Shown here piece by piece: positions 1-64,000 of a stretch of DNA of 64,000 nt. The notes beneath the pieces are model-generated. The model was given only the letters and a program-made list of their open reading frames with translations. It was not told the DNA's origin and did no database searches. Numbering within the stretch: position 1 is the stretch's first letter; each line of letters begins with the position of its first letter. Position numbers and translations under genes: made by a program. Origin of the DNA: an uncultured Gammaproteobacteria bacterium (GTDB lineage: Bacteria; Patescibacteriota; Microgenomatia; UBA8517); contig CAZYCE010000005.1 in NCBI GenBank assembly GCA_964645605.1, positions 362 to 64,361 of the forward strand, in the 5' to 3' direction.

Positions 1-99
1 CTCGATTGTTTGGTTCACCAGATCTTTTATATTCTTAAAGTCACTATTAGTTAATGCCACAAGGTAATTAAACATCGTGAAGAGTCTCATGTCAAACAT
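1..99 (-). CDS. Hypothetical protein, N-terminal 33 codons only (gene runs off the window start)
   Basis: ATG at complement 97..99 is preceded by a strong SD (GAGGGAGGG) about 8 nt upstream. Translation is MFDMRLFTMFNYLVALTNSDFKNIKDLVNQTIE and stays open to the window edge. It lies last in a co-directional minus-strand cluster. Confidence 0.3.
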   Translation of the reverse strand, partial: MFDMRLFTMFNYLVALTNSDFKNIKDLVNQTIE

Positions 100-148
100 T
101 TTTTATACCCTCCCTCGGGATCCATACCGTGCAAGAGAAATCACAACC

Positions 149-460
149 TCAATTATTAGTAAAACAATTTTCGGATTTATTACTAAGTAGTAAAGCTTTT
201 AATGTTTGGTAATCAGGGGAATTAGGCACAACATTAGTTCGAACATCGTTCGCTAGACCACCCAAGACCGTATTGTAAAAATTTGGCATGCCTGAGTTAG
301 CTTCAAAGCTCGGGTTCGATACGAACTTATAAATAAATCGAAAAGTTGAGCGTGGTTTAACTGTTAAGATTTTGTCTTTGATCGTTATTTTTGTGCCTGT
401 TACCGCTAATATATTCTTTCGAGCCCCTATGTTGCCTTTGTCCCATTTTTCCCTAAGCAA
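149..460 (-). CDS. Hypothetical protein (103 aa)
   Basis: Six-frame ORF, co-directional with the CYTH and NDT-like genes upstream. No recognisable motif. Confidence 0.4.
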   Translation of the reverse strand: MLREKWDKGNIGARKNILAVTGTKITIKDKILTVKPRSTFRFIYKFVSNPSFEANSGMPNFYNTVLGGLANDVRTNVVPNSPDYQTLKALLLSNKSENCFTNN

Positions 461-539
461 TAGTGCGGGGTCGAAGTATCGTGGAAGTTAATTATTCAAG
501 AATAGAAACACGACTACAATGTTGAAATAACTAAGACAG

Positions 540-1028
540 TCATAACATTTCAAGGACTTTTGTGCATGTTTCTTTTAGTGAGTCTAAAATCGGCACATCG
601 GGGCAATCTTGGCTAAACCTCCTTCTGATATATTTAAGACCAGAAAATCCTTCTTCTATACCAACAACTATTTTAGTTCCATCTCTTTCATGTCTAACTT
701 TCCATTCAAACAGTTCTGCTCGAGAAGTTTGTGCATACGATCTACCAGGAATTTGATCCTGTTCTTTAGCCAACCAAAACATTATTACGCCATTTTTTCC
801 GGCTTTACGCAAATTTTCTGTCTCCCAGTCAACTTGCTCATTATAATTAAAACCTTCAGTAATTTTGCGTCTGGGTGAGGCGATATAGATATCTGGTTTA
901 AATGTAGTTAATATATCAATTGCATCAGATTGCCAGTCAGGAGCCCCTTGTATCGGACCAGCAAGAAAAATTACTTTTTGCACTGAAGAAATATATTCTG
1001 GTGGTACAAATATATTTCGTTCGCTCAT
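540..1028 (-). CDS. Nucleoside 2-deoxyribosyltransferase-like / YtoQ-like Rossmann-fold protein
   Basis: 162 aa. An N-terminal 'VIFLAGPIQGAPDWQ' glycine-rich strand-loop motif and the overall size are typical of the NDT/YtoQ/LOG-like flavodoxin-like fold. Assignment is by motif resemblance only. Confidence 0.5.
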   Translation of the reverse strand: MSERNIFVPPEYISSVQKVIFLAGPIQGAPDWQSDAIDILTTFKPDIYIASPRRKITEGFNYNEQVDWETENLRKAGKNGVIMFWLAKEQDQIPGRSYAQTSRAELFEWKVRHERDGTKIVVGIEEGFSGLKYIRRRFSQDCPDVPILDSLKETCTKVLEML

Positions 1029-1046
1029 ATTTATAAATCAGATAAA

Positions 1047-1475
1047 TTAATCAGATCCTTTTGTGGCAGAGAGAATAAAGTTATAATTTGTGGGAAACAC
1101 AATATTTTCACCTTTTTGACCTGTTTTCTTTTTATAATCTTCAAATAAATCCCAATAGGTGGCAACGATTTTATTGGACAAATCAAGTTTTAATTCTTCA
1201 GCAACACTCTTTATATTTTCAGGCTTTCCTTCTATTTCGACAAACACACCAAAAGGTAATTCATCAAGAGAGATCTTTGTATTTTTATATTCATAATCAA
1301 TCCGGTATTTTTCCATAATAAATCGTTTTGTAAAACCAAGATTGGCAAAAATATCTGCAAGCAACCCAGGATCTTTTACTTCTGTTTCAAGCTCCTGTCG
1401 TTCGAAAACCTCTCCATCAGATTTTATTTTCTTTTTGAGTGTTACTATACTTTTTCCTCCAGTCCGAACTCTCAA
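1047..1475 (-). CDS. CYTH-domain protein (class IV adenylyl cyclase / triphosphate tunnel metalloenzyme family)
   Basis: 142 aa with CYTH-like motifs (EKYRIDYEY ... LPFGVFVEIEG). TTG start at complement 1473..1475 is preceded by AAAAAGGAGG about 10 nt upstream. Confidence 0.6.
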   Translation of the reverse strand: MRVRTGGKSIVTLKKKIKSDGEVFERQELETEVKDPGLLADIFANLGFTKRFIMEKYRIDYEYKNTKISLDELPFGVFVEIEGKPENIKSVAEELKLDLSNKIVATYWDLFEDYKKKTGQKGENIVFPTNYNFILSATKGSD

Positions 1476-1798
1476 AAAAAATGCCTCCTTTTTCTAAATC
1501 AAGATTTGGGGTATCCATTCTGGTTGTTCTTTGGAATCCTCCATCTTTTTTGACGTTTTTTTGGGCCAAAAGAGAAATAAATTACTGAGGATTTTTAATC
1601 TCTATTTTTACTTCCTTTTCAACGTAATCGTTTGTCATACAAATTAGCAACCATCGTATTATATACCCAATTTCGGGGTAAGGACTTTTTTATACAAGAT
1701 TTTTGAAGTTGTCATAGAGAACCCTCTCTCTGCAAATAGCCATAGGGCTAAGCCTCAGTCGGTAATGCTTCTTAAGGAAATTTAGCAACGCCCAAATT

Positions 1799-1829
1799 TT
1801 TGCAAAAAACATTAACTTGTTATAATTAA
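1799..1829 (+). promoter_or_regulatory. Putative sigma70-type promoter with extended -10 (TTGCAA ... TGTTATAAT)
   Basis: TTGCAA at 1799..1804 and TGTTATAAT at 1821..1829 (extended -10) lie upstream of an AAAGGGGG SD at 1835..1842. Confidence 0.4.
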
Positions 1830-1851
1830 AGCTCAAAGGGGGTGAATATAT

Positions 1852-2466
1852 ATTAAAAAAATATTTATTGCTTTAACGGTAGGGTTAATCTTAGTTACTT
1901 CCTCTAGCGTGGCTTATGCAAAATCGAGTAAGCGCGAAGCGACTAATTCCGGAGTTCCAATCCGCAATAACATAAAAACAATCGAACAGCTACAAACAAA
2001 GGTTAAAAACCCACAAGCGAAAGATGCCTTACAGCAAGCTATTCAAGTTGCCGAACAATCAGAAGCAACAGTAGCAAGTTCCTTTAAAGAAATGTCGGGA
2101 AGGCCCGGCTTTTTGAAGTTTCTTATTGGAGCAGATTATAAGAATGCAGGACAGGTACGAAGCGAGATTATTAAACTGCGCAATGAAATCGCCCAATTAA
2201 CAAGGACAAGAGAAGAAGTCTCCGCAGGCGATCAAGATGCAATTGATGAAACCATTGGCCTTTTCCAGGAGCAGTTGATGAGCATTGAAACCGATCTGAG
2301 TAGGCAGTTGGAAGGATTTAGTTTGTTTGGCTGGTTAAGTAGGCTATTGACCGGATTTAAGGCGCCTGTTGCGACAGCTACACCAACCGTTATGCCGACA
2401 GAGACTCCGGTTGCCTCGCCAATCGAGACACCGGTAGCAAGCCCAACATCAACACTGATTAATTAA
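1852..2466 (+). CDS. Secreted hypothetical protein with signal peptide and C-terminal Pro/Thr-rich repeat
   Basis: The ORF track starts at GTG 1909, but the in-frame upstream codons encode a classical signal peptide: (I)KKIFIALTVGLILVTSSSVAYA|KSSK, with an AYA cleavage site. The best start is ATT 1852, 9 nt after the AAAGGGGG SD. The C-terminus carries TPVASP repeats. Confidence 0.5.
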   Translation: MKKIFIALTVGLILVTSSSVAYAKSSKREATNSGVPIRNNIKTIEQLQTKVKNPQAKDALQQAIQVAEQSEATVASSFKEMSGRPGFLKFLIGADYKNAGQVRSEIIKLRNEIAQLTRTREEVSAGDQDAIDETIGLFQEQLMSIETDLSRQLEGFSLFGWLSRLLTGFKAPVATATPTVMPTETPVASPIETPVASPTSTLIN

Positions 2467-2574
2467 TGGTTAAGCTTTGAGTTTGGCTGATTCTGTTGAT
2501 ATTTATTTTGTTGCATAAATATTAAAATTATTCTATTGATATTTACTTGCAATTGTTTATATACTTAATACGCA

Positions 2575-3267
2575 ATGCCAAATAAAGAAGATTCCCCCTC
2601 AAGGCACAGAATGGTTGTTGAAGAGATCGAAATTCCGGATAAAGAGGCGCATACCACCGAGACCGGGGTTGAAGATAAGTCCTTAGAGCAAGGCATTCCC
2701 GATATTCTGGACACGGATGCGAAAGTTTCTTCACAAGATGTTGTTGAAAATGAAGATGTGCGTTCTCCACAAAAAGATACACAAGAAGTCGCAAAAGAAA
2801 AATCTCCCGTTTTTTGGATACTGATTCCCGGAATTTTTATTTTGGGAGCAATTTTGGGAGGTATCGTTTTCTATCAAAAAGGCGTTAATACTATCGATGT
2901 AGATACCACGCCGGCACCTGTTGCATCAGCTGCTCCCGCCATTACACCCACATCCACTCCTTCAGCAAACGTTGATGTTTCAAAATTTAATGTAGCGATT
3001 TTCAATGGCTCAGGAATTGCTGGCGAGGCCGGAAAAGTTAAAGATCTTTTGACAAACGCTGGATTTAATATTGTTTCGACGGGAAACGCGGCAACATATG
3101 ATTACACAAAGACTATTATTAAGGCTAAATCTACTGTGGGAACATCCGTAATTCAAAAAATCAAAGATGCTTTGTCAAAGGTGTATGTAATTGGAGACCC
3201 GCAAACACTTTCTTCTTCATCAACCACCGATATTCAAGTAGTGGTGGGGTCTTCAAAGGCGGAGTAA
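2575..3267 (+). CDS. Membrane-anchored LytR_C (LytR/CpsA/Psr C-terminal) domain protein
   Basis: One TM helix (VFWILIPGIFILGAILGGIVFY), a Pro/Ala/Thr linker, then a C-terminal 'FNVAIFNGSGIAGEAGKV ... TGNAATYDYTKTII' block typical of the LytR_C domain. Confidence 0.6.
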   Translation: MPNKEDSPSRHRMVVEEIEIPDKEAHTTETGVEDKSLEQGIPDILDTDAKVSSQDVVENEDVRSPQKDTQEVAKEKSPVFWILIPGIFILGAILGGIVFYQKGVNTIDVDTTPAPVASAAPAITPTSTPSANVDVSKFNVAIFNGSGIAGEAGKVKDLLTNAGFNIVSTGNAATYDYTKTIIKAKSTVGTSVIQKIKDALSKVYVIGDPQTLSSSSTTDIQVVVGSSKAE

Positions 3268-3905
3268 TTTATATTGGGAGCCGGGGACGGTGCTTGATGT
3301 AATCGCAGGTCCTTTACAAAAAGATAGATAATATTTGCTTCCGGGCATGTTCTGGCTATAGATGATTCAAATTTTTTGTCTAAGCCTTTAGTTTGAAATA
3401 TTACTTTTGAGCCATCTATGTCGTCCTGTCTCCAAATAATGGGGTGGTCGGAATATTGTTTAATCAAATTATCCACTTCTGATTCTGAACCATTCGTATT
3501 TAATTGAACAAATAATTCGGGCAAATAATTATTTTTGAGATAAAAATCCTCGGCTTTTGGGTCAGCTCCTAAATAGATATGACGAATGCCATGTCTCAAA
3601 ACATTTACCTCCATCTCATATAACATTTGACTACCAAACCCCCGTTTTTGATATTTGGAATCAATGTAAAATTCTCCGATAAGAACCCGTTTTTTTTCTA
3701 ACCCTCCTAGTATTACCCCAATTAATTGATGCCCAATATATGCCGCAAGCAAGAGGTCGGGGGCAGTTTTGAATTGTTTTATATAGTAGCCTTCATTGCG
3801 TGGATGATTTGAAGATAGTTTCTGTCCTTTTTTAGCAAATCGAAAAAATTTGATCGCATCTTCCAAGGTACCCGCTGACTTAATTGTTATTTTTTCCTTC
3901 GCCAT
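3234..3905 (-). CDS. GNAT-family N-acetyltransferase
   Basis: The acetyl-CoA-binding 'QKRGFGSQML' (Q/RxxGxG/A) motif sits in the GNAT core (HQLIGVILGG ... GEFYIDSKYQKRGFGS). Confidence 0.6.
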   Translation of the reverse strand: MAKEKITIKSAGTLEDAIKFFRFAKKGQKLSSNHPRNEGYYIKQFKTAPDLLLAAYIGHQLIGVILGGLEKKRVLIGEFYIDSKYQKRGFGSQMLYEMEVNVLRHGIRHIYLGADPKAEDFYLKNNYLPELFVQLNTNGSESEVDNLIKQYSDHPIIWRQDDIDGSKVIFQTKGLDKKFESSIARTCPEANIIYLFVKDLRLHQAPSPAPNINYSAFEDPTTT

Positions 3906-4040
3906 TTAAATTCAAATCACATCTCTTAAATAAAATTTATAGGGTTTGTTTTACTAATGCAATCTGCACCTCCACGAGTTTGGTATTATTTGGAAAGGGA
4001 TAATCGTTAAATAATCACGCTCGCCCCCCGTCAAACTCAG

Positions 4041-4111
4041 AGCGGGATAGGGGAGTCGAACCCCTCTCCTCAGCTTGGAAAGCTGGTGTTGAGCCGATCA
4101 ACTAATCCCGC
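4041..4111 (-). tRNA. tRNA-Gly (anticodon TCC)
   Basis: Cloverleaf by hand: acceptor GCGGGAT/ATCCCGC, D stem GTTG/CAAC, anticodon loop TTTCCAA, T arm AGGGG-TTCGACT-CCCCT. Confidence 0.8.
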
Positions 4112-4241
4112 AACAAACTACGTTTCTGAAAAGCTCCTTCATTGCATAGCAATGAAGCTTTGCTGATTCAGCCATTGAACCATACTCACAAAATTAATCC
4201 AGCGTAAATTATACCAAAAAATGATAAAATAGTGAACGTGA

Positions 4242-4325
4242 GCCGAGGTGGCGAAATGGTATACGCAAGGGCCTTAAGAGCCCTCGAGTGCATAACTCAT
4301 GCGGGTCCGAGTCCCGCCCTCGGCA
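4242..4325 (+). tRNA. tRNA-Leu (anticodon TAA), long variable arm
   Basis: Acceptor GCCGAGG/CCTCGGC, anticodon stem AGGGC/GCCCT with loop CTTAAGA, long variable arm, T arm GCGGG-TCCGAGT-CCCGC. Confidence 0.85.
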
Positions 4326-4734
4326 CAGGATTTATAGAATTACTTCGGATTATTTGAGGAAAGAGCCGAATCATGAATTTTTGCATGACAGTTCTTGCAC
4401 AAGATGTAACATTTTTTGATTTCCTTTAGAATAGTTTCTTTTCCGTATCCTTTTACAACTAAATCTGAGACCGCATCATCTTTTTCCTTAGGATTTTATG
4501 ATGAAAGTTAAGCATTCGGCATAACTTTCGCCGCACACTTCACAAAATATTCCATCTTTATATTGCTTTGCCAATCAGAAAGACTTGCCTCCCTTATTCG
4601 CTTCTGAAGTCCATGCTTTAATTTTCTTTTCTTTCAAATTTTTAAGTGATAAAGTCTTTGATATTCTTGTCTTTTATCTTTGTCGAGTATGGGCATTAAC
4701 CAATATTTGATTGGTCCATACTCTATGTCATTTG

Positions 4735-4806
4735 TCGGGGACCCGGGAATTGAACCCGGTGCCTTCCGCTCCCAAAGCGGACATTCTACCGTCGAACTCG
4801 TCCCCG
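4735..4806 (-). tRNA. tRNA-Pro (anticodon TGG)
   Basis: Acceptor CGGGGAC/GTCCCCG, anticodon stem TCCGC/GCGGA with loop TTTGGGA, T arm CCGGG-TTCAATT-CCCGG. Confidence 0.8.
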
Positions 4807-4850
4807 TAAATCAATTAGGTTCCGAGCTCATATTTTAACACAGAAAAAAG

Positions 4851-6503
4851 CTATTTCGCAGCAGCGGCTTTTAAAAATTCCATAAAAATGGGGTGGGGAT
4901 ATAGAGCGCGACTAATATACTCAGGGTGATATTGTGTTCCCACAAAGAATTTGTGATTTTTAAGTTCAATTGCTTCCACTAATTTTCCGTCCGGTGAAGT
5001 TCCCGAAATTACAAATCCAGCTCTTTCAAATGCTTCTTTATATTTATTATTGAACTCATACCTATGCCTGTGTCTTTCGTTAAGGATCGTGTTTTTACCA
5101 TAGATTTTTTCCAGAAGTGTTCCCTTTTCAATCTTTAGGGGCCAGGCTCCTAAACGAATAGTCCCTCCAAACTGCTTATTTTTAATAAGTTCTTTTTGAT
5201 AATCCATCGTGTGTATGACGGGATGTTTTGTTCCGTCTTGTGCCTCCTCCGTATTGGCATCCTTAAGCCCCAGTACATCTCTTGCAAACTCAATTGTAGC
5301 CATCTGCATTCCAAAACAGAGTCCAAGATAGGGGATATTATTTTCGCGAGCATATCTAATTGCAGCCACTTTCCCTTCGATTCCACGCTTTCCCCAGCCT
5401 TGAGGAACAAGGATGGCATCAAGCGAAGATAAATCCATCTCCGGATCTTCGGAATCAATCCAATCAATCTCGACACCAATTCCTACAGCAACTGCAGCGT
5501 GTCTTAATGCCTCTACAACACTTACGTAAGAGTCTTGGAGTATGTAATCACCGCTTCTTTGATACTTACCTACAATGCCGATTTTAACCGTCTTTGCCTT
5601 TTTGGCGTCAATTTTTTTGACCATTTCCTCCCATTTATCTAAATTGGCTTTACCGGTTTTTAGTCCAAGCTTTTTTAATACCTTTACATCCAGTTTTTCC
5701 TTCTTTAAAAATAATGGAACTTTATATACCGAATCAAGATCGGGGTTGCTGATAATATTTTCAACGGGAAGTCCTGAGGCCAAGGCAATCTTTTCCTTTC
5801 TCTTGTCATCTACCGGTTTCTCTGCACGTCCAACTACGAAATCAGGCATAATTCCCAGTGAATTTAAGGATGCTATGGATTGCTGTATGGGCTTACTTTT
5901 AAGCTCGCCAATATTTCCGGGTGCCGGAAGATAACCTACATGAACAAGTACAGCATCTTTGGGATGCTGGAGTTTAATTCTTCTATAAGCCTCAAAGAAA
6001 AGTAGTCCTTCGTATTCGCCGACAGTGCCTCCAAGCTCAACAATGGTTATTTCGGCATGTGCGGCCTCTCCCGCCTGACGCCATCTCTCAATTATTTCCG
6101 GCGGAATATGGTGATATGGCTCAACACATTTGCCTCCATAATCCAGGGAGCGTTCTTTATCAAGAACGTATTGATAAATTTGGCCATTTGTTAAATAGTT
6201 TGCGCGGGTCAAATTAATATTTAGGAAACGTTCATAGTGTCCAAGGTCTTGATCTGTTTCAAGACCGTCCTGTGTAACGAAAACCTCACCGTGTTCAAGG
6301 GGATTCATGGTGCCAGCATCGATATTTAAATACATGTCGCACTTCATGATTGTCACTTTGTAACCGCGGGATTGAAGAAGAAGTCCTAAAGAGGCGGCGG
6401 TAATCCCTTTTCCAAGGCCGGAGAGTACACCGCCGGAGACAATAATATATTTCACCTTGGAATTTGTTATACCATGTTGCCTTGGGGAGCTGTCAAGGTA
6501 CAA
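4851..6503 (-). CDS. pyrG: CTP synthase
   Basis: 550 aa. N-terminal synthetase domain (GGVLSGLGKGITAASLG) plus a C-terminal class I glutamine amidotransferase domain (GLCFGMQ catalytic Cys). Full-length colinear match to PyrG. Confidence 0.95.
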   Translation of the reverse strand: MYLDSSPRQHGITNSKVKYIIVSGGVLSGLGKGITAASLGLLLQSRGYKVTIMKCDMYLNIDAGTMNPLEHGEVFVTQDGLETDQDLGHYERFLNINLTRANYLTNGQIYQYVLDKERSLDYGGKCVEPYHHIPPEIIERWRQAGEAAHAEITIVELGGTVGEYEGLLFFEAYRRIKLQHPKDAVLVHVGYLPAPGNIGELKSKPIQQSIASLNSLGIMPDFVVGRAEKPVDDKRKEKIALASGLPVENIISNPDLDSVYKVPLFLKKEKLDVKVLKKLGLKTGKANLDKWEEMVKKIDAKKAKTVKIGIVGKYQRSGDYILQDSYVSVVEALRHAAVAVGIGVEIDWIDSEDPEMDLSSLDAILVPQGWGKRGIEGKVAAIRYARENNIPYLGLCFGMQMATIEFARDVLGLKDANTEEAQDGTKHPVIHTMDYQKELIKNKQFGGTIRLGAWPLKIEKGTLLEKIYGKNTILNERHRHRYEFNNKYKEAFERAGFVISGTSPDGKLVEAIELKNHKFFVGTQYHPEYISRALYPHPIFMEFLKAAAAK

Positions 6504-6514
6504 AAGAAGAAAAA

Positions 6515-7126
6515 TTATTTAACATATTCAACCACTCGTGGGATAAAATCCTTGTCGGCTCGTGTCGTTATCCTTAAAGTTGCACACCCCCTTCTTAAAG
6601 AATGTCCAATAAACCCAGTGTCGGCAATCTGTTCAATATCATCTCTTGTATGAACAATACTGGTCAAAAGACATTTTCCCATAAAATCTATCCACTCATT
6701 ATCTGTAAGAACTGCATTCCCATAAAAATGGTATGACGACCCCGTTTCAAGTAACCATCCTGACACAGATTTCGAATGTATTAATCTTTCTTTTATGATA
6801 TTTAGATTTTGCTCACTTTTTTTGAGACTGAATTCCATTAATGGAATGTTTGCGTATTCTCCGTTAAGCAACAGTACTCGAGAACTTAAAGCAATTTGTT
6901 CATCCGGTTCAAGACGGTTTCCAATTTTATTTAAATTATTTTTACCTGTAAAAAAACTACAATCTACCCAACTACTATCTGATTTATTTTCGTTAAAAAT
7001 TTGCGGTTTGTATGTATATTTCCACAAATTTAAACACCTAATTTCAGGATGCTGTAATATCATTTCAGAAACAACATCAAATGGTTCAGCACCTATCAGA
7101 CAATCTGGTTTAATAAAAACTTCCAT
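6515..7126 (-). CDS. Hypothetical protein (203 aa) with an archaeo-eukaryotic-primase motif-II-like signature
   Basis: No confident family. Contains 'ETGSSYHFYG', which resembles AEP motif II ([ST]G[SN]xGYHxY[FW]). The DxD motif I is not clearly conserved (LLLNGE). Confidence 0.5.
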   Translation of the reverse strand: MEVFIKPDCLIGAEPFDVVSEMILQHPEIRCLNLWKYTYKPQIFNENKSDSSWVDCSFFTGKNNLNKIGNRLEPDEQIALSSRVLLLNGEYANIPLMEFSLKKSEQNLNIIKERLIHSKSVSGWLLETGSSYHFYGNAVLTDNEWIDFMGKCLLTSIVHTRDDIEQIADTGFIGHSLRRGCATLRITTRADKDFIPRVVEYVK

Positions 7127-7274
7127 ATACGTGGGAATATTTCATTGGGGTTGTAGAAAAACAAGTAATATGCGCACGGGATGAATATGAATTCAACGAA
7201 TTCATATCACCAAGCTTACTTGATTGCTCAACTAAAGTTTCGCAAGTCGTAGAATGTGTGATTAAACCTCTTTG

Positions 7275-7346
7275 TGCGCCTGGGAGGAATCGAACCTCCA
7301 CCAATGGATTCGAAGTCCACTACTCTATCCGTTAAGCTACAGGCGC
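7275..7346 (-). tRNA. tRNA-Arg (anticodon TCG)
   Basis: Acceptor GCGCCTG/CAGGCGC, anticodon loop CTTCGAA, T arm GGAGG-TTCGATT-CCTCC. Confidence 0.7.
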
Positions 7347-7404
7347 CTTTCGACTTCGCTCTCAGGGTAAATGAGCTTAAACCTGATATAATATTATATC
7401 CTAT

Positions 7405-8481
7405 ATGCTAACAATTGACGAACAAATCGCACAAATTGAGGAAACATTAAGAAAAACTCCTCATCACAAGGCAACAAATGGATTTATTGGAGCAATGAGG
7501 GCTAAGATAGCCCGTCTTAGAGACAAGGAAATTGAACAGTCCGGCAAAAAAGGTGGAGGAAGCGGGGGTTATCAGGTTAAAAAACAGGGAGACGCCACGG
7601 TTGTTTTAATTGGTCCACCATCTTCAGGAAAATCCACCTTAATTAACCAGTTAACTAATGCAGAAAGTAAAGTTGCCCCATATGCATTTACCACCGTTAC
7701 GGTTGTACCCGGAATGCTTAAATACAAGGAAGCTTATATCCAAATTCTTGATATTCCCGGACTTATTACCGGCGCAAAAGAGGGGAAAGGCCGGGGTAAA
7801 GAGGTTTTATCTGTTGCCAGAGAAGCGGATTTACTTATCGTGATGACGGATGTTAAACGCGTCGATGCTTTTGAGGAAATGGTCGCTGAACTAACCGGTT
7901 CGGGAATTAGAATTAATGAAGAACCACCGAAGGTGTTAATTGATAAAAAGATAAGCGGCGGACTTGATATATTTTCTAATATAAAACAAGATATTGATAA
8001 AGAAACTATTAAGGAAATAGCCCGTGAATACGGCATTAAAAATGGCATAATTACTCTTCAAGAAACCATCACTATGGAGCGTCTTTTTGACGCTTTCTCC
8101 GAAAATAGAGTTTATATTCCCACACTTTGGGTAATCAACAAGATAGATGAAGAACCAAATCACCACGAGCAAATTGATGGCGAATACATTGCGATAAGCG
8201 CCCAAAATGGTGATGGAATAGATAATTTAATTAATAAGATGTGGGAGGCTCTTAAATTTGTAACTGTATACCTGGTAAAGCCCGACGAGGAGATCGGAAA
8301 GGGAAGCCCCATTATCATGAAAGAGGGAGAAACACTTAAGGATATTGCTCTTAAAATTGGTCCGGATTTTGCCGAAAGCAAAAAGATTGTTAAAATTTGG
8401 GGACCAGGAGCGAAGTTTCCCGGTCAAGAAATGTCTTTTGACGCTAAAATAGTAGATGGCATGCAAGTCAGATTTCTGTAA
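7405..8481 (+). CDS. Obg-family GTPase of the DRG/Rbg type with C-terminal TGS domain
   Basis: G1 GPPSSGKST, G3 DIPGLI, a glycine-rich N-terminal region, and a C-terminal TGS-like beta-grasp (VYLVKPDEE ... KIVDGMQV). Confidence 0.8.
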   Translation: MLTIDEQIAQIEETLRKTPHHKATNGFIGAMRAKIARLRDKEIEQSGKKGGGSGGYQVKKQGDATVVLIGPPSSGKSTLINQLTNAESKVAPYAFTTVTVVPGMLKYKEAYIQILDIPGLITGAKEGKGRGKEVLSVAREADLLIVMTDVKRVDAFEEMVAELTGSGIRINEEPPKVLIDKKISGGLDIFSNIKQDIDKETIKEIAREYGIKNGIITLQETITMERLFDAFSENRVYIPTLWVINKIDEEPNHHEQIDGEYIAISAQNGDGIDNLINKMWEALKFVTVYLVKPDEEIGKGSPIIMKEGETLKDIALKIGPDFAESKKIVKIWGPGAKFPGQEMSFDAKIVDGMQVRFL

Positions 8482-8528
8482 AACTATACACATCTTGAAA
8501 GGTCTAACCTTACAAGGACACTTATAAA

Positions 8529-9380
8529 ATGAATAATAAATTTTATGAACTTATAGATAGCGGGGAGGGTAGACGTCTTGAACGCTGGGGTAAATATATT
8601 ATCGATCGACCTGACCCGCAAATTATTTGGAAAAAATCGCTTACGTCCTCCGATTGGCAAAAAGCAGATGCGTATTTTAGGCGACTAGCTGAGGACAAGG
8701 GCACATGGAATGTAAATGGGAATATACCTGAAAAATGGATTCTTGAGCATAATGGAGTTAAATTCTACGCAAGACTGACTCCATTCAAGCACACAGGCAT
8801 TTTCCCGGAACAGGCGAGCCAATGGGAGTATGTCTATGAAACAATCATTTCAGATAAGGCAGTAAACAAAATAAATTTGCTAAACCTTTTTGCCTATACC
8901 GGAATTGCTTCATTGTTTGCAGCGAAGGCGGGAGCCAAAGTGACCCATGTTGATGCCAGTCGCCCTGCAATTACTTGGGCAAATGAAAATAGGGATCTAA
9001 ATGAGAAAAATTGGCCAATCAGATGGATTGTCGATGATGCAATTAAATTTACAGAGAGAGAAATCAAAAGGGGGGTAAAGTACGATGCAATCGTTATGGA
9101 TCCTCCGGTATACGGGCATGGACCTGCCGGTGAGGTATGGGATTTTAACCGTGATTTTCCGAGACTTTTGGCAAACTGCCGTAAATTGCTATCAAACACC
9201 CCGCTTTTTGTACTTGTTAATGCGTATGCAATCTCTTCTTCGTCAATCACTTTGGCAAACATATTGAATGATGCTTTTGGTCAACTTAAAGGACAAATTG
9301 AAAATGGAGAACTAACTTTGAAAGAAACTTCGGGAGGCCGACTTCTTTCCACCGGCATCTGGGCTAAATGGAGTAAATAA
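8529..9380 (+). CDS. Class I SAM-dependent methyltransferase, RlmI/YccW-like rRNA methyltransferase
   Basis: SAM motif I 'LLNLFAYTGIASLFAAKAGA', an acidic 'THVDAS', and motif IV 'VMDPPVYG' follow an N-terminal PUA-like region. Confidence 0.7.
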   Translation: MNNKFYELIDSGEGRRLERWGKYIIDRPDPQIIWKKSLTSSDWQKADAYFRRLAEDKGTWNVNGNIPEKWILEHNGVKFYARLTPFKHTGIFPEQASQWEYVYETIISDKAVNKINLLNLFAYTGIASLFAAKAGAKVTHVDASRPAITWANENRDLNEKNWPIRWIVDDAIKFTEREIKRGVKYDAIVMDPPVYGHGPAGEVWDFNRDFPRLLANCRKLLSNTPLFVLVNAYAISSSSITLANILNDAFGQLKGQIENGELTLKETSGGRLLSTGIWAKWSK

Positions 9381-9409
9381 TTAAAAATCCATCAACTAAA
9401 AGGGGAGTG

Positions 9410-9481
9410 TGAGCCGGAGAGGACTCGAACCTCTAACCGTTACCTTAAGAGGGTACTGCTCTACCATTGAGCTACCGGCCC
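9410..9481 (-). tRNA. tRNA-Lys (anticodon CTT)
   Basis: Acceptor GGGCCGG/CCGGCTC, D arm GCTC-AATGGTA-GAGC, anticodon loop CTCTTAA, T arm AGAGG-TTCGAGT-CCTCT. Confidence 0.75.
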
Positions 9482-9483
9482 AT

Positions 9484-10896
9484 TCAATCTAAAGACTTAT
9501 TTACTCTGCTATTAATATTTTCTCGAAGATAGCCGCCTATTTTAGCAAATATGGTCTGTATTTGCATTTTATCCGCCTTGACTATTAAGGCCTCTATTGG
9601 AAAGCTATTGGTAATGCGCTTGCCGCTTTCTCTATTCGACAAATACAAAGACCTAAGAAGAATCCCACGATCCTGAGTGGGGGTCGCCCTGAATACAACT
9701 AGGCCGGTTTTAGTAGGTTCAATATCAAAAAGTAAACTATTTTTGAAAATAACGCCTTCATTATCGCTAGCTATACTCAAATTATCGGTATTCCAAATCG
9801 TTTGTCCCGTATTTTTGGCTAAAATTGCACCCACAAAATCGGATTCTTCGAAAATAATTGGCTGTGCAAGCGCTCCCACTATCTGACCACTTTGTTTTTG
9901 AATCGGAGCTCCTTTAATTTTAGGGATGCTTTTGTAAGAATCATAATAGGCAAAATAGGAGCCGTCATTTTTGATCCAGGAAAATTCAGAAAAAAGAGGT
10001 TCTTTATAATTCAAAACAAATGGTGTAACGGCAACTACTCTTTTATCATCCCAAACATTCTCGAAGGCATATTTATACATTTTTGCAATTTCGGACTCAC
10101 CAGTCTTTTGGTTTGACCAGCCTGTTTCTGTAATAAATACCGGCAACTGCTTGGTAACTCCCAAGGTGTTTAGATATGTCAGCTCCCAATCAAAGGTTTG
10201 AATTGAACCTCGTCCCGTATCAGTCTCTTTGCCCTCAAACCCCGGATTCGGGTAGGAATGCGATGCCCAACCGTTAAGATTGTCAAAAATATTTGGCTGG
10301 GCTTTTAGCATTCTTTTTAAAAAGGTGGTCTCATCCATGGTAATTGGTGTATTTTTAGCAGAGGCGTCAAGTCCCGCTCCTATAACAAAAAAGTCATTTG
10401 AGGCTTGATGTAGTTTTTGTGCAAATTCATTTAAGTAAGTAGAATATTCTTCCGGATTGATCTCTCCGGCCCATTCCGTTGAATGATTTGGCTCGTTTCC
10501 TATTATTACATATCTATTTTCAATTACCCAATTAAGGGAATTTAAAAAAGTAATCCAGTTTCCTATATCATCATTTTTTGGAGCTCTCCAATTTTCCCCC
10601 TCTAACTTTGTTGCTATTCGAACAATGGGGATTAGATGCATTCGTCTCATTTGATCAAAAACCTGCTGCCAACGGTCATGGTTGCGTTCGGACTCGGTTA
10701 TGACAATGGTGACATAACCCCAATCTCCTCCTGAGGAATTAACAAGGACGGCTGCGTTTTTTAAATCATTTTCATCGATTACATGAATTCCAAATTTATT
10801 ATTCGCGACCGATAGGGGATTATTCTCAGCAAGAACACAGGATTGTGTGATAAAAAGGCCCAGAAGCGAAAGAATGACTGCGAATAATTTTTTCAT
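9484..10896 (-). CDS. Secreted clan GH-A glycoside hydrolase (GH5/cellulase-like)
   Basis: Signal peptide (MKKLFAVILSLLGLFITQSCVLA). 'IIGNEPN' acid/base and 'FITETGW' nucleophile motifs are spaced as in (beta/alpha)8 GH-A enzymes. Confidence 0.65.
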   Translation of the reverse strand: MKKLFAVILSLLGLFITQSCVLAENNPLSVANNKFGIHVIDENDLKNAAVLVNSSGGDWGYVTIVITESERNHDRWQQVFDQMRRMHLIPIVRIATKLEGENWRAPKNDDIGNWITFLNSLNWVIENRYVIIGNEPNHSTEWAGEINPEEYSTYLNEFAQKLHQASNDFFVIGAGLDASAKNTPITMDETTFLKRMLKAQPNIFDNLNGWASHSYPNPGFEGKETDTGRGSIQTFDWELTYLNTLGVTKQLPVFITETGWSNQKTGESEIAKMYKYAFENVWDDKRVVAVTPFVLNYKEPLFSEFSWIKNDGSYFAYYDSYKSIPKIKGAPIQKQSGQIVGALAQPIIFEESDFVGAILAKNTGQTIWNTDNLSIASDNEGVIFKNSLLFDIEPTKTGLVVFRATPTQDRGILLRSLYLSNRESGKRITNSFPIEALIVKADKMQIQTIFAKIGGYLRENINSRVNKSLD

Positions 10897-10964
10897 AGAA
10901 ATTACATTTTAGCAGTTATTTGACAAAGTCAGAAACTATATTAGAATAGTGTACCCACACGATT

Positions 10965-11297
10965 ATGGCAAAAACATCCGCAATCAAAACAACCGCTAAA
11001 TCCCCATACAAAAAGGATATCTATATAAGGTGCTCGGAGCTGTTTAAAGTTATGTCCAATCCTAAAAGATTGGAGATTATGAACATCATTAAGGACAACG
11101 AAGTAACGGTGAATGAAATTTCCAAAATTATCGGCACAAGAAAATCAAACACCTCGCAACATCTTTCCTATCTCAGGTATGTGGGAATCGTAACCGCAAG
11201 GCGTGACGGAAAGAATATATATTACAAGCTAGTCGATCCGGCGGTGGTTGAGCCTATCAAGATCCTCAGTAAAATTAAAATAAACAAATATATTTAA
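10965..11297 (+). CDS. ArsR/SmtB-family HTH transcriptional regulator
   Basis: 110 aa. wHTH region 'KVMSNPKRLEIMNIIKDNEVTVNEISKIIGTRKSNTSQHLSYLRYVGIVTARRDGKNIYY' fits ArsR family conservation. Confidence 0.7.
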   Translation: MAKTSAIKTTAKSPYKKDIYIRCSELFKVMSNPKRLEIMNIIKDNEVTVNEISKIIGTRKSNTSQHLSYLRYVGIVTARRDGKNIYYKLVDPAVVEPIKILSKIKINKYI

Positions 11298-11609
11298 TAC
11301 TTCCTTTTACAGAATCTCCCAAAAACCAGAAGGAGATGGTTATCATAGATGGGATTATCCCGGGTAAACAGTAAAACATTCAGGAATAAGTGGAATACCA
11401 CAATTTTCAAGAAATGGCCGGGGAAATAACAACGGAAAAAATCAGACAAATCGAAAAAGAAGCTCTCAAAATATTTAATAAAAAAACAAAGAAACTTGGC
11501 CTAGATCTAATTTAATCTGAGTGATCTTCTGATGATATGACTTTGGGAAGAATCGCTCTGTATATTCTTTACTTGGTAGCGGTTCGAGTAAGAGAACGAG
11601 TCTCTCGAG

Positions 11610-11681
11610 TGACCTTGGGAAGAATCGAACTTCCATCTCGTCCTTAGAAGGGACTTGCTCTATCCGTTGAGCTACAAGGCC
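11610..11681 (-). tRNA. tRNA-Arg (anticodon TCT)
   Basis: Acceptor GGCCTTG/CAAGGTC, anticodon loop CTTCTAA, T arm GGAAG-TTCGATT-CTTCC. Confidence 0.8.
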
Positions 11682-11702
11682 GAAAAATTGCTCCGATTTT
11701 GG

Positions 11703-11774
11703 AGCGGCGGAAGGGATTTGAACCCTCGACCTCTTCCTTGGCAAGGAAGCATTCTACCACTGAACTACCGCCGC
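11703..11774 (-). tRNA. tRNA-Gly (anticodon GCC)
   Basis: Acceptor GCGGCGG/CCGCCGC, anticodon stem CTTCC/GGAAG with loop TTGCCAA, T arm GAGGG-TTCAAAT-CCCTT. Confidence 0.85.
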
Positions 11775-12051
11775 AATTTTTCTACAGGCTTAATTCTACA
11801 ACAAACAAGAGTAAAACTCTATTGTTCAGAGGGATTAATTTCTTCAGACAAGGGCTTTAAGAAGTGCTTCACGAATATTTCTACCAGCAAACCAACTTTT
11901 AAGAAAAACTATGGCGTGCTTATTTTTGTTTGTCTCTCGAAGATAATATTTATTCACATGCCCACCCTTTTGGGAAACAATATTTGCTAATTCTTTTATC
12001 GAATATTTTGTGTAGATAATCTAAGTATACACCTTAACGAATGTTTATAAG

Positions 12052-12124
12052 TGCTGAGACCAGGAGTTGAACCTGGATATGACGCTCTTCAGGCGCCCGC
12101 CTTGACCACCTTGGCTATCTCAGC
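12052..12124 (-). tRNA. tRNA-Phe (anticodon GAA)
   Basis: Acceptor GCTGAGA/TCTCAGC, anticodon loop CTGAAGA, T arm with TTCAACT loop. Confidence 0.85.
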
Positions 12125-12202
12125 GTGAACAGATGTGAGCAATGAGAAAAGCTCTACTTATCTCAGCACTCCGATCAATGCATTCTATCAAAAAAATGTG
12201 TG

Positions 12203-12276
12203 TGGTCGCTGAGGGGCTCGGACCCCCGACCTCATCGATGTAAACGATGCGCTCTAACCAACTGAGCTAAGCGACC
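12203..12276 (-). tRNA. tRNA-Val (anticodon TAC)
   Basis: Acceptor GGTCGCT/AGCGACC, D arm GCTC-AGTTGGTTA-GAGC, anticodon stem CATCG/CGATG with loop TTTACAT. Confidence 0.85.
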
Positions 12277-12279
12277 TGG

Positions 12280-12360
12280 TGCACTCGGAGAGACTCGGAC
12301 TCTCACGCCTTTCGGCATAGCTCCTTAGGCTACCGCGTATACCAATTCCGCCACGAGTGC
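12280..12360 (-). tRNA. tRNA-Leu-type (long variable arm); anticodon loop CTAAGGA reads AAG
   Basis: Acceptor GCACTCG/CGAGTGC, Leu-type D arm GCGGAATTGGTATACGC, anticodon stem GTAGC/GCTAT with 7-nt loop CTAAGGA, variable arm GCCGAAAGGC hairpin, T arm GAGAG-TCCGAGT-CTCTC. The acceptor is palindromic, but the T-arm position fixes minus-strand orientation. It begins 3 nt after tRNA-Val. Confidence 0.6.
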
Positions 12361-12373
12361 ATTTCTTGCCTAG

Positions 12374-12457
12374 TGCCAAGGGCGGGACTTGAACCCGCAC
12401 GCTCTTTCGAGCACACGCTCCTGAAGCGTGCCTGTCTACCAATTTCAGCACCTCGGC
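12374..12457 (-). tRNA. tRNA-Leu (anticodon CAG), long variable arm
   Basis: Acceptor GCCGAGG/CCTTGGC (one G-U), anticodon stem CACGC/GCGTG with loop TTCAGGA, T loop TTCAAGT. Confidence 0.8.
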
Positions 12458-12495
12458 AAATCTAGCTCGCCAATTATATCAAAATACCCGCAAAC

Positions 12496-13167
12496 TTGAC
12501 ATATTGTCTTCGATTATGGCATCCTGTTAAGATGGAGACAGACGTTGAGCCTCTAGATACGGAATACACTTTTTGGAAAAATCTTGTACTTGTAGGGGTA
12601 TTTTTTATAATTGCCCCCCTAACGATCGGGATAAGCCTTTTTTCACTTATTTCCCTCAAGAAAAGCGATCTTAATGAAAAAAAATTCAATACAACAAACC
12701 TTGTTACTTCACCTAAATCTGGAGTAAGTGTTTACGCCTCCCTTCCTTCAAGTATCCCCACCATATCTTCTTCGATTGAAACCGCTGATGCAAGATCTCA
12801 GATCATTAAAAAATATCTCGAAAGTTATAATTCACCAATCGCTCCCTACTCGGATTTTATTGTCCAGAGCGCTGACAAATATTCTATTGATTTTAGGCTT
12901 ATAACCGCTATAGCCCAGCAAGAAAGTAACCTATGCAAGGTTATTCCGCCCGGTTCATATAACTGCTGGGGATGGGGGATAACTTCTGAAAATACTCTCG
13001 GTTTCAACTCATACACCGAAGGTATTGAAACTGTATCTATGGGTTTACGGAAAAATTATATTGATAAAGGTTATTCGACCATCGAAGAAATTATGTCCAA
13101 ATACACACCACAAAGTAATGGCTCGTGGGCGTTTGGGGTTAATTCCTTCATGGAGGCAATGCAGTAA
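12496..13167 (+). CDS. Membrane-anchored lytic-transglycosylase-like (SLT-like) protein
   Basis: One TM helix, then a C-terminal domain with 'ITAIAQQESNL', which resembles the catalytic-Glu motif of SLT family 1 (A-I-x-x-Q-E-S-x-F/L-N). A more likely start is METD at 12532. Paralog of 13330..13854. Confidence 0.55.
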   Translation: MTYCLRLWHPVKMETDVEPLDTEYTFWKNLVLVGVFFIIAPLTIGISLFSLISLKKSDLNEKKFNTTNLVTSPKSGVSVYASLPSSIPTISSSIETADARSQIIKKYLESYNSPIAPYSDFIVQSADKYSIDFRLITAIAQQESNLCKVIPPGSYNCWGWGITSENTLGFNSYTEGIETVSMGLRKNYIDKGYSTIEEIMSKYTPQSNGSWAFGVNSFMEAMQ

Positions 13168-13329
13168 CTTCATTATTATAACTTTGAACCGGTCAAACTT
13201 GACAATCCTGTAGTTTCATGCTATAGTGTAACCACATTCCGAGGCTTAGGCATGGAAACATGATCTCGGCGTTGGGATTTATATTTGGGGGGTATCGAAA
13301 GATACCCCCCTTTTTTTTACTATAAATCT

Positions 13330-13854
13330 ATGAGAAAATTATTTACATTTCTGATAGCACTAATAGCGCAGAGCCTTATTTTCACAAACGTATCTTATGC
13401 GCAGAATATTTCCGAAGCCTCTGCATCATTTATCACAACCCCTTACGGCGAAGGGTTTGATTTTCGTGTCCAAAACTTAAGAAGATTTTTAATTAAATAC
13501 AACTCTCCCTTAGCCGACTACGCGGGAGAGTTTGTTGCCTGCGCAGATAAATACGGCCTTGATTACCGGCTTGTCCCGGCAATTACCGGCGTTGAATCTA
13601 CTTTTGGAAAGTATATTCCCTATGGATCATATAATGCCTACGGGTGGGCAAATGGAGACTTTAAATTCACTTCCTGGGAGAACTCCATTATGCACGTATC
13701 TGAGACTTTGAAAAATAAGTACATTGATCGTGGAGTAGATTCCATCTATGAAATTGCCCGGGTCTATGCGCCTCCTTCACCAACATGGGGAAGCAAGGTC
13801 ACATTTTTCGTAAACAAGATAGACGCCACTCCTCTTAACTTTGATATAATCTAA
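13330..13854 (+). CDS. Secreted lytic-transglycosylase-like (SLT-like) protein, paralog of the previous gene
   Basis: Signal peptide MRKLFTFLIALIAQSLIFTNVSYA. 'LVPAITGVESTFG' parallels the ES motif of the upstream paralog, and the C-terminal blocks are shared (KYIDxG ... EIxxxYxP). The ORF track starts at 13285; ATG 13330 gives the signal peptide. Confidence 0.55.
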   Translation: MRKLFTFLIALIAQSLIFTNVSYAQNISEASASFITTPYGEGFDFRVQNLRRFLIKYNSPLADYAGEFVACADKYGLDYRLVPAITGVESTFGKYIPYGSYNAYGWANGDFKFTSWENSIMHVSETLKNKYIDRGVDSIYEIARVYAPPSPTWGSKVTFFVNKIDATPLNFDII

Positions 13855-13958
13855 ACGTGGCCGGTAAAAGCCCTCGTGGCGGAATTTCGGCATAGGTGTA
13901 CGCTTTACGAGAGCGTAATTAAAAGCAGATGTGTCTGGATCGTTCTCGCCTATAGCGA

Positions 13959-14042
13959 GCCGGGGTGGTGAAATGGCATACACGCATGGTTTAGGACCAT
14001 GTGCCCTTTAAAGGCGTGCAGGTTCAACTCCTGTCCCCGGCA
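13959..14042 (+). tRNA. tRNA-Leu (anticodon TAG), long variable arm
   Basis: Acceptor GCCGGGG/CCCCGGC, anticodon stem CATGG/CCATG with loop TTTAGGA, T loop TTCAACT. Confidence 0.85.
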
Positions 14043-14212
14043 CATAATCTCTGAGAATACCGTCTTCAATATTTGTGCTAATATTGATTTATGGATACAG
14101 TTAAGCTTCACATAAAGGTGAACCGGCATTCATTTTCCAAAAACCTTATTTTTATGATGATTCCCGTGGTTGTTTTTTTAATAACTTTTGCAGTTCTTAT
14201 CAAACTTCTCAG

Positions 14213-14704
14213 ATGATCAAAAAACTTATTTTTTATTTCATCGCGGTCGCGCTTTTCATCGTGGCTGTGGGAATTTTTTCGCAAAAATCTTCAACCTTGT
14301 CTCTCTCTCAGCCACCCGATGTAACCGAACCTAAAGTAAACATAAACGGGAACGAGATAAATCTAAAAGTAGTCAAGACGCAACAAGACAGGGAAAAAGG
14401 CCTCGGCGGGGTTGCCTCACTTGATGCCGGATCCGGGATGCTTTTTGTTTTCGAGAATTCCGATAAACCTCAAATTTTTTGGATGAAAGATATGTTGATA
14501 CCAATTGACATTATTTGGATTAAGGATGGGAAAGTCGTAAAAATTGACAAAAATGTACAAGCTCCCGAGCCAGGTACTCCGGAAAACGACCTAGTAAGAT
14601 ATTCTTCCGGACAAAAGGTTGACTACGTTTTGGAGGTAAATGCCGGATATTCTGATGCCAACTCAATAAAAGAAGGGGACTCAGTAAGTTTTTCAGGAAT
14701 TTAG
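14213..14704 (+). CDS. DUF192 (COG1430) domain protein with N-terminal TM anchor
   Basis: 'GLGGVASLDAGSGMLFVF ... IFWMKDMLIPIDIIWIKDGKVVKI' matches the conserved DUF192 core (GLM ... FWMKNT-IPLDIIF-D). Confidence 0.6.
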   Translation: MIKKLIFYFIAVALFIVAVGIFSQKSSTLSLSQPPDVTEPKVNINGNEINLKVVKTQQDREKGLGGVASLDAGSGMLFVFENSDKPQIFWMKDMLIPIDIIWIKDGKVVKIDKNVQAPEPGTPENDLVRYSSGQKVDYVLEVNAGYSDANSIKEGDSVSFSGI

Positions 14705-15973
14705 TGTAAACTCTTCCAGTTCTTTTACTCCTCCAAAGGCAATTCTATCAAGTACCGTGCTTGCCCCTTCAAAGCTTCTGGCCGAGGCTAGAGTGAAATC
14801 TCCCCACTTTTCATTTATTTTATCCTGAGCTTTTACCAGCTCTTTTTGTTTTGGCAGATTATTAAAAAACCCGAGTTGAATATTGTCGGATTTCGTAAGA
14901 TTAAAACAGGATACCGCCAAATTAAGTACAGGGGCGGCAGGTCTGGCTTCCAAAAGCAGCCTGAAAACAGCTTTATAAATATCTCTGGAGTCAAAATAGC
15001 TCGTACCCAAAAGCTTTCCCTTGTGCCACCATGAGCCGTTTTTATAGATGATGGCCAGGTGAACACCGGAAGCCTGATATTCAGCGTTTCTGAGCCTACT
15101 ACACATCTTCTCCGTGAGCCTGGCAAGTATGGGGGAAAGGTCGGCAATTTTGTATATATTTTTGCCAAGAGCTACCGAGTTACTAAAGCTTTTTCTTGAA
15201 GATTCAAAATCACCCGCCCGCAATGCTTTATGTGTAGCGTACGCGGGCAGGTCTATTTCATAACCCTGAAGGCGCATATGCCAATAAAGCCCTGTAATTG
15301 AATGAAAGGCTGCCTTTAGTTTCCAAACCGGAGCCTGATAAAAGTCCAAGACAGAATATATTCCCATTGCATTTAACCTAGCAGCGTTGCCCGCCTTAAT
15401 ACCTGTCAGATCCGTAAGTGCAAGTTTACCGTATATTTTTATAAAATTATCCTTATTAATTTCGTCCAAGCCGTCGGGTTTTCGTAGACCGGCAGCAATC
15501 TTGGCCAAGTATCTATTAGGCGCAATTCCGATTGATACCGTAAGCCAATCTCCTATTTCTTTTCTAATCCTGTTTTTTAACTGTTCAGCAACCTTGAAAG
15601 GTTGATCCTTACAAGCTGCATAGTCCCTGAGATTGAGAATAAATTCGTCAATGGATTTTGGGGAAAAATCGTTTGTATATTCGGAAACAAGCCTTTTTAA
15701 CTTGAGGTGCACATTTCGATACTTCCAGGGATCGGGTTTTAGGATTATCAAACGCGGAAAAATGTTTTGACCCTCAAAAACCCTCATTCCGGTTTTAATT
15801 CCTAAACGTTTAGCTTCAATTGAAGCTGCCAGAATACATCCGCCAGGGGTAGGGTAGGAAGCCACAGCCACGGGCTTTCCGCGTAGGAAAGGATTAGCCT
15901 GTTGCTCAATACTCGCAAAGCAAGAATTAAGATCCATGTGCAGGTTAAAAGACGGGCTGCTGTTAAATTCCAC
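14693..15973 (-). CDS. Y-family DNA polymerase (DinB/UmuC-like translesion polymerase)
   Basis: N-terminal 'HMDLNSCFASIEQ' (the DxD..FFAxVE palm motif, with the second acidic residue replaced by N) and 'KSIDEFILNL' (S-L-D-E catalytic pair). Fingers/palm/thumb plus little-finger length is 426 aa. Confidence 0.8.
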   Translation of the reverse strand: MEFNSSPSFNLHMDLNSCFASIEQQANPFLRGKPVAVASYPTPGGCILAASIEAKRLGIKTGMRVFEGQNIFPRLIILKPDPWKYRNVHLKLKRLVSEYTNDFSPKSIDEFILNLRDYAACKDQPFKVAEQLKNRIRKEIGDWLTVSIGIAPNRYLAKIAAGLRKPDGLDEINKDNFIKIYGKLALTDLTGIKAGNAARLNAMGIYSVLDFYQAPVWKLKAAFHSITGLYWHMRLQGYEIDLPAYATHKALRAGDFESSRKSFSNSVALGKNIYKIADLSPILARLTEKMCSRLRNAEYQASGVHLAIIYKNGSWWHKGKLLGTSYFDSRDIYKAVFRLLLEARPAAPVLNLAVSCFNLTKSDNIQLGFFNNLPKQKELVKAQDKINEKWGDFTLASARSFEGASTVLDRIAFGGVKELEEFTLNS

Positions 15974-16247
15974 TTTCCACCTCCTCCAGTCTCCAGCTTA
16001 GATCGTCCGTATCTAAACTTAATCTCATAAACAAGGTTTTTGTGGCTATTGAGTAAATATGGTAAAGAGTCCTGCCCTTACGATAGGTGTGGTGAAGCCC
16101 CACCCTTTCAACTTTATAAACTCTATTTTTCCACTTAACCCATCTCGGGTAGGCATTCATTCCGACTTCGATTTTCTCGTTTATTGGCTCCGCCATAACA
16201 TGGTTATATACCCGAAGAAAAAGCGAATCAAGTATATCTTTCCCCAT
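15963..16247 (-). CDS. Small hypothetical protein (94 aa) translationally coupled to the Y-family polymerase
   Basis: The ORF ends 11 nt inside the polymerase start (ATGGAATTTAACAG overlap). Non-repetitive sequence, no known motif. Weak SD, and its start lies only 21 bp from the divergent hydrolase start. Confidence 0.4.
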   Translation of the reverse strand: MGKDILDSLFLRVYNHVMAEPINEKIEVGMNAYPRWVKWKNRVYKVERVGLHHTYRKGRTLYHIYSIATKTLFMRLSLDTDDLSWRLEEVESGI

Positions 16248-16268
16248 CTTTTATGCTAAAGTGGAAGA

Positions 16269-17276
16269 ATGAAAAGGGGAATCATCTGGGTAATAATTGC
16301 GGCAGTTTTTATACTTATCGGCTGGTTCGGGCATGTTCTTTTTATGCTTCCAAGAAATTCAAATCAAATTACCCAAACCCTTTTCCCGATCAAACCCACA
16401 CCTCTAGCCAAATACACTATTCAAAACTTATCAAATACCGATTTTGAGGCGTCTAAAATCGAGATTGGAGATGTGCTTTCGGAAACCGATAAGTTCACTT
16501 CATACAAGTATACTATGAGCTTTAGCCCAGATTTATCAGGAAGCCTCAAAACAGTCTCGGGAATGATAAATATCCCGAAAGGAGAAGGGACTTTCCCAGC
16601 AGTAGTAATGTTTAGGGGATTTGTAAGCCAGGAAACATACATAATCGGCACAGGCACTAAACCCTCGGCCAAAGTTTTTGCTGAAAATGGTTATATTACA
16701 ATAGCCCCGGATTTTCTGGGATATGCCGACTCAGATAAAGAAGCCTCCGATATTTTTGAATCGCGATTTCAAACATGGGTAACTGCGGCGGTAACTTTAA
16801 AATCCGTTAACTCAATTTCTAAGTGGGACGGGAAAAATATTTTCATCTGGGGGCACTCAAATGGTGGACAAATTGCCTTAACCACTCTTGAAATAACGGG
16901 CGTAGACTATCCGACAGTTCTTTGGGCTCCGGTATCGATACGGTTTCCCGCATCAATCCTCTATTACATTGCGGATGCCGAAGATGGGGGAAAACTTCTA
17001 ATATCCAAGCTGTCCGAATTTTACGAAACTTATAACGCCGAGGAATTTTCACTTACAAACTATTTTTCCAAAATAAAAGCACCTATTGAAATTAACCAGG
17101 GTACTTCCGACACGGCTGTACCGTACTGGTTAAGTGATGCTTTATATGATGAACTAAAGGAGGCCAGCGTCACTGCTACATATATTAAATACCCGGGTAA
17201 TGATCACAATATGAGGCCGAATTGGAACACGGTTGTAGAAAATTCTTTACTTTTTTTCAATTCTCATAAGAAGTAA
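16269..17276 (+). CDS. Membrane-anchored alpha/beta hydrolase (S9 peptidase / dienelactone-hydrolase-like)
   Basis: N-terminal TM helix, nucleophile elbow 'IWGHSNGG' (GxSxG), and downstream acidic and 'GNDHNM' His consistent with the catalytic triad order. Confidence 0.65.
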   Translation: MKRGIIWVIIAAVFILIGWFGHVLFMLPRNSNQITQTLFPIKPTPLAKYTIQNLSNTDFEASKIEIGDVLSETDKFTSYKYTMSFSPDLSGSLKTVSGMINIPKGEGTFPAVVMFRGFVSQETYIIGTGTKPSAKVFAENGYITIAPDFLGYADSDKEASDIFESRFQTWVTAAVTLKSVNSISKWDGKNIFIWGHSNGGQIALTTLEITGVDYPTVLWAPVSIRFPASILYYIADAEDGGKLLISKLSEFYETYNAEEFSLTNYFSKIKAPIEINQGTSDTAVPYWLSDALYDELKEASVTATYIKYPGNDHNMRPNWNTVVENSLLFFNSHKK

Positions 17277-17287
17277 TATAAAATTAC

Positions 17288-17620
17288 ATGTTGGCTGAGA
17301 GAGCTACACATTAAAAGTCCGTTATTCCGATTCTCGTTTGCAAGCCATTCTTGACACTTACGCCAGCGGAAAACGTAGTAGTCAAGAGCTTGAAAATGTC
17401 ACCTTAAGGAAAAAGCACGAGATGGAATATCTGGTCGGCGAGCAATTCGAGGCTAAATTCAACCGTTATGCTTCCCGGTTAGCCATAGTTGAAAGTGCCA
17501 GGGACACATCCACAACCAATTACGTTCACGACGGAATAGACAGGTGTCTATATTTTATTTCTCACCCGAATTTACCCTCTTCCCGTACAATAAAAGGCTT
17601 ACAAAAAAATTGAGGAGCAC
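17288..17620 (+). ncRNA. rnpB: Probable RNase P RNA (reduced bacterial form); ends approximate
   Basis: An ORF-poor 600-bp gap contains, in canonical order, AAAGTCCG (P4 5' strand, 17315), CCAGCGGAAAACG, GTTGAAAGTGCC (cf. GGUGAAAGGGUGC), ACATCCACAACC (cf. AAACUCCACC), GGAATAGACAGG (cf. CCAAAUAGGGG) and ACAATAAAAGGCTTAC (P4 3' strand, cf. ACAGAAnnnGGCUUA, 17587). The P15-P18 region appears to be missing. Confidence 0.5.
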
Positions 17621-17870
17621 AGGAAATCTAGGTAATACAAACAACTTAATGGATTTCGGATCGTGATTAACTGCAGTTCAAAAATTAAGAAGCCAGAATT
17701 TAGAAGACAATTTCCAAGAAAGGTTGAAATAATAAAAAATATTCTTTCTAAAGATAGCTAACTCTTTCAAAATCCGCCTGACGACTAATTTATACGCAAC
17801 AAATACCTTTATCGAATTTGCTGCTAACTATCTTTTGAAACCTAAACAAATACTGATACCGAGTACCTAA

Positions 17871-18131
17871 TTACTGTCTTGGTTCCATGGGTCTTGCCAC
17901 ATTGACATTAATCTTACGGCCTTTAAGCTCGTACTGATTAAATTTCTCAATAGCTGCTTGTGCTTCTGCGTCGCTACTCATGGTAACGAATCCGAAACCT
18001 CTGCTTCTACCGGTCATTTTATCTGAAATGACTGCGGCATCAGCAACTGTTCCTGCGCCAGCAAACAAAGCCTTGAGATCATCGGCATTTACTTCCCATG
18101 ACAAATTACCAACAAAAAGTTTGGATTGCAT
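17871..18131 (-). CDS. RRM-type RNA-binding protein (RbpA-like)
   Basis: RNP2 'LFVGNL' and RNP1 'RGFGFVTM'. 86 aa. Strong SD AAGGAGGTGA lies upstream of the ATG. Confidence 0.8.
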   Translation of the reverse strand: MQSKLFVGNLSWEVNADDLKALFAGAGTVADAAVISDKMTGRSRGFGFVTMSSDAEAQAAIEKFNQYELKGRKINVNVARPMEPRQ

Positions 18132-18249
18132 TGATTTAAAAAATTTTCACCTCCTTTTTAATTGAAGTCTGAACAAAGGCGGAGTGCTCTAACCAAAATC
18201 TCGCTATCCCTTGAAAACTCTGTGCATAGTATATAATAATTTATACAAA

Positions 18250-18450
18250 ATGACAAATAGCGGAAGTAGTTCTAAACAAAAAGTTTCGGAAGCACCAATA
18301 CCCAAAATCCCAAGCCTGGGATTCGGCTTCAAAAGGCCCTCGATATTTTCCGGAAATGCGAGATTTACACCGAAAGGTTCTCCGCACTCTAAATTTAATC
18401 AGGCTACATTCCACACCCAGCATAAAGGCGGCACCTCCGGGGGAAAATAA
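18250..18450 (+). CDS. Small Gly/Ser/Pro-rich basic hypothetical protein (66 aa), doubtful
   Basis: The ORF track begins at 18211 inside a TATATAAT -10-like box, so ATG 18250 is more plausible. No SD and low complexity. Confidence 0.25.
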   Translation: MTNSGSSSKQKVSEAPIPKIPSLGFGFKRPSIFSGNARFTPKGSPHSKFNQATFHTQHKGGTSGGK

Positions 18451-18495
18451 TATCTTCTAATTTACAATTCGGCGTTTACAATTTACAATTGCACC

Positions 18496-19377
18496 ATGAC
18501 CGAGAAAATTACGTCAGTTGTCGCCAGGGAGGATAACGGCAACATTCAAATAACTTTTACTATTCCCTATTCTGAAATTAAGGCTGCGCAGGATGAGGTT
18601 ATCAAGGAATTTGCAAAAGATACCGAAATTCCGGGATTCCGCAAAGGCATGGCTCCTCTTGATAAAGTAAAGGAGAAAATACCCCAAAGTACCCTTGTAG
18701 AACATTCCTTAAGTCATGTTTTACCCAAAGCCCTTTCTGAAGCTATTACAGAAAATAAGCTACAAATAGCAATTTACCCCAAATTCGAACTTATCAGCGC
18801 TAAAGAAGGAGAAAACTGGCAAATAAGAGCTGTCACTTGTGAACTTCCCAAGGTAGAACTGGGCGATTATAAAAAAATTGTTGCTGGCGCTTCACGCGCC
18901 TCCAATCTTTGGATACCCGACAAAGGTAAACCCGAAGATAAAAAAGAACCTTCCCGTGAGCAAAAGGAACAAACCGTGATGAAGGCACTGCTAGATAATA
19001 TTAAGGTCAATATCCCTCAAATTTTGATTGAGGAGGAGGCTGACAGCAGAATTTCAAACTTGTTATCAAGGCTGGAAAAGCTTGGCCTTGCCCTTGAAAG
19101 TTATCTATCATCAATCGGCAAAAAGGCTGAGGATCTCCGAGCCGACTATGCAAATCAAGCCCGTGAGGCCATCGCCCTGGATTTAATTTTGTCCGAAATA
19201 GCAAAAGAGGAAAATATAAAAATAGAAGAGAATGAAATAGAGGACGCACTTAAAATGTCTGAGGTGGGTCAAGATAAAAAGACCGAAAATGCGGATGAAA
19301 TTGAGAATAAAAAAAGGCTTATGGAATCAATTTTAAAGCGAAGGGCTGCTCTAGATTTGTTGATTAATCTAAGCTAA
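18496..19377 (+). CDS. tig: Trigger factor, short form lacking the PPIase domain
   Basis: The N-terminal ribosome-binding domain carries the signature 'GFRKGMAP' (GFRxGxxP). The C-terminal chaperone arm is present, and 293 aa leaves no room for the FKBP domain. Confidence 0.8.
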   Translation: MTEKITSVVAREDNGNIQITFTIPYSEIKAAQDEVIKEFAKDTEIPGFRKGMAPLDKVKEKIPQSTLVEHSLSHVLPKALSEAITENKLQIAIYPKFELISAKEGENWQIRAVTCELPKVELGDYKKIVAGASRASNLWIPDKGKPEDKKEPSREQKEQTVMKALLDNIKVNIPQILIEEEADSRISNLLSRLEKLGLALESYLSSIGKKAEDLRADYANQAREAIALDLILSEIAKEENIKIEENEIEDALKMSEVGQDKKTENADEIENKKRLMESILKRRAALDLLINLS

Positions 19378-19396
19378 AGAGTTAAACTCGTGCCAA

Positions 19397-20026
19397 ATGG
19401 CGGATATAAAAAAGAAGAATCAAACTCTAATTACTCGCCGGAATGTTCTGGAATCCCTTAAGGACCTCGGAGAAGACTCTGTTGCCCAGACAAGTGATTT
19501 TATTAAAAACACATCGGAAGACTTTATAAGTGAACTCCTAGGTCTTTCTACCAAAAACACCAAAAGGTCGGGGGAGCTTTCAGCTGGCGAGACTCTTGAC
19601 ATTGGAAACGTATTAGACGGAAAAGAAGAGCAAAATGCAAAAGTACGTAAACAAGCTAAATTTGAAAATTCTCTATTAATGGAGGAGGCTAAAGCTTCCC
19701 GTGACAAAAGTTTGGAGCTTAAAATTCAACTTCAGGCAATTATGCAGGAGATTAAAAAAGTATCGGAAAGCACTCAGAATTTAGCTGAGGCAACTGCCGC
19801 CGGCATGATTTCGGCTCCCGTAGAGCCCGGGATCTATCACATTGGTCTTTTTGAAAGTATCCTGGAATTTTTGCAATCTTTTCGAAAAAGAGTCAACTTG
19901 GCTGCAACATGGCTCCAATCAACCAATAAAAGAGCGGAAAAGAAAAACTTTTGGGCACAATATCACAAAAAAGGCACTAGTTTTCTTCTTAATCCAGAAA
20001 GTTACTCCCAAAGATCTGCCGGCTGA
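19397..20026 (+). CDS. Hypothetical protein (209 aa)
   Basis: ORF immediately downstream of tig on the same strand. Charged, coiled-coil-like middle region. No recognisable motif. Confidence 0.4.
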   Translation: MADIKKKNQTLITRRNVLESLKDLGEDSVAQTSDFIKNTSEDFISELLGLSTKNTKRSGELSAGETLDIGNVLDGKEEQNAKVRKQAKFENSLLMEEAKASRDKSLELKIQLQAIMQEIKKVSESTQNLAEATAAGMISAPVEPGIYHIGLFESILEFLQSFRKRVNLAATWLQSTNKRAEKKNFWAQYHKKGTSFLLNPESYSQRSAG

Positions 20027-20042
20027 TTCTAGTGGACGCTAA

Positions 20043-20116
20043 GGGACTCGAACCCCTGACCTCATTCACGTCAAGAATGCGCTCTAACCAACTGAGCTAA
20101 GCGTCCTAATGTGCAA
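20043..20116 (-). tRNA. tRNA-Val (anticodon GAC)
   Basis: Acceptor GGACGCT/AGCGTCC, D arm identical to tRNA-Val(TAC), anticodon stem CATTC/GAATG with loop TTGACGT. Confidence 0.85.
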
Positions 20117-20191
20117 GTCCGCTTCGTCCAAAGCGACGTAAACGCACGGTATGGCTATTATAAACGAATCCTGATAAATCTTCAAAACTGG

Positions 20192-20719
20192 TCAGGGAAG
20201 GCAGTTTGGCCAGATCCCCCCTTTGTTCTCGCTTACCGCGTATGCTGCCGTCTGAACGGCTTCTTCTGCGTTGTAGCGAAGGTCGGGATTAACATCCTCC
20301 CCGAATTCTTTTCTTAAATTTTTCCAGGCAGTGACTCCGAATTGGTATAGGCCTGCGTATCCCGCATTTGATGCCATTTGATCAAACCCAGATTCACATA
20401 GGGCTATATACCTTAAAACGTCAGAGCTTACGCCGTATTGTGCCGCAAATCTATCTATTAACCCATTTATTTCCTGCGATGAAAAAGTTGGTTGGGGGAT
20501 AGGCGTTGGTGTTTTTGTTGGTTTGGGTGTTGGGGACTTTGTGGGAACCGGGGTCGGAATTTCTGTGGGGGTGGGGGATGGTGTCATTGTTGGAATAGGA
20601 ATCGAGGTAGCTTGTAAAGATAGAACTTTTGAATCTGCTGCGTCCTCCCTTATTATCCTAATAACAACCAACTCCCCGAAAACAACCAAAAGTAATAATC
20701 CCAGAATAGTATTTTTCAT
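20192..20719 (-). CDS. Lytic transglycosylase (SLT family 1 domain) with N-terminal anchor and Pro/Thr-rich linker
   Basis: 'IALCESGFD' (ES catalytic motif) and 'AGYAGLYQF' (GLMQ-like) fall in a C-terminal block of about 110 aa. The N-terminal hydrophobic helix is followed by TPTPxP repeats. Confidence 0.75.
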   Translation of the reverse strand: MKNTILGLLLLVVFGELVVIRIIREDAADSKVLSLQATSIPIPTMTPSPTPTEIPTPVPTKSPTPKPTKTPTPIPQPTFSSQEINGLIDRFAAQYGVSSDVLRYIALCESGFDQMASNAGYAGLYQFGVTAWKNLRKEFGEDVNPDLRYNAEEAVQTAAYAVSENKGGIWPNCLP

Positions 20720-20968
20720 GCAAATATTTTACCACTCTGATAACTTAAGCGTTTTTTAAGACTTGTGCTTTATAGTGGCTATTAGTTGGAAAGGAAAACA
20801 CATTAAAATGTGGCACACTTTAAAAGAAAGTGTAAGCCAAGTTAATTTATAAAATTAAATCTTTTCTAAATATTTGTACGCCTAAATTCAATCTTAGTTT
20901 TATTATATCCGGTTGAAGAATTGGTAATACAAATCCAGAAAATGATTTATTTTAGATCAGGTTCGTTC

Positions 20969-21008
20969 ATGCGACTCCTGCGATCCGGCGGGAGTCGCAT
21001 TTTAGTTT
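20969..21008. terminator. Hairpin terminator (10-bp perfect stem ATGCGACTCC/GGAGTCGCAT, 12-nt loop) downstream of mscL
   Basis: A perfect inverted repeat sits immediately 3' of the mscL stop on the minus strand. A T-run (TTTAGTTT) is on the plus side, so it is possibly bidirectional. Confidence 0.5.
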
Positions 21009-21362
21009 CTACTTCTTTTTATCAAGCCCATCCAATTTCAAGAGAGTAACTCCAAAATAAACAACTAAGGCCACCACCACGAAGTTTATTAGGGTACTAA
21101 TGAAATCTCCCCACATCAATTTTGAGCTTCCGATCGCCAAATATGCATTCTCGAGATTTCCCAATCTACCAATTACAAGCCCCAGAAGTGGGTTAATAAG
21201 ATCCGTTACAATTGATGCAACCAATTTGGAGACTGCACCGCCTAAAATAAACCCGACCGCCAACCCTATCACGCCTTGCTCACGAATAAATTGTATAAAT
21301 CCTTTCAAGTGTTTGTCACCTCCTATATCATTCCCTTCTTGCCCTATCTTACGAAAATCCAA
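21009..21362 (-). CDS. mscL: Large-conductance mechanosensitive channel
   Basis: 'GVIGLAVGFILGGAVSKLVASIVTDLINPLLG' matches the MscL TM1 signature (NV-DLAVGVIIG-AF--IV-S-V-DIIMP). 117 aa. Confidence 0.8.
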   Translation of the reverse strand: MDFRKIGQEGNDIGGDKHLKGFIQFIREQGVIGLAVGFILGGAVSKLVASIVTDLINPLLGLVIGRLGNLENAYLAIGSSKLMWGDFISTLINFVVVALVVYFGVTLLKLDGLDKKK

Positions 21363-22126
21363 AAAAGAGCCGCAAGGATAATCCTGTAAATTCCAAATAC
21401 AGTGAAATTATGCTTCTTCACAAAACTGATCAAAAATTTGATCGCCAACATTGCAAAAACAAACGAAAGAGCCGTGCCGATAATAAGCGTTAAGGTTCCC
21501 GACTTCGTAATAAATTGCCTTGATTCATAAATATCCAAAGCCGAGGCTGCAAACATAGTGGGAACTGCCAAAAGAAAGGAAAACTCCGTAGCTGTGGGCC
21601 GATTTAGACCAGTAGTTAATCCTCCAATAATTGTGGATGCCGCCCTGGACATTCCGGGGATAACGGAAAGACATTGAAAACAACCTATCAAAAAGGCTTT
21701 CTTGTAGGTAATTTTTTCGTAATCTATCTTATTATCAATCACACTGCCTTTATTTTTCTTTTTGAGAATATACTCAATTAAAATCAAGGCAATGCCGCCC
21801 CAAAAAAGGGCATTAAGTGTTATCAGCGAACTCCCTAATAGAAAATTTTTGATAAAAGGGTAAAGCAAAAGTCCGATAATTCCTGTAGGAATAAAGGCAA
21901 TTATTAACTTTTTGATGAGTTTAATATCAAAAAACCTTCTTGTATATAAAACCACAACTGCCAAAATTGCCCCCAGTTGAATTACTATTTCAAATGTTTT
22001 GACAAAATTTGTTTCGGTAATTCCCAAAAGCTTTGAGGCAAGGATTAGATGTCCCGTTGAAGAAATCGGAAGAAACTCGGTTAAACCCTCTATTATTGAG
22101 AGTATAAAAACATGCAAAAAACTCAT
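21344..22126 (-). CDS. uppP: Undecaprenyl-diphosphatase
   Basis: 'IIEGLTEFLPISSTGHL' (BacA/UppP signature) and a multi-TM profile. The start is trimmed to ATG at complement 22124..22126 (MSFLHV). The ORF-track extension to 22495 crosses a tRNA gene. Confidence 0.85.
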   Translation of the reverse strand: MSFLHVFILSIIEGLTEFLPISSTGHLILASKLLGITETNFVKTFEIVIQLGAILAVVVLYTRRFFDIKLIKKLIIAFIPTGIIGLLLYPFIKNFLLGSSLITLNALFWGGIALILIEYILKKKNKGSVIDNKIDYEKITYKKAFLIGCFQCLSVIPGMSRAASTIIGGLTTGLNRPTATEFSFLLAVPTMFAASALDIYESRQFITKSGTLTLIIGTALSFVFAMLAIKFLISFVKKHNFTVFGIYRIILAALFWIFVR

Positions 22127-22277
22127 GAAATTAAGTATAGTCAATTCCGAAACAAGATTAAAGATGATATAATTATCACTTGCCGCCACCAAAATCCGTA
22201 TGGGTTTTGAAAGGAGAAACAACGAAGCGAAAAGTAAAGGCCTAAGCTTTTGAGAGATGTGTGGTTTGTTTCGACAC

Positions 22278-22348
22278 GGGCTCGTGGTATACCGGTAACA
22301 CGCTTCCATGGCATGGAAGAGTAGCGGGTCCAATTCCCGCCGAGTCCA
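22278..22348 (+). tRNA. tRNA-Ala (anticodon GGC) with G3:U70 identity pair
   Basis: Acceptor GGGCTCG/CGAGTCC (G3-U70 wobble), anticodon stem CTTCC/GGAAG with loop ATGGCAT, 4-nt variable loop, T arm GCGGG-TCCAATT-CCCGC. Local GC is elevated relative to the flanks. Confidence 0.8.
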
Positions 22349-22469
22349 CTCTTCGCCCCTTGGGCTAGGAGGTGTCCGGCCGCCGGATTCCGGAAGATTA
22401 TCCCTAAAAAAGATGTGACAAGGTGGGGCTTCTACAATCCAAATTAAGTTGTATAATACACTATAAGAT

Positions 22470-24281
22470 ATGGAAATACGAAATGTTGCTATCATTGCTC
22501 ACGTTGATCACGGTAAAACAACCTTGGTTGACGCACTTCTCCGTCAATCTCATACCGAAATGAAAAAGGAGATCGCAGAGCAGGACACAATTTTAGATTC
22601 AAATGAACTTGAGCGGGAGCGCGGAATTACTATATTTTCCAAAAATGCCTCAGTTGAGTGGAAAGGCGTAAAAATAAATATTATCGACACTCCAGGACAC
22701 GCCGATTTTGGGGGCGAGGTGGAGCGCGTTCTTTCTATGGCCGATGGAGCCCTTCTTTTGGTTGATGCTAAGGAAGGACCCATGCCCCAAACCAGATTTG
22801 TACTCAGAGAGGCCTTAAAGCTTGGTCTTAAAATCATTGTCGTTGTCAATAAAATCGATAAGAAGGGCGCCAGACCTGACTGGGTTCATGGAAAAACTTT
22901 CGATCTTTTTGTCGAACTTGGCGCAAGTGAAGAAATTGCCTTATTTCCGGTTATTTTTGCCTCAGGCCGCGACGGTAAAGCCGGACTAACTCCCGATCTG
23001 ACCCAAATGACCGATATTACGCCTGTTTTTGACGCGATCTTAAAATACATTCCCGCTCCCGCGATAAATTCCGACAAACCCCTTCAAATGCTTGTCAGTA
23101 ATATTACCTATGACAATTACAAAGGAAGGATCGCAATAGGAAAAATCCATTCCGGAAATATTAAAAACGGACAGGACATCATTCATATTAACCGCGACGG
23201 TCTAAATAAAAAATATAAAATCACGTCCCTTTTTACTTTTAAAGGTTTGGGTAAAATTGAAGAAGAAGAAGCTCTGGCGGGGGATATTGTTGCCGTAAGC
23301 GGAATTCCGGATGTTAATATCGGTGAAACTATTGCCGACCCGGTCAACCCCGTCCCTTTGCCTTTAATTGATATCGAGCAACCGACTGTCAAAATGATTT
23401 TTAAAGTCAACGATTCGCCCTTTGCCGGAAAAGAGGGAGAGTTTAAAACCAGCAGCCAGCTCCGAGTTCGGCTTTATAAAGAACTTGAAACGGATGTAGC
23501 CCTAAAAGTTGAGGACAACAGTGACGGAACATGGACGGTCTCAGGGCGAGGAGAACTTCATTTGGCCATACTTATTGAAAGAATGAGAAGGGAGGGCTAT
23601 GAGTTTCAAGTAAGCCGTCCCCACGTTATTAACCATATTGTTGACGGAAAAACCATGACGCCGTTTGAAAAAGTGTATATTGAGGTCCCCGAGGAACACT
23701 CAGGTGTCGTCATCCAAAAAATGGGACAAAGACACGCAAAAATGGATAATCTGGAAACAACTGAAGGAATTACATATTTGGAATTTACAGTCGCCACCAA
23801 GGAACTTATCGGATTCAGAAGTGAATTCATAACCGACACAAAAGGGCTTGGAATAATGAATTCCGCATTTTATGAATTTCTCCCTGATGACGGATTTGCA
23901 CGCGAAAGAGATCGGGGAAGTATGGTTGCTTATGAAACGGGAGAAACCAGGCTTTATGGGATGACACAGGTTCAGGATCAAGGTGAATTTTTTGTCGGAC
24001 CCGCTGAAAAAGTTTACAAAGGGCAGGTTATCGGGCAATGCAATAGAACGGGAGACTTACGTGTAAACGCCTGTAAAGAGAAAAAACTTAGCAATATGAG
24101 AAGTAAGGGTGAGGGTACAATGGAACATTTTAACGCTCCACACAGAATGGGACTTGAGGAAGCCTTGGAATATATTGATGACACGGAGCTTGTCGAAGTA
24201 ACTCCAAAATCAATAAGAATCAGAAAGATCATTCTCGATGAGGTAGAAGCCAGAAAAGCCGCCAAATTGGCTAAACATTAA
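22470..24281 (+). CDS. typA: Translational GTPase TypA/BipA
   Basis: G domain 'AIIAHVDHGKTTLVD' and 'DTPGHADF'. EF-G-like domains II-V without domain IV insertion. 603 aa. Confidence 0.9.
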   Translation: MEIRNVAIIAHVDHGKTTLVDALLRQSHTEMKKEIAEQDTILDSNELERERGITIFSKNASVEWKGVKINIIDTPGHADFGGEVERVLSMADGALLLVDAKEGPMPQTRFVLREALKLGLKIIVVVNKIDKKGARPDWVHGKTFDLFVELGASEEIALFPVIFASGRDGKAGLTPDLTQMTDITPVFDAILKYIPAPAINSDKPLQMLVSNITYDNYKGRIAIGKIHSGNIKNGQDIIHINRDGLNKKYKITSLFTFKGLGKIEEEEALAGDIVAVSGIPDVNIGETIADPVNPVPLPLIDIEQPTVKMIFKVNDSPFAGKEGEFKTSSQLRVRLYKELETDVALKVEDNSDGTWTVSGRGELHLAILIERMRREGYEFQVSRPHVINHIVDGKTMTPFEKVYIEVPEEHSGVVIQKMGQRHAKMDNLETTEGITYLEFTVATKELIGFRSEFITDTKGLGIMNSAFYEFLPDDGFARERDRGSMVAYETGETRLYGMTQVQDQGEFFVGPAEKVYKGQVIGQCNRTGDLRVNACKEKKLSNMRSKGEGTMEHFNAPHRMGLEEALEYIDDTELVEVTPKSIRIRKIILDEVEARKAAKLAKH

Positions 24282-24291
24282 ATAAAAACTT

Positions 24292-24306
24292 ACACCCCGC
24301 GGGTGT
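24292..24306 (+). terminator. Short hairpin (ACACCC-CGC-GGGTGT) after typA; weak U-tract
   Basis: 6-bp stem with 3-nt loop, 10 nt after the typA stop, followed by a T-rich stretch. Confidence 0.35.
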
Positions 24307-24559
24307 CAGAATATTTGACTTCGGCTCGAAATTAAGATAAATTAATATCGGATAGTTAAATTTTCCGCGTTTTTAAATCGAACCAACCAATCGATAAGCG
24401 GAGCGTAGTACCGACGAAACGGTAAAAAATTAAGTCACCAAGTAGTTTGGATGGGACCTCTCCGGAGTCGGGGATCCAGATGAAAATAGGTGGCTTTTTT
24501 AGTTTTATGAGTTTAGAATTTACATACTGGGGATTGATTGAAAATTAGAAATTAGTATT

Positions 24560-26314
24560 TTGAAATTTATGGAAAATTTGAGGAATTTAGAGAATTTGAG
24601 GCATTCCTGTTCGCATCTTATGGCAGCCGCCGTTTTGGAGTTGTGGCCGAATGTCAAATTAACTCTTGGGCCTGCCATTGAAGACGGTTTTTATTATGAT
24701 GTCGATTTTGGAGACATTAAAATATCCGATATTGACCTTCCCAAAATTGAGGAAAAAATGCACGAGATTGTAAAATCTTGGACATCCTTTGAAAAAAGAG
24801 TCTTAACCAAGGAAGAAGCACTCGAGGAATTTAAAGGCAATGAATATAAAAAGGAACTAATTAATGAGCATTCTAAAGACAGTGATGGGTTGACAGTCTA
24901 TCGGTCGGGAAATTTCCGGGACCTTTGCCGCGGTGGACATGTTGAGCGTCCAGACAAAGAACTTAAATATTTCAAATTGCTTTCGGTGGCAGGAGCTTAC
25001 TGGCGGGGAGATGAAAAAAACAAAATGTTAACCCGTATTTACGGCACAATATTTCCTACACAAGAAGAACTGGATGGGTATGTGGCTTTGAAAGAAGAGG
25101 CTAAGAAAAGGGACCACCGAAAAATAGGTAAAGACCTAAATCTGTATTTATTATCAGAGGAAGTCGGCCAGGGATTATTACTTCTTAAGCCGAACGGGGC
25201 AATTATCAGAAGGGAGATTGAGAATCTTATTGTTACTGAACAAACAAAGCGTGGTTACCAGCATGTTTACACTCCTCACATAGGCAGAAAACAATTATGG
25301 AAAACTTCGGGCCACTGGGATCTTTATAGGGACAAAATGTATGCTCCCATGAAAGTTGATGACGATGAATATCTGGTTAAACCCATGAATTGTCCGTTCC
25401 ATATGATGATCTACAAGTCACAACCAAGAAGTTACAGAGAACTTCCGCTTAGGTTGGCGGAAATCGCAACAGTTTACCGATACGAACAGCCGGGAGAACT
25501 CTCCGGAATGCTCAGGGTAAGACACATAACACAGGATGATTCACATATTTTCTGTAGGGAAAATCAGGTTGTTGATGAATTTATCGGCGTTTTTGATTAC
25601 ACCATTTTTTTGCTCAAGACTTTCGGGCTTAGCAATTTTTATCTCAGGTTGGGGTTAAGGTCACCTAAAGAGAAATATCTTGGAAATGACGTCGTATGGG
25701 ACAAGGCAGAAAAAGAAATTGTCAAAGCAATTGAAAAAAGAGGTTTAGAATTTGTCAAAAGCGAGGGGGATGCTGCCTTCTACGGACCGAAGCTTGATGT
25801 TATTATCAAAGATTCATTAGGTCGCGAATGGCAGTGTGGAACTATTCAGGTGGACTTTATGCTCCCGGAAAGGTTCGGTCTTGAATATATAAATGAAAAG
25901 GGAGAAATAGAGAGACCCGCTCTTATTCACAGAGCACCCTTAGGGTCCCTTGAAAGGTTTATGGCAATTTTAATTGAAAATTACGCAGGAAATTTTCCAA
26001 CCTGGCTTACACCCGTGCAAGTTAAAGTCCTTCCAATTACCGAAAAACACCTTGATTATGCAAGGACTGTACTTGCCAGCCTCAAGAGTGTGGGAATTAG
26101 AGCGGAGATTGACGATAAGAATGAGCGTTTACAGGCCAAAATAAGGAACGCTCAATTAGAAAAGGTCTCATACATGTTTATAGTCGGAGACCGCGAACAA
26201 GAAGCTAATAAGGTTGCGGTACGAAAGCGAAACGGAGAAGACCTGGGATCTAAAGATCTGGAGAATTTTATAAAAGCTTTAAAGAAAGAAATTGACGAGA
26301 AGACAATCGTTTAA
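24560..26314 (+). CDS. thrS: Threonyl-tRNA synthetase (lacks the N-terminal TGS/N1 domain)
   Basis: N2 editing-domain motif 'HSCSHLMAAAVLELWP', class II core with 'RDHRKIGKDLNL', motifs 2 and 3, and a C-terminal anticodon-binding domain. Confidence 0.9.
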   Translation: MKFMENLRNLENLRHSCSHLMAAAVLELWPNVKLTLGPAIEDGFYYDVDFGDIKISDIDLPKIEEKMHEIVKSWTSFEKRVLTKEEALEEFKGNEYKKELINEHSKDSDGLTVYRSGNFRDLCRGGHVERPDKELKYFKLLSVAGAYWRGDEKNKMLTRIYGTIFPTQEELDGYVALKEEAKKRDHRKIGKDLNLYLLSEEVGQGLLLLKPNGAIIRREIENLIVTEQTKRGYQHVYTPHIGRKQLWKTSGHWDLYRDKMYAPMKVDDDEYLVKPMNCPFHMMIYKSQPRSYRELPLRLAEIATVYRYEQPGELSGMLRVRHITQDDSHIFCRENQVVDEFIGVFDYTIFLLKTFGLSNFYLRLGLRSPKEKYLGNDVVWDKAEKEIVKAIEKRGLEFVKSEGDAAFYGPKLDVIIKDSLGREWQCGTIQVDFMLPERFGLEYINEKGEIERPALIHRAPLGSLERFMAILIENYAGNFPTWLTPVQVKVLPITEKHLDYARTVLASLKSVGIRAEIDDKNERLQAKIRNAQLEKVSYMFIVGDREQEANKVAVRKRNGEDLGSKDLENFIKALKKEIDEKTIV

Positions 26315-26369
26315 CTTGTTCTTGTATAAACTTACTTTTTTAGATACAATTCACATATAAGTTAAAGCT

Positions 26370-26948
26370 TTGGGAAAACAAAACCTTTTTTGGCGGACAG
26401 ACTATCAGATTAGAGCTCCCTCTCTTAGAGTCATTGATTCTGAAGGAAAATTAATTGGAGTTTTAGAACGAGATGAGGCTATTAAAAGAGCCAAGGAGGT
26501 GGGACTCACATTGGTAGAGATAGCCCCAAACGCTACCCCGCCGGTGGGTAAAATTGTTGATTTTGGTAAGTTCAGATATGCTGAAGAGAAAAAAGCCAGA
26601 GCGCAGGCCAAAAAAATAAAGGGGGGAGAGGTAAAAGAAATTAGATTTAGCCCCTTTATAGCAGAAAACGACTTTAATGTAAGAGTTGAGAGAATAAAGG
26701 AATTTTTTGCGGATAAAAACAAGGTCAAGGTCGTGGTCGTATTTAAAGGACCTCAAATGAGGGTCAAAAACACGGGATACGATCTTATTAAAAAGATTAA
26801 AAACGTATTTGGTGATACAATTGTCACCGACATGGAACCAAAATTCCTGGGAAAATACCTGGTAACGGTAATTTCTCCGGTATCAGGTAGAGCTGTAAAC
26901 AATAACAAAGATGGCAAAAAGAAAAGTCAGGAAATCGATAACAAATAG
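26370..26948 (+). CDS. infC: Translation initiation factor IF-3; TTG start
   Basis: 'QIRAPSLRVIDSEGKLIGVL ... LVEIAPNATPPVGKIVDFGKFRY' and the C-domain 'VKEIRFSPFIAENDFNVRV'. The only in-frame start after the upstream TAA is TTG 26370. Confidence 0.85.
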   Translation: MGKQNLFWRTDYQIRAPSLRVIDSEGKLIGVLERDEAIKRAKEVGLTLVEIAPNATPPVGKIVDFGKFRYAEEKKARAQAKKIKGGEVKEIRFSPFIAENDFNVRVERIKEFFADKNKVKVVVVFKGPQMRVKNTGYDLIKKIKNVFGDTIVTDMEPKFLGKYLVTVISPVSGRAVNNNKDGKKKSQEIDNK

Positions 26949-27144
26949 ATTTAAGGTTACCAGAAATGGCAAAGTCATGCGTCGCCAGGGTTTTAGACGT
27001 CACCTTAAAAGCAGTAAAAGCAGTAAGCAGCTCAGAAATTTGAAAAGAACCAAAGAGTTAAAGGGGTTTTATGCCAAGAAGATCAGGAAAGCAGTCGGAA
27101 AGAAAGTTCATAAAAAAGTAAAGAAAGAAGAAGGTAGCATATAA
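26911..27144 (+). CDS. rpmI: 50S ribosomal protein L35
   Basis: Basic 77-aa protein '[26 protein letters not shown]' in the conserved position between infC and rplT. It overlaps the infC 3' end out of frame. Confidence 0.8.
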
Positions 27145-27148
27145 TATT

Positions 27149-27505
27149 ATGAGAGTTAAATCGGTTTCCGCAATAAGACACAGAAAAACGCTCGCAAGAG
27201 CAAAGGGCTTCAAACAGGCAAGGAGTAGAAGAATCCAAACTGCAAAAGAAGCACTGGTTCACGCCGGAGCCTATGCATACCACGGAAGAAAACTTAAAAA
27301 AAGGAACCTTAGATCTCTCTGGATTACAAGAATTAGCGCTTCGGTAAAAGCACAGGGCATTTCATACAGTAAGTTTATTGCCGGTCTTAAAAAGGAAAAA
27401 ATCGAAATTGATAGAAAAATTCTAAGCGACATTGCAACACGAGACCCGAAAACTTTTGAGAAAATCGTCAAAGAGGCGGGATTTACATTTACCAAACCCG
27501 AATAG
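27149..27505 (+). CDS. rplT: 50S ribosomal protein L20
   Basis: '[26 protein letters not shown]' and 'LWITRISA'. 118 aa. Confidence 0.9.
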
Positions 27506-27612
27506 GGGTGGTAAACACGTATAGAAGTTTCACCCCGACAACCTCGGGGTTTTTTTATGGGTCTCTCGTAACCTATGGCGAAAGATAGCAATACTATAAT
27601 ACAATTAACAAT

Positions 27613-28638
27613 ATGCAGGAAGAGATATTAAATACCAAAAATCAGGCAATCGCACAGATAATGTCAGCCGAAAACGTGACGGAACTTGAGCAAATTCGTA
27701 TCGATTACTTCGGAAGAAACGGAAAACTTACAAATCTTATAAAGGCTATCAAACAAGCGCCGGTCGATCAAAGAAAACAAATCGGACAGGTGCTTAATGA
27801 GGCAAAAAAATCAGTTGAGGAACTTTTGGAAAACCAAAAAAGAAATTTTAAAGAAACAGCCCGCCGGTGGTTTGATCCTACTATACCCGGAAAAATGCCG
27901 GAAATTGGACACCTACACCTTATTACACATGCTATTAAAGAGATTTCCCAAATTTTCTCAAGAATTGGTTTTGAGAGAGCCAGCTATCCTGAAGTCGAAT
28001 GGGATCATTTTGCCTTTGAGACTTTAAATATGCCCAAAAATCACCCGGCAAGAGACGAATGGGAAACATTCTTTGTAGATGAACCGGAAAACTCCAAATA
28101 CGGAAAAATGGTTTTAACACCCCATACCAGTAGTGGACAGGTCCGTGAGATGCTTAGAGTTAAAAATCCTCCGGTTAGAATGATCAATATCGCAAAATGC
28201 TACAGGCGGCAATCGGATATTTCTCATGTTCCAATGTTCCACCAATTTGAAGGCCTCGTAATAGACAAAGGCGTTTCAATAGTAAATCTTAAGGGAGCTT
28301 TGGATTATTTCGCTAAAACTTTTTACGGAATGGAAAGAACTACTAGGTTGAGACCCTACCATTTTCAATTCACGGAACCGTCTTTTGAAATCGATATAAG
28401 CTGCGGAATTTGTGGAGGACGTGGCTGTAAAGTTTGCAAGGAAGGGTGGCTCGAGCTGGGAGGAGCAGGAATGGTACACCCCAATGTCTTAAAGGCCGGA
28501 AAAATTGACCCAAATGTCTATTCAGGTTTTGCCTTTGGGTGGGGAGTTGAAAGAGTTCTAATGATGAAGCAGGGGATCAATATTCCCGATGTACGAATGA
28601 TTTATAGCACCGATCTAAGGTATCTTAGACAATTTTAA
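27613..28638 (+). CDS. pheS: Phenylalanyl-tRNA synthetase alpha subunit
   Basis: Class II motifs 'HPARDEWETFF', 'FRRQSDISHVPMFHQFEGL' and 'GFAFGWGVERVLMM'. Confidence 0.9.
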   Translation: MQEEILNTKNQAIAQIMSAENVTELEQIRIDYFGRNGKLTNLIKAIKQAPVDQRKQIGQVLNEAKKSVEELLENQKRNFKETARRWFDPTIPGKMPEIGHLHLITHAIKEISQIFSRIGFERASYPEVEWDHFAFETLNMPKNHPARDEWETFFVDEPENSKYGKMVLTPHTSSGQVREMLRVKNPPVRMINIAKCYRRQSDISHVPMFHQFEGLVIDKGVSIVNLKGALDYFAKTFYGMERTTRLRPYHFQFTEPSFEIDISCGICGGRGCKVCKEGWLELGGAGMVHPNVLKAGKIDPNVYSGFAFGWGVERVLMMKQGINIPDVRMIYSTDLRYLRQF

Positions 28639-28649
28639 ACCAATAACGC

Positions 28650-30608
28650 ATGAATATTAAAATATTGGATTCCTGGTTAAGGGATTTTCTCGACACACCT
28701 GCAAAGCCGTCGGAAATTGCAAAATGTCTGAGTCTATCCGGACCATCTGTTGAAAAAACCTTAAAAGACAGGTTTGATTATACTTACAACATCGAGGTAA
28801 CAACCAATAGGATTGACTGCGCATCGGTTTATGGAATAGCCAGAGAGGCATCCGCAATTCTACCCAGATTCGGAATCCCTGCCAAGCTAAAGCCGATCAG
28901 GTCCGAGTCGAAAGAATATTCTTTTACTAAAGAGGTTCCGTATTTGACGGCAGCTATCGACCTCAAGCTTTGTCCCAGATTTACAGCCATCCTAATCAAA
29001 AACGTAAAAATTACCGAATCACCCGATAGGGTCAAAAAAAGACTGAAGGCCTCCGGAATTCGTCCGATAAACAATGTTGTGGATATCAGTAATTACATTA
29101 TGCTGGAACTTGGCCAGCCTGTGCATACTTTTGATTATGACGAAATAAAAGAGGCTAAGATGGTTCTTCGGGAAAGTAAAAAGGGTGAGGTTATAAAAAC
29201 TCTGGACGGTAAAGAATTTATCCTTCATGGCGGAGATATCGTAATTGAAGATGGCCAGGGGCGATTGGTTGATCTTGCCGGCATTATGGGAGGAAGCTTA
29301 AGCGCCGTAAACGAAAACACCAAAAACGTTTTACTTTTTGTACAAACCTATGATCCTGCCAAAATAAGAAAAACTTCGATGGCCCTCGCACAAAGAACTA
29401 TGGCCGCAACCATTTTTGAAAAAGGAACCGACCCCGAGCAGGTTGGTCCGGCAATCTTGCGGGCAACTGAGATGTTCAAATCTTTAACAAAAGGACTTGC
29501 TTCTAAAGATATACTGAACATTTACCCTCACCCTTACAAAACAACCTCTGTAGATGTTTCCATAAAATACATCACCGAAAGGTTGGGTGTTGAAATATCC
29601 AAAAAAGAGATCATCAACTACCTTTCACCGCTTATGTTTGACTGTCACTGGGCAGGAGATACTTTACAAGTAATGGTTCCGTCTTTTCGGTCAAAAGACG
29701 TTGTAGGTCCAGAGGATATATTGGAAGAAATTGCCAGAATATACGGATACCACAATTTACCAAATCAAATTATGACAGGAACCATACCGGTTAGACCCAC
29801 AAATCCAAAATTTGATTTTGAGTTATATGTTAAAAATATTATTTCCGGGTTCGGTGGTAACGAAATTTATACGCTTTCTTTAGTACCGTTAACTTTTACG
29901 GATGAAAAACATTTAAAACTCAAAAACCCCCTCGGTCCGGAGACTGAATATCTAAGAACGTCGTTAATGCCTTCCATCCTGCAAGCAGCTAAAGACAATT
30001 TCGAAATAAACGAAAAGTTTCACCTGTTTGAAATTGCCAATGTTTATCTACCCAAAAGTAATGATCTTCCCGAGGAACGACAGATGCTCGGTGGAATTTT
30101 TTTTGGGTATGATTACCGCGATGCCAAGGGAACCGTTGAGGCAATTTTGGAAAGACTAAATATTGAACCGTTTTTCAAAACCGAGGAGTCTAAGGGTTTT
30201 AGTGCAAGTAGCTGTGCTTATATCTACCACAAAGATAAAATGATCGGTAAAATCGGAGTAGTTGAAAATTTTGATTTTGTTTATTACGAGCTTATTTTTC
30301 AGAAAATTTTCGATATTTCTCAAAAAATAACCGCTTTTAAGCCAATCCCAAAATACCCGGCTCAAATTGAAGATCTTACATTGGTTTTGCCTGAAAAAAC
30401 CAGAGTCGGGGATGTAATTTCTTCAATGCGTTCGGTTAGCGGGCTTATAGAAGACATCGAACTGAAAGACATATATAAAAATTCGTACACTTTTAGGATT
30501 TGGTATCAAGACTCGAAAAAAACGCTTACAAATGAAGATGTGAATAAAGTCAGAAAAGAAATGGTATCTTACCTAAAGTCAAAATTTGGAATTCTCCTTA
30601 AGGACTAG
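28650..30608 (+). CDS. pheT: Phenylalanyl-tRNA synthetase beta subunit (short form without the N-terminal tRNA-binding domain)
   Basis: B3/B4 and B5 domains, then the C-terminal catalytic-like and FDX-ACB domains. 652 aa versus about 800 for the canonical form. Confidence 0.9.
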   Translation: MNIKILDSWLRDFLDTPAKPSEIAKCLSLSGPSVEKTLKDRFDYTYNIEVTTNRIDCASVYGIAREASAILPRFGIPAKLKPIRSESKEYSFTKEVPYLTAAIDLKLCPRFTAILIKNVKITESPDRVKKRLKASGIRPINNVVDISNYIMLELGQPVHTFDYDEIKEAKMVLRESKKGEVIKTLDGKEFILHGGDIVIEDGQGRLVDLAGIMGGSLSAVNENTKNVLLFVQTYDPAKIRKTSMALAQRTMAATIFEKGTDPEQVGPAILRATEMFKSLTKGLASKDILNIYPHPYKTTSVDVSIKYITERLGVEISKKEIINYLSPLMFDCHWAGDTLQVMVPSFRSKDVVGPEDILEEIARIYGYHNLPNQIMTGTIPVRPTNPKFDFELYVKNIISGFGGNEIYTLSLVPLTFTDEKHLKLKNPLGPETEYLRTSLMPSILQAAKDNFEINEKFHLFEIANVYLPKSNDLPEERQMLGGIFFGYDYRDAKGTVEAILERLNIEPFFKTEESKGFSASSCAYIYHKDKMIGKIGVVENFDFVYYELIFQKIFDISQKITAFKPIPKYPAQIEDLTLVLPEKTRVGDVISSMRSVSGLIEDIELKDIYKNSYTFRIWYQDSKKTLTNEDVNKVRKEMVSYLKSKFGILLKD

Positions 30609-33207
30609 GCGTAGGTGAAGGGGTTGGTAAAGGCGTAGGGGTTGGTATGGGTGTGGGAGTTGCATCCCAAGCTTGTTCGACTCCAATCGTGATAGTGCGA
30701 CTCAGCTGATGGTTTCCGGCATCCATTGCAATTGCTTCAAGGATGTAAATTCCTTTTGATGGAAAATTGACCTTGCATGAATAATTATTTGCTCCATTAT
30801 TAAATGTGCAAATTTTGTTGCCATTCCGTTTGAGTTCCACCTGAGTTATGGCAGAGCTCGAATTTGCAGTAAATGTGACATTCATGTCGCCTGTGGATAG
30901 ATTGGAATCATGATCGTGCGGATTTGTAAAATCAACACTCAGAGGATTACTCGTACCGCAATAATCGGAAGGCGGATGATATCTCGGATCCGGTTGGGAA
31001 TTCATCCAATTAAGAATAGCCTCTTGCCAACGATTGGCTCCGGATGAACCGGCGGTGGGATCCTCCTCTTTAAACTGATAATATTCTTTTGTTTCATAGT
31101 TACCGGAAGAAATATCACTGGGAGTAGCCAGTTTTCCGTCACTCTTACAGACCTTAAGCATTACATGAATTGGATCGGGTGTGTTGGGTTCAGTACCCTT
31201 TATGAAATACTCAGGCCTACTTGGAAAATTGTCGTGTGCCGGGTAACCGGACACCGTATCAACTGATATTTGAGAAACATCTCCGGGTGGAGTAAAAGTA
31301 ACTGTAGGCTTACCCTTCAAAGCCTGTAAGACGATATTGTGCCATATAGGAGAAGCACCGGAAACTCCTGAGGCTACACTAAGCATCTCTGAGTTGTCAT
31401 TGTTTCCCACCCAAACTCCAACCATTACGTTGTCGTTTCCACCGATAGTCCAGTTGTCGCGTTTATCGTTTGTGGTACCTGTTTTGACCATGACATTGGC
31501 AATATTTAAATATGAATTTGCGCCAAAGGTGGGTGTTCTTGCTTCGTTGTCGGAAAGTATGCTGTCAATCAAAAAGGCCTGGGCTTCCGTCAAAACCTGC
31601 TTGCCTTTTTGTGGGGTATTGTCCTCAAGAACCTTTCCGTTAATGTCTGTTACCTTCAAGATTGCAACGGGATCCACTCTATATCCCTTATTAACAAATG
31701 CGGAATAGGCAGCTGTCATGTCAATAAGTCTTACATCTCCGCCCCCTAGAGTGAGAGAGAGGCCCACCCTTTTTAGTGTTTCTGCCGTCGGGGGAAGTGT
31801 GGTTATTCCCATATCGTTGGCAGTCTCAAGAACATTTTTAATTCCCACCATTGCCAGCATTTTAACGGCAGGAACATTCCTGGAATTGGCAAGTGCGTAG
31901 CGCACCTGAATCGGTCCTACAAATTTTCCATCATAATTCACCGGATTGTAGTCAGGCTGTCCAGTACCACCAGAGAAGGTGGTTGGCACGTCCATCAAAA
32001 GAGTGGCCGGGGAATATCCCTGCTTAAAAGCGGTTACATAAGTAAATGGCTTAAAGGAGCTTCCCGGCTGTCTGAGAGACGTTGTAACGTTTACCTGGCC
32101 ATCGTAATCTTCCGCGAAAAAATTCTTGGATCCAACCATTGCCACTATCTCTCCGGTTTCCGGATTTAACGCTACGGCCGCGCCGTTTGTTATATGCTGT
32201 TTTTCTACTTTGGCGATCTCGTCCGTTACTATTTGCTGTGCTTTATCTTGCAAATCTAAGTCCAAAGTTGTGGTTACCGTAAGCCCGCCCTGTTCAACCA
32301 CAGCCTCGCCATAAGTATCGTTCAAGATTTTCTGGACATACTGGACAAAGTGAGGCGCATTAAGACTTGTTCCTTTGGGTCTAAATTCATAGCCTGCAAG
32401 CGACTCAACTGCAGATTTTTCTTGATCCTCGGTAATGTAACCATCCTCGCGCATTCTTCTTAAAACATCCTTTGTGCGTTGAATATATGCAGTTGGAGTG
32501 GAGGAGTATGGTGAATAAGCCGATGGCGACTGTGGCATGCCGGCAAGAATTGCACATTCAACCAGATTCAAATCTTTGACGTCTTTGCCAAAATATGTTT
32601 GGGCCGCAGCTCCAACCCCCCATGAAGTCCCTCCGTAAGGAGCCTCATTAAGGTACATTTGCAAAATATCATCTTTAGAGTATTTCTTTTCGATCTGGAT
32701 TGCCAAAACAAACTCCTTAATTTTTCTGACAATGGTTCTGTCATTTGTTAAAAGTACATTTTTGACAAGCTGTTGCGTAAGGGTTGAACCTCCAGCCGCC
32801 CTGCCTCTTGTAAAAATACGCAGGAACCCGCGAAGTATTCCCACAGGATCAAAACCTTGGTGTTTATAAAAATTTTTGTCTTCAATGGAAACCGTACCCT
32901 GTCTAAGATAAAGGGGGATATCATCGAGCGAAACGGGGGTTCTATTCTGGTTTGCATAAACATCGTAAAGGAGTTTGCCATTCCGATCCAAAATCTTCGT
33001 TGAAAATCCCTGAGTTCTAACAATTTTATCCGGCGAGGGGAGGTTGAAGGCCAAAAGAGGCAGAACAAAAAGCAGGAATACAAAAAAACCTATTGTCCCA
33101 AAAAAAGCAATTTTTGCCCATTTGACCAATTTACGACTTTTGGTTAACGATTGCCCATACCTTCTTCTGTCTTTCCAGGTGCTACGTCTCCTACGATCCT
33201 TCCACAT
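30598..33207 (-). CDS. Class A penicillin-binding protein (bifunctional transglycosylase/transpeptidase) with C-terminal Ig-like extension and Pro/Thr tail
   Basis: N-terminal TM helix. GT51 motifs 'SIEDKNFYKHQGFD' and 'GGSTLTQQLVKN'. Transpeptidase motifs 'SSFKPF' (SxxK), 'SRN' and 'KTGTTND'. The C-terminus ends TPTPIPTPTPLPTPSPTPSP. Confidence 0.9.
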   Translation of the reverse strand: MWKDRRRRSTWKDRRRYGQSLTKSRKLVKWAKIAFFGTIGFFVFLLFVLPLLAFNLPSPDKIVRTQGFSTKILDRNGKLLYDVYANQNRTPVSLDDIPLYLRQGTVSIEDKNFYKHQGFDPVGILRGFLRIFTRGRAAGGSTLTQQLVKNVLLTNDRTIVRKIKEFVLAIQIEKKYSKDDILQMYLNEAPYGGTSWGVGAAAQTYFGKDVKDLNLVECAILAGMPQSPSAYSPYSSTPTAYIQRTKDVLRRMREDGYITEDQEKSAVESLAGYEFRPKGTSLNAPHFVQYVQKILNDTYGEAVVEQGGLTVTTTLDLDLQDKAQQIVTDEIAKVEKQHITNGAAVALNPETGEIVAMVGSKNFFAEDYDGQVNVTTSLRQPGSSFKPFTYVTAFKQGYSPATLLMDVPTTFSGGTGQPDYNPVNYDGKFVGPIQVRYALANSRNVPAVKMLAMVGIKNVLETANDMGITTLPPTAETLKRVGLSLTLGGGDVRLIDMTAAYSAFVNKGYRVDPVAILKVTDINGKVLEDNTPQKGKQVLTEAQAFLIDSILSDNEARTPTFGANSYLNIANVMVKTGTTNDKRDNWTIGGNDNVMVGVWVGNNDNSEMLSVASGVSGASPIWHNIVLQALKGKPTVTFTPPGDVSQISVDTVSGYPAHDNFPSRPEYFIKGTEPNTPDPIHVMLKVCKSDGKLATPSDISSGNYETKEYYQFKEEDPTAGSSGANRWQEAILNWMNSQPDPRYHPPSDYCGTSNPLSVDFTNPHDHDSNLSTGDMNVTFTANSSSAITQVELKRNGNKICTFNNGANNYSCKVNFPSKGIYILEAIAMDAGNHQLSRTITIGVEQAWDATPTPIPTPTPLPTPSPTPSP

Positions 33208-33283
33208 AGTTCTTATTCTATCAAATTGTTAAAAATTTAACTAACTATTCAAAAAAACAAACAAAAGTCATAGAATAATAAGT

Positions 33284-34444
33284 GTGGGAAGTATCAATCA
33301 GATAATTACACGGGGAGTAACAAATATTATTCCTAGCAAAAACGAATTAGAAAAACTTCTTAGCTCTGGAAAAAAACTGAATGTTTATCTTGGAATCGAC
33401 CCGACCGCAACCAGAATCCATATAGGCCACGCCGTACCCTTAAGAAAACTCCAAGAGTTCGTTGAGTTGGGGCATAACGTGACTTTTGTTATCGGTGACT
33501 TTACGGCGTTAATTGGTGATACTTCCGATAAAGACAAGGAAAGACCCTCTTTAACGTATAAAGAAATTAAACTAAATTTTAAAACCTATAAGGAGCAGGC
33601 CAGTAAAATTCTGGACTTCTCCAAAGTGAACGTCCGATTCAATAGCGAATGGCTTAAAAAACTGAAATTTGAAGAAATAGTCAAGCTTATGCAGCATTTT
33701 TCATTTGGAGAATTCGCATCCAGGGAACTTATTAAAAAAAGGTTATCTGAAGGCTCCAAAGTTGGATTACATGAAGCAATTTACCCTGTTATGCAAGGTT
33801 ATGATAGCTATTTTCTGAACACGGATGTTCAAATCGGCGGCGCAGACCAAACATTTAATATGCAGGCCGGACGTATACTGCAAAAAGATCTCAGACAAAA
33901 AGAGTCCTTTGTTCTGGTAACAGGATACTTGACAGGGACAGATGGCCGAAAAATGAGTAAAAGTTGGGGAAATGCTATCTGGATAACCGACTCGGCTGAT
34001 GAAATGTATGGCAAAGTAATGTCTTTACAAGATAATTTAATACTCGAATATTTTTCAAATGCCATTAGGCCGAATGAGATAAAAGTTAGGGAAGTTGAAA
34101 AGAGACTTAAAGACGGAGAAAATCCGATAAAATTAAAAAAGGAGTTGGCATTTATACTAGTCTCCGAAATGCATGGCGAAAATGAAGCCAAAAAAGCTCA
34201 GGAGAAATTTGAACATACCTTTCAGGAAAAAAGGCCTGAATTTAATATAAAGGTTACAGCCGGAAGATCTTTGGTTGACACAATTGCCGATTTTACATCT
34301 AAGGGCAGTAAAAGTGAGGCAAAACGTTTAATAAAACAAAAAGCAGTTGATGTTAACGGGAAAGTGGTTGATAATTCATCTATCGAAATAAAACCAGGGG
34401 ACGAGATAAAAGTCGGTTCGAGGATTTTTCTAAAAGCAAAGTAA
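33284..34444 (+). CDS. tyrS: Tyrosyl-tRNA synthetase (with C-terminal S4 domain)
   Basis: Class I 'HIGH' motif 'RIHIGHAVP' and KMSKS 'RKMSKSWGN'. The C-terminal S4-like 'RLIKQKAVDVNGKVV' distinguishes it from TrpRS. Probable GTG start. Confidence 0.85.
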   Translation: MGSINQIITRGVTNIIPSKNELEKLLSSGKKLNVYLGIDPTATRIHIGHAVPLRKLQEFVELGHNVTFVIGDFTALIGDTSDKDKERPSLTYKEIKLNFKTYKEQASKILDFSKVNVRFNSEWLKKLKFEEIVKLMQHFSFGEFASRELIKKRLSEGSKVGLHEAIYPVMQGYDSYFLNTDVQIGGADQTFNMQAGRILQKDLRQKESFVLVTGYLTGTDGRKMSKSWGNAIWITDSADEMYGKVMSLQDNLILEYFSNAIRPNEIKVREVEKRLKDGENPIKLKKELAFILVSEMHGENEAKKAQEKFEHTFQEKRPEFNIKVTAGRSLVDTIADFTSKGSKSEAKRLIKQKAVDVNGKVVDNSSIEIKPGDEIKVGSRIFLKAK

Positions 34445-34561
34445 ATATCTTATGTTAGGCAAAAAGGGTAAAAAAATATTCGTAGTAATAACTATAATCT
34501 CAAGCATTGCTCTTTTGCTCGGTGCAATACTACCGTATATTCTGTACGCCCGCTAATCTAA

Positions 34562-36562
34562 ATGGATCTAACTTCCCCGATAACAGATCTTCCAAAGGTG
34601 GGCCCCATATTTGCCCGAAAATTTGAAAAGTTGGGTATAAATACCCTGGAAGACCTTTTTTACCACGTTCCGACAAGATACCTCGATTATTCCAATGTGA
34701 CAACTATTAACAAATTGCGCATAAATGAAGTTGCCACAATCCATGCCAAAATTGTTTCCCTTAAAAACATTTATTCAAAAAGGGGACTTAAAATGCAAAT
34801 AGGCTCGGTTGAGGACCCTACGGGCAAAATTACGGTTGTTTGGTTCAATCAGCCATTTTTGATAAAAACTCTTTATCCGGGACGTCTCATTTCCCTTTCC
34901 GGAAAAGTCGGTTTTTTCAGTAGAAAGCTATGCCTTACCTCACCCGATTACGAGCTGATTGTAGAAGGGGACGATCCGACAACTCACACAGGACGTATAG
35001 TACCGGTTTACCCCGAAACTTCGGGGCTTTCTTCAAAGTGGATTAGAAGAAAAATGAAAGAAGCTTATCAGGAAACCTCTCTCACGGAATTTCTACCTAA
35101 AAATATATTGGTTAAATATGAACTAACCGATTTTGGGGAAGCCGTAAGATTTGTTCATTTTCCGGAAAGTTTTGAAGAAGCCGAAATCGGGCGGAAACGG
35201 CTTGCATTCAACGAGCTTTTAAATCTTGAGCTAGGAAGTCTCGTCAGAAAAATGAATTGGAAGAAGAATAAAGTTGCCAATAAGTTTGTTGTCGACCGGA
35301 AGGCAATCGATTCTTTCATAAAAAGTATTGCTTTTGATTTAACCGGTTCCCAAAAGAAAGCCATTGACGAAATTCTGGAGAATCTTAAAAGCGAAATTCC
35401 TATGAACAGGCTTCTGGAGGGGGACGTCGGAAGCGGAAAAACGGTCGTTGCCGCGGTTGCTGCCTTCGCGGCGTTTACAAACGGGTATCAAACGGTAGTC
35501 ATGGCGCCTACACAAATTCTAGCATCGCAGCACTATAAAACATTTAAGACTCTTTTCTCCAAATTCCCCGTGCGGATATCTCTGACCACTTCAGAAAATA
35601 AAAAATCCGATCTCGGGCGAACTGACATTTTTATCGGCACACACTCTTTAATAAACGGTAAAATAAATTTTGATAAAGTCGGCATTGTGGTAATTGATGA
35701 GCAGCACAGATTCGGAGTAGAGCAGCGAAAACATCTTATTAAAAAATCAGGAACACCCCATGTCCTTACCATGACCGCAACCCCAATCCCTCGAACCGTA
35801 GCTATTGCCGCCTACGGAGATATGGATTTGTCGGTTTTGACGGACATGCCCGCAGGCAGACAAAAAGTTACAACATGGGTTGTACCTGAAGGAAAAAGAA
35901 CCGGTGCATACGGTTGGATTGAAAAGCAGATAAAAACTGAGAAGTGTCAGGCTTTCATTGTTTGCCCCCTGATAGAGGATTCCGAAACGGAAACCTTGGC
36001 TGACGTAAAATCCGTCACTTCCGAATTTACGCACCTCAAATCGGTGTTCCCAAATCTCAGGCTCGGACTTCTTCATGGGAGACTCAAACCCGCCGAAAAA
36101 GATCTTGTCTTGGAAAGTTTCAACAGGGGGAATTTAGACATTTTAGTAACCACGCCCGTGGTTGAGGTGGGAATTGATATTCCTAATGCAACCATAATGG
36201 TAATCGAGGCTGCCGAGCGCTTCGGACTCGCGGCACTTCACCAATTGCGCGGTAGGGTGGGCAGGGGAGACGCGAAGTCTTACTGCCTTCTTTTTACCAA
36301 TTTTCACTCAGGGAAGGCCTACGCGCGTTTACACGCGATGGAAAAGACCTATTCCGGATTTGAGTTGTCGGAGCTGGATTTGAAGCTAAGAGGACCAGGG
36401 GAAATTTTCGGAACAGCCCAATCCGGGTTCCCAGATTTAAAAATAGCAGACTGGAGTAACTACGATCTTATAAAATCCGCCAAAGACGTGGCCGGCGAAA
36501 TTGTCAAAAACCCCGATAAATATCCTTGGGTGAAATCCAAATATGCATCCATTCTTACCTAA
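34562..36562 (+). CDS. recG: ATP-dependent DNA helicase RecG
   Basis: N-terminal wedge/OB domain, then SF2 helicase motifs 'GDVGSGKT', 'DEQHRFG' and 'QLRGRVGRG'. Confidence 0.9.
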   Translation: MDLTSPITDLPKVGPIFARKFEKLGINTLEDLFYHVPTRYLDYSNVTTINKLRINEVATIHAKIVSLKNIYSKRGLKMQIGSVEDPTGKITVVWFNQPFLIKTLYPGRLISLSGKVGFFSRKLCLTSPDYELIVEGDDPTTHTGRIVPVYPETSGLSSKWIRRKMKEAYQETSLTEFLPKNILVKYELTDFGEAVRFVHFPESFEEAEIGRKRLAFNELLNLELGSLVRKMNWKKNKVANKFVVDRKAIDSFIKSIAFDLTGSQKKAIDEILENLKSEIPMNRLLEGDVGSGKTVVAAVAAFAAFTNGYQTVVMAPTQILASQHYKTFKTLFSKFPVRISLTTSENKKSDLGRTDIFIGTHSLINGKINFDKVGIVVIDEQHRFGVEQRKHLIKKSGTPHVLTMTATPIPRTVAIAAYGDMDLSVLTDMPAGRQKVTTWVVPEGKRTGAYGWIEKQIKTEKCQAFIVCPLIEDSETETLADVKSVTSEFTHLKSVFPNLRLGLLHGRLKPAEKDLVLESFNRGNLDILVTTPVVEVGIDIPNATIMVIEAAERFGLAALHQLRGRVGRGDAKSYCLLFTNFHSGKAYARLHAMEKTYSGFELSELDLKLRGPGEIFGTAQSGFPDLKIADWSNYDLIKSAKDVAGEIVKNPDKYPWVKSKYASILT

Positions 36563-36609
36563 TCGAATCGTGCTTGCCATGGTTAAAGCCCCATGATAGA
36601 ATTCATGCT

Positions 36610-36768
36610 ATGACACCGCTACCAAAGAAGAAGCATACCAGATCGAGATCGAATATCAGGCGCTCAGGACAACCAAAGATTGCTCTTGGAAATCTGGTTA
36701 AATGCACAAATTGTGGCAAGCTAAAAGAATCTCATCATGCTTGTCCTTACTGCGGATTTTATAAATAA
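36610..36768 (+). CDS. rpmF: 50S ribosomal protein L32
   Basis: 'MTPLPKKKHTRSRSNIRRS ... CTNCGKLKESHHACPYCGFY' with the zinc-ribbon CxxC...CxxC. The ORF-track start 36526 overlaps recG; ATG 36610 is the bL32-length start. Confidence 0.8.
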   Translation: MTPLPKKKHTRSRSNIRRSGQPKIALGNLVKCTNCGKLKESHHACPYCGFYK

Positions 36769-36817
36769 ACCTCAATTGAACTTGCTACCGATAACCGATT
36801 CCCATTATACTTAGCCC

Positions 36818-37204
36818 ATGAAGACAGCCACAGACCCAAGACATTTAAGACGACGTGAGGCCGTAAAAATTCTTTTTGCAGAAACTTACACCCCGCAACC
36901 TAATCCCCCAGAACTTGTCCGGAAGATTTTGGTCCAAAAGGACAAAATCAATCGAATGATTAGCACGGCCGCACCGCAGTGGTCGATTGATAAACTAAAT
37001 AAAATTGACCTTGCGATCTTATGGCTTGCAATTTATGAGCTGGAAAATAAAGATACGCCCCCTAAGGTAGTAATTGATGAAGCAGTTGAGCTTGCCAAGG
37101 AATTTGGGAGTGAATCTTCATCTTCATTTATTAACGGAGTTTTGGGTACAATATATAAGCAAGTTCCTGCAAAAAGTGAAGAAGAACCAAAAAAAGATGA
37201 ATAA
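36818..37204 (+). CDS. nusB: Transcription antitermination factor NusB
   Basis: 'RRREAVKILF' N-terminus and 'IDEAVELAKEFGSESSSSFINGVLG' (NusB C-terminal helix signature). Confidence 0.8.
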   Translation: MKTATDPRHLRRREAVKILFAETYTPQPNPPELVRKILVQKDKINRMISTAAPQWSIDKLNKIDLAILWLAIYELENKDTPPKVVIDEAVELAKEFGSESSSSFINGVLGTIYKQVPAKSEEEPKKDE

Positions 37205-37439
37205 GGAATATAACGAAATAAAAGAATCTGTCAGAAAAACTCTTTCTGATTTTCTCGGCATAGAACCGGAGGATATCGAAGACGATTTTTCTTTGACGGA
37301 ACACCTTCATATGAAAGCAACAGACTTAACCGATTTTATTGAAATTCTGAACCAAAAACATTTTGACACTGAAAGTATTGATTTTGTCGAAATTGAAACA
37401 TTTTCAGATCTTATAGATGCACTCACTGAACAGCAATGA
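37197..37439 (+). CDS. Acyl-carrier-protein-like protein lacking the phosphopantetheine-attachment serine
   Basis: 80 aa, colinear with E. coli AcpP (IKESVRKTL..FLGIEPEDIEDDFSLTEHL ... FDTESIDFVEIETFSDLIDAL). The DSL motif is replaced by A-T-D-L, with Ser36 aligning to Thr. It overlaps the nusB stop by 8 nt. Confidence 0.55.
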   Translation: MNKEYNEIKESVRKTLSDFLGIEPEDIEDDFSLTEHLHMKATDLTDFIEILNQKHFDTESIDFVEIETFSDLIDALTEQQ

Positions 37440-38107
37440 AAAATATAAAAACTCTTAAAAATAGTTTTGTTAATAAAGATTTATTGGATCAAGCATTAAC
37501 TCATAGGTCATGGGTAAATGAACATAAGGGCACGAGAACTTCCAATGAAAGAATGGAATTTTTAGGAGATGCAATTCTTGAGTATGTAGTCTCGAAAGAA
37601 ATTTATAATTTGTTTCCCAACCGCGAAGAAGGTTACCTTACCGCTCTAAGGGCCAGTCTTGTAAATACGGTTGCCCTGGCGGATATTGCAATTAAGCTTG
37701 AAATCGGACAGAATCTTTTTCTTTCAAAAGGCGAAGAGGACGGTGGAGGTCGGAAAAATACATCTCTTCTTGCGGATACTATCGAGGCCGTAATTGGTGC
37801 AATTTATATTGATAGGGGTATTTCTGATGCCGAAAAATTTATACAAGAGAACATTTTGATACATGTTCATGAAAAGGCCAGCATGCCGCTAAAAGACTAC
37901 AAAAGCAGACTTCAGGAATATGTTCAATCTAAAGGTCTTTCTACTCCAAAGTATCAAGTTGTTGAGGAATCCGGCCCGGATCATAATAAAAATTTTGTTA
38001 TCGAAGTAATCGTAAATGGAAAATCGTGGGGAAAAGGAGAGGGAAAAAGTAAAAGCAGCGCCGAGCAGAACGCCGCTTGCCAGGTTCTCTCAAAAAAGAT
38101 ACAATAA
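37436..38107 (+). CDS. rnc: Ribonuclease III
   Basis: Catalytic signature 'ERMEFLGDAILEYVV', acidic 'DTIEAVIGAIY', and a C-terminal dsRBD (KDYKSRLQEY ... GEGKSKSSAEQNAA). Confidence 0.9.
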   Translation: MKNIKTLKNSFVNKDLLDQALTHRSWVNEHKGTRTSNERMEFLGDAILEYVVSKEIYNLFPNREEGYLTALRASLVNTVALADIAIKLEIGQNLFLSKGEEDGGGRKNTSLLADTIEAVIGAIYIDRGISDAEKFIQENILIHVHEKASMPLKDYKSRLQEYVQSKGLSTPKYQVVEESGPDHNKNFVIEVIVNGKSWGKGEGKSKSSAEQNAACQVLSKKIQ

Positions 38108-38111
38108 GCTC

Positions 38112-38336
38112 CATATGGTTACAATTCGACTTTCAAGATTCGGTAGGAAAAATGCCCCTTTTTACAGAATTGTTGTCACTGACGCAAGAAAGAAAACGAC
38201 GGGAGGGGTAATTGATTATATCGGAACATGGAATCCCATTAAGAAATTAAAAGAGATTGATAATGAAAAACTTTCATCTTGGACAAAAAAGGGTGCTCAA
38301 CTCAGTGCTTCGGTTAAAAAGATATTGGAGAAATAA
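38112..38336 (+). CDS. rpsP: 30S ribosomal protein S16
   Basis: 'MVTIRLSRFGRKNAPFYRIVVTDARKKTTGGVIDYIGTWNP'. The ORF-track start 38016 lies inside rnc; ATG 38112 gives the canonical bS16 N-terminus. Confidence 0.85.
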   Translation, partial: HMVTIRLSRFGRKNAPFYRIVVTDARKKTTGGVIDYIGTWNPIKKLKEIDNEKLSSWTKKGAQLSASVKKILEK

Positions 38337-38339
38337 ATT

Positions 38340-38567
38340 ATGAAAGAATTATTAGAATTTTTACTTAAAGGCATCCTGGGAGAAGAAAAATTTGAAATAT
38401 CTGAGAATGAAGACAACGGCAGGATTTCATATCTAATTAAAACCTCACCTGAAAACATGGGTCTTGTTATCGGCAAGGGCGGACGCATGATAAAGTCTTT
38501 AAGAAACATTCTTAAGGTGCGTGCTACTCTGGAAAAAACTGTAGTTTCTTTGAATGTTGAGGAATAG
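38340..38567 (+). CDS. KH-domain RNA-binding protein (YlqC/UPF0109 family)
   Basis: 'LVIGKGGRMIKSLRNIL' GXXG KH motif. 75 aa, in the usual position after rpsP. Confidence 0.8.
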   Translation: MKELLEFLLKGILGEEKFEISENEDNGRISYLIKTSPENMGLVIGKGGRMIKSLRNILKVRATLEKTVVSLNVEE

Positions 38568-38582
38568 GGTCTTCTCTTTTGT

Positions 38583-39269
38583 CTATTGACCAAAAGGGTT
38601 TGGATTTATGCCACCCGACAACTCAGGAGTTATCTCTGAAAATGCCGGCTGGGAAAGATTGCTTATTTCTGATAACAAGCTCCTCTCATCGGAAGTCAGA
38701 TCGGTCACGGCCTGAGTCACTGTAGGGATCGTTTTGGGAAGGGGCGCAAAAAACGTCTTTGTAACTATTGTGGCTTTCGCAATATCTCCGGACTCATCAA
38801 AGTCCACCTTGCTCACCAAAGTTACCGGAGCTATAGTATCTATAGATTTCACAAATGCTATCACCCCTTCCTTCGGTCCGCTTATTTCCACATTACTGGT
38901 AACATAGGACAAACCGGAATCTGAAACGGACAGTGACGATTTTATTGAATCCACAACCAACATATTCGTCAAAACTAATGACTTTATTTGGGATTGTACT
39001 TGAATTGCCGGATTGCTTTTGGGAAGAGCAATCAAAGCGGCGTTAGATCCGGTTTCAGACAATTGGGAAACTCTACTCAGAATATCATACTTGCTTGACA
39101 GTAACGATTGAATTTTTTTAACTTCGGTAATTTGATTTCTTAAATTTGTAATTTGACCTATACCGAATTTTCCGACAACAAAAAACAAAACCAAAATAAT
39201 AAGCGCCGGTGCAACGGACTTCAAAATCTGTTTGTCATTCTCGGATATTTTTATATTAATATTTTCCAT
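38583..39269 (-). CDS. pilO: Type IV pilus assembly protein PilO-like
   Basis: Bitopic: N-terminal TM helix (ALIILVLFFVVGKFGI), coiled-coil, then periplasmic domain. Follows pilM-pilN directly on the same strand. Confidence 0.55.
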   Translation of the reverse strand: MENINIKISENDKQILKSVAPALIILVLFFVVGKFGIGQITNLRNQITEVKKIQSLLSSKYDILSRVSQLSETGSNAALIALPKSNPAIQVQSQIKSLVLTNMLVVDSIKSSLSVSDSGLSYVTSNVEISGPKEGVIAFVKSIDTIAPVTLVSKVDFDESGDIAKATIVTKTFFAPLPKTIPTVTQAVTDLTSDERSLLSEISNLSQPAFSEITPELSGGINPNPFGQ

Positions 39270-39275
39270 ATTTGG

Positions 39276-39818
39276 CTATTGTACGGCAATTTGATTTAAG
39301 CCTACGTCCAAAGAATATTTGTTTTGTGTGTAATTAAAAGTAGAAAGTTCCACCTCATCAAAAAGTGTGGAATTTCTTAGATATTGAAGAAATGTGGTCA
39401 AATCTTCATTTGAATAAATATCCAACCTCATACTTACTTCTGAAGGAGTAATGCTAACTTCACTCATTTTCATGGTGGGTGATGAATTGTTAATCATTGA
39501 ATTCAAGCTGGCAACATTTTTTGTTGCGCTAGGTTCTTTTTTGATAGAAGATATTTTTCCCAGTCTGTCCTTTAGTAAAATCAATTGTTGCTCACTTGCC
39601 TCTAGTGCAGCAACCTGGGTCTTAAGTTGATTCATATTAGTATTGGCATTATCCAAACTAATCTTGCTAAAAATGAAAAAACCCACCATTCCCACGCAAA
39701 ATATGCTAAAGCAAACAATTAAAATGACGCCCAACGATCTGATTGTTTTAAGGGTAGAGGCAAGCCCTCTGCTTACTTGTAGATCCTCTGGTAAAAGATT
39801 CAAATTGTCGGGCGTCAT
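39276..39818 (-). CDS. pilN: Type IV pilus assembly protein PilN-like
   Basis: Short cytoplasmic N-terminus (NLLPEDLQ), TM helix, coiled-coil. 180 aa, immediately downstream of pilM. Confidence 0.6.
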   Translation of the reverse strand: MTPDNLNLLPEDLQVSRGLASTLKTIRSLGVILIVCFSIFCVGMVGFFIFSKISLDNANTNMNQLKTQVAALEASEQQLILLKDRLGKISSIKKEPSATKNVASLNSMINNSSPTMKMSEVSITPSEVSMRLDIYSNEDLTTFLQYLRNSTLFDEVELSTFNYTQNKYSLDVGLNQIAVQ

Positions 39819-39823
39819 ATAAG

Positions 39824-40837
39824 TTAATCGCGCATTGCAAGTCCCACAGCAACACCGTAAAGCGGCGCAAATGATGCAAGTTTTTGTGCAAAGCCGGCAT
39901 CTACCTGAACGTGCATAAAGGGATTCCCTGCCAGAACTTCCATACCAACTATTTTTGAAAAAGCGGTAAGCATCTCGGGCATACTGCTTGATCCACCTGT
40001 CATTATTAAAGAAGTGGGCATTTCTCCTTTTTCCTGGGTAAGGTAATAATTAATAGCTTTTTTGATTTCATCGGCAACCATACGTACCACAGAATCCAGC
40101 GCCCCTTTGATCTTGCCTTCGAGCTGGTCTGACGATAAACCGTAGGCTTTCTTATATTCCTCGGCTTGTTGCGGTGTTATCGAAAGTGTTTGAGAGACGG
40201 CCCTTGTAAACGCATCTCCTGCAATTGGCAAGGAGCGTGAGAAGGAAAGAAGGCCTTTATTGACTATGGCCAGATTCGTTGAAGATCCACCCAGATCAAC
40301 CAAAAGAACAGTTTTATCGGCTGGAGAGAGCGCGCGACTAAGTGCAATCAACTCCGTTTCAACAGCAACAGGGGTAAGGCCTGCCATGCGGACTACCCTA
40401 ACATATTTCTCAACAATCAGTCGTGGTGCCGCAACGAGAAGTACGGTAACCCCTGAGTCAGTTCCAACCCCCTCGTTTCTTTTCAAGACGGTGTGCTGGA
40501 CAATTGCTTCACTAACCGGTATAGGGATGTATTGTTCAGCCTCCCATTTTATCGCAGAGGCTATTTCGCTATCGGTCAGAGGCGGAAATTTTATCGTTCG
40601 AGTAAAAGCCAGAGGTTCGGGAATAGACAAAATCGCCTCTTTAGATGTAATTTTTGTCTCCATGCAAAGTTTTTTAATAACCTGGGCGATAGAAGCCATC
40701 TCTTTATCTTCTGACATTTTATCAACTGTGGTTCCCGAATAACCCACAACCCCCGATGAGACCAATGAATATGAAGCCCCGTTTTTTTCTAATTCAACAA
40801 TCTTGATAGTTTTACTTCCTATGTCAATTCCCAACAT
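39824..40837 (-). CDS. pilM: Type IV pilus assembly ATPase-like protein PilM (actin/FtsA fold)
   Basis: 'MLGIDIGSKTIKIVEL' phosphate-1 motif, 'VDLGGSST' phosphate-2, 'TGGSS' adenosine motif. 337 aa. Confidence 0.8.
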   Translation of the reverse strand: MLGIDIGSKTIKIVELEKNGASYSLVSSGVVGYSGTTVDKMSEDKEMASIAQVIKKLCMETKITSKEAILSIPEPLAFTRTIKFPPLTDSEIASAIKWEAEQYIPIPVSEAIVQHTVLKRNEGVGTDSGVTVLLVAAPRLIVEKYVRVVRMAGLTPVAVETELIALSRALSPADKTVLLVDLGGSSTNLAIVNKGLLSFSRSLPIAGDAFTRAVSQTLSITPQQAEEYKKAYGLSSDQLEGKIKGALDSVVRMVADEIKKAINYYLTQEKGEMPTSLIMTGGSSSMPEMLTAFSKIVGMEVLAGNPFMHVQVDAGFAQKLASFAPLYGVAVGLAMRD

Positions 40838-40897
40838 GGCAGTTTATATTTCATTTAACACTAAAACAGGCAGTTGCGTCAAGGTTGGATAATTTAA

Positions 40898-41770
40898 TTA
40901 CTGAATATTGACAGTCCCGTTAGGATAAAAAAGAGAAAAGCCGCTAAAGGGATAATCTGCCCAGCTTTGAAACACGTAGACGCTACGATTACTCACGGTT
41001 CCTCCCTCAGTACCAGACGTGCCTCTGGAGGTAATTTCCAGTCCCTGACTGGGAAAAGGGCTCCCCGCGCTAAAACCGATAGGCTGGGGGGAGGAGTTAT
41101 ATAGCATTCTGGCTTTTGCAAAAAGTAGGGCATTAGTGTTTGATCCTAAATCCGAAAGGTTAATTGTTTTCTTGAAAGCATAACTTTTGCCGTCAATTGT
41201 ACAGCCGTTGGTCACAGATTGTTCGAAGGAATTAGCCGGAGACCTCACGACATAAGGATCATAGGCACCTCTTACAATTTTAACACCGGAAAAATCCGTA
41301 AAATCCCTTACTGTTTGATAATAAATACTCACCTCCAAAGCCGGAGTTAGCCCATCAATTACCCCGCCTGGTACCCCCCAACAAATGTTGAGATCTGTTC
41401 CTGAAAAGCAAGGTTTATTGGCGCTGCAAACCAATTCTCCATCGGCATCATGGGAAACAAACCAAAGGGTCACTGTCTCGCCTGATGAAAGAGGTGTTTG
41501 GTGATTGTAGGTTAAAGACCCGCCGCTAACTACATTGACGGAATATGAAGCGTTTCCAATATTTACATTGGTCGCACCCTCACCCGTAATCAAAGCATTT
41601 TCGACCCCTGCCTCGGCAGCGGAAAAGGCGCGAACCGAGTCCGATTGTTGGGTGGTTGTGGAAATATCACTCACCGAGCGGGAAAGTGTAAAAAGTACAA
41701 CAGTCAGAACAACAGAAAGCGAAAGGAGAACCACAACTATAGCCTGACCTGATTCAAAACTTTTTCGCAT
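40898..41770 (-). CDS. PilX-like minor pilin / pilus-associated protein (PilX_N-type N-terminus)
   Basis: 'MRKSFESGQAIVVVLLSLSVVLTVVLFTL' resembles the PilX N-terminal domain. 290-aa secreted beta-rich remainder. Confidence 0.5.
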   Translation of the reverse strand: MRKSFESGQAIVVVLLSLSVVLTVVLFTLSRSVSDISTTTQQSDSVRAFSAAEAGVENALITGEGATNVNIGNASYSVNVVSGGSLTYNHQTPLSSGETVTLWFVSHDADGELVCSANKPCFSGTDLNICWGVPGGVIDGLTPALEVSIYYQTVRDFTDFSGVKIVRGAYDPYVVRSPANSFEQSVTNGCTIDGKSYAFKKTINLSDLGSNTNALLFAKARMLYNSSPQPIGFSAGSPFPSQGLEITSRGTSGTEGGTVSNRSVYVFQSWADYPFSGFSLFYPNGTVNIQ

Positions 41771-41820
41771 TACATATCAGTTTAACAATACAAATAGGCA
41801 ATTGCAATTCTCGGCAAAAA

Positions 41821-42339
41821 TTAATTTCTCAGATAAATTATTGTCTGCGTGGACAATGTCGCACCAATTTTCCCTGATTCAGATGCGTCGGTTGCCGTAA
41901 TATCAAAGGTAACCATAGCAGGCTGTGCGGGGCCGGCAGGATATTCACATATAAAAGAGCATGACGTGACCTTGATTGCACCGGAGGTTATACTGGTTGC
42001 TTTAGTTCCTGACCCTGATGCAAGCCGGCCATTAGTGCTGCCTATATCGAGACAAGAAAATTCCGTCAAGTTGCCGTATTGATCATAATAAGACAAAGTT
42101 TGGACGGAGCCGTCTGTCGGACAGGAATTAATTTTACTTGCATTCCTAAGGTTTCTTTCAATTACCGTTACTGAATAATTAAGGTTTTCCCTAACTCTGA
42201 TTTCGGATTCGCTCTTTTTAGTTCCCTGCAGAGTGAGTATTAAAGAACTTGTAACCAATGTTCCAAGAATGGCAAAAATAGTAATCGCTACCATTATTTC
42301 TATCAAACTTAAACCCCTTGTTAAATTTTCTTTTTTCAT
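41821..42339 (-). CDS. Type IV minor pilin (class III signal peptide)
   Basis: Prepilin motif 'RGLSLIEIMVAITIFAIL' (G|xSLIE with conserved Glu+5). Confidence 0.65.
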   Translation of the reverse strand: MKKENLTRGLSLIEIMVAITIFAILGTLVTSSLILTLQGTKKSESEIRVRENLNYSVTVIERNLRNASKINSCPTDGSVQTLSYYDQYGNLTEFSCLDIGSTNGRLASGSGTKATSITSGAIKVTSCSFICEYPAGPAQPAMVTFDITATDASESGKIGATLSTQTIIYLRN

Positions 42340-42803
42340 TTTATTGATAAATCGGTAGCACTACTGACTTCATGGTTTCCTTTTGAATCCTGCCAGGTAA
42401 CTGTAGTTGTTACTCTTGCAACATTTTCTGGGCATTGTGGGTCCGGACAGTCAATAATTTCAACATACCGAGAAAAGATGGTATCCGGAATTGGTAAGCA
42501 AGTCTTTGAACTCTGGAAACTCGGCCATGCAGACGCTGTCGAGTGGGGAAGACTGGCAAAACAATAAACAAAACCAGGTTGGGTAATTTTTGTTTTGAAA
42601 GTTGTATCGTTATTACGAACTTGTCGAAGCCATTCCATCGTTTCCTGAACATAATTGGTAGCTAGATTTTTATCTCTGGCATAGGCAGAGTTCTGAATGG
42701 AATTTAGGGCCACTGCGGTTGTGCCGGTTATAATTAGAGCTATAATCCCCACCGCAATAACCACTTCGAAAAGTGATTGTCCAGAATGTATTTTTGTTTT
42801 CAT
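42336..42803 (-). CDS. Type IV minor pilin (class III signal peptide)
   Basis: 'SGQSLFEVVIAVGIIALI' prepilin-like N-terminus. Its 3' end overlaps the start of the downstream pilin gene 41821..42339 by 4 nt. Confidence 0.6.
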   Translation of the reverse strand: MKTKIHSGQSLFEVVIAVGIIALIITGTTAVALNSIQNSAYARDKNLATNYVQETMEWLRQVRNNDTTFKTKITQPGFVYCFASLPHSTASAWPSFQSSKTCLPIPDTIFSRYVEIIDCPDPQCPENVARVTTTVTWQDSKGNHEVSSATDLSIK

Positions 42804-43288
42804 TTAATTGATCCTCCGGAATTAATACTTATGGTTACCGAATTGTTCGTTGACTGTTGAGTAATTTTGATACGCGCAATACTGCCATTCGGAATATTTG
42901 TTCCCTGTCCCAAGACTTTAAAGACGGTAGGGTTCGGCTGAAAACCTGCAACATCAAATGATATTCCGTCCGGAAGAGTATATGATTTAATAAGTGGAGT
43001 CGCCCCACAAACAGCTTTAATTTCATAAGATGATGCCGATAAGGTCAATCCGAACTGAATACCGTCCAAGGATGAGGTGCATCCTGCTGGTTTTTCTCCC
43101 GAAAGAGACATTTGCTGGGCCAGACGTAAATCTCCCTCAACCTGCTTGGCAATTCCCAATAAAGTTTGGCGTCTGGAAAAACTTCTGTAACTTGCATACC
43201 CAACACTAAAAAGAATACCAATAATGGTCATTACCACCAAAACCTCAATGAGTGTATATCCGGACATTCGATATTTAAATTTCTTCAT
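42800..43288 (-). CDS. Pseudopilin, GspH/FimT-like
   Basis: 'MSGYTLIEVLVVMTIIGIL' N-methylation motif. Confidence 0.65.
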   Translation of the reverse strand: MKKFKYRMSGYTLIEVLVVMTIIGILFSVGYASYRSFSRRQTLLGIAKQVEGDLRLAQQMSLSGEKPAGCTSSLDGIQFGLTLSASSYEIKAVCGATPLIKSYTLPDGISFDVAGFQPNPTVFKVLGQGTNIPNGSIARIKITQQSTNNSVTISINSGGSIK

Positions 43289-43307
43289 TAGCGTACTTCC
43301 TCTTAAT

Positions 43308-43751
43308 TCAAGGGTTTATGATTTTGTAATTGCAACCGGCCCCGCAATTTGACCCGCAGGTTACCGAGGTTCCTCCCTGTTCGAGTGAGGCGCAAAGGGT
43401 GTATGTAATTCCGTCTGAAGAATAACTATAGCTTCGTGCAGGATCCATAGAATCCTTAGGGATTAAACTTGAGTATGTATTTGGGGATGGACAGCTGCCC
43501 ACCAAAGGACTGCCAAAACTTACCTGAGCAGTGAGCGGGTATTTTCCACAGTCTGCTTTGTACATTTCAATCGCACTTCTGATTTGCTCCAAATCCGCTT
43601 TTCTTTTACCATCGCGGGCTGATTTTCTGGCCTCCTGCATTCCAAAAACTGAAAGAGCGAGTAATATTCCCATAATAGATATGACAACCAAAAGTTCTAT
43701 CAAGGTAAAGGCGGAGTATTTATAGCTATATTTTATATTTTTATATCTCAT
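43308..43751 (-). CDS. Type IV pilin (PulG/PilA-like)
   Basis: 'SAFTLIELLVVISIMGILLAL', then 'ARDGKRKADL' (typical post-helix motif). Confidence 0.7.
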   Translation of the reverse strand: MRYKNIKYSYKYSAFTLIELLVVISIMGILLALSVFGMQEARKSARDGKRKADLEQIRSAIEMYKADCGKYPLTAQVSFGSPLVGSCPSPNTYSSLIPKDSMDPARSYSYSSDGITYTLCASLEQGGTSVTCGSNCGAGCNYKIINP

Positions 43752-43753
43752 GT

Positions 43754-44296
43754 TTATGGACAGGAATTTATATTTGGCTGGGACGTGCTACTAGAAACCG
43801 TGCCAGATGAACAAAGAAACCAATATCCTTCCACATTCTCTGTCTTTGACCACAAAATGTATTTTATTGCTTTTAAGCTTCCATCATTATTATCTCCGTC
43901 AGATTGGTAATGGTAAAAATATGTATTATCAGCATTAAATTTGGGATCGACGGGGCAGGTACCCTGAGGTAAACCCAAAGTGCCGAAGCAAAACTGTTCT
44001 GCCGAAGCATTTAAGCCTGTATACCACATTGGATACATGCCATTTTTTTTATCAGCTAAAATTTCAACAGCATTCTGATACCATCTGAGGTCGGATTTTC
44101 TCTTGGTATCTCTGGCTTGTTTTTGGGAAGACGTAAATGAAACGGTGGCAAGAGCTGCCAAAATTCCTATTATTGAAATAACAACCAAAAGTTCAATTAA
44201 AGTAAACCCGCGCTTCTGTTTTGTAATTTGCAACTTGTAATCTATGTTTTTCATTCTATGGTTCGACCGAATATTGGCAACCTGCCCCATCCGCAC
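43754..44296 (-). CDS. Type IV pilin
   Basis: 'KRGFTLIELLVVISIIGILAAL ... ARDTKRKSDL'. An internal Met (MKNIDYK, about 44254) would give a 16-aa leader. Confidence 0.7.
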   Translation of the reverse strand: MRMGQVANIRSNHRMKNIDYKLQITKQKRGFTLIELLVVISIIGILAALATVSFTSSQKQARDTKRKSDLRWYQNAVEILADKKNGMYPMWYTGLNASAEQFCFGTLGLPQGTCPVDPKFNADNTYFYHYQSDGDNNDGSLKAIKYILWSKTENVEGYWFLCSSGTVSSSTSQPNINSCP

Positions 44297-44696
44297 AAGT
44301 TAATATGTTTCCGTCTAGGTCCGTATCACATTTTGTATCGCTTTTATTTTCAAGGCAAGCAGTTAGTGTAAAAGTTTCATTAACCGGATCGAAGCTATAT
44401 TGATATGAATGGTCGGGAAGGGGATCTTTGGGAAGTGCATTCATGTAAACAGTGCTCCCTGAAGAAAAAGGCTCTCCCCATACAATTGCGGTTGCTGCCG
44501 GATAGCTTCCTACATCGTTATAATAAAGTCTGAGTGCCGTTCGAACACTGTTCATGTCGGCTTTACGCACAGCATCACGGGCACGACTTCTGGCAGCATT
44601 TAGATTTGCAACGATTAGTGTTGCCAAAATTCCAATAATAGAAACTACTACAAGAAGTTCGATAAGGGTAAATCCCTGTTTGGCAGCTTTAATCAT
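44256..44696 (-). CDS. Type IV pilin
   Basis: 'KQGFTLIELLVVVSIIGILATL ... ARDAVRKADM'. Confidence 0.7.
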   Translation of the reverse strand: MIKAAKQGFTLIELLVVVSIIGILATLIVANLNAARSRARDAVRKADMNSVRTALRLYYNDVGSYPAATAIVWGEPFSSGSTVYMNALPKDPLPDHSYQYSFDPVNETFTLTACLENKSDTKCDTDLDGNILTCADGAGCQYSVEP

Positions 44697-44730
44697 AATT
44701 TAATAATACTATAAAGTTCCACGCGTTACA

Positions 44731-45300
44731 TTAAAGACCTGGGTCTGTTGCCCTAATATTAGGACTGGTAATTGAAAAATTGCAAGAAGCCGAGCCGCAG
44801 GTTACCCCCTCCGGAAGGACGGGTGGGGTAGTACAGTTTCCTCCAATACAGGCGTTACTATCCTGTGAATTTTCCAAATGTGCATAAAGTTGGAAGCTTT
44901 GATTATTGTTGGTGGAGCGGTAATAATAATTTAGCCCACCGGAAGGGTCTTTCGGTATAGATTTCAAATAAACCGTCTTTCCGTCAGTAAATTGCTTTTC
45001 TTCATCGCCCCACTCACAAGAGGAACCCGTTCCGTTTTCGGGATCGTATTCACACCCTAAAATATTTCCAGCCAAAGAACCCGGGTATCGTTCATTGTCG
45101 TTATAAAAAAGTTCCATGGCTTTGGCTATTTGGCTGAGATCGGACTTTCTCCGGGCATCACGGGCCTTCATTTGGGATGTTTGAAATGACGTCAAACTAA
45201 TAACGGCAAGAATTCCCAGTATGGCGATAACAACCAAAAGCTCGACAAGTGTAAACCCTGACCTGAAGCTACGATTCCTATGACTTGAGTTCGGTTTCAT
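44731..45300 (-). CDS. Type IV pilin
   Basis: 'RSGFTLVELLVVIAILGILAVI ... ARDARRKSDL'. Confidence 0.7.
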   Translation of the reverse strand: MKPNSSHRNRSFRSGFTLVELLVVIAILGILAVISLTSFQTSQMKARDARRKSDLSQIAKAMELFYNDNERYPGSLAGNILGCEYDPENGTGSSCEWGDEEKQFTDGKTVYLKSIPKDPSGGLNYYYRSTNNNQSFQLYAHLENSQDSNACIGGNCTTPPVLPEGVTCGSASCNFSITSPNIRATDPGL

Positions 45301-45332
45301 TGGCAGTTTATCAGTCTATATCAATAATATTA

Positions 45333-45923
45333 CTACTTTTTAAGTAATCTCGCCGCATCTTCTTCTTCACATTGCCGTAAAGTCTTTGGAATATCACAAT
45401 TTACCGAACGGCCAATATTGCAAATTCTCGTGCCGCAGCCAAGTCCTTCCGCCACTATCCTGGCATCGACTTCGGGCTCATTACCTCCTTCCATAGAAGC
45501 AAATAATTGATACCTATCACCATCGCTAATGTAGCGATAGCTTGCTCCCTTTTGCCAATCAGGGTCACGAGGAAGAACAGTCATGTATTCTCTCTTGGTC
45601 AGAAGGTTTGCGAACGCATCTTGCCCCCATACGCAAGGAATTGAGTTTATTACCCAAAATCCTTTTTCGTCTTTGTAGGGGGCATCACCGGGTTTAAGAC
45701 AATCCACAATCCTTCCATCTTCCGATGATGGGGGATAAACACCAAAATCTATTTGATATTGGCCAATTGCACCCATAAGAGATCCCATATCATCCCTTCG
45801 AACTTGATCCCTGGAACGCCTAAGACTTGCAGCAAAATTGGGAATGGAAATGGTTGTAAGAATTATAAAAATTACTATTAAGCTGATGGTTTCCGATTTA
45901 GAAAATATTTTTACTTTATGCAT
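45333..45923 (-). CDS. Pilin-like protein with degenerate prepilin motif
   Basis: Retains the post-helix 'SRDQVRRDDM' block and has a hydrophobic N-terminus, but lacks the G|FTLIE cleavage/methylation motif (KSETISLIVIFIIL). Confidence 0.45.
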   Translation of the reverse strand: MHKVKIFSKSETISLIVIFIILTTISIPNFAASLRRSRDQVRRDDMGSLMGAIGQYQIDFGVYPPSSEDGRIVDCLKPGDAPYKDEKGFWVINSIPCVWGQDAFANLLTKREYMTVLPRDPDWQKGASYRYISDGDRYQLFASMEGGNEPEVDARIVAEGLGCGTRICNIGRSVNCDIPKTLRQCEEEDAARLLKK

Positions 45924-45924
45924 A

Positions 45925-46542
45925 CTATTCCGTGACTATGCATTCATTAGTTCCGATACACTCGACGCCAAGGCAACTTCCGTAGGTTGGTGTACATATG
46001 GGTTCACAACCCGAACCTTGAACTATCTGCTCTATCTGAACACATGTACCATCTATGCATCCATACGTATAGGGACACGAAACACTTCCGCCAACCGTAA
46101 TTTGTGGTGCATTCGGGGAAGAAACATAAAAGTTGTACAAGCTGCCCGGTCCTATACCCTCAAGAATTTGGGCATCATTTTTATTTTCCAAAACTGTATA
46201 TATCCTGAACCACTTTGCGCAATCTTGGCCGTCTGTTTCGTATATATACGGGCCTTTTGTATGCGGATCACAGGGAACATTGCTTAGATAGGGGTGTATC
46301 GGAATATCTACGGAGTAACCACAAGCCGTTAAAGCCGGCGGATAGCAATTGTGATCCTTTTCGTATTCTTCGACGGCTATTTTAATCCTGTTTAAGTCGG
46401 CTTTTCTTCGTGCGTCAAATCCTTTAGAAATTTGTTTAATGTAGGCAGTGGCCGCAAGTGCAATTAAAAGTCCAATGATTGCAACCACAACCAGCAGTTC
46501 AATTAAAGTAAAGGCCTTGTAAAGCTTTTCTGTCATATGCAA
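45925..46542 (-). CDS. Type IV pilin with Cys-rich C-terminal domain
   Basis: 'YKAFTLIELLVVVAIIGLLIAL ... ARRKADL'. The C-terminal half has at least 12 Cys, suggesting multiple disulfides. Confidence 0.65.
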   Translation of the reverse strand: MHMTEKLYKAFTLIELLVVVAIIGLLIALAATAYIKQISKGFDARRKADLNRIKIAVEEYEKDHNCYPPALTACGYSVDIPIHPYLSNVPCDPHTKGPYIYETDGQDCAKWFRIYTVLENKNDAQILEGIGPGSLYNFYVSSPNAPQITVGGSVSCPYTYGCIDGTCVQIEQIVQGSGCEPICTPTYGSCLGVECIGTNECIVTE

Positions 46543-47306
46543 CCAAAAAGGATTGATATTTTATCTCCAAATATAAATGTCAAGGCAATCCCGGCAATTA
46601 AAAACGGACCAAAGGCTATTTTGGTTTTCATTTTTGCCTTACCCAATAAAATAAGTATGGTTCCAACAATCCCCCCTGTCAAGAAAGATAAAAAGAGCCA
46701 GGTAGGAAGATTAACCAGCCCGACAAGCATTCCGCCAAATACGGCAAATTTAACATCCCCCAAACCCATTCCGCGCCCCTTTGTTAAAAGGTGGATAAGC
46801 ATCAAGAACGAGGCTGCAAGAAACCCCGGGAATAATGTGGTAAATATTGATTGGTGGGTAATAAATTGCGAATATATTAAGACTATAAAAATGCCGGCAA
46901 AAACCAGAGAGTCGGGGATTATCTGATGCTCCAAATCTATTACCAAAATAGTAAATAAGACAACAAATATCGCAAGCATCAGAATCAATTGAAAAATACC
47001 ATATCCGCCTTGAAAGGTTGATCCTTGCAAGGTGGAAAAATAATAGATCAAAGAGAAGCCTACACCCGATGTAAGCTCGATGGTGGGGTAGCGGATTGAA
47101 ATTTTCTTTTTACAGTTCCGGCAACGCCCGCCAAGAATCAGATAGGAAATAAGTGGAATATTGTCATACCAGGCAATTTGGTGTTCGCAATTCGGACACA
47201 TGCTCCTACCATTAACAAAAGATATATTTCTCGGAATTCGGTAGGAAATCGCCGCCGCGAAAGAGCCAAAACATAATCCGCAAACAAATAAAAAAAGGGC
47301 AATCAT
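46533..47306 (-). CDS. pilD: Prepilin peptidase (A24 family, PilD)
   Basis: N-terminal zinc-binding CxxC...CxxC (CPNCEHQ...CRNCKKK). Catalytic Asp-containing TM segments (ILVIDLEHQIIPD; GRGMGLGDVK). Confidence 0.85.
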   Translation of the reverse strand: MIALFLFVCGLCFGSFAAAISYRIPRNISFVNGRSMCPNCEHQIAWYDNIPLISYLILGGRCRNCKKKISIRYPTIELTSGVGFSLIYYFSTLQGSTFQGGYGIFQLILMLAIFVVLFTILVIDLEHQIIPDSLVFAGIFIVLIYSQFITHQSIFTTLFPGFLAASFLMLIHLLTKGRGMGLGDVKFAVFGGMLVGLVNLPTWLFLSFLTGGIVGTILILLGKAKMKTKIAFGPFLIAGIALTFIFGDKISILFGCI

Positions 47307-47334
47307 TAATTTATTTTAGCAGAAAGAAGACCCG

Positions 47335-47874
47335 TTAGGGGAGACAGGAATAATAGACTTCGTTAGCGGCATCACAGGCTTCGTCCGGAAAATCGTCGGG
47401 TGTACCGCTGGTGCATCTTTCTTTAGCTTCAGTCTTAAAAGAACTGGATAGAGGCTCAAAACAGACATAAGTGCTTTCGCCTTGCAATCCGGAATTATAT
47501 ACAAACAACTTATTATAATCTGCACCGGTTATTCTATCAGTAAAAGACGCCTTTATTTCACCTGTACCGACAGCACTTAACTTAGACAAGACTGCATCTG
47601 TACCATCATTCCAACCATCTCCAACCTCCACCCAGCCTGTGGGTTGTGAGGTTGTTGCTTCCGTTACCCAAGGATAATGACCAATCGAAGCATAATACCT
47701 GTCTACCGCACCCAAAAGCTGTTCCGCGTCGGAACGGCTACCCGTATCCCTGCTTCTATTAATTTGCTCAATGGGGTTAATGGCGGAAAGAACCGCGACT
47801 GCCAAAATACCTAGGACTGCGATAACTATAAGAAGTTCGATTAATGTGAAACCTCGAGCAGTTCTTTGTTTCAT
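47335..47874 (-). CDS. Type IV pilin (candidate major pilin, first pilin gene after pilC)
   Basis: 'ARGFTLIELLIVIAVLGILAVAVLSAI'. Located between pilC and pilD like pilA in many loci. Confidence 0.7.
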   Translation of the reverse strand: MKQRTARGFTLIELLIVIAVLGILAVAVLSAINPIEQINRSRDTGSRSDAEQLLGAVDRYYASIGHYPWVTEATTSQPTGWVEVGDGWNDGTDAVLSKLSAVGTGEIKASFTDRITGADYNKLFVYNSGLQGESTYVCFEPLSSSFKTEAKERCTSGTPDDFPDEACDAANEVYYSCLP

Positions 47875-47955
47875 ATTTGTTTAATAATTAAGTATCAATC
47901 CTACAAAAATTCTTGTCAATAGGCAATTTTGAACCTAAATATTACACCGTTTACT

Positions 47956-49161
47956 CTAAAAGGCGCTGGACAAACTATAAATCGGCAATATTACGGCAAT
48001 CACCAAAAATCCCACACCAAGCCCCAGTATAACCATTACAACCGGCTCGATTGCCGAGGTTAATCCCTTGACCTTCTCATCGCTTTCCACCTCAAATATA
48101 CGACTGAGGTTGCCCAATATTTCTTCCATTTTGCCGGTTTCCTCACCGACAGCCACCATCTGACTAAGAATAAACGGGAATGCTTCCGGGTGCTTTGAAA
48201 AGGCAAAAGCAACAGGGAAACCCTTTTCAACTTGATTGGCGGCATCCGTTAAGGCCTCCGAGATAATGGTGTTACCGGCAACATCGGAGCTGATATGCAG
48301 TGCCTCCAATATAGACACGCCCGCTCCCACCATCATAGAAAGGGTGCGGGTAAGATCTGTAAGAATTATCTGGCGCTGCAGCGGGCCATAAATCGGAATT
48401 TTGAATATCAGCTCATCTACCTTGCGTCTACCCTCGGGGGTTGCTTTAAAAAGGCGGAAAATATAAAAGCCCACCAATAAAACAGCAAAAATTACAAACC
48501 AATATTTTGTTACAAAACCGGATACGGCAATCAAAATTCTTGTCGGAGCCGGAAGTGTTGCATTCATATCCGAATAGAGTGACAAAAGTTTAGGGATAAC
48601 AAAGATTAGCATTACGACTGCAACAATAACCATCCCGACAATAATTATGATCGGGTAAATAAGGGCGCCTTTGACTTTACTGCCGAATTCCTGCTGCTTT
48701 TCCAGATTGTCCGCAAGTCTTAAAAGAACCGCATCAAGGACACCTCCCACTTCTCCCGATTTAACAAGAGCGATATATGTTTTTCCAAAAACCTGGGGGT
48801 GCTTCAAAAGGGCATTGGAAAAAGATTCTCCCGCCTCAACATCGGCAAGAAGCTGGGCAATAATTGCCTGAAGGGATTTTTTAGACTGTGAACGAAGGAT
48901 CAAAAGTGCCTCGGTAATGGGAAGGCCGGCATTGATCATCGTCGAAAGCTGGCGGGTGAAGGTGGCAACATCTGAGGACGTAACTTTTTCCTTTCTTTTA
49001 CCTATCAATGAGAATATCGAACCCATTTTGGGATTCAATAAAATCACAAAAAGTCCCTTGCTTTTTATAAGCTTTGCGGCAGCATTAGCATCCGGCGCCT
49101 CAACTTCGCCTTTTACTACTCTTCCGGCGTGATCTTTTGCTTTGTAATTGAAACGCTTCAT
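47956..49161 (-). CDS. pilC: Type IV pilus inner-membrane platform protein PilC (GspF family)
   Basis: Two GspF-type repeats, each with a cytoplasmic domain and TM helices. 401 aa. Confidence 0.85.
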   Translation of the reverse strand: MKRFNYKAKDHAGRVVKGEVEAPDANAAAKLIKSKGLFVILLNPKMGSIFSLIGKRKEKVTSSDVATFTRQLSTMINAGLPITEALLILRSQSKKSLQAIIAQLLADVEAGESFSNALLKHPQVFGKTYIALVKSGEVGGVLDAVLLRLADNLEKQQEFGSKVKGALIYPIIIIVGMVIVAVVMLIFVIPKLLSLYSDMNATLPAPTRILIAVSGFVTKYWFVIFAVLLVGFYIFRLFKATPEGRRKVDELIFKIPIYGPLQRQIILTDLTRTLSMMVGAGVSILEALHISSDVAGNTIISEALTDAANQVEKGFPVAFAFSKHPEAFPFILSQMVAVGEETGKMEEILGNLSRIFEVESDEKVKGLTSAIEPVVMVILGLGVGFLVIAVILPIYSLSSAF

Positions 49162-49172
49162 CGATGGGGTTT

Positions 49173-50231
49173 TTAAACGCCGCGGACCAGTCTCATTAAC
49201 TCGTCAGGTCTTAGGGACCATGTTTCCGCCTCTTCCAGTGTAACTTCTCCGTTTTTAACCAGAGTAGCAAGGGATTTCTCCAAGGTGGACATTCCGGTTT
49301 CCTGAGAAGTCTCAAGAATGCTTTCTATCTGGTGAGTCTTACCTTCACGAATGGCGGTTTTTATGGCGGTTGTTCCAAGCATGACCTCATAGGCAACGAC
49401 TCTACCTTTTTGGGTGGCCGGAATAAGCCTTTGAGAAAATACCGCCTCGATTACATTTGAAAGCTGAAGCTTGACCTGTTTTTGTTGCTCTTCGGGAAAA
49501 ACATCAACAATCCTGTCGATGGATTGGGCCGCCGAATTGGTATGCAGTGTGGCAAAAACAAGATGTCCGGTCTCGGCAACGGTCAGGGTCGCCGCAATGG
49601 TTTCATAATCGCGCATTTCTCCAACTAGCACAACGTCCGGGTCTTCCCTCAGAACAGATCTCAAGGCAATTTCCCAAGAGTGTGTGTCGCTTCTCATTTC
49701 CCTTTGGGAAATTATCGATTTGATTGGGTTAAAAATAAACTCAACGGGATCCTCAATTGTAACAATGTGACACGCCCTATTTTTATTGATTTCCTGAAGC
49801 ATTGTGGCAAGAGTAGTTGATTTTCCGTGACCAGTAGGTCCCGTAATTAAAACAAGTCCCTGCCTAAGGGTAGTAAAAGAATGCAGAAGCGGGGGAAGAC
49901 CCAGTGATTCCATGGTGGGAATTGTTAAAGGAATCAGTCTGAAGGCGGCCGCGTATGAATTTTTTTGTGTGTAAGCATTGACCCTAAATCTTCCTTTTTC
50001 CGAGAACGAAAGAGAAAAGTCCAGTTCTTTATTGACACTCAAGCGCTCCAATTGTTCGTTGGTAAGAATCTGTCTTAAAAGTTCACCTATCGCATCGGGA
50101 GTTAAAACACTTGTACCGGGAACCGGCGCAAGAACTCCATTGATTCTGATCATTGGCGGAATACCGACGATCAAATGAAGGTCACTGGCACTACTGTCTA
50201 CCACCATTTGGAGCAGTTGTTTGGTTTCCAT
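49173..50231 (-). CDS. pilT: Twitching-motility / pilus retraction ATPase PilT
   Basis: Walker A 'GPTGHGKSTT', Asp box, His box, and the PilT-specific 'AIREGKTHQIES' (AIRNLIREGK-like) motif. 352 aa. Confidence 0.85.
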   Translation of the reverse strand: METKQLLQMVVDSSASDLHLIVGIPPMIRINGVLAPVPGTSVLTPDAIGELLRQILTNEQLERLSVNKELDFSLSFSEKGRFRVNAYTQKNSYAAAFRLIPLTIPTMESLGLPPLLHSFTTLRQGLVLITGPTGHGKSTTLATMLQEINKNRACHIVTIEDPVEFIFNPIKSIISQREMRSDTHSWEIALRSVLREDPDVVLVGEMRDYETIAATLTVAETGHLVFATLHTNSAAQSIDRIVDVFPEEQQKQVKLQLSNVIEAVFSQRLIPATQKGRVVAYEVMLGTTAIKTAIREGKTHQIESILETSQETGMSTLEKSLATLVKNGEVTLEEAETWSLRPDELMRLVRGV

Positions 50232-50234
50232 ATT

Positions 50235-51983
50235 TTATTCTTGAGCAACACGCAGTACCTCTTCCACTGTAGTAATTCCTTCGACAACTTTCAAGTACCC
50301 ATCCTGTTTTAAGCTAATCATACCCTCTTCTTTACCCTGAGCATCTATTTCTGCAGCTGATGCACGTTCCAGAATTAATTTGCTGATTTTTTCCGTGACC
50401 GGCAAAACTTCAAAAATTCCGACTCTACCGTAATAACCGGAATTGCTACAATCCGGATCCCCCTTACCTTTATAAAACTTTACCTCCCCTTGAGGCTTCC
50501 AGAGCGGACCCAGTTCCTTTTGAACATTTTGCACAACCGGTGCTTCCGGAACATAAGCCTCCTTACAATCTTCGTGAATCCTTCTGACAACACGCTGCGC
50601 AACGATGCAGGTCATGGATGAAGCCAAAAGATACGGTTCCGCCCCCATATCCAATAAACGGGGAAGTGCACCGGATGCGTCATTGGTGTGCAAAGTAGAG
50701 AAAACCAAATGCCCGGTAAGAGAAGCTTGAATAGCCAAATCCGCAGTCTCTTGGTCACGGATCTCACCGACAAGAATAATGTTGGGGTCTTGCCTTAAAA
50801 ATGCCCTAAGTCCTCCCGCGAACGTAAGTCCCGCGGCAGGATTGATTTGAACCTGGTTAACGCCCGGAATTTTATACTCAACAGGGTCTTCCAGGGTCAC
50901 AATATTAACCTTCGAAGTGTTAAGTTTAGAGATGACGGAATATAAAGTAGTCGTTTTCCCGGAACCGGTCGGACCACAAATAAGTATGATCCCGTGGGGT
51001 CTTAGTATTGAATCCTGGAGATTTTTCAAACCCCTTCCCCTTAATCCAAGTTCAGGAAGATCGGGAACCCCACCGCTTTTTTTCAGAAGCCTCATAACGA
51101 TTTTTTCGCCCCAAGTGGTCGGCAAAGAGGATATACGGAGATCAACTTCCGCATCACTTCCTTTAAAATTAAATCTTCCGTCCTGAGGGATTCTTTTTTC
51201 ATCGATTTTCATTCCGCTTAAAATTTTTATTCTTGAAATAAGCGATTCGTGAAGCTCTTTAGGAATAGAAAGCTTTTCCTGTAATATTCCGTCAATACGG
51301 TAACGCACACGAGTGGACCTTTCCCCGGCCTCTATATGAACATCTGAGGCTCTGCTTTTAATGGCAAAGTCGAGTATTTGATCAACTATCTGGGCAATTT
51401 TCTCCTCACGAATAAATCCGCCTTTTGTTTTTTCGATTGCCGCAAGCTCTTCCTGTGCCGGAGCGACATCTTTCATCGCAGCGGTAACTTCTTGAGTAAG
51501 GGTGTTTGCGTAACGTGTCTGAATAAAATCTTCGATTTGCTTGGGAAGGGCTGCCTGGGGTTTAACGTGCATGCCCGTTTTTTGCTCGATAAACTCAATG
51601 GCGGAAAGATCCAAGGGGTCCGCCATTGCTAAAGTCATGCTTTTTTCTTTTATGTCTATTCCAACCGGGAAAACTTTAAAACGCTCGGCGACTTCAGACG
51701 GCAGGGCGGATAGAGCAGCCGGTGCAATGGGGGTAACCTCCAGATTAACAAAAGGAATATTATAAAGCTGAGATTTGGCCTGAACCAATTTTTCTTCAGG
51801 AACCATTTGTCCCTTCCTTATAATGTCCTCTTGTGGAGAGCCGCTTTGGATTTCAACCAGTTTTATCTTTTCAGCCCGTTTGCTGTCTAAAGCTCCAAGT
51901 TTAACCAAAACATCGGCAAGAGTATCTGGAACTCCATTTGTCTGATTTTGTACCGGTTGGGCAGTGGGCGGCATATCATCCAT
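50235..51983 (-). CDS. pilB: Type IV pilus assembly ATPase PilB (GspE family)
   Basis: N-terminal GSPII domain, Walker A 'GPTGSGKTTT', and a tetracysteine-like C-terminal region (CKEAY ... CSNSGYYGR). Confidence 0.85.
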   Translation of the reverse strand: MDDMPPTAQPVQNQTNGVPDTLADVLVKLGALDSKRAEKIKLVEIQSGSPQEDIIRKGQMVPEEKLVQAKSQLYNIPFVNLEVTPIAPAALSALPSEVAERFKVFPVGIDIKEKSMTLAMADPLDLSAIEFIEQKTGMHVKPQAALPKQIEDFIQTRYANTLTQEVTAAMKDVAPAQEELAAIEKTKGGFIREEKIAQIVDQILDFAIKSRASDVHIEAGERSTRVRYRIDGILQEKLSIPKELHESLISRIKILSGMKIDEKRIPQDGRFNFKGSDAEVDLRISSLPTTWGEKIVMRLLKKSGGVPDLPELGLRGRGLKNLQDSILRPHGIILICGPTGSGKTTTLYSVISKLNTSKVNIVTLEDPVEYKIPGVNQVQINPAAGLTFAGGLRAFLRQDPNIILVGEIRDQETADLAIQASLTGHLVFSTLHTNDASGALPRLLDMGAEPYLLASSMTCIVAQRVVRRIHEDCKEAYVPEAPVVQNVQKELGPLWKPQGEVKFYKGKGDPDCSNSGYYGRVGIFEVLPVTEKISKLILERASAAEIDAQGKEEGMISLKQDGYLKVVEGITTVEEVLRVAQE

Positions 51984-52059
51984 TATGAAGAATTTTGGTC
52001 AGTCTCGCAAGTCCGCGCTTGACTTAGCAATTTTAAATTGTAAATTGTTAGTTACTACT

Positions 52060-54640
<2,581 letters not shown>

Positions 54641-54701
54641 ACTCCACAAAAAACCCGGATCTGATTACTGTGACATATTCATCCCCGGGTCTTTTCAAAA
54701 A

Positions 54702-54842
54702 TTATCCACTCATTGAGATAGCTGCCAATACAAAAATAAGAATTGCCAATACAATCAACAAAATACTTAATTTGTTGTCTACGTCTTTATGCAAAACACT
54801 CTTGTGGGCAACTTTTTTAACTGATTTTTTTGCTTTCGCCAT
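54702..54842 (-). CDS. Small tail-anchored membrane protein (46 aa), not in the ORF track
   Basis: ATG at complement 54840..54842 is preceded by SD GAGGTGA (7-nt spacer). MAKAKKSVKKVAHKSVLHKDVDNKLSILLIVLAILIFVLAAISMSG: basic N-terminus plus one TM helix. Confidence 0.4.
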   Translation of the reverse strand: MAKAKKSVKKVAHKSVLHKDVDNKLSILLIVLAILIFVLAAISMSG

Positions 54843-54898
54843 TTTTTAATCACCTCATTCCCTGTATTTACCAGTATCGTGCTATTTGAAAGAATAAG

Positions 54899-55498
54899 TC
54901 AAGAGGATTTAGGGATCTGAAGAAAATAATGAATCCGATTTTTATAATCACCCCGCCTATAGGAGGGCAGGGAAGCATCCTCATAAGTGCAAAGACCGCT
55001 TATCTTTATATTTCTAATTTTAACTTTACATCTCAAAAGTTGTTGTTTCGCAACTTCGCCTAAATCAAGGTGTGTCTTTTCGTCGATTGTTTTTAGGGCT
55101 TTAGGATAATTAGAAAAAAGGGCTGCCACATCTTCTTTTACCTCGTAGTGCAGCGAGCAAATATGTGGTCCGATTTCTACAGTTAAGTCTGCCGGGTTAA
55201 CTCCGAAGTTTTTGACCATTTCCAAAATGGCATTTTCGATAATTCCCATATTGAGCCCACGCCAACCGGCATGAACAAGACCTATACTATTGGTAACGGA
55301 GTCATAAAGAGCAAGCGGGATGCAGTCGGCAACAGATATTTTTAAAAAAATTGCCGAATCGTTTGTAACAAGCCCGTCACAACCAATAATGGTCTTCCCT
55401 TTGTCCTTGGAAGAAACCACCGCGACTTTTGAACCATGGATCTGATCCATTCCCACACAATTGTCATTATTAATTTTTCGATTCTTCACTAAAATCAT
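54899..55498 (-). CDS. pgeF: YfiH/PgeF-family purine-nucleoside phosphorylase / peptidoglycan editing factor (DUF152)
   Basis: 'SVADCIPLALYD' and 'HAGWRG', plus 'GPHIC', the family's conserved Cys/His triad. This is the short form, 199 aa. Confidence 0.75.
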   Translation of the reverse strand: MILVKNRKINNDNCVGMDQIHGSKVAVVSSKDKGKTIIGCDGLVTNDSAIFLKISVADCIPLALYDSVTNSIGLVHAGWRGLNMGIIENAILEMVKNFGVNPADLTVEIGPHICSLHYEVKEDVAALFSNYPKALKTIDEKTHLDLGEVAKQQLLRCKVKIRNIKISGLCTYEDASLPSYRRGDYKNRIHYFLQIPKSS

Positions 55499-55530
55499 AA
55501 TTTATATTCAAAATTCTACCATTAAATTAA

Positions 55531-55566
55531 CTATTGAAAAACAAAAAACGTTAATTTATAATTCTC
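55531..55566 (+). promoter_or_regulatory. Consensus sigma70-type promoter (TTGAAA-17-TATAAT) upstream of hppA
   Basis: TTGAAA, a 17-nt spacer, then TATAAT. A 6-bp-stem hairpin (GGCTCA-CGGCGT-TGAGTC) plus a T-run lies between it and the ATG. Confidence 0.45.
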
Positions 55567-55607
55567 GCAAAGGCTCACGGCGTTGAGTCTTTTAATTTTC
55601 CTATAAT

Positions 55608-57632
55608 ATGGATATACAACTTATTGCATTATTCGCTGCCCCGCTTACAGCAATCATTGCCCTTGTTTATGGACTTATACTGACAAAGAGAATTATCAAA
55701 GAAAGCGAGGGGTCGGGCAAACTTCAAGCAATAGGAAAAGCCGTAAGAGAGGGAGCCATGAGTTACCTCAAAAAACAATTTAGTGTTGTTTTCCCAATAA
55801 TGGCAGTTCTTGCAATCGTAATTGCCTTTACATTAGGAAAGGGGGTTGCCATTACCTTTCTTATGGGTGCAATATTTAGCGCAATCATAGGATTTTTCGG
55901 TATGTGGATTGCGGTACGGGCCAATGTCAGAACCGCCAACAACGCGATCAAGGGGCTTGCTCCCGCTTTAAAGACAGCTTTTGGCGCAGGCACCGTTAAC
56001 GGAATGCTTGTTGTCGGACTCGGGCTTCTCGGAGTCTCCTTAATCTATATGTGGTCGTACTTTACATACATTCCCATGGGTGCAGATGCAGTTGCCGCCC
56101 ATGCCACAGACGTTTTGGTAGGCTACGGATTCGGGGCCGCACTTTTGGCACTTTTTATGAGAGTTGGAGGCGGAATATTTACCAAAGCCGCTGATGTTGG
56201 AGCAGATCTTGTCGGAAAAATTGAAAAGGGAATTCCCGAAGACGATCCCAGAAATCCCGCAACTATTGCAGATAACGTGGGAGATAACGTGGGAGATTGT
56301 GCCGGGATGGCAGCTGACGTTTTTGAGTCATATGCTTTGACAATCGTTGCAGCTATGATCCTTGGCGGGGCTCTTTTTGGACTCAAAGGTGTAGTTTTTC
56401 CTCTTCTGGCCCGAAGCGGTGCAGTTTTAACCTCAATTTTGGGGACTTTCTTTGTTAAAGCAAGAAATGAGAACGAAAGCCCGTTAAATCCGCTTGTCAG
56501 AGGTTTTATAGTTTCGGCCGTTGCCGCCGTAATTATTTTTATGCTTTTGGCCATATTCCTTCTTCAGGAGCCCAAAGCCGGATACGCCGCGGTTACGGGA
56601 ATTATCGCAATGCTTGCGCTTTTATTCTTAACCAAACATTACACGGGGCCCGGAGAAAAGCCGATCATAGCAATTGCTAAATCCTCCCAGACGGGAGCCG
56701 GAACGAACCTTATCTCGGGATTGTCGATAGGCATGGAGTCTACATTCTTCTCGGTTCTAATTATTGCGGCCACAATATTCGCAGGTTATCTTCTGCTCGG
56801 ATTTTACGGAATCTCACTTGCCGGTATGGGAATGCTTGCGACAACCGGAATTATTATGTCTCTGGATACTTTTGGTCCGATCTCCGATAATGCTCAGGGT
56901 ATGGTCGAAATGGCGGGTTTGAAAGGTAAAGCTCCGAAAGTTACAGCGGATCTGGACGCCGTAGGAAATACCACAAAGGCCCTGACTAAAGGCTTTGCGG
57001 TTGGATCCGCGGCTGTTGCCGCGACGAGCCTTTTTGCGACCTATTTTGAAGCTACCGGTCTGACCACTATCGACATTGCTCATCCCAAAGTGTTTGTCGG
57101 TGTACTTTTGGGCGGCGCTCTGCCATTCCTTTTCTCATCCAGACTTATCGGTTCAGTGGGACGTGCAGCCTTCGAGGTTGTTGAAGAAGTCAGACGCCAA
57201 TTCAGAGAAATCAAGGGAATCATGCAAGGAAAAGCTTTGCCTGATTACAGTAAAGCTATCGCCATCGTAACCGCCGCTGCACAAAAAGAATTGGTCATAC
57301 CGGCGGCCCTTGTTGTCATCATGCCTATTCTTGTAGGTCTTTTGGGGGCTCAAGCTTTGGGTGGTTTTTTGGGAGGAGCAGTGGTTGTAGGACTAATGCT
57401 TGCATTCTTTATGTGCAATACAGGAGGAGCTTGGGATAATGCCAAAAAATATATCGAGGATGGAAACATGGGCGGCAAAGGAAGCGATACTCATAAAGCC
57501 GCGGTCGTAGGGGACACGGTCGGAGATCCGCTTAAAGATACTGCCGGCCCTGCATTAAACCCTATGATGAAAATTATCCAAATTGTTGCCCTTCTTATAG
57601 CGCCTCTTGTAATTACCTTAATAGGTAAATAA
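55608..57632 (+). CDS. hppA: Membrane-bound H+/Na+-translocating pyrophosphatase
   Basis: '[16 protein letters not shown]', '[17 protein letters not shown]', and C-terminal '[13 protein letters not shown]'. About 16 TM helices. 674 aa. Confidence 0.9.
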
Positions 57633-57641
57633 GCACTTCGG

Positions 57642-58295
57642 TTGAACTCCGTCCGGTTTAGATACTATACTGATGGTAGCAGCATGAGACGTTTTTCATT
57701 TGTCCTCATTGTAACGGGAATTGCAATTATTCTTTTTATCTTCGGTCCTGTCATTAAACAAGAGCTGGGTTACACCTTTGACAAATGGGCCGGTGTCAGA
57801 CACTCGGTTGAACCAAATGCTGCTTTAAATTTTCAAAAGCCAATTGTAATCCCAAATACGGATTTTTCGATAATTATTCCGAAGATAAACGCTTCCGCTC
57901 CGGTTATAGATGATGTTAATTCCACCGATTCCGCGGAGTATCTTAAAGCTCTAAAAAATGGCGTTGCCCATGCCAGGGGAACTCCTTATCCCGGACAGAT
58001 TGGAAACGTGTATCTTTTTGCCCACTCAACCGACGCTTTTTACAATGTAGGCAGATACAATGCGGTATTCTTCCTGATAGGGCATCTTACCCCGGGCGAT
58101 GAAATTGACATTTTTTACCGGGGCAGACTTTATAAATATGTTGTTTATGACAAAAAAGTAGTTGATCCTACAAGTGTTGAGTATTTGGGAACTTTAATAG
58201 ACGGTGAGAAAACATTGACGCTCCAAACTTGCTATCCTCCCGGGACAACACTAAAGAGACTTGTAGTTTTGGCAAAATTGGGTAACCTAGAATAG
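57642..58295 (+). CDS. Sortase (transpeptidase, class A/E-like)
   Basis: N-terminal TM anchor, catalytic His 'YLFAHS', Cys in 'TLTLQTCYP' (TLxTC), and Arg in 'TTLKRLVV'. Confidence 0.75.
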
Positions 58296-58315
58296 TTATT
58301 GGCGTGGGGATAAAT

Positions 58316-58343
58316 TTGACAACCCCTAATCTGATAGTATAAT
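58316..58343 (+). promoter_or_regulatory. Sigma70-type promoter (TTGACA-16-TATAAT) of the giant surface protein gene
   Basis: TTGACA 58316..58321 and TATAAT 58338..58343. The ATG is only about 10 nt downstream of the predicted TSS. Confidence 0.45.
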
Positions 58344-58364
58344 CGGAAATTAGATGAAGAAATT
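58330..58364 (+). repeat. 35-bp direct repeat copy A (TCTGATAGTATAATCGGAAATTAGATGAAGAAATT): -10 box + 5'UTR + start codon module
   Basis: Identical 35-mer at 62932..62966. Both copies span the TATAAT, the short leader, and the ATGAAGAAA start of a signal peptide. Confidence 0.85.
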
Positions 58365-61300
58365 GTCTTCGTTCATTGCTACTTTCTCTCTGCTGGCAAA
58401 TTCTGTTTTTGCTCCATTGTCTGTTTTAGCGGAAGAATCCCCGTCGCCGGAACCGACACAAACCCCTGCCGATATAACAATTGCACCATCGAAGAGTCCT
58501 TCTCCGGCACCCATATCCTTACCTGAGGTTGTCACCACAAATGAAGCAACGCCAACTTCAACACCAACTCCAATTCCCGAAATATCCGCTTTGGAAACTA
58601 TACCAACCCCCATACCCACCTCTGCACCCGAAACAAACAATTTTTCAGACTTAGAAAATATACAAACATCCGAAACAAGTGCCACGCTAGTCCCAACATC
58701 TGAGTGGACTTTTGAAAAAGTTGAATTAAATAAAGAATATGAAAGCCGGGGGGTTAAATTAACTTTTACCAAATTACCGGAAAATTCCGGAAATATAAAA
58801 ATAGAAGAAATTACCTTAACGCCGGAACAAATTAAACAAACTGGCTCACTTTCTGACAAGGCTTATGACATAACTTCCGATATGGCCGACGGTTCATTTA
58901 CTTACAACCTAACACTACCGGTTCCGGAATCCGCAAAAGATAAAAATGTAGATGTAAAGTTCGCCGAAGACATTTCCGAAATTAATTCCGCTCAAACAGT
59001 TGATAATACTATTATTAACACCGCCACCTCCGTTTCCGTCTCCGCCCTCGACCACTTTACTATTTTTGTGGTAACCACACCGGTACAGGATCCTGGTGGA
59101 GCATGCATAGACGTTACAGGAGCAACTAGTACTGATAAATGCTTTAACACTATTAAAGCCGCTATCAACGCCGCTATTGCCGGTGACACTATTAACGTTG
59201 CAGCTGGAACATACTTTGAGAATATTAATATAAATAAAAGTGTAGTTTTAGAAGGTATTGGTGACACTATCATTAAGCCTGACGTTCCATCACAACCTAT
59301 TATTACAATTTCTACTAGTGGGGTTAGTATAAAAAATATTGATATCGTAGGTACGGATAGTAATAGCCATGGAATTTATGTTCAAGGTAGTGGGCATAAT
59401 ACTATTTTGACGAATGTTTCTTCTACACATAATGGTGGAAATGGTATAGAGGTCAGTATCTCTGGAACACTAAATGATATCAAATTGAATAATTGTAATC
59501 TTAGTTACAATAACATTGGTTTTAGAACAGGTACTTCTTCAGGAATTAAAGGTTTAACCTTAACTGATGTCATTGCTGATTATAATCAAACCGCAGGATT
59601 ATATTTTAATGGCCCAATAACTGGATTAAATCTCAAAGGGGGAAGTTATAGCTACAACAAAGGTTCATCCGACCCTACTAATGGAGTAGGAATCTACGCC
59701 ACCCAATTTAATAACTTTGATACAAGCAATCAACTCTCAATCACATTAGAAGATTTTAGTGCCGATAATAATACTAGGGGAGTTATTTTAAACAAAACTT
59801 ATGGTCCTTTTTCAATTCTTAATGCATCTGTAAGTAATAATTCAGAAGAAGGTATAACCTTTGCTCCAGGTAAAGATATTTCTAGCGAAATAAGGTTGGA
59901 TAATCTAATTGTTAATAACAACTCTCTCTCTAACCTTTGGGTTATTTCCTATGGGACTTTTCATATATCTAACTTAAAAATAAGCAATTCCGAATTTAAA
60001 GATAGTAAAGATAATTCTTCACTAGGAAGAGGTTATGGCTTGTGGTTAGATGTCTTCGCTGATTCTCATCTTTCAGGTGTTGAAGTAAAAGGTAATGACT
60101 TTACAGGGAATAATACTGGAATATATTTGAATACACGTACCAGTTCAGGTACCCTAACGAATATCACCATAGAGGAAAACAATATATTCGGAAATACACA
60201 GGCTGGGGTAAATAACGTATCGTCAACAGTAGTAGATGCTACACACAACTGGTGGGGACATATAACAGGCCCTTCAAGAACAGATGTTGGCTCAGGGGAT
60301 TCTGTTAGCGCAAATGTTACCTATCAGGAATGGCTATGTGGACCTTATCCTACAAATTCAAATTGGGTTAGTGAAGTAGGTGTGTGTAAATTAGAAGCAC
60401 CCACACAAACAGGATACAACATTAACGATGGTACTACTGAATCCGAGCCTAGAAACCCTAACCAAATAGCTTGCACTGGAGGATACACAAATATAAATGG
60501 TATGTCTGTTCATTGGACTGATATGTCTAATGGAGATCCATTGATGAAATACATCCGACAATATTCTACAAATGGAGTTAATTGGTATGGAAATGAAATA
60601 TATTCTAAACCATATACAAACTATCGAAGTTTTGGTAGTGGTATAGAAGGGAAATACTATTCACAAGTTAAAGCATTCTATGATGTAGATAATGATAATA
60701 TATATGATACTAATGAGCCGATATCAGGTTGGAGCAATATATGTAGTATTACCTTCGATAAGACAACCCCTACCATATCCAATGTTAATGTTGATAAAAC
60801 CTTTGTAAAAGCAGGAGATACAGTAACAATAACAGCTAATGTAACCGATAATGGTGGTGTAAGCGCAGTATCCGCAGATTTTTCATACAATGAAAATTAC
60901 ACTTCAAGACCAACACCTACATCTGTAACTATGACTAAAACTTCTGGTAACACCTACCAGGTGCAATACACAGTACCATCAAGTTGGTCAGATGGAACAA
61001 TGTATATCAAAGTTGCTGCAAATGATTTAACGGGATCTAATTTGGTGAGGAGCACTGAATATAAGACTGTTCTAGTTGATAATACTCCTCCTTCTACACC
61101 ACAAATGTTAGGATTTAATAACCCAACACTATCATGTGGGGCAATTACTAGCGCTAATGTGGTAACCGTTGATTGGAGTGATTCAACAGATGACTTAGGG
61201 AGTGGCGTAAAGGGATATAACTATGAAATTAATTATCCGACTACAACGGGAGGAAGAGCCACCTATAATGCATTCTTTACAATATCAGAATATAGGGGTT

Positions 61301-62931
61301 CCCTTAATGAAGGATTACACCAAATAAAAGTACAAGCAGTAGATAATGCAGGAAATGTGTCTGCATGGACATCGTTATGTAATATAACATCTGATACGAT
61401 TGCACCAGATATACAAATAACCGCACCAACATCTACTCACCTAACAGGTATAGTAGAAATTAAAGGTACTGTCACTGACGCAAATCCACATCACTATTGG
61501 TTTGTAATTGAAAATAGCTTAGGGCTGAGAATAGTTAATCTAGGCCAAATAAATGACTCAACCTCTTTTACGAATAAGCTACTTCTTACCTGGGATACAA
61601 ACTCACTCCCTGATGGACAATACACAATAAAATTAGAAGCTAGAGATTCTGCAGACAACAAAGATAGTGGTTCAGTACAGTGGTTATTTGTAACAGTTGA
61701 CAATACGAAACCAACTGTAGATTTGCAATTAAATGTTAATGATCAGGGTTTTAAAGCAGTCTTTAGTGAAGATGTAAACGCAGTAGATGCAACCAATTCT
61801 GCTAATTACTTCTTAAAAAACTGGCCTACAGTTGAAAATACGAGTGGTGATCTATCGGGAGATGCCAATATTATCTATAATTCGGCAAATAAAACAGCAA
61901 CAATAAGCTTAACTCATGACAATTGGCACATCTCTCCGGAACAAGAATGGGGAGTAAAGAACATTCATGATTTGGCCGGTAATTTATTAAGTCCTTATAG
62001 TGAATATTCAACGCCAAATGAAAATCCTGAGGGATCATGGGTAAACCCAACGGAAGGTGGTGTTGTTTCCGGAAATGTTGCTTTAAACTTTAAAGCTGAT
62101 GATGGATCCAATGGTTCCGGAATCAAAGATATCACTTATAAATACAAGGCGGTGGGGGAGGCTAATTTTAGCAATATTATTGGAAACTCTTGGAACACAA
62201 CAGGGCTTACACTTGATGATTATATTCTAAGAGCAATCGTTACTGACAATGCAGGTAATGTCGCAGGAGATAAGGGAGAATTTGATATAAAAGTAGGCGT
62301 AGCCGCTGTTGCTTCGAATCTAAGAACCTCGTCTCCGTATCCGGGTGAAATTGTCATTTCCTGGCATACAAACCATCCGACAACATCGCAAGTTGTCTAT
62401 GACACAATGCCTCACTTTACAGCCGACTCCAGTCTTCAAAATTACGGCTACGCGTCTTCAACAGGCAAAGATACTAATAAAGTATCTGACCATTCGGTTA
62501 CGATCACAGGTCTTCAGCAGGGAGTTCCTTATTATTTCAGAACACTATCTGAAGGTTCTCCTGTAGCGATAAGTGCTGAATCGTCCTTTAGAACACTGAC
62601 AAGTGCAGGCGCTCCCGGGCCTTCGGGCAATGCGGGTGGGGGAGTTTCGGGTATTACCGCACCTACACTGCTTCCTGGCCAAACCCAAGGATTAGCCTTA
62701 GCATACACAGAATCTGAAAATAATAACTTACAAGCCGCATTGGAAGAAGTTGCGGCAGATAATCCCGATGCTCTTGGCGCATCGCAAACACCTACTCCCG
62801 AAGTTCTGGGTACTGAAACAAGTACTAGTAATAATACATGGAAAATTATTTCTATTATCGTTGCGGTAGTTCTGGTAGTCGGTTACGGATTCTACAGACT
62901 AAACAAAAAAGCAAAATTTGAAATCCGTTAG
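58354..62931 (+). CDS. Giant secreted cell-surface protein (1525 aa): signal peptide, Pro/Ser/Thr linker, right-handed parallel beta-helix (PbH1/pectate-lyase-like) region, Ig/FN3-like domains, C-terminal hydrophobic anchor with basic tail
   Basis: Signal peptide MKKLSSFIATFSLLANSVFAPLSVLA|EE. Many Asn/Gly-rich 22-25-aa turns (NNTRGVIL, NGIEVSISG, NNTGIYLN, etc.) typical of beta-helix repeats. The C-terminus '...TWKIISIIVAVVLVVGYGFYRLNKKAKFEIR' is a hydrophobic helix plus a charged tail. Directly downstream of a sortase gene. Confidence 0.8.
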   Translation: MKKLSSFIATFSLLANSVFAPLSVLAEESPSPEPTQTPADITIAPSKSPSPAPISLPEVVTTNEATPTSTPTPIPEISALETIPTPIPTSAPETNNFSDLENIQTSETSATLVPTSEWTFEKVELNKEYESRGVKLTFTKLPENSGNIKIEEITLTPEQIKQTGSLSDKAYDITSDMADGSFTYNLTLPVPESAKDKNVDVKFAEDISEINSAQTVDNTIINTATSVSVSALDHFTIFVVTTPVQDPGGACIDVTGATSTDKCFNTIKAAINAAIAGDTINVAAGTYFENININKSVVLEGIGDTIIKPDVPSQPIITISTSGVSIKNIDIVGTDSNSHGIYVQGSGHNTILTNVSSTHNGGNGIEVSISGTLNDIKLNNCNLSYNNIGFRTGTSSGIKGLTLTDVIADYNQTAGLYFNGPITGLNLKGGSYSYNKGSSDPTNGVGIYATQFNNFDTSNQLSITLEDFSADNNTRGVILNKTYGPFSILNASVSNNSEEGITFAPGKDISSEIRLDNLIVNNNSLSNLWVISYGTFHISNLKISNSEFKDSKDNSSLGRGYGLWLDVFADSHLSGVEVKGNDFTGNNTGIYLNTRTSSGTLTNITIEENNIFGNTQAGVNNVSSTVVDATHNWWGHITGPSRTDVGSGDSVSANVTYQEWLCGPYPTNSNWVSEVGVCKLEAPTQTGYNINDGTTESEPRNPNQIACTGGYTNINGMSVHWTDMSNGDPLMKYIRQYSTNGVNWYGNEIYSKPYTNYRSFGSGIEGKYYSQVKAFYDVDNDNIYDTNEPISGWSNICSITFDKTTPTISNVNVDKTFVKAGDTVTITANVTDNGGVSAVSADFSYNENYTSRPTPTSVTMTKTSGNTYQVQYTVPSSWSDGTMYIKVAANDLTGSNLVRSTEYKTVLVDNTPPSTPQMLGFNNPTLSCGAITSANVVTVDWSDSTDDLGSGVKGYNYEINYPTTTGGRATYNAFFTISEYRGSLNEGLHQIKVQAVDNAGNVSAWTSLCNITSDTIAPDIQITAPTSTHLTGIVEIKGTVTDANPHHYWFVIENSLGLRIVNLGQINDSTSFTNKLLLTWDTNSLPDGQYTIKLEARDSADNKDSGSVQWLFVTVDNTKPTVDLQLNVNDQGFKAVFSEDVNAVDATNSANYFLKNWPTVENTSGDLSGDANIIYNSANKTATISLTHDNWHISPEQEWGVKNIHDLAGNLLSPYSEYSTPNENPEGSWVNPTEGGVVSGNVALNFKADDGSNGSGIKDITYKYKAVGEANFSNIIGNSWNTTGLTLDDYILRAIVTDNAGNVAGDKGEFDIKVGVAAVASNLRTSSPYPGEIVISWHTNHPTTSQVVYDTMPHFTADSSLQNYGYASSTGKDTNKVSDHSVTITGLQQGVPYYFRTLSEGSPVAISAESSFRTLTSAGAPGPSGNAGGGVSGITAPTLLPGQTQGLALAYTESENNNLQAALEEVAADNPDALGASQTPTPEVLGTETSTSNNTWKIISIIVAVVLVVGYGFYRLNKKAKFEIR

Positions 62932-62966
62932 TCTGATAGTATAATCGGAAATTAGATGAAGAAATT
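62932..62966 (+). repeat. 35-bp direct repeat copy B (same promoter/5'UTR/start module)
   Basis: Exact match to 58330..58364. It begins 1 nt after the stop of the giant gene, with TTGAAA -35 at 62918..62923 inside the giant gene's 3' end. Confidence 0.85.
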
Positions 62967-63342
62967 AATCTCATTTCTGGCAGCTTCCACCGTTCTTCTG
63001 AATTCAGTACTTGCCCCCGTGTCCGTTTTAGCTCAAGAGACAACTCCAACACCCGAAGCAACAACTGCCCCGACTGAACAGCCAACGGTAACCCCTGATG
63101 CGACCACTTCTGAAATCGCAACACCGACTCCAATTGAAACAATGGACCCTGAAGCAACACCAAGCCCAACTCCTACGGCAACAATATCGCCGAATAATGT
63201 TGTTAATAAGATCAATGAGTTTGCTGCGACCACCCCCCAGCCCTTCAGATGGATTCTAACGCACAAAAAGATCACAATCGGCATTCTCTTTCTGGGTGCC
63301 GCCGCATATTTATTTTTAAGAGGAAAGTCCCGCAATAAATAA
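62956..63342 (+). CDS. Small secreted surface protein (128 aa), paralogous at its N- and C-terminal ends to the giant protein
   Basis: Signal peptide MKKLISFLAASTVLLNSVLAPVSVLA|QE (cf. the giant protein), Thr/Pro-rich linker, C-terminal hydrophobic helix plus a basic tail (ITIGILFLGAAAYLFLRGKSRNK). Confidence 0.6.
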   Translation: MKKLISFLAASTVLLNSVLAPVSVLAQETTPTPEATTAPTEQPTVTPDATTSEIATPTPIETMDPEATPSPTPTATISPNNVVNKINEFAATTPQPFRWILTHKKITIGILFLGAAAYLFLRGKSRNK

Positions 63343-63350
63343 AATAAATA

Positions 63351-63366
63351 GATGGATGGATGGATG
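63351..63366. repeat. Tetranucleotide microsatellite (ATGG)x4
   Basis: atggatggatggatgg, 9 nt after the stop of the small surface protein gene. Confidence 0.8.
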
Positions 63367-63536
63367 GAATAAGTAGATTCCCACTCAAATTTTTGGATAT
63401 GACACTCAAGGACAGTCCTTGTTAACTTATAGGAAGGTTCCCATTGCTTCTGGTGAGTAGAAAGGATAAAATGTAGTGAGGCTAAGTTAGCCTCGATTAT
63501 TTTTTGACAAATTTATTGATTTGATATTTTTTTAAT

Positions 63537-64000
63537 ATGAGTACAAACGATATTGGCAAAATACTGCCCACAGAAATAACTTCTGAATTATCAAGATCTT
63601 ATGTAGATTACGCAATGAGCGTTATCGTTGCCCGTGCTCTTCCCGACGTTAGAGACGGTATGAAGCCGGTTCATAGACGTATTCTTTTTGCGATGCACAC
63701 GATGGGGCTTCACTTCAGCTCCTCAGGAACCACAAAATCCGCCAAGGTCGTTGGAGAAGTGTTGGGTAAATACCATCCGCATGGAGATTCGGCCGTATAT
63801 GACGCCATGGTGCGTCTGGCACAGGATTTCTCAATGCGCTATCCATTAGTCCACGGTCAGGGAAACTTCGGGTCTGTTGATGGAGATCCGGCAGCGGCCA
63901 TGCGTTATACGGAAGTTAAGCTTGCCAAAGTATCTGACGCCATGCTCTCCGATATTGAAAAAGATACCGTAGATTTTGTTGATACATTTGACGCAACAAT
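63537..64000 (+). CDS. gyrA: DNA gyrase subunit A, N-terminal part (continues beyond window)
   Basis: '[29 protein letters not shown]', '[20 protein letters not shown]', '[10 protein letters not shown]'. The active-site Tyr is in the AAMRYTE block. Confidence 0.9.

Follow-up and report, generated by a model that had tools for sequence, protein, structure and literature searches.

The stretch of DNA analysed here (the window, 64 kb) encodes a sortase, a giant secreted protein with a substrate-like C-terminus lacking LPXTG, and a 128-aa ORF. This raises the question of whether the sortase processes its neighbour. A preliminary description of the window, in which these three ORFs were correctly placed, left two readings: a Patescibacteria-type sortase with a divergent sorting motif, or proteins anchored in the membrane rather than linked to the wall.

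The sortase and the giant surface protein

The sortase gene (57684..58295, + strand) encodes 203 aa counted from Met15 of an ORF that is open from a TTG at 57642; Met15, at 57684, is likely the true start since the homologs are 203 aa. The protein scores 84.3 bits against the Pfam Sortase profile (cutoff 26.6) and carries, all on the + strand, an N-terminal membrane anchor (aa 4-23, 57693-57752), the His motif FAHS (His114, 58017-58028), the Cys motif QTCYPPG (Cys183, 58224-58244) and the Arg motif LKRL (Arg192, 58251-58262), confirming the assignment first made from these motifs. The three residues are invariant in an alignment of 16 sequences; Cys and Arg also align with their counterparts in the solved sortase 4d70. 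More than 1400 homologs were found, mostly of 201-205 aa. Among solved structures, class D (4d70) and class C sortases come nearest; against the NCBIfam class models the protein stays far under every cutoff (~46 bits vs cutoffs of 140-166) and fits none of the curated classes A-F.

The giant (58354..62931, + strand, 1525 aa) starts 58 nt past the sortase stop codon. A signal peptide (aa 1-26) and a Pro/Thr-rich linker precede a conserved N-terminal domain (aa 117-240), a predicted right-handed parallel beta-helix head (aa ~250-640; 59101..60273, + strand) capped by CFNTIKAAINAAIAGDTINVAAGTY at its N-terminal and NWWG at its C-terminal end, Ig-like/FN3-like domains (aa 800-1415; Pfam Big_7, Big_13, Big_3_3 and FN3-like), a disordered stalk and the tail. 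When scanned alone, the beta-helix segment passes the Pfam Beta_helix cutoff of 25.9 bits with 38.2 bits, compared to 23.9 bits within a scan of the whole protein; among nine aligned homologs, eight match PF13229 and six match NosD. The secreted beta-helix and Ig-like architecture proposed at the outset was thus recovered by Pfam. A structural check of the beta-helix gave a mixed outcome: the AlphaFold model is all-beta and periodic and the segment has weak matches in the PDB to pectinesterase and the AlgE4 epimerase (a mannuronan C5-epimerase), but confidence in the model is low (pLDDT 47). The proposed fold therefore rests on sequence profiles and not on the poor model. The closest homolog of the giant, P0122, occupies the same slot and shares the tail; it is without the beta-helix head and differs in its central region.

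The giant ends in EVLGTET (1483-1489), STSNNTWK, the hydrophobic helix IISIIVAVVLVVGYGFY (1498-1514) and RLNKKAKFEIR. On the + strand the VLG..T motif, E1483 to T1489, lies at 62800..62820, 11 aa ahead of the anchor helix (I1498-Y1514, 62845-62895), which is preceded by no LPXTG and followed by the basic tail (62896-62928). The pattern [LIVM][PA]x[TAS]G is absent from the last 60 aa of both the giant and the 128-aa ORF, so that their description as substrate-like tails (helix plus basic tail) without LPXTG holds. Among the other window ORFs of at least 70 aa, the only match was IADTG (6515-7126), in a product without C-terminal helix or basic tail; no LPXTG substrate was found within the 64-kb window. 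No NCBIfam anchor model matches the giant's tail; the tail found in the relatives reaches the TIGR01167 LPXTG_anchor cutoff and that of the window giant does not. An LPGQTQG in the giant, earlier judged too distant for a sorting signal, lies 86 aa from the C-terminus and is not kept in the tail of P0122.

Related loci with LPXTG giants

The locus has a fixed order in relatives: type IV pilus genes, holB, gyrB, Cu-oxidase_4, H+-PPase, sortase, cargo, gyrA. This sortase family lies beside a giant ending in canonical QVLGASTELPATG or LP[AD][TA]G at 18 related Microgenomates loci, and beside an LPXTG-less giant at 10 others. In its common form the locus comprises a membrane-anchored sortase, a giant with QVLGASTELPATG, helix and basic tail, and a ~305-aa partner that is translationally coupled to the giant and has a non-LPXTG membrane anchor. 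There the sortase would cleave LPAT|G and attach the giant to the cell wall; with a class A PBP and UppP encoded in the window, an acceptor in peptidoglycan is to be expected.

The sortases paired with the two types of giants could not be told apart. Those beside LPATG and VLG-only giants are up to 92% identical, FAHS and QTCYPPG....R are matched in 28/28 sequences, no alignment column separates the two sets (18 vs 10 loci), and the LPXTG-less state is scattered over the sortase family. These observations speak against the idea that this sortase reads a divergent sorting motif. In our locus survey no genuine LPXTG tail was more than 3 genes away from a sortase; beyond that distance the pattern matched once inside a membrane protein and once in a tail at a locus without a called sortase ORF. 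As the same family stands beside LPXTG giants in relatives and LPXTG tails occur only near sortases, the window enzyme is most likely an ordinary LPXTG sortase. It would presumably serve LPXTG substrates elsewhere in the genome or be temporarily substrate-less.

A conserved motif ahead of the anchor helix

The VLGTETSTS singled out in the preliminary description belongs to a real conserved motif, [VI]LG..T, placed ahead of the anchor helix. In the locus survey 58% of anchored proteins carry it, compared to a 5.9% background (p about 1e-62), and 42/91 anchored ORFs still do upon excluding the sortase's own neighbours; many of the counted proteins are related mosaics and the instances are not fully independent. 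Among 94 anchored homologs, 83 carry [VI]LG in the 60 aa ahead of the helix, a 36-fold enrichment, and such conservation across homologs is what a sorting signal had been expected to display. Its consensus, GFxPEVLG[AET][SE]T, mostly lies 7-12 aa ahead of the helix within a range of 4 to 56 aa; in the partner proteins the distance is 30-45 aa. The motif of the giant is kept in its closest homologs, P0122 and P0123, and VLG..T occurs in Microgenomates, Moraniibacteriota and further lineages of the candidate phyla radiation (CPR). We found no curated model (NCBIfam) or paper describing it.

VLG..T is no replacement for LPXTG, since VLG is found 2-6 aa upstream of LPXTG inside single tails and anchored proteins bear VLG tails however far they are encoded from a sortase. 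We consider it a separate short linear motif of the wall-proximal stalk, widespread in CPR surface proteins. Of the two initial readings, the membrane-anchored one is better supported, and that of a wall-linked protein with a motif read by this sortase is weakened by the co-occurrence of VLG with LPXTG. Its C-terminal helix most likely retains the giant in the cytoplasmic membrane, and the adjacent sortase most likely does not process it.

A tail composed of motif, helix and basic cluster is a hallmark of processed sorting signals rather than of simple anchors. The VLG..T tail could be a sorting or processing signal for an enzyme other than the sortase. Candidate readers include a protease that sheds surface proteins, an enzyme resembling signal peptidase, an O-glycosyltransferase and a sorting enzyme not yet recognised; for CPR surface proteins the motif would then mark the site of cutting, modification or docking near the wall. 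This reading, possible though doubtful, is compatible with a history of cassette swapping and would alter the predicted fate of the giant. It draws on the enrichment of the motif just ahead of the helix, on its frequency away from sortases and its spread over CPR lineages, on its position within otherwise unconserved low-complexity linkers and on its resemblance to the proteins' own signal-peptidase site (PVSVLA|QETTPTP vs GSVLGTEATPSPTP). However, a signal peptidase ordinarily requires a helix that precedes its cleavage site, and here the helix lies downstream. In addition, a spacing of 4 to 56 aa is loose for a membrane-embedded enzyme, no candidate enzyme was identified, the motif appears in no curated model or paper that we found, and the relatedness of the counted mosaics lowers the weight of the numbers.

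Cargo exchange and the origin of the 128-aa ORF

Comparison of loci indicates that the slot between sortase and gyrA holds swappable cargo. The gyrA genes of L088 and L081 are 95% identical at the nucleotide level, yet their cassettes differ, and a remnant in L088 consists of the 5' end of the L081 giant and the 3' end of the L081 partner. In the window, a 125-nt direct repeat (74% identity, spacing 4602) flanks the giant. Copy 1 (58312..58436, + strand) comprises a promoter, a short leader and the region coding for the giant's signal peptide; the promoter, TTGACA-16-TATAAT (58316-58343, + strand), is a 12/12 match to the consensus and ends 10 nt before the ATG, and this copy is conserved in L088 and L081. 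Copy 2 (62914..63038, + strand) comprises a copy of the promoter, TTGAAA-16-TATAAT (62918-62945, + strand), and the signal-peptide coding region of the 128-aa ORF; in its coding portion this copy clusters with the L081 giant, which is of the LPATG type, and not with the window's own giant. An intrinsic terminator with an 8-bp stem and a T-run (63477..63505, + strand) closes the cassette ahead of gyrA (ATG at 63538).

The 128-aa ORF (62956..63342, + strand) joins a giant-type signal peptide (aa 1-26) and a Pro/Thr-rich linker to the anchor module of the partner, NNVVNKINEFAATTPQPFRWILTHKK (63193-63270), followed by a helix (63271-63318) and a basic tail (63319-63339), all on the + strand. Residues 1-92 of the ORF align with the N-terminal ends of giants in relatives (E 5e-25), and residues 44-118 with the C-terminal end of the ~305-aa partner (E 3e-29). 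Its 35% identity to the window giant over 128 aa reflects likeness only in the signal peptide, the Pro/Thr-rich linker and the general tail architecture. These two-part matches identify the ORF as a deletion chimera, to which a displaced LPATG giant contributed promoter and signal peptide and the partner its membrane-anchor module. It had been taken for a mini-paralog of the giant, which it is not in the ordinary sense, and its FAATTPQP for a candidate sorting motif; the latter belongs to the conserved anchor module of the partner and is no sortase motif.

L088 has the same remnant, with a deletion of the start codon and n-region. In their last 64 codons the two copies differ by 15 synonymous and 6 non-synonymous changes, a dN/dS of 0.10 estimated from one sequence pair. 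The anchor module is under purifying selection and the word remnant understates the ORF. It may thus be a functional small membrane protein whose anchor module acts as a sortase- or cargo-associated partner, by analogy with SafA, a small single-pass protein encoded beside a sortase whose exoplasmic juxtamembrane FPW motif binds the sortase transmembrane helix (PMC9282373). Such a function would explain retention after loss of the ectodomain and is in line with the selection estimate, with a near-consensus promoter of its own, an intact signal peptide and a terminator, and with conservation of the module in ~305-aa partners and some giants (P0167, P0193). We nevertheless consider it unlikely: the L088 copy lacks its start codon and n-region, a search of 5.8 billion proteins returned no other ectodomain-less form, many partners have FAKERTKITxG in place of an F.W motif, and the estimate covers 64 codons of a single pair.

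A model for the locus

Combined, these results favour, with a probability of about 0.6, a Microgenomates sortase/surface-adhesin locus whose LPXTG cargo was exchanged for a VLG..T giant. The exchange would have proceeded by recombination via the shared promoter/signal-peptide sequence and the shared tail sequence. The former LPATG giant and most of its partner would have been deleted, leaving the 128-aa ORF, and the beta-helix/Ig giant with its VLG..T-helix-basic tail would now fill the slot in this genome; we infer this direction and order of events. The Sec system would export the giant, which would stay in the cytoplasmic membrane through its C-terminal helix. If so, a beta-helix head on a long Ig/FN3 stalk may be an adhesin or a glycan-binding or glycan-cleaving factor. 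Against this account, the tripartite tail is typical of processed signals, and no LPXTG substrate lies within the 64 kb examined.

The intact sortase beside LPXTG-less giants at about 10 loci could also mean that these giants are substrates. The adjacent sortase would then act on LPXTG-less tails via VLG..T or another shared feature serving as a divergent or extended recognition motif, as suggested in the preliminary description. The pairing, with the sortase directly upstream, has several independent origins, VLG is the sole element common to LPXTG and non-LPXTG tails at this locus, and the enzyme falls outside the curated classes. Sortases, however, use a Pro and a Thr-Gly scissile pair, and VLG offers neither. 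With a perfect LPATG only 2-6 aa from VLG in the same tails, no discriminating residues between sortases that are up to 92% identical, VLG tails outside sortase neighbourhoods and a motif 30-45 aa from the helix in partner proteins, processing by this sortase is improbable. That an assembler merely placed the giant gene between two repeat copies is hardly credible: same-sample short-read Logan contigs do end precisely at the repeat on either side of the giant, but a single contig in an independent assembly of the related L088 spans the sortase, the homologous giant, the remnant and gyrA, and an L091 contig joins PPase, sortase and a VLG-only beta-helix giant.

Comparison with known systems

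The exchanged-cargo locus preferred here resembles Gram-positive clusters of class C/D sortases with LPXTG adhesins or pilins (SpaA-/Cna-B-type). In both, an anchored His-Cys-Arg sortase adjoins a giant secreted substrate; the relatives' substrates combine SpaA_4, SdrD_B and CLIPPER/DUF11 domains with a terminal LPATG, helix and basic tail, and class D (4d70) and class C enzymes are the nearest solved structures. The window sortase differs by its CPR-specific clade, with scores well below the class cutoffs, and by its distinctive Cys motif; relatives have a conserved, coupled non-LPXTG partner after the substrate, and the giant adjoining the window sortase is without LPXTG.

The VLG tails share with tripartite signals (LPXTG/sortase, PEP-CTERM/exosortase, PGF-CTERM/archaeosortase, GlyGly-CTERM/rhombosortase) a short motif, helix and basic cluster at the extreme C-terminus, recurring on many unrelated ectodomains of one lineage. 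They differ in the motif itself, [VI]LG..T, which no NCBIfam model matches, in a longer and more variable spacing to the helix (4 to 56 aa), and in coexistence with LPXTG in one tail.

The 128-aa ORF can be likened in architecture to actinobacterial SafA (PMC9282373): both are small single-pass proteins of a sortase locus with a conserved aromatic motif on the exoplasmic side, just outside the helix. SafA has 52 aa, lies immediately downstream of srtA, carries FPW and has no cleavable signal peptide, whereas the 128-aa ORF has a signal peptide, is separated from the sortase by the giant, carries a PFRW motif that is not universal in its family and is demonstrably derived by deletion from a 305-aa protein.

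Finally, the giant resembles pectate-lyase-like surface proteins (Beta_helix PF13229, NosD PF05048) in its match to the Beta_helix profile, its N-terminal cap motif INVAAGTY and its weak similarity to pectinesterase and mannuronan C5-epimerase. It differs from them in context, as its predicted beta-helix is one part of a 1525-aa mosaic that also has a long Ig/FN3 stalk and a membrane anchor.

The sortase of the window

The preliminary description had placed a sortase, a giant surface protein and a 128-aa ORF side by side, and all three are present as described. The sortase ORF (forward strand) is open from position 57642; its likely start lies at 57684 (Met15), because the homologs are 201-205 aa long and align from this residue. 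The product scored 84.3 bits against the Pfam peptidase C60 model PF04203 (cutoff 26.6) and 43.3 bits against TIGR01076 sortase_fam (cutoff 39.35). None of the NCBIfam models for sortase classes A-F was passed (class cutoffs 140-166), the best class scores being 46.1 bits for SrtD (cutoff 140) and 46.0 bits for class C (cutoff 160), followed by class D (44.9 bits, cutoff 165) and class E (39.6 bits, cutoff 160). H114 (FAHS), C183 (QTCYPPG) and R192 were invariant in an alignment of 16 sequences, and FAHS and QTCYPPG....R were found in 28/28 sortases compared. When aligned with the solved class D sortase 4d70, the Cys and Arg paired with those of 4d70 and the His adjoined the GH motif of its chain in the printed alignment. 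A membrane anchor is predicted, from sequence only, at aa 4-23 of the 203-aa form, and dN/dS between the window sortase and that of the related locus L088 was 0.18. Judged by its profile scores and conserved residues, the window enzyme is a real sortase outside every curated class.

The named homologs point to a Microgenomates bacterium (Shapiro-/Woesebacteria-like) within the candidate phyla radiation (CPR) as source of the window. Sortases are near-ubiquitous in Microgenomates (PMC6744442). Genes for a class A PBP, for UppP and for an SLT transglycosylase are likewise present in the window, and peptidoglycan is therefore presumably made. The class A PBP (transglycosylase and transpeptidase; 30598-33207, reverse strand) bears an additional Big_7 Ig domain on its C-terminal side and a long terminal tail rich in Pro and Thr, TPTPIPTPTPLPTPSPTPSP. 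Elsewhere, a 111-aa ORF (11655-11990, forward strand) beginning MLYPLSYKAEKLLRFWSGGRDLNPRPLPWQGSILP looks like a translated tRNA-like sequence.

Domains of the giant surface protein

The giant (1525 aa; 58354-62931, forward strand) starts with a signal peptide (aa 1-26) and a Pro/Thr-rich linker. A conserved N-terminal domain follows at aa 117-240 (58702-59073; EWTFEKVELNKEY...DHFTIFVV), for which no Pfam match was found. This domain is common to the giants of the window, L088 and L090, which carry only the VLG tail motif analyzed below, and is also present at ~35% identity in the LPATG giant of locus L081. Possibly it is a tip or base domain peculiar to this locus. The parallel beta-helix previously attributed to the giant spans about aa 250-640 and was recovered, as a predicted right-handed one, by profile search, the segment scanned in isolation reaching 38.2 bits on Pfam Beta_helix PF13229 (cutoff 25.9); in the scan of the whole giant the same model gave 23.9 bits, under the cutoff. 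PF13229 was matched by 8/9 aligned homologs. AlphaFold2, run on a 9-sequence alignment, returned periodic short strands with a mean pLDDT of 46.9, too poor for a fold search. Support for the beta-helix is accordingly drawn from the profile searches, because a model at pLDDT 47 yields meaningless fold matches. Weak PDB sequence matches of the segment (E about 3e-4) were to a pectinesterase, the AlgE4 epimerase and a xylosidase. Ig-like and FN3-like domains come after the beta-helix.

C-terminal tails and the probable cognate motif of the sortase

Read from the sequence, the tail of the giant consists of EVLGTET (1483-1489), STSNNTWK, a helix (1498-1514) and RLNKKAKFEIR; that of the 128-aa mini-ORF (62956-63342, forward strand) consists of a helix (106-121) and the basic RGKSRNK. 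Helix and basic tail lie at the extreme end of both proteins. As had been reported, no LPXTG-like pentapeptide is present near either C-terminus. No window ORF has an LPXTG tail, and the sole other LPXTG-like match in the window, IADTG in ORF 6515-7126, has no C-terminal helix with basic tail after it. Giant and mini-ORF gave no match to the TIGR01167 or Gram_pos_anchor models; the LPATG-type tail of one relative scored 16.0 bits on TIGR01167 LPXTG_anchor (cutoff 15.9). The PEP-CTERM, PGF-CTERM and GlyGly-CTERM models matched neither six representative tails, at E up to 10, nor the whole proteins.

To these tails we compared 80 genome loci encoding sortase relatives and several metagenome loci. 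The gene order is conserved: type IV pilus genes, holB, gyrB, Cu-oxidase_4, H+-PPase, sortase, giant, small protein, gyrA. At 18 related loci a canonical sorting signal, typically QVLGASTELPATG, stands at the end of the giant, followed by a helix and a basic tail. These giants measure 1300-2650 aa, and the annotated ones carry SpaA_4, SdrD_B and CLIPPER domains. Giants without LPXTG were found at about 10 loci, the window included. Directly after the LPXTG giants lies the gene for a secreted partner of ~305 aa, the two reading frames in most cases overlapping at stop and start (-8 to -14 nt). No Pfam model matched the partner, and its tail reads ...GSVLGTEA...NKINEFA..TP.PF[RK]WILTHKKISIG (with a variant, FAKERTKITxG), then helix and basic tail. 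Across the 1.375 Mb of the locus survey, all genuine LPXTG tails were encoded at most 3 genes from a sortase; the regex matches beyond this distance were one internal match in a membrane protein and one tail at a locus without a called sortase ORF. In the window, the type IV pilus cluster (about 38580-51983, reverse strand) lies upstream of the sortase locus, a synteny kept in relatives, and encodes two T2SSE ATPases, a T2SSF protein, a prepilin peptidase (46533-47306) and at least eight pilins or pseudopilins with GFTLIELL-type N-termini.

Combined, these sequence comparisons indicate that the cognate motif of the sortase is ordinary LPATG, and the simplest reading is that of an LPXTG sortase whose neighbour in the window is not a canonical substrate. 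The divergent motif once suggested for a Patescibacteria-type sortase is left unsupported, since the 18 related loci pair this sortase family with canonical tails. A switch in sortase specificity was rejected, as no alignment column separated LPXTG-neighbour from VLG-only-neighbour sortases among the 28 compared; the LPXTG-less state is dispersed across the family. Decay of an LPXTG motif in situ was rejected as well, the closest homologs of the giant (P0122 and P0123) keeping the same LPXTG-less tail, EVLG[TA]ET...NNTWKII. An origin of the C-terminal ~170 aa of the giant from the partner had a BLAST match at E 3e-6 in its favour, yet a profile of 17 partners scored only 7 bits, and this origin was set aside. 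LPGQTQG was rejected as a sorting motif: it lies 86 aa from the C-terminus, lacks the LPXTG form and is unconserved in the P0122 tail.

Several neighbouring ORFs of the relatives deserve mention. At L049, the small ORF following the sortase, of 222 aa, ends in QVLGASTEGQVLGASTDYAKTGG and a helix; at L005, the third ORF after the sortase, likewise small (247 aa), ends in QVLGASTMAGTG and a helix. Their YAKTG and MAGTG, each after a VLGAST element, may by their sequence be variant sortase motifs. A further sortase-like ORF, different from the first, is present at L049. At L085, gyrA (20337-end) contains an intein with a LAGLIDADG domain, and at L082 the partner gene is followed by one for a 1735-aa alpha-2-macroglobulin-like protein with a PT-HINT domain (19569-end).

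A motif preceding the C-terminal helix

A conserved motif does stand upstream of the hydrophobic tail. Among the 120 best homologs of the giant, which are mosaic CPR surface proteins, 94 were anchored, that is, ended in an uncharged segment of at least 14 aa followed by a basic tail, and 83 of these 94 carry [VI]LG within 60 aa before the helix, at a density 36-fold above that in the remainder of these proteins. The motif has the consensus G-F-x-[GP]-E-V-L-G-[AET]-[SET]-T; it mostly lies 7-12 aa from the helix and often occurs in two copies. In the locus survey the motif occurred in 83/144 anchored ORFs (58%) compared to 5.9% of internal windows drawn at random (p about 1e-62), and it was still found in 42/91 anchored ORFs when the +1 to +3 neighbours of the sortase were left out. 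It was seen in more distant CPR lineages as well. VLG also accompanies 16 of the 18 LPXTG tails detected by regex, 2-6 aa upstream of LP.TG; as the two motifs occur together, they must differ in role. The spacing between VLG and helix in the window giant equals that in LPATG tails. VLG tails matched no NCBIfam or Pfam model, and a literature search on CPR sorting signals and the VLG motif found no paper describing such tails.

We tentatively propose, with a probability of roughly 0.3, that the [VI]LG..T-helix-basic tail is a CPR-wide sorting or processing signal ("VLG-CTERM", with a putative reader of its own) or an extended docking element for CPR sortases. If so, VLG..T would be the site at which the window giant and hundreds of other large surface proteins of CPR undergo cleavage, modification or docking to the wall, in place of simple membrane tethering, and the conserved anchor module of the mini-ORF could belong to the same machinery.

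Probable exchange of cargo next to the sortase

P0122, the closest homolog of the giant, occupies the same slot at locus L088 and has the same tail, EVLGTETSAGNNTWKII. The two proteins share 67% identity over the N-terminal 260 aa and 38% over the C-terminal 690 aa; their central heads differ, and the beta-helix is present in the window giant only. L088 and L081 stem from nearly the same organism, gyrA sharing 95% identity at the DNA level and 100% at the protein level, and L081, unlike L088, carries a cassette of LPATG giant and full 308-aa partner. A short ORF behind the giant of L088 joins the signal-peptide region of the L081 giant (L081 10962-11014, 89%) in its 5' part to the 3' end of the L081 partner (16398-16543, 87%) in its 3' part, a fusion that corresponds to a 5.4-kb deletion relative to L081. 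The sortase-adjacent slot is a fixed, recombination-prone cargo slot in which near relatives carry different giant adhesins.

The mini-ORF of the window, by its sequence matches, is a chimera of the same kind, and is taken as the scar left by such an event. Over aa 1-92 it aligns with the N-terminal part of giants from relatives (E 5e-25) and over aa 44-118 with the partner C-terminus (E 3e-29, 63% identity); the former label of "mini-paralog" thus gives way to a fusion of a giant-type N-terminus with a partner C-terminus. Its signal-peptide DNA groups with the LPATG-type giant of L081 and not with the window's own giant. Over its last 64 codons, window and L088 differ by 15 synonymous and 6 non-synonymous changes (dN/dS 0.10, against 0.18 for the sortase), a pattern by which the anchor module is not decaying. 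Two findings point the other way: the L088 counterpart has lost its start codon and n-region, and a protein database search for other mini forms devoid of an ectodomain returned the query itself only.

The giant gene is flanked by a direct repeat of 125 nt (58312-58436 and 62914-63038, forward strand) covering the promoter and the signal-peptide coding region, and short-read Logan contigs of the same sample end exactly at this repeat. The consensus promoter of the giant, TTGACA-16-TATAAT, lies within the repeat, with 10 nt between the end of its -10 box and the ATG. There is a likeness between the region of signal-peptide cleavage, PVSVLA|QETTPTP, and that of the tail motif, GSVLGTEATPSPTP, which may have mediated the fusion.

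The 10-nt spacing also holds for the mini-ORF (58316-58353 and 62918-62955 for giant and mini-ORF) and at L088 and L081. Neither window gene has a clear Shine-Dalgarno in these intervals; given the short gap as well, both mRNAs may be leaderless or nearly so. An (ATGG)4 microsatellite (63350-63366) directly follows the mini-ORF stop and is kept in L088 (about 5258-5275). An IS200/IS605-type Y1 transposase is encoded between cassette and gyrA at L088 (5417-6094, reverse strand) and L090 (4119-4796, reverse strand), both with LPXTG-less giants; the window has no such transposase. The enzyme may have a role in cassette turnover.

Proposed mechanism and significance

In the proposed mechanism, the sortase would cleave LPAT|G and attach LPATG giants to the wall. 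The window giant would be exported by Sec and stay tethered through its C-terminal helix, with the beta-helix head displayed on an Ig/FN3 stalk, and the sortase of this genome would serve substrates elsewhere or transiently have none. Homologous recombination at the 5' and 3' sequences that cassettes have in common would swap one for another.

Attachment to other microbes is the way of life of CPR/Patescibacteria, and the prime candidates for host recognition are their large surface proteins; to our knowledge, the display of these proteins is essentially unstudied. A swappable cargo slot offers a plausible route to a change of host range or antigenic type. LPATG as cognate motif would correct the notion that the sortases of CPR use a divergent one. 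The VLG motif, common to most anchored CPR surface proteins examined and absent from the model libraries and papers searched, makes CPR display and processing directly testable through peptide and proteomic work and provides genome annotation with a rule by which surface proteins of CPR overlooked by LPXTG models can be identified.

Comparison with known systems

The VLG..T tail is like the tripartite signals of sortase, exosortase and archaeosortase systems and matches none of them; we know of no enzyme acting on it. The mini-ORF, single-pass with a juxtamembrane PFRW, recalls the SafA-like factors, which are small, sortase-adjacent and carry an FPW motif. In SafA-type factors an exoplasmic FPW motif binds the transmembrane helix of the sortase (PMC9282373). 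Unlike SafA, the mini-ORF has 128 aa and a signal peptide and is not directly downstream of the sortase, and the PFRW-type motif is not universal in the mini-ORF/partner family; a SafA-like partnership of the anchor module with the sortase is put forward by analogy only. The pairing of a sortase with an LPXTG adhesin is of a known kind, from which the CPR relatives differ by a CPR-specific sortase clade and by an extra conserved partner protein. In the window version, a variant of this pairing, another protein has taken the place of the cognate substrate.
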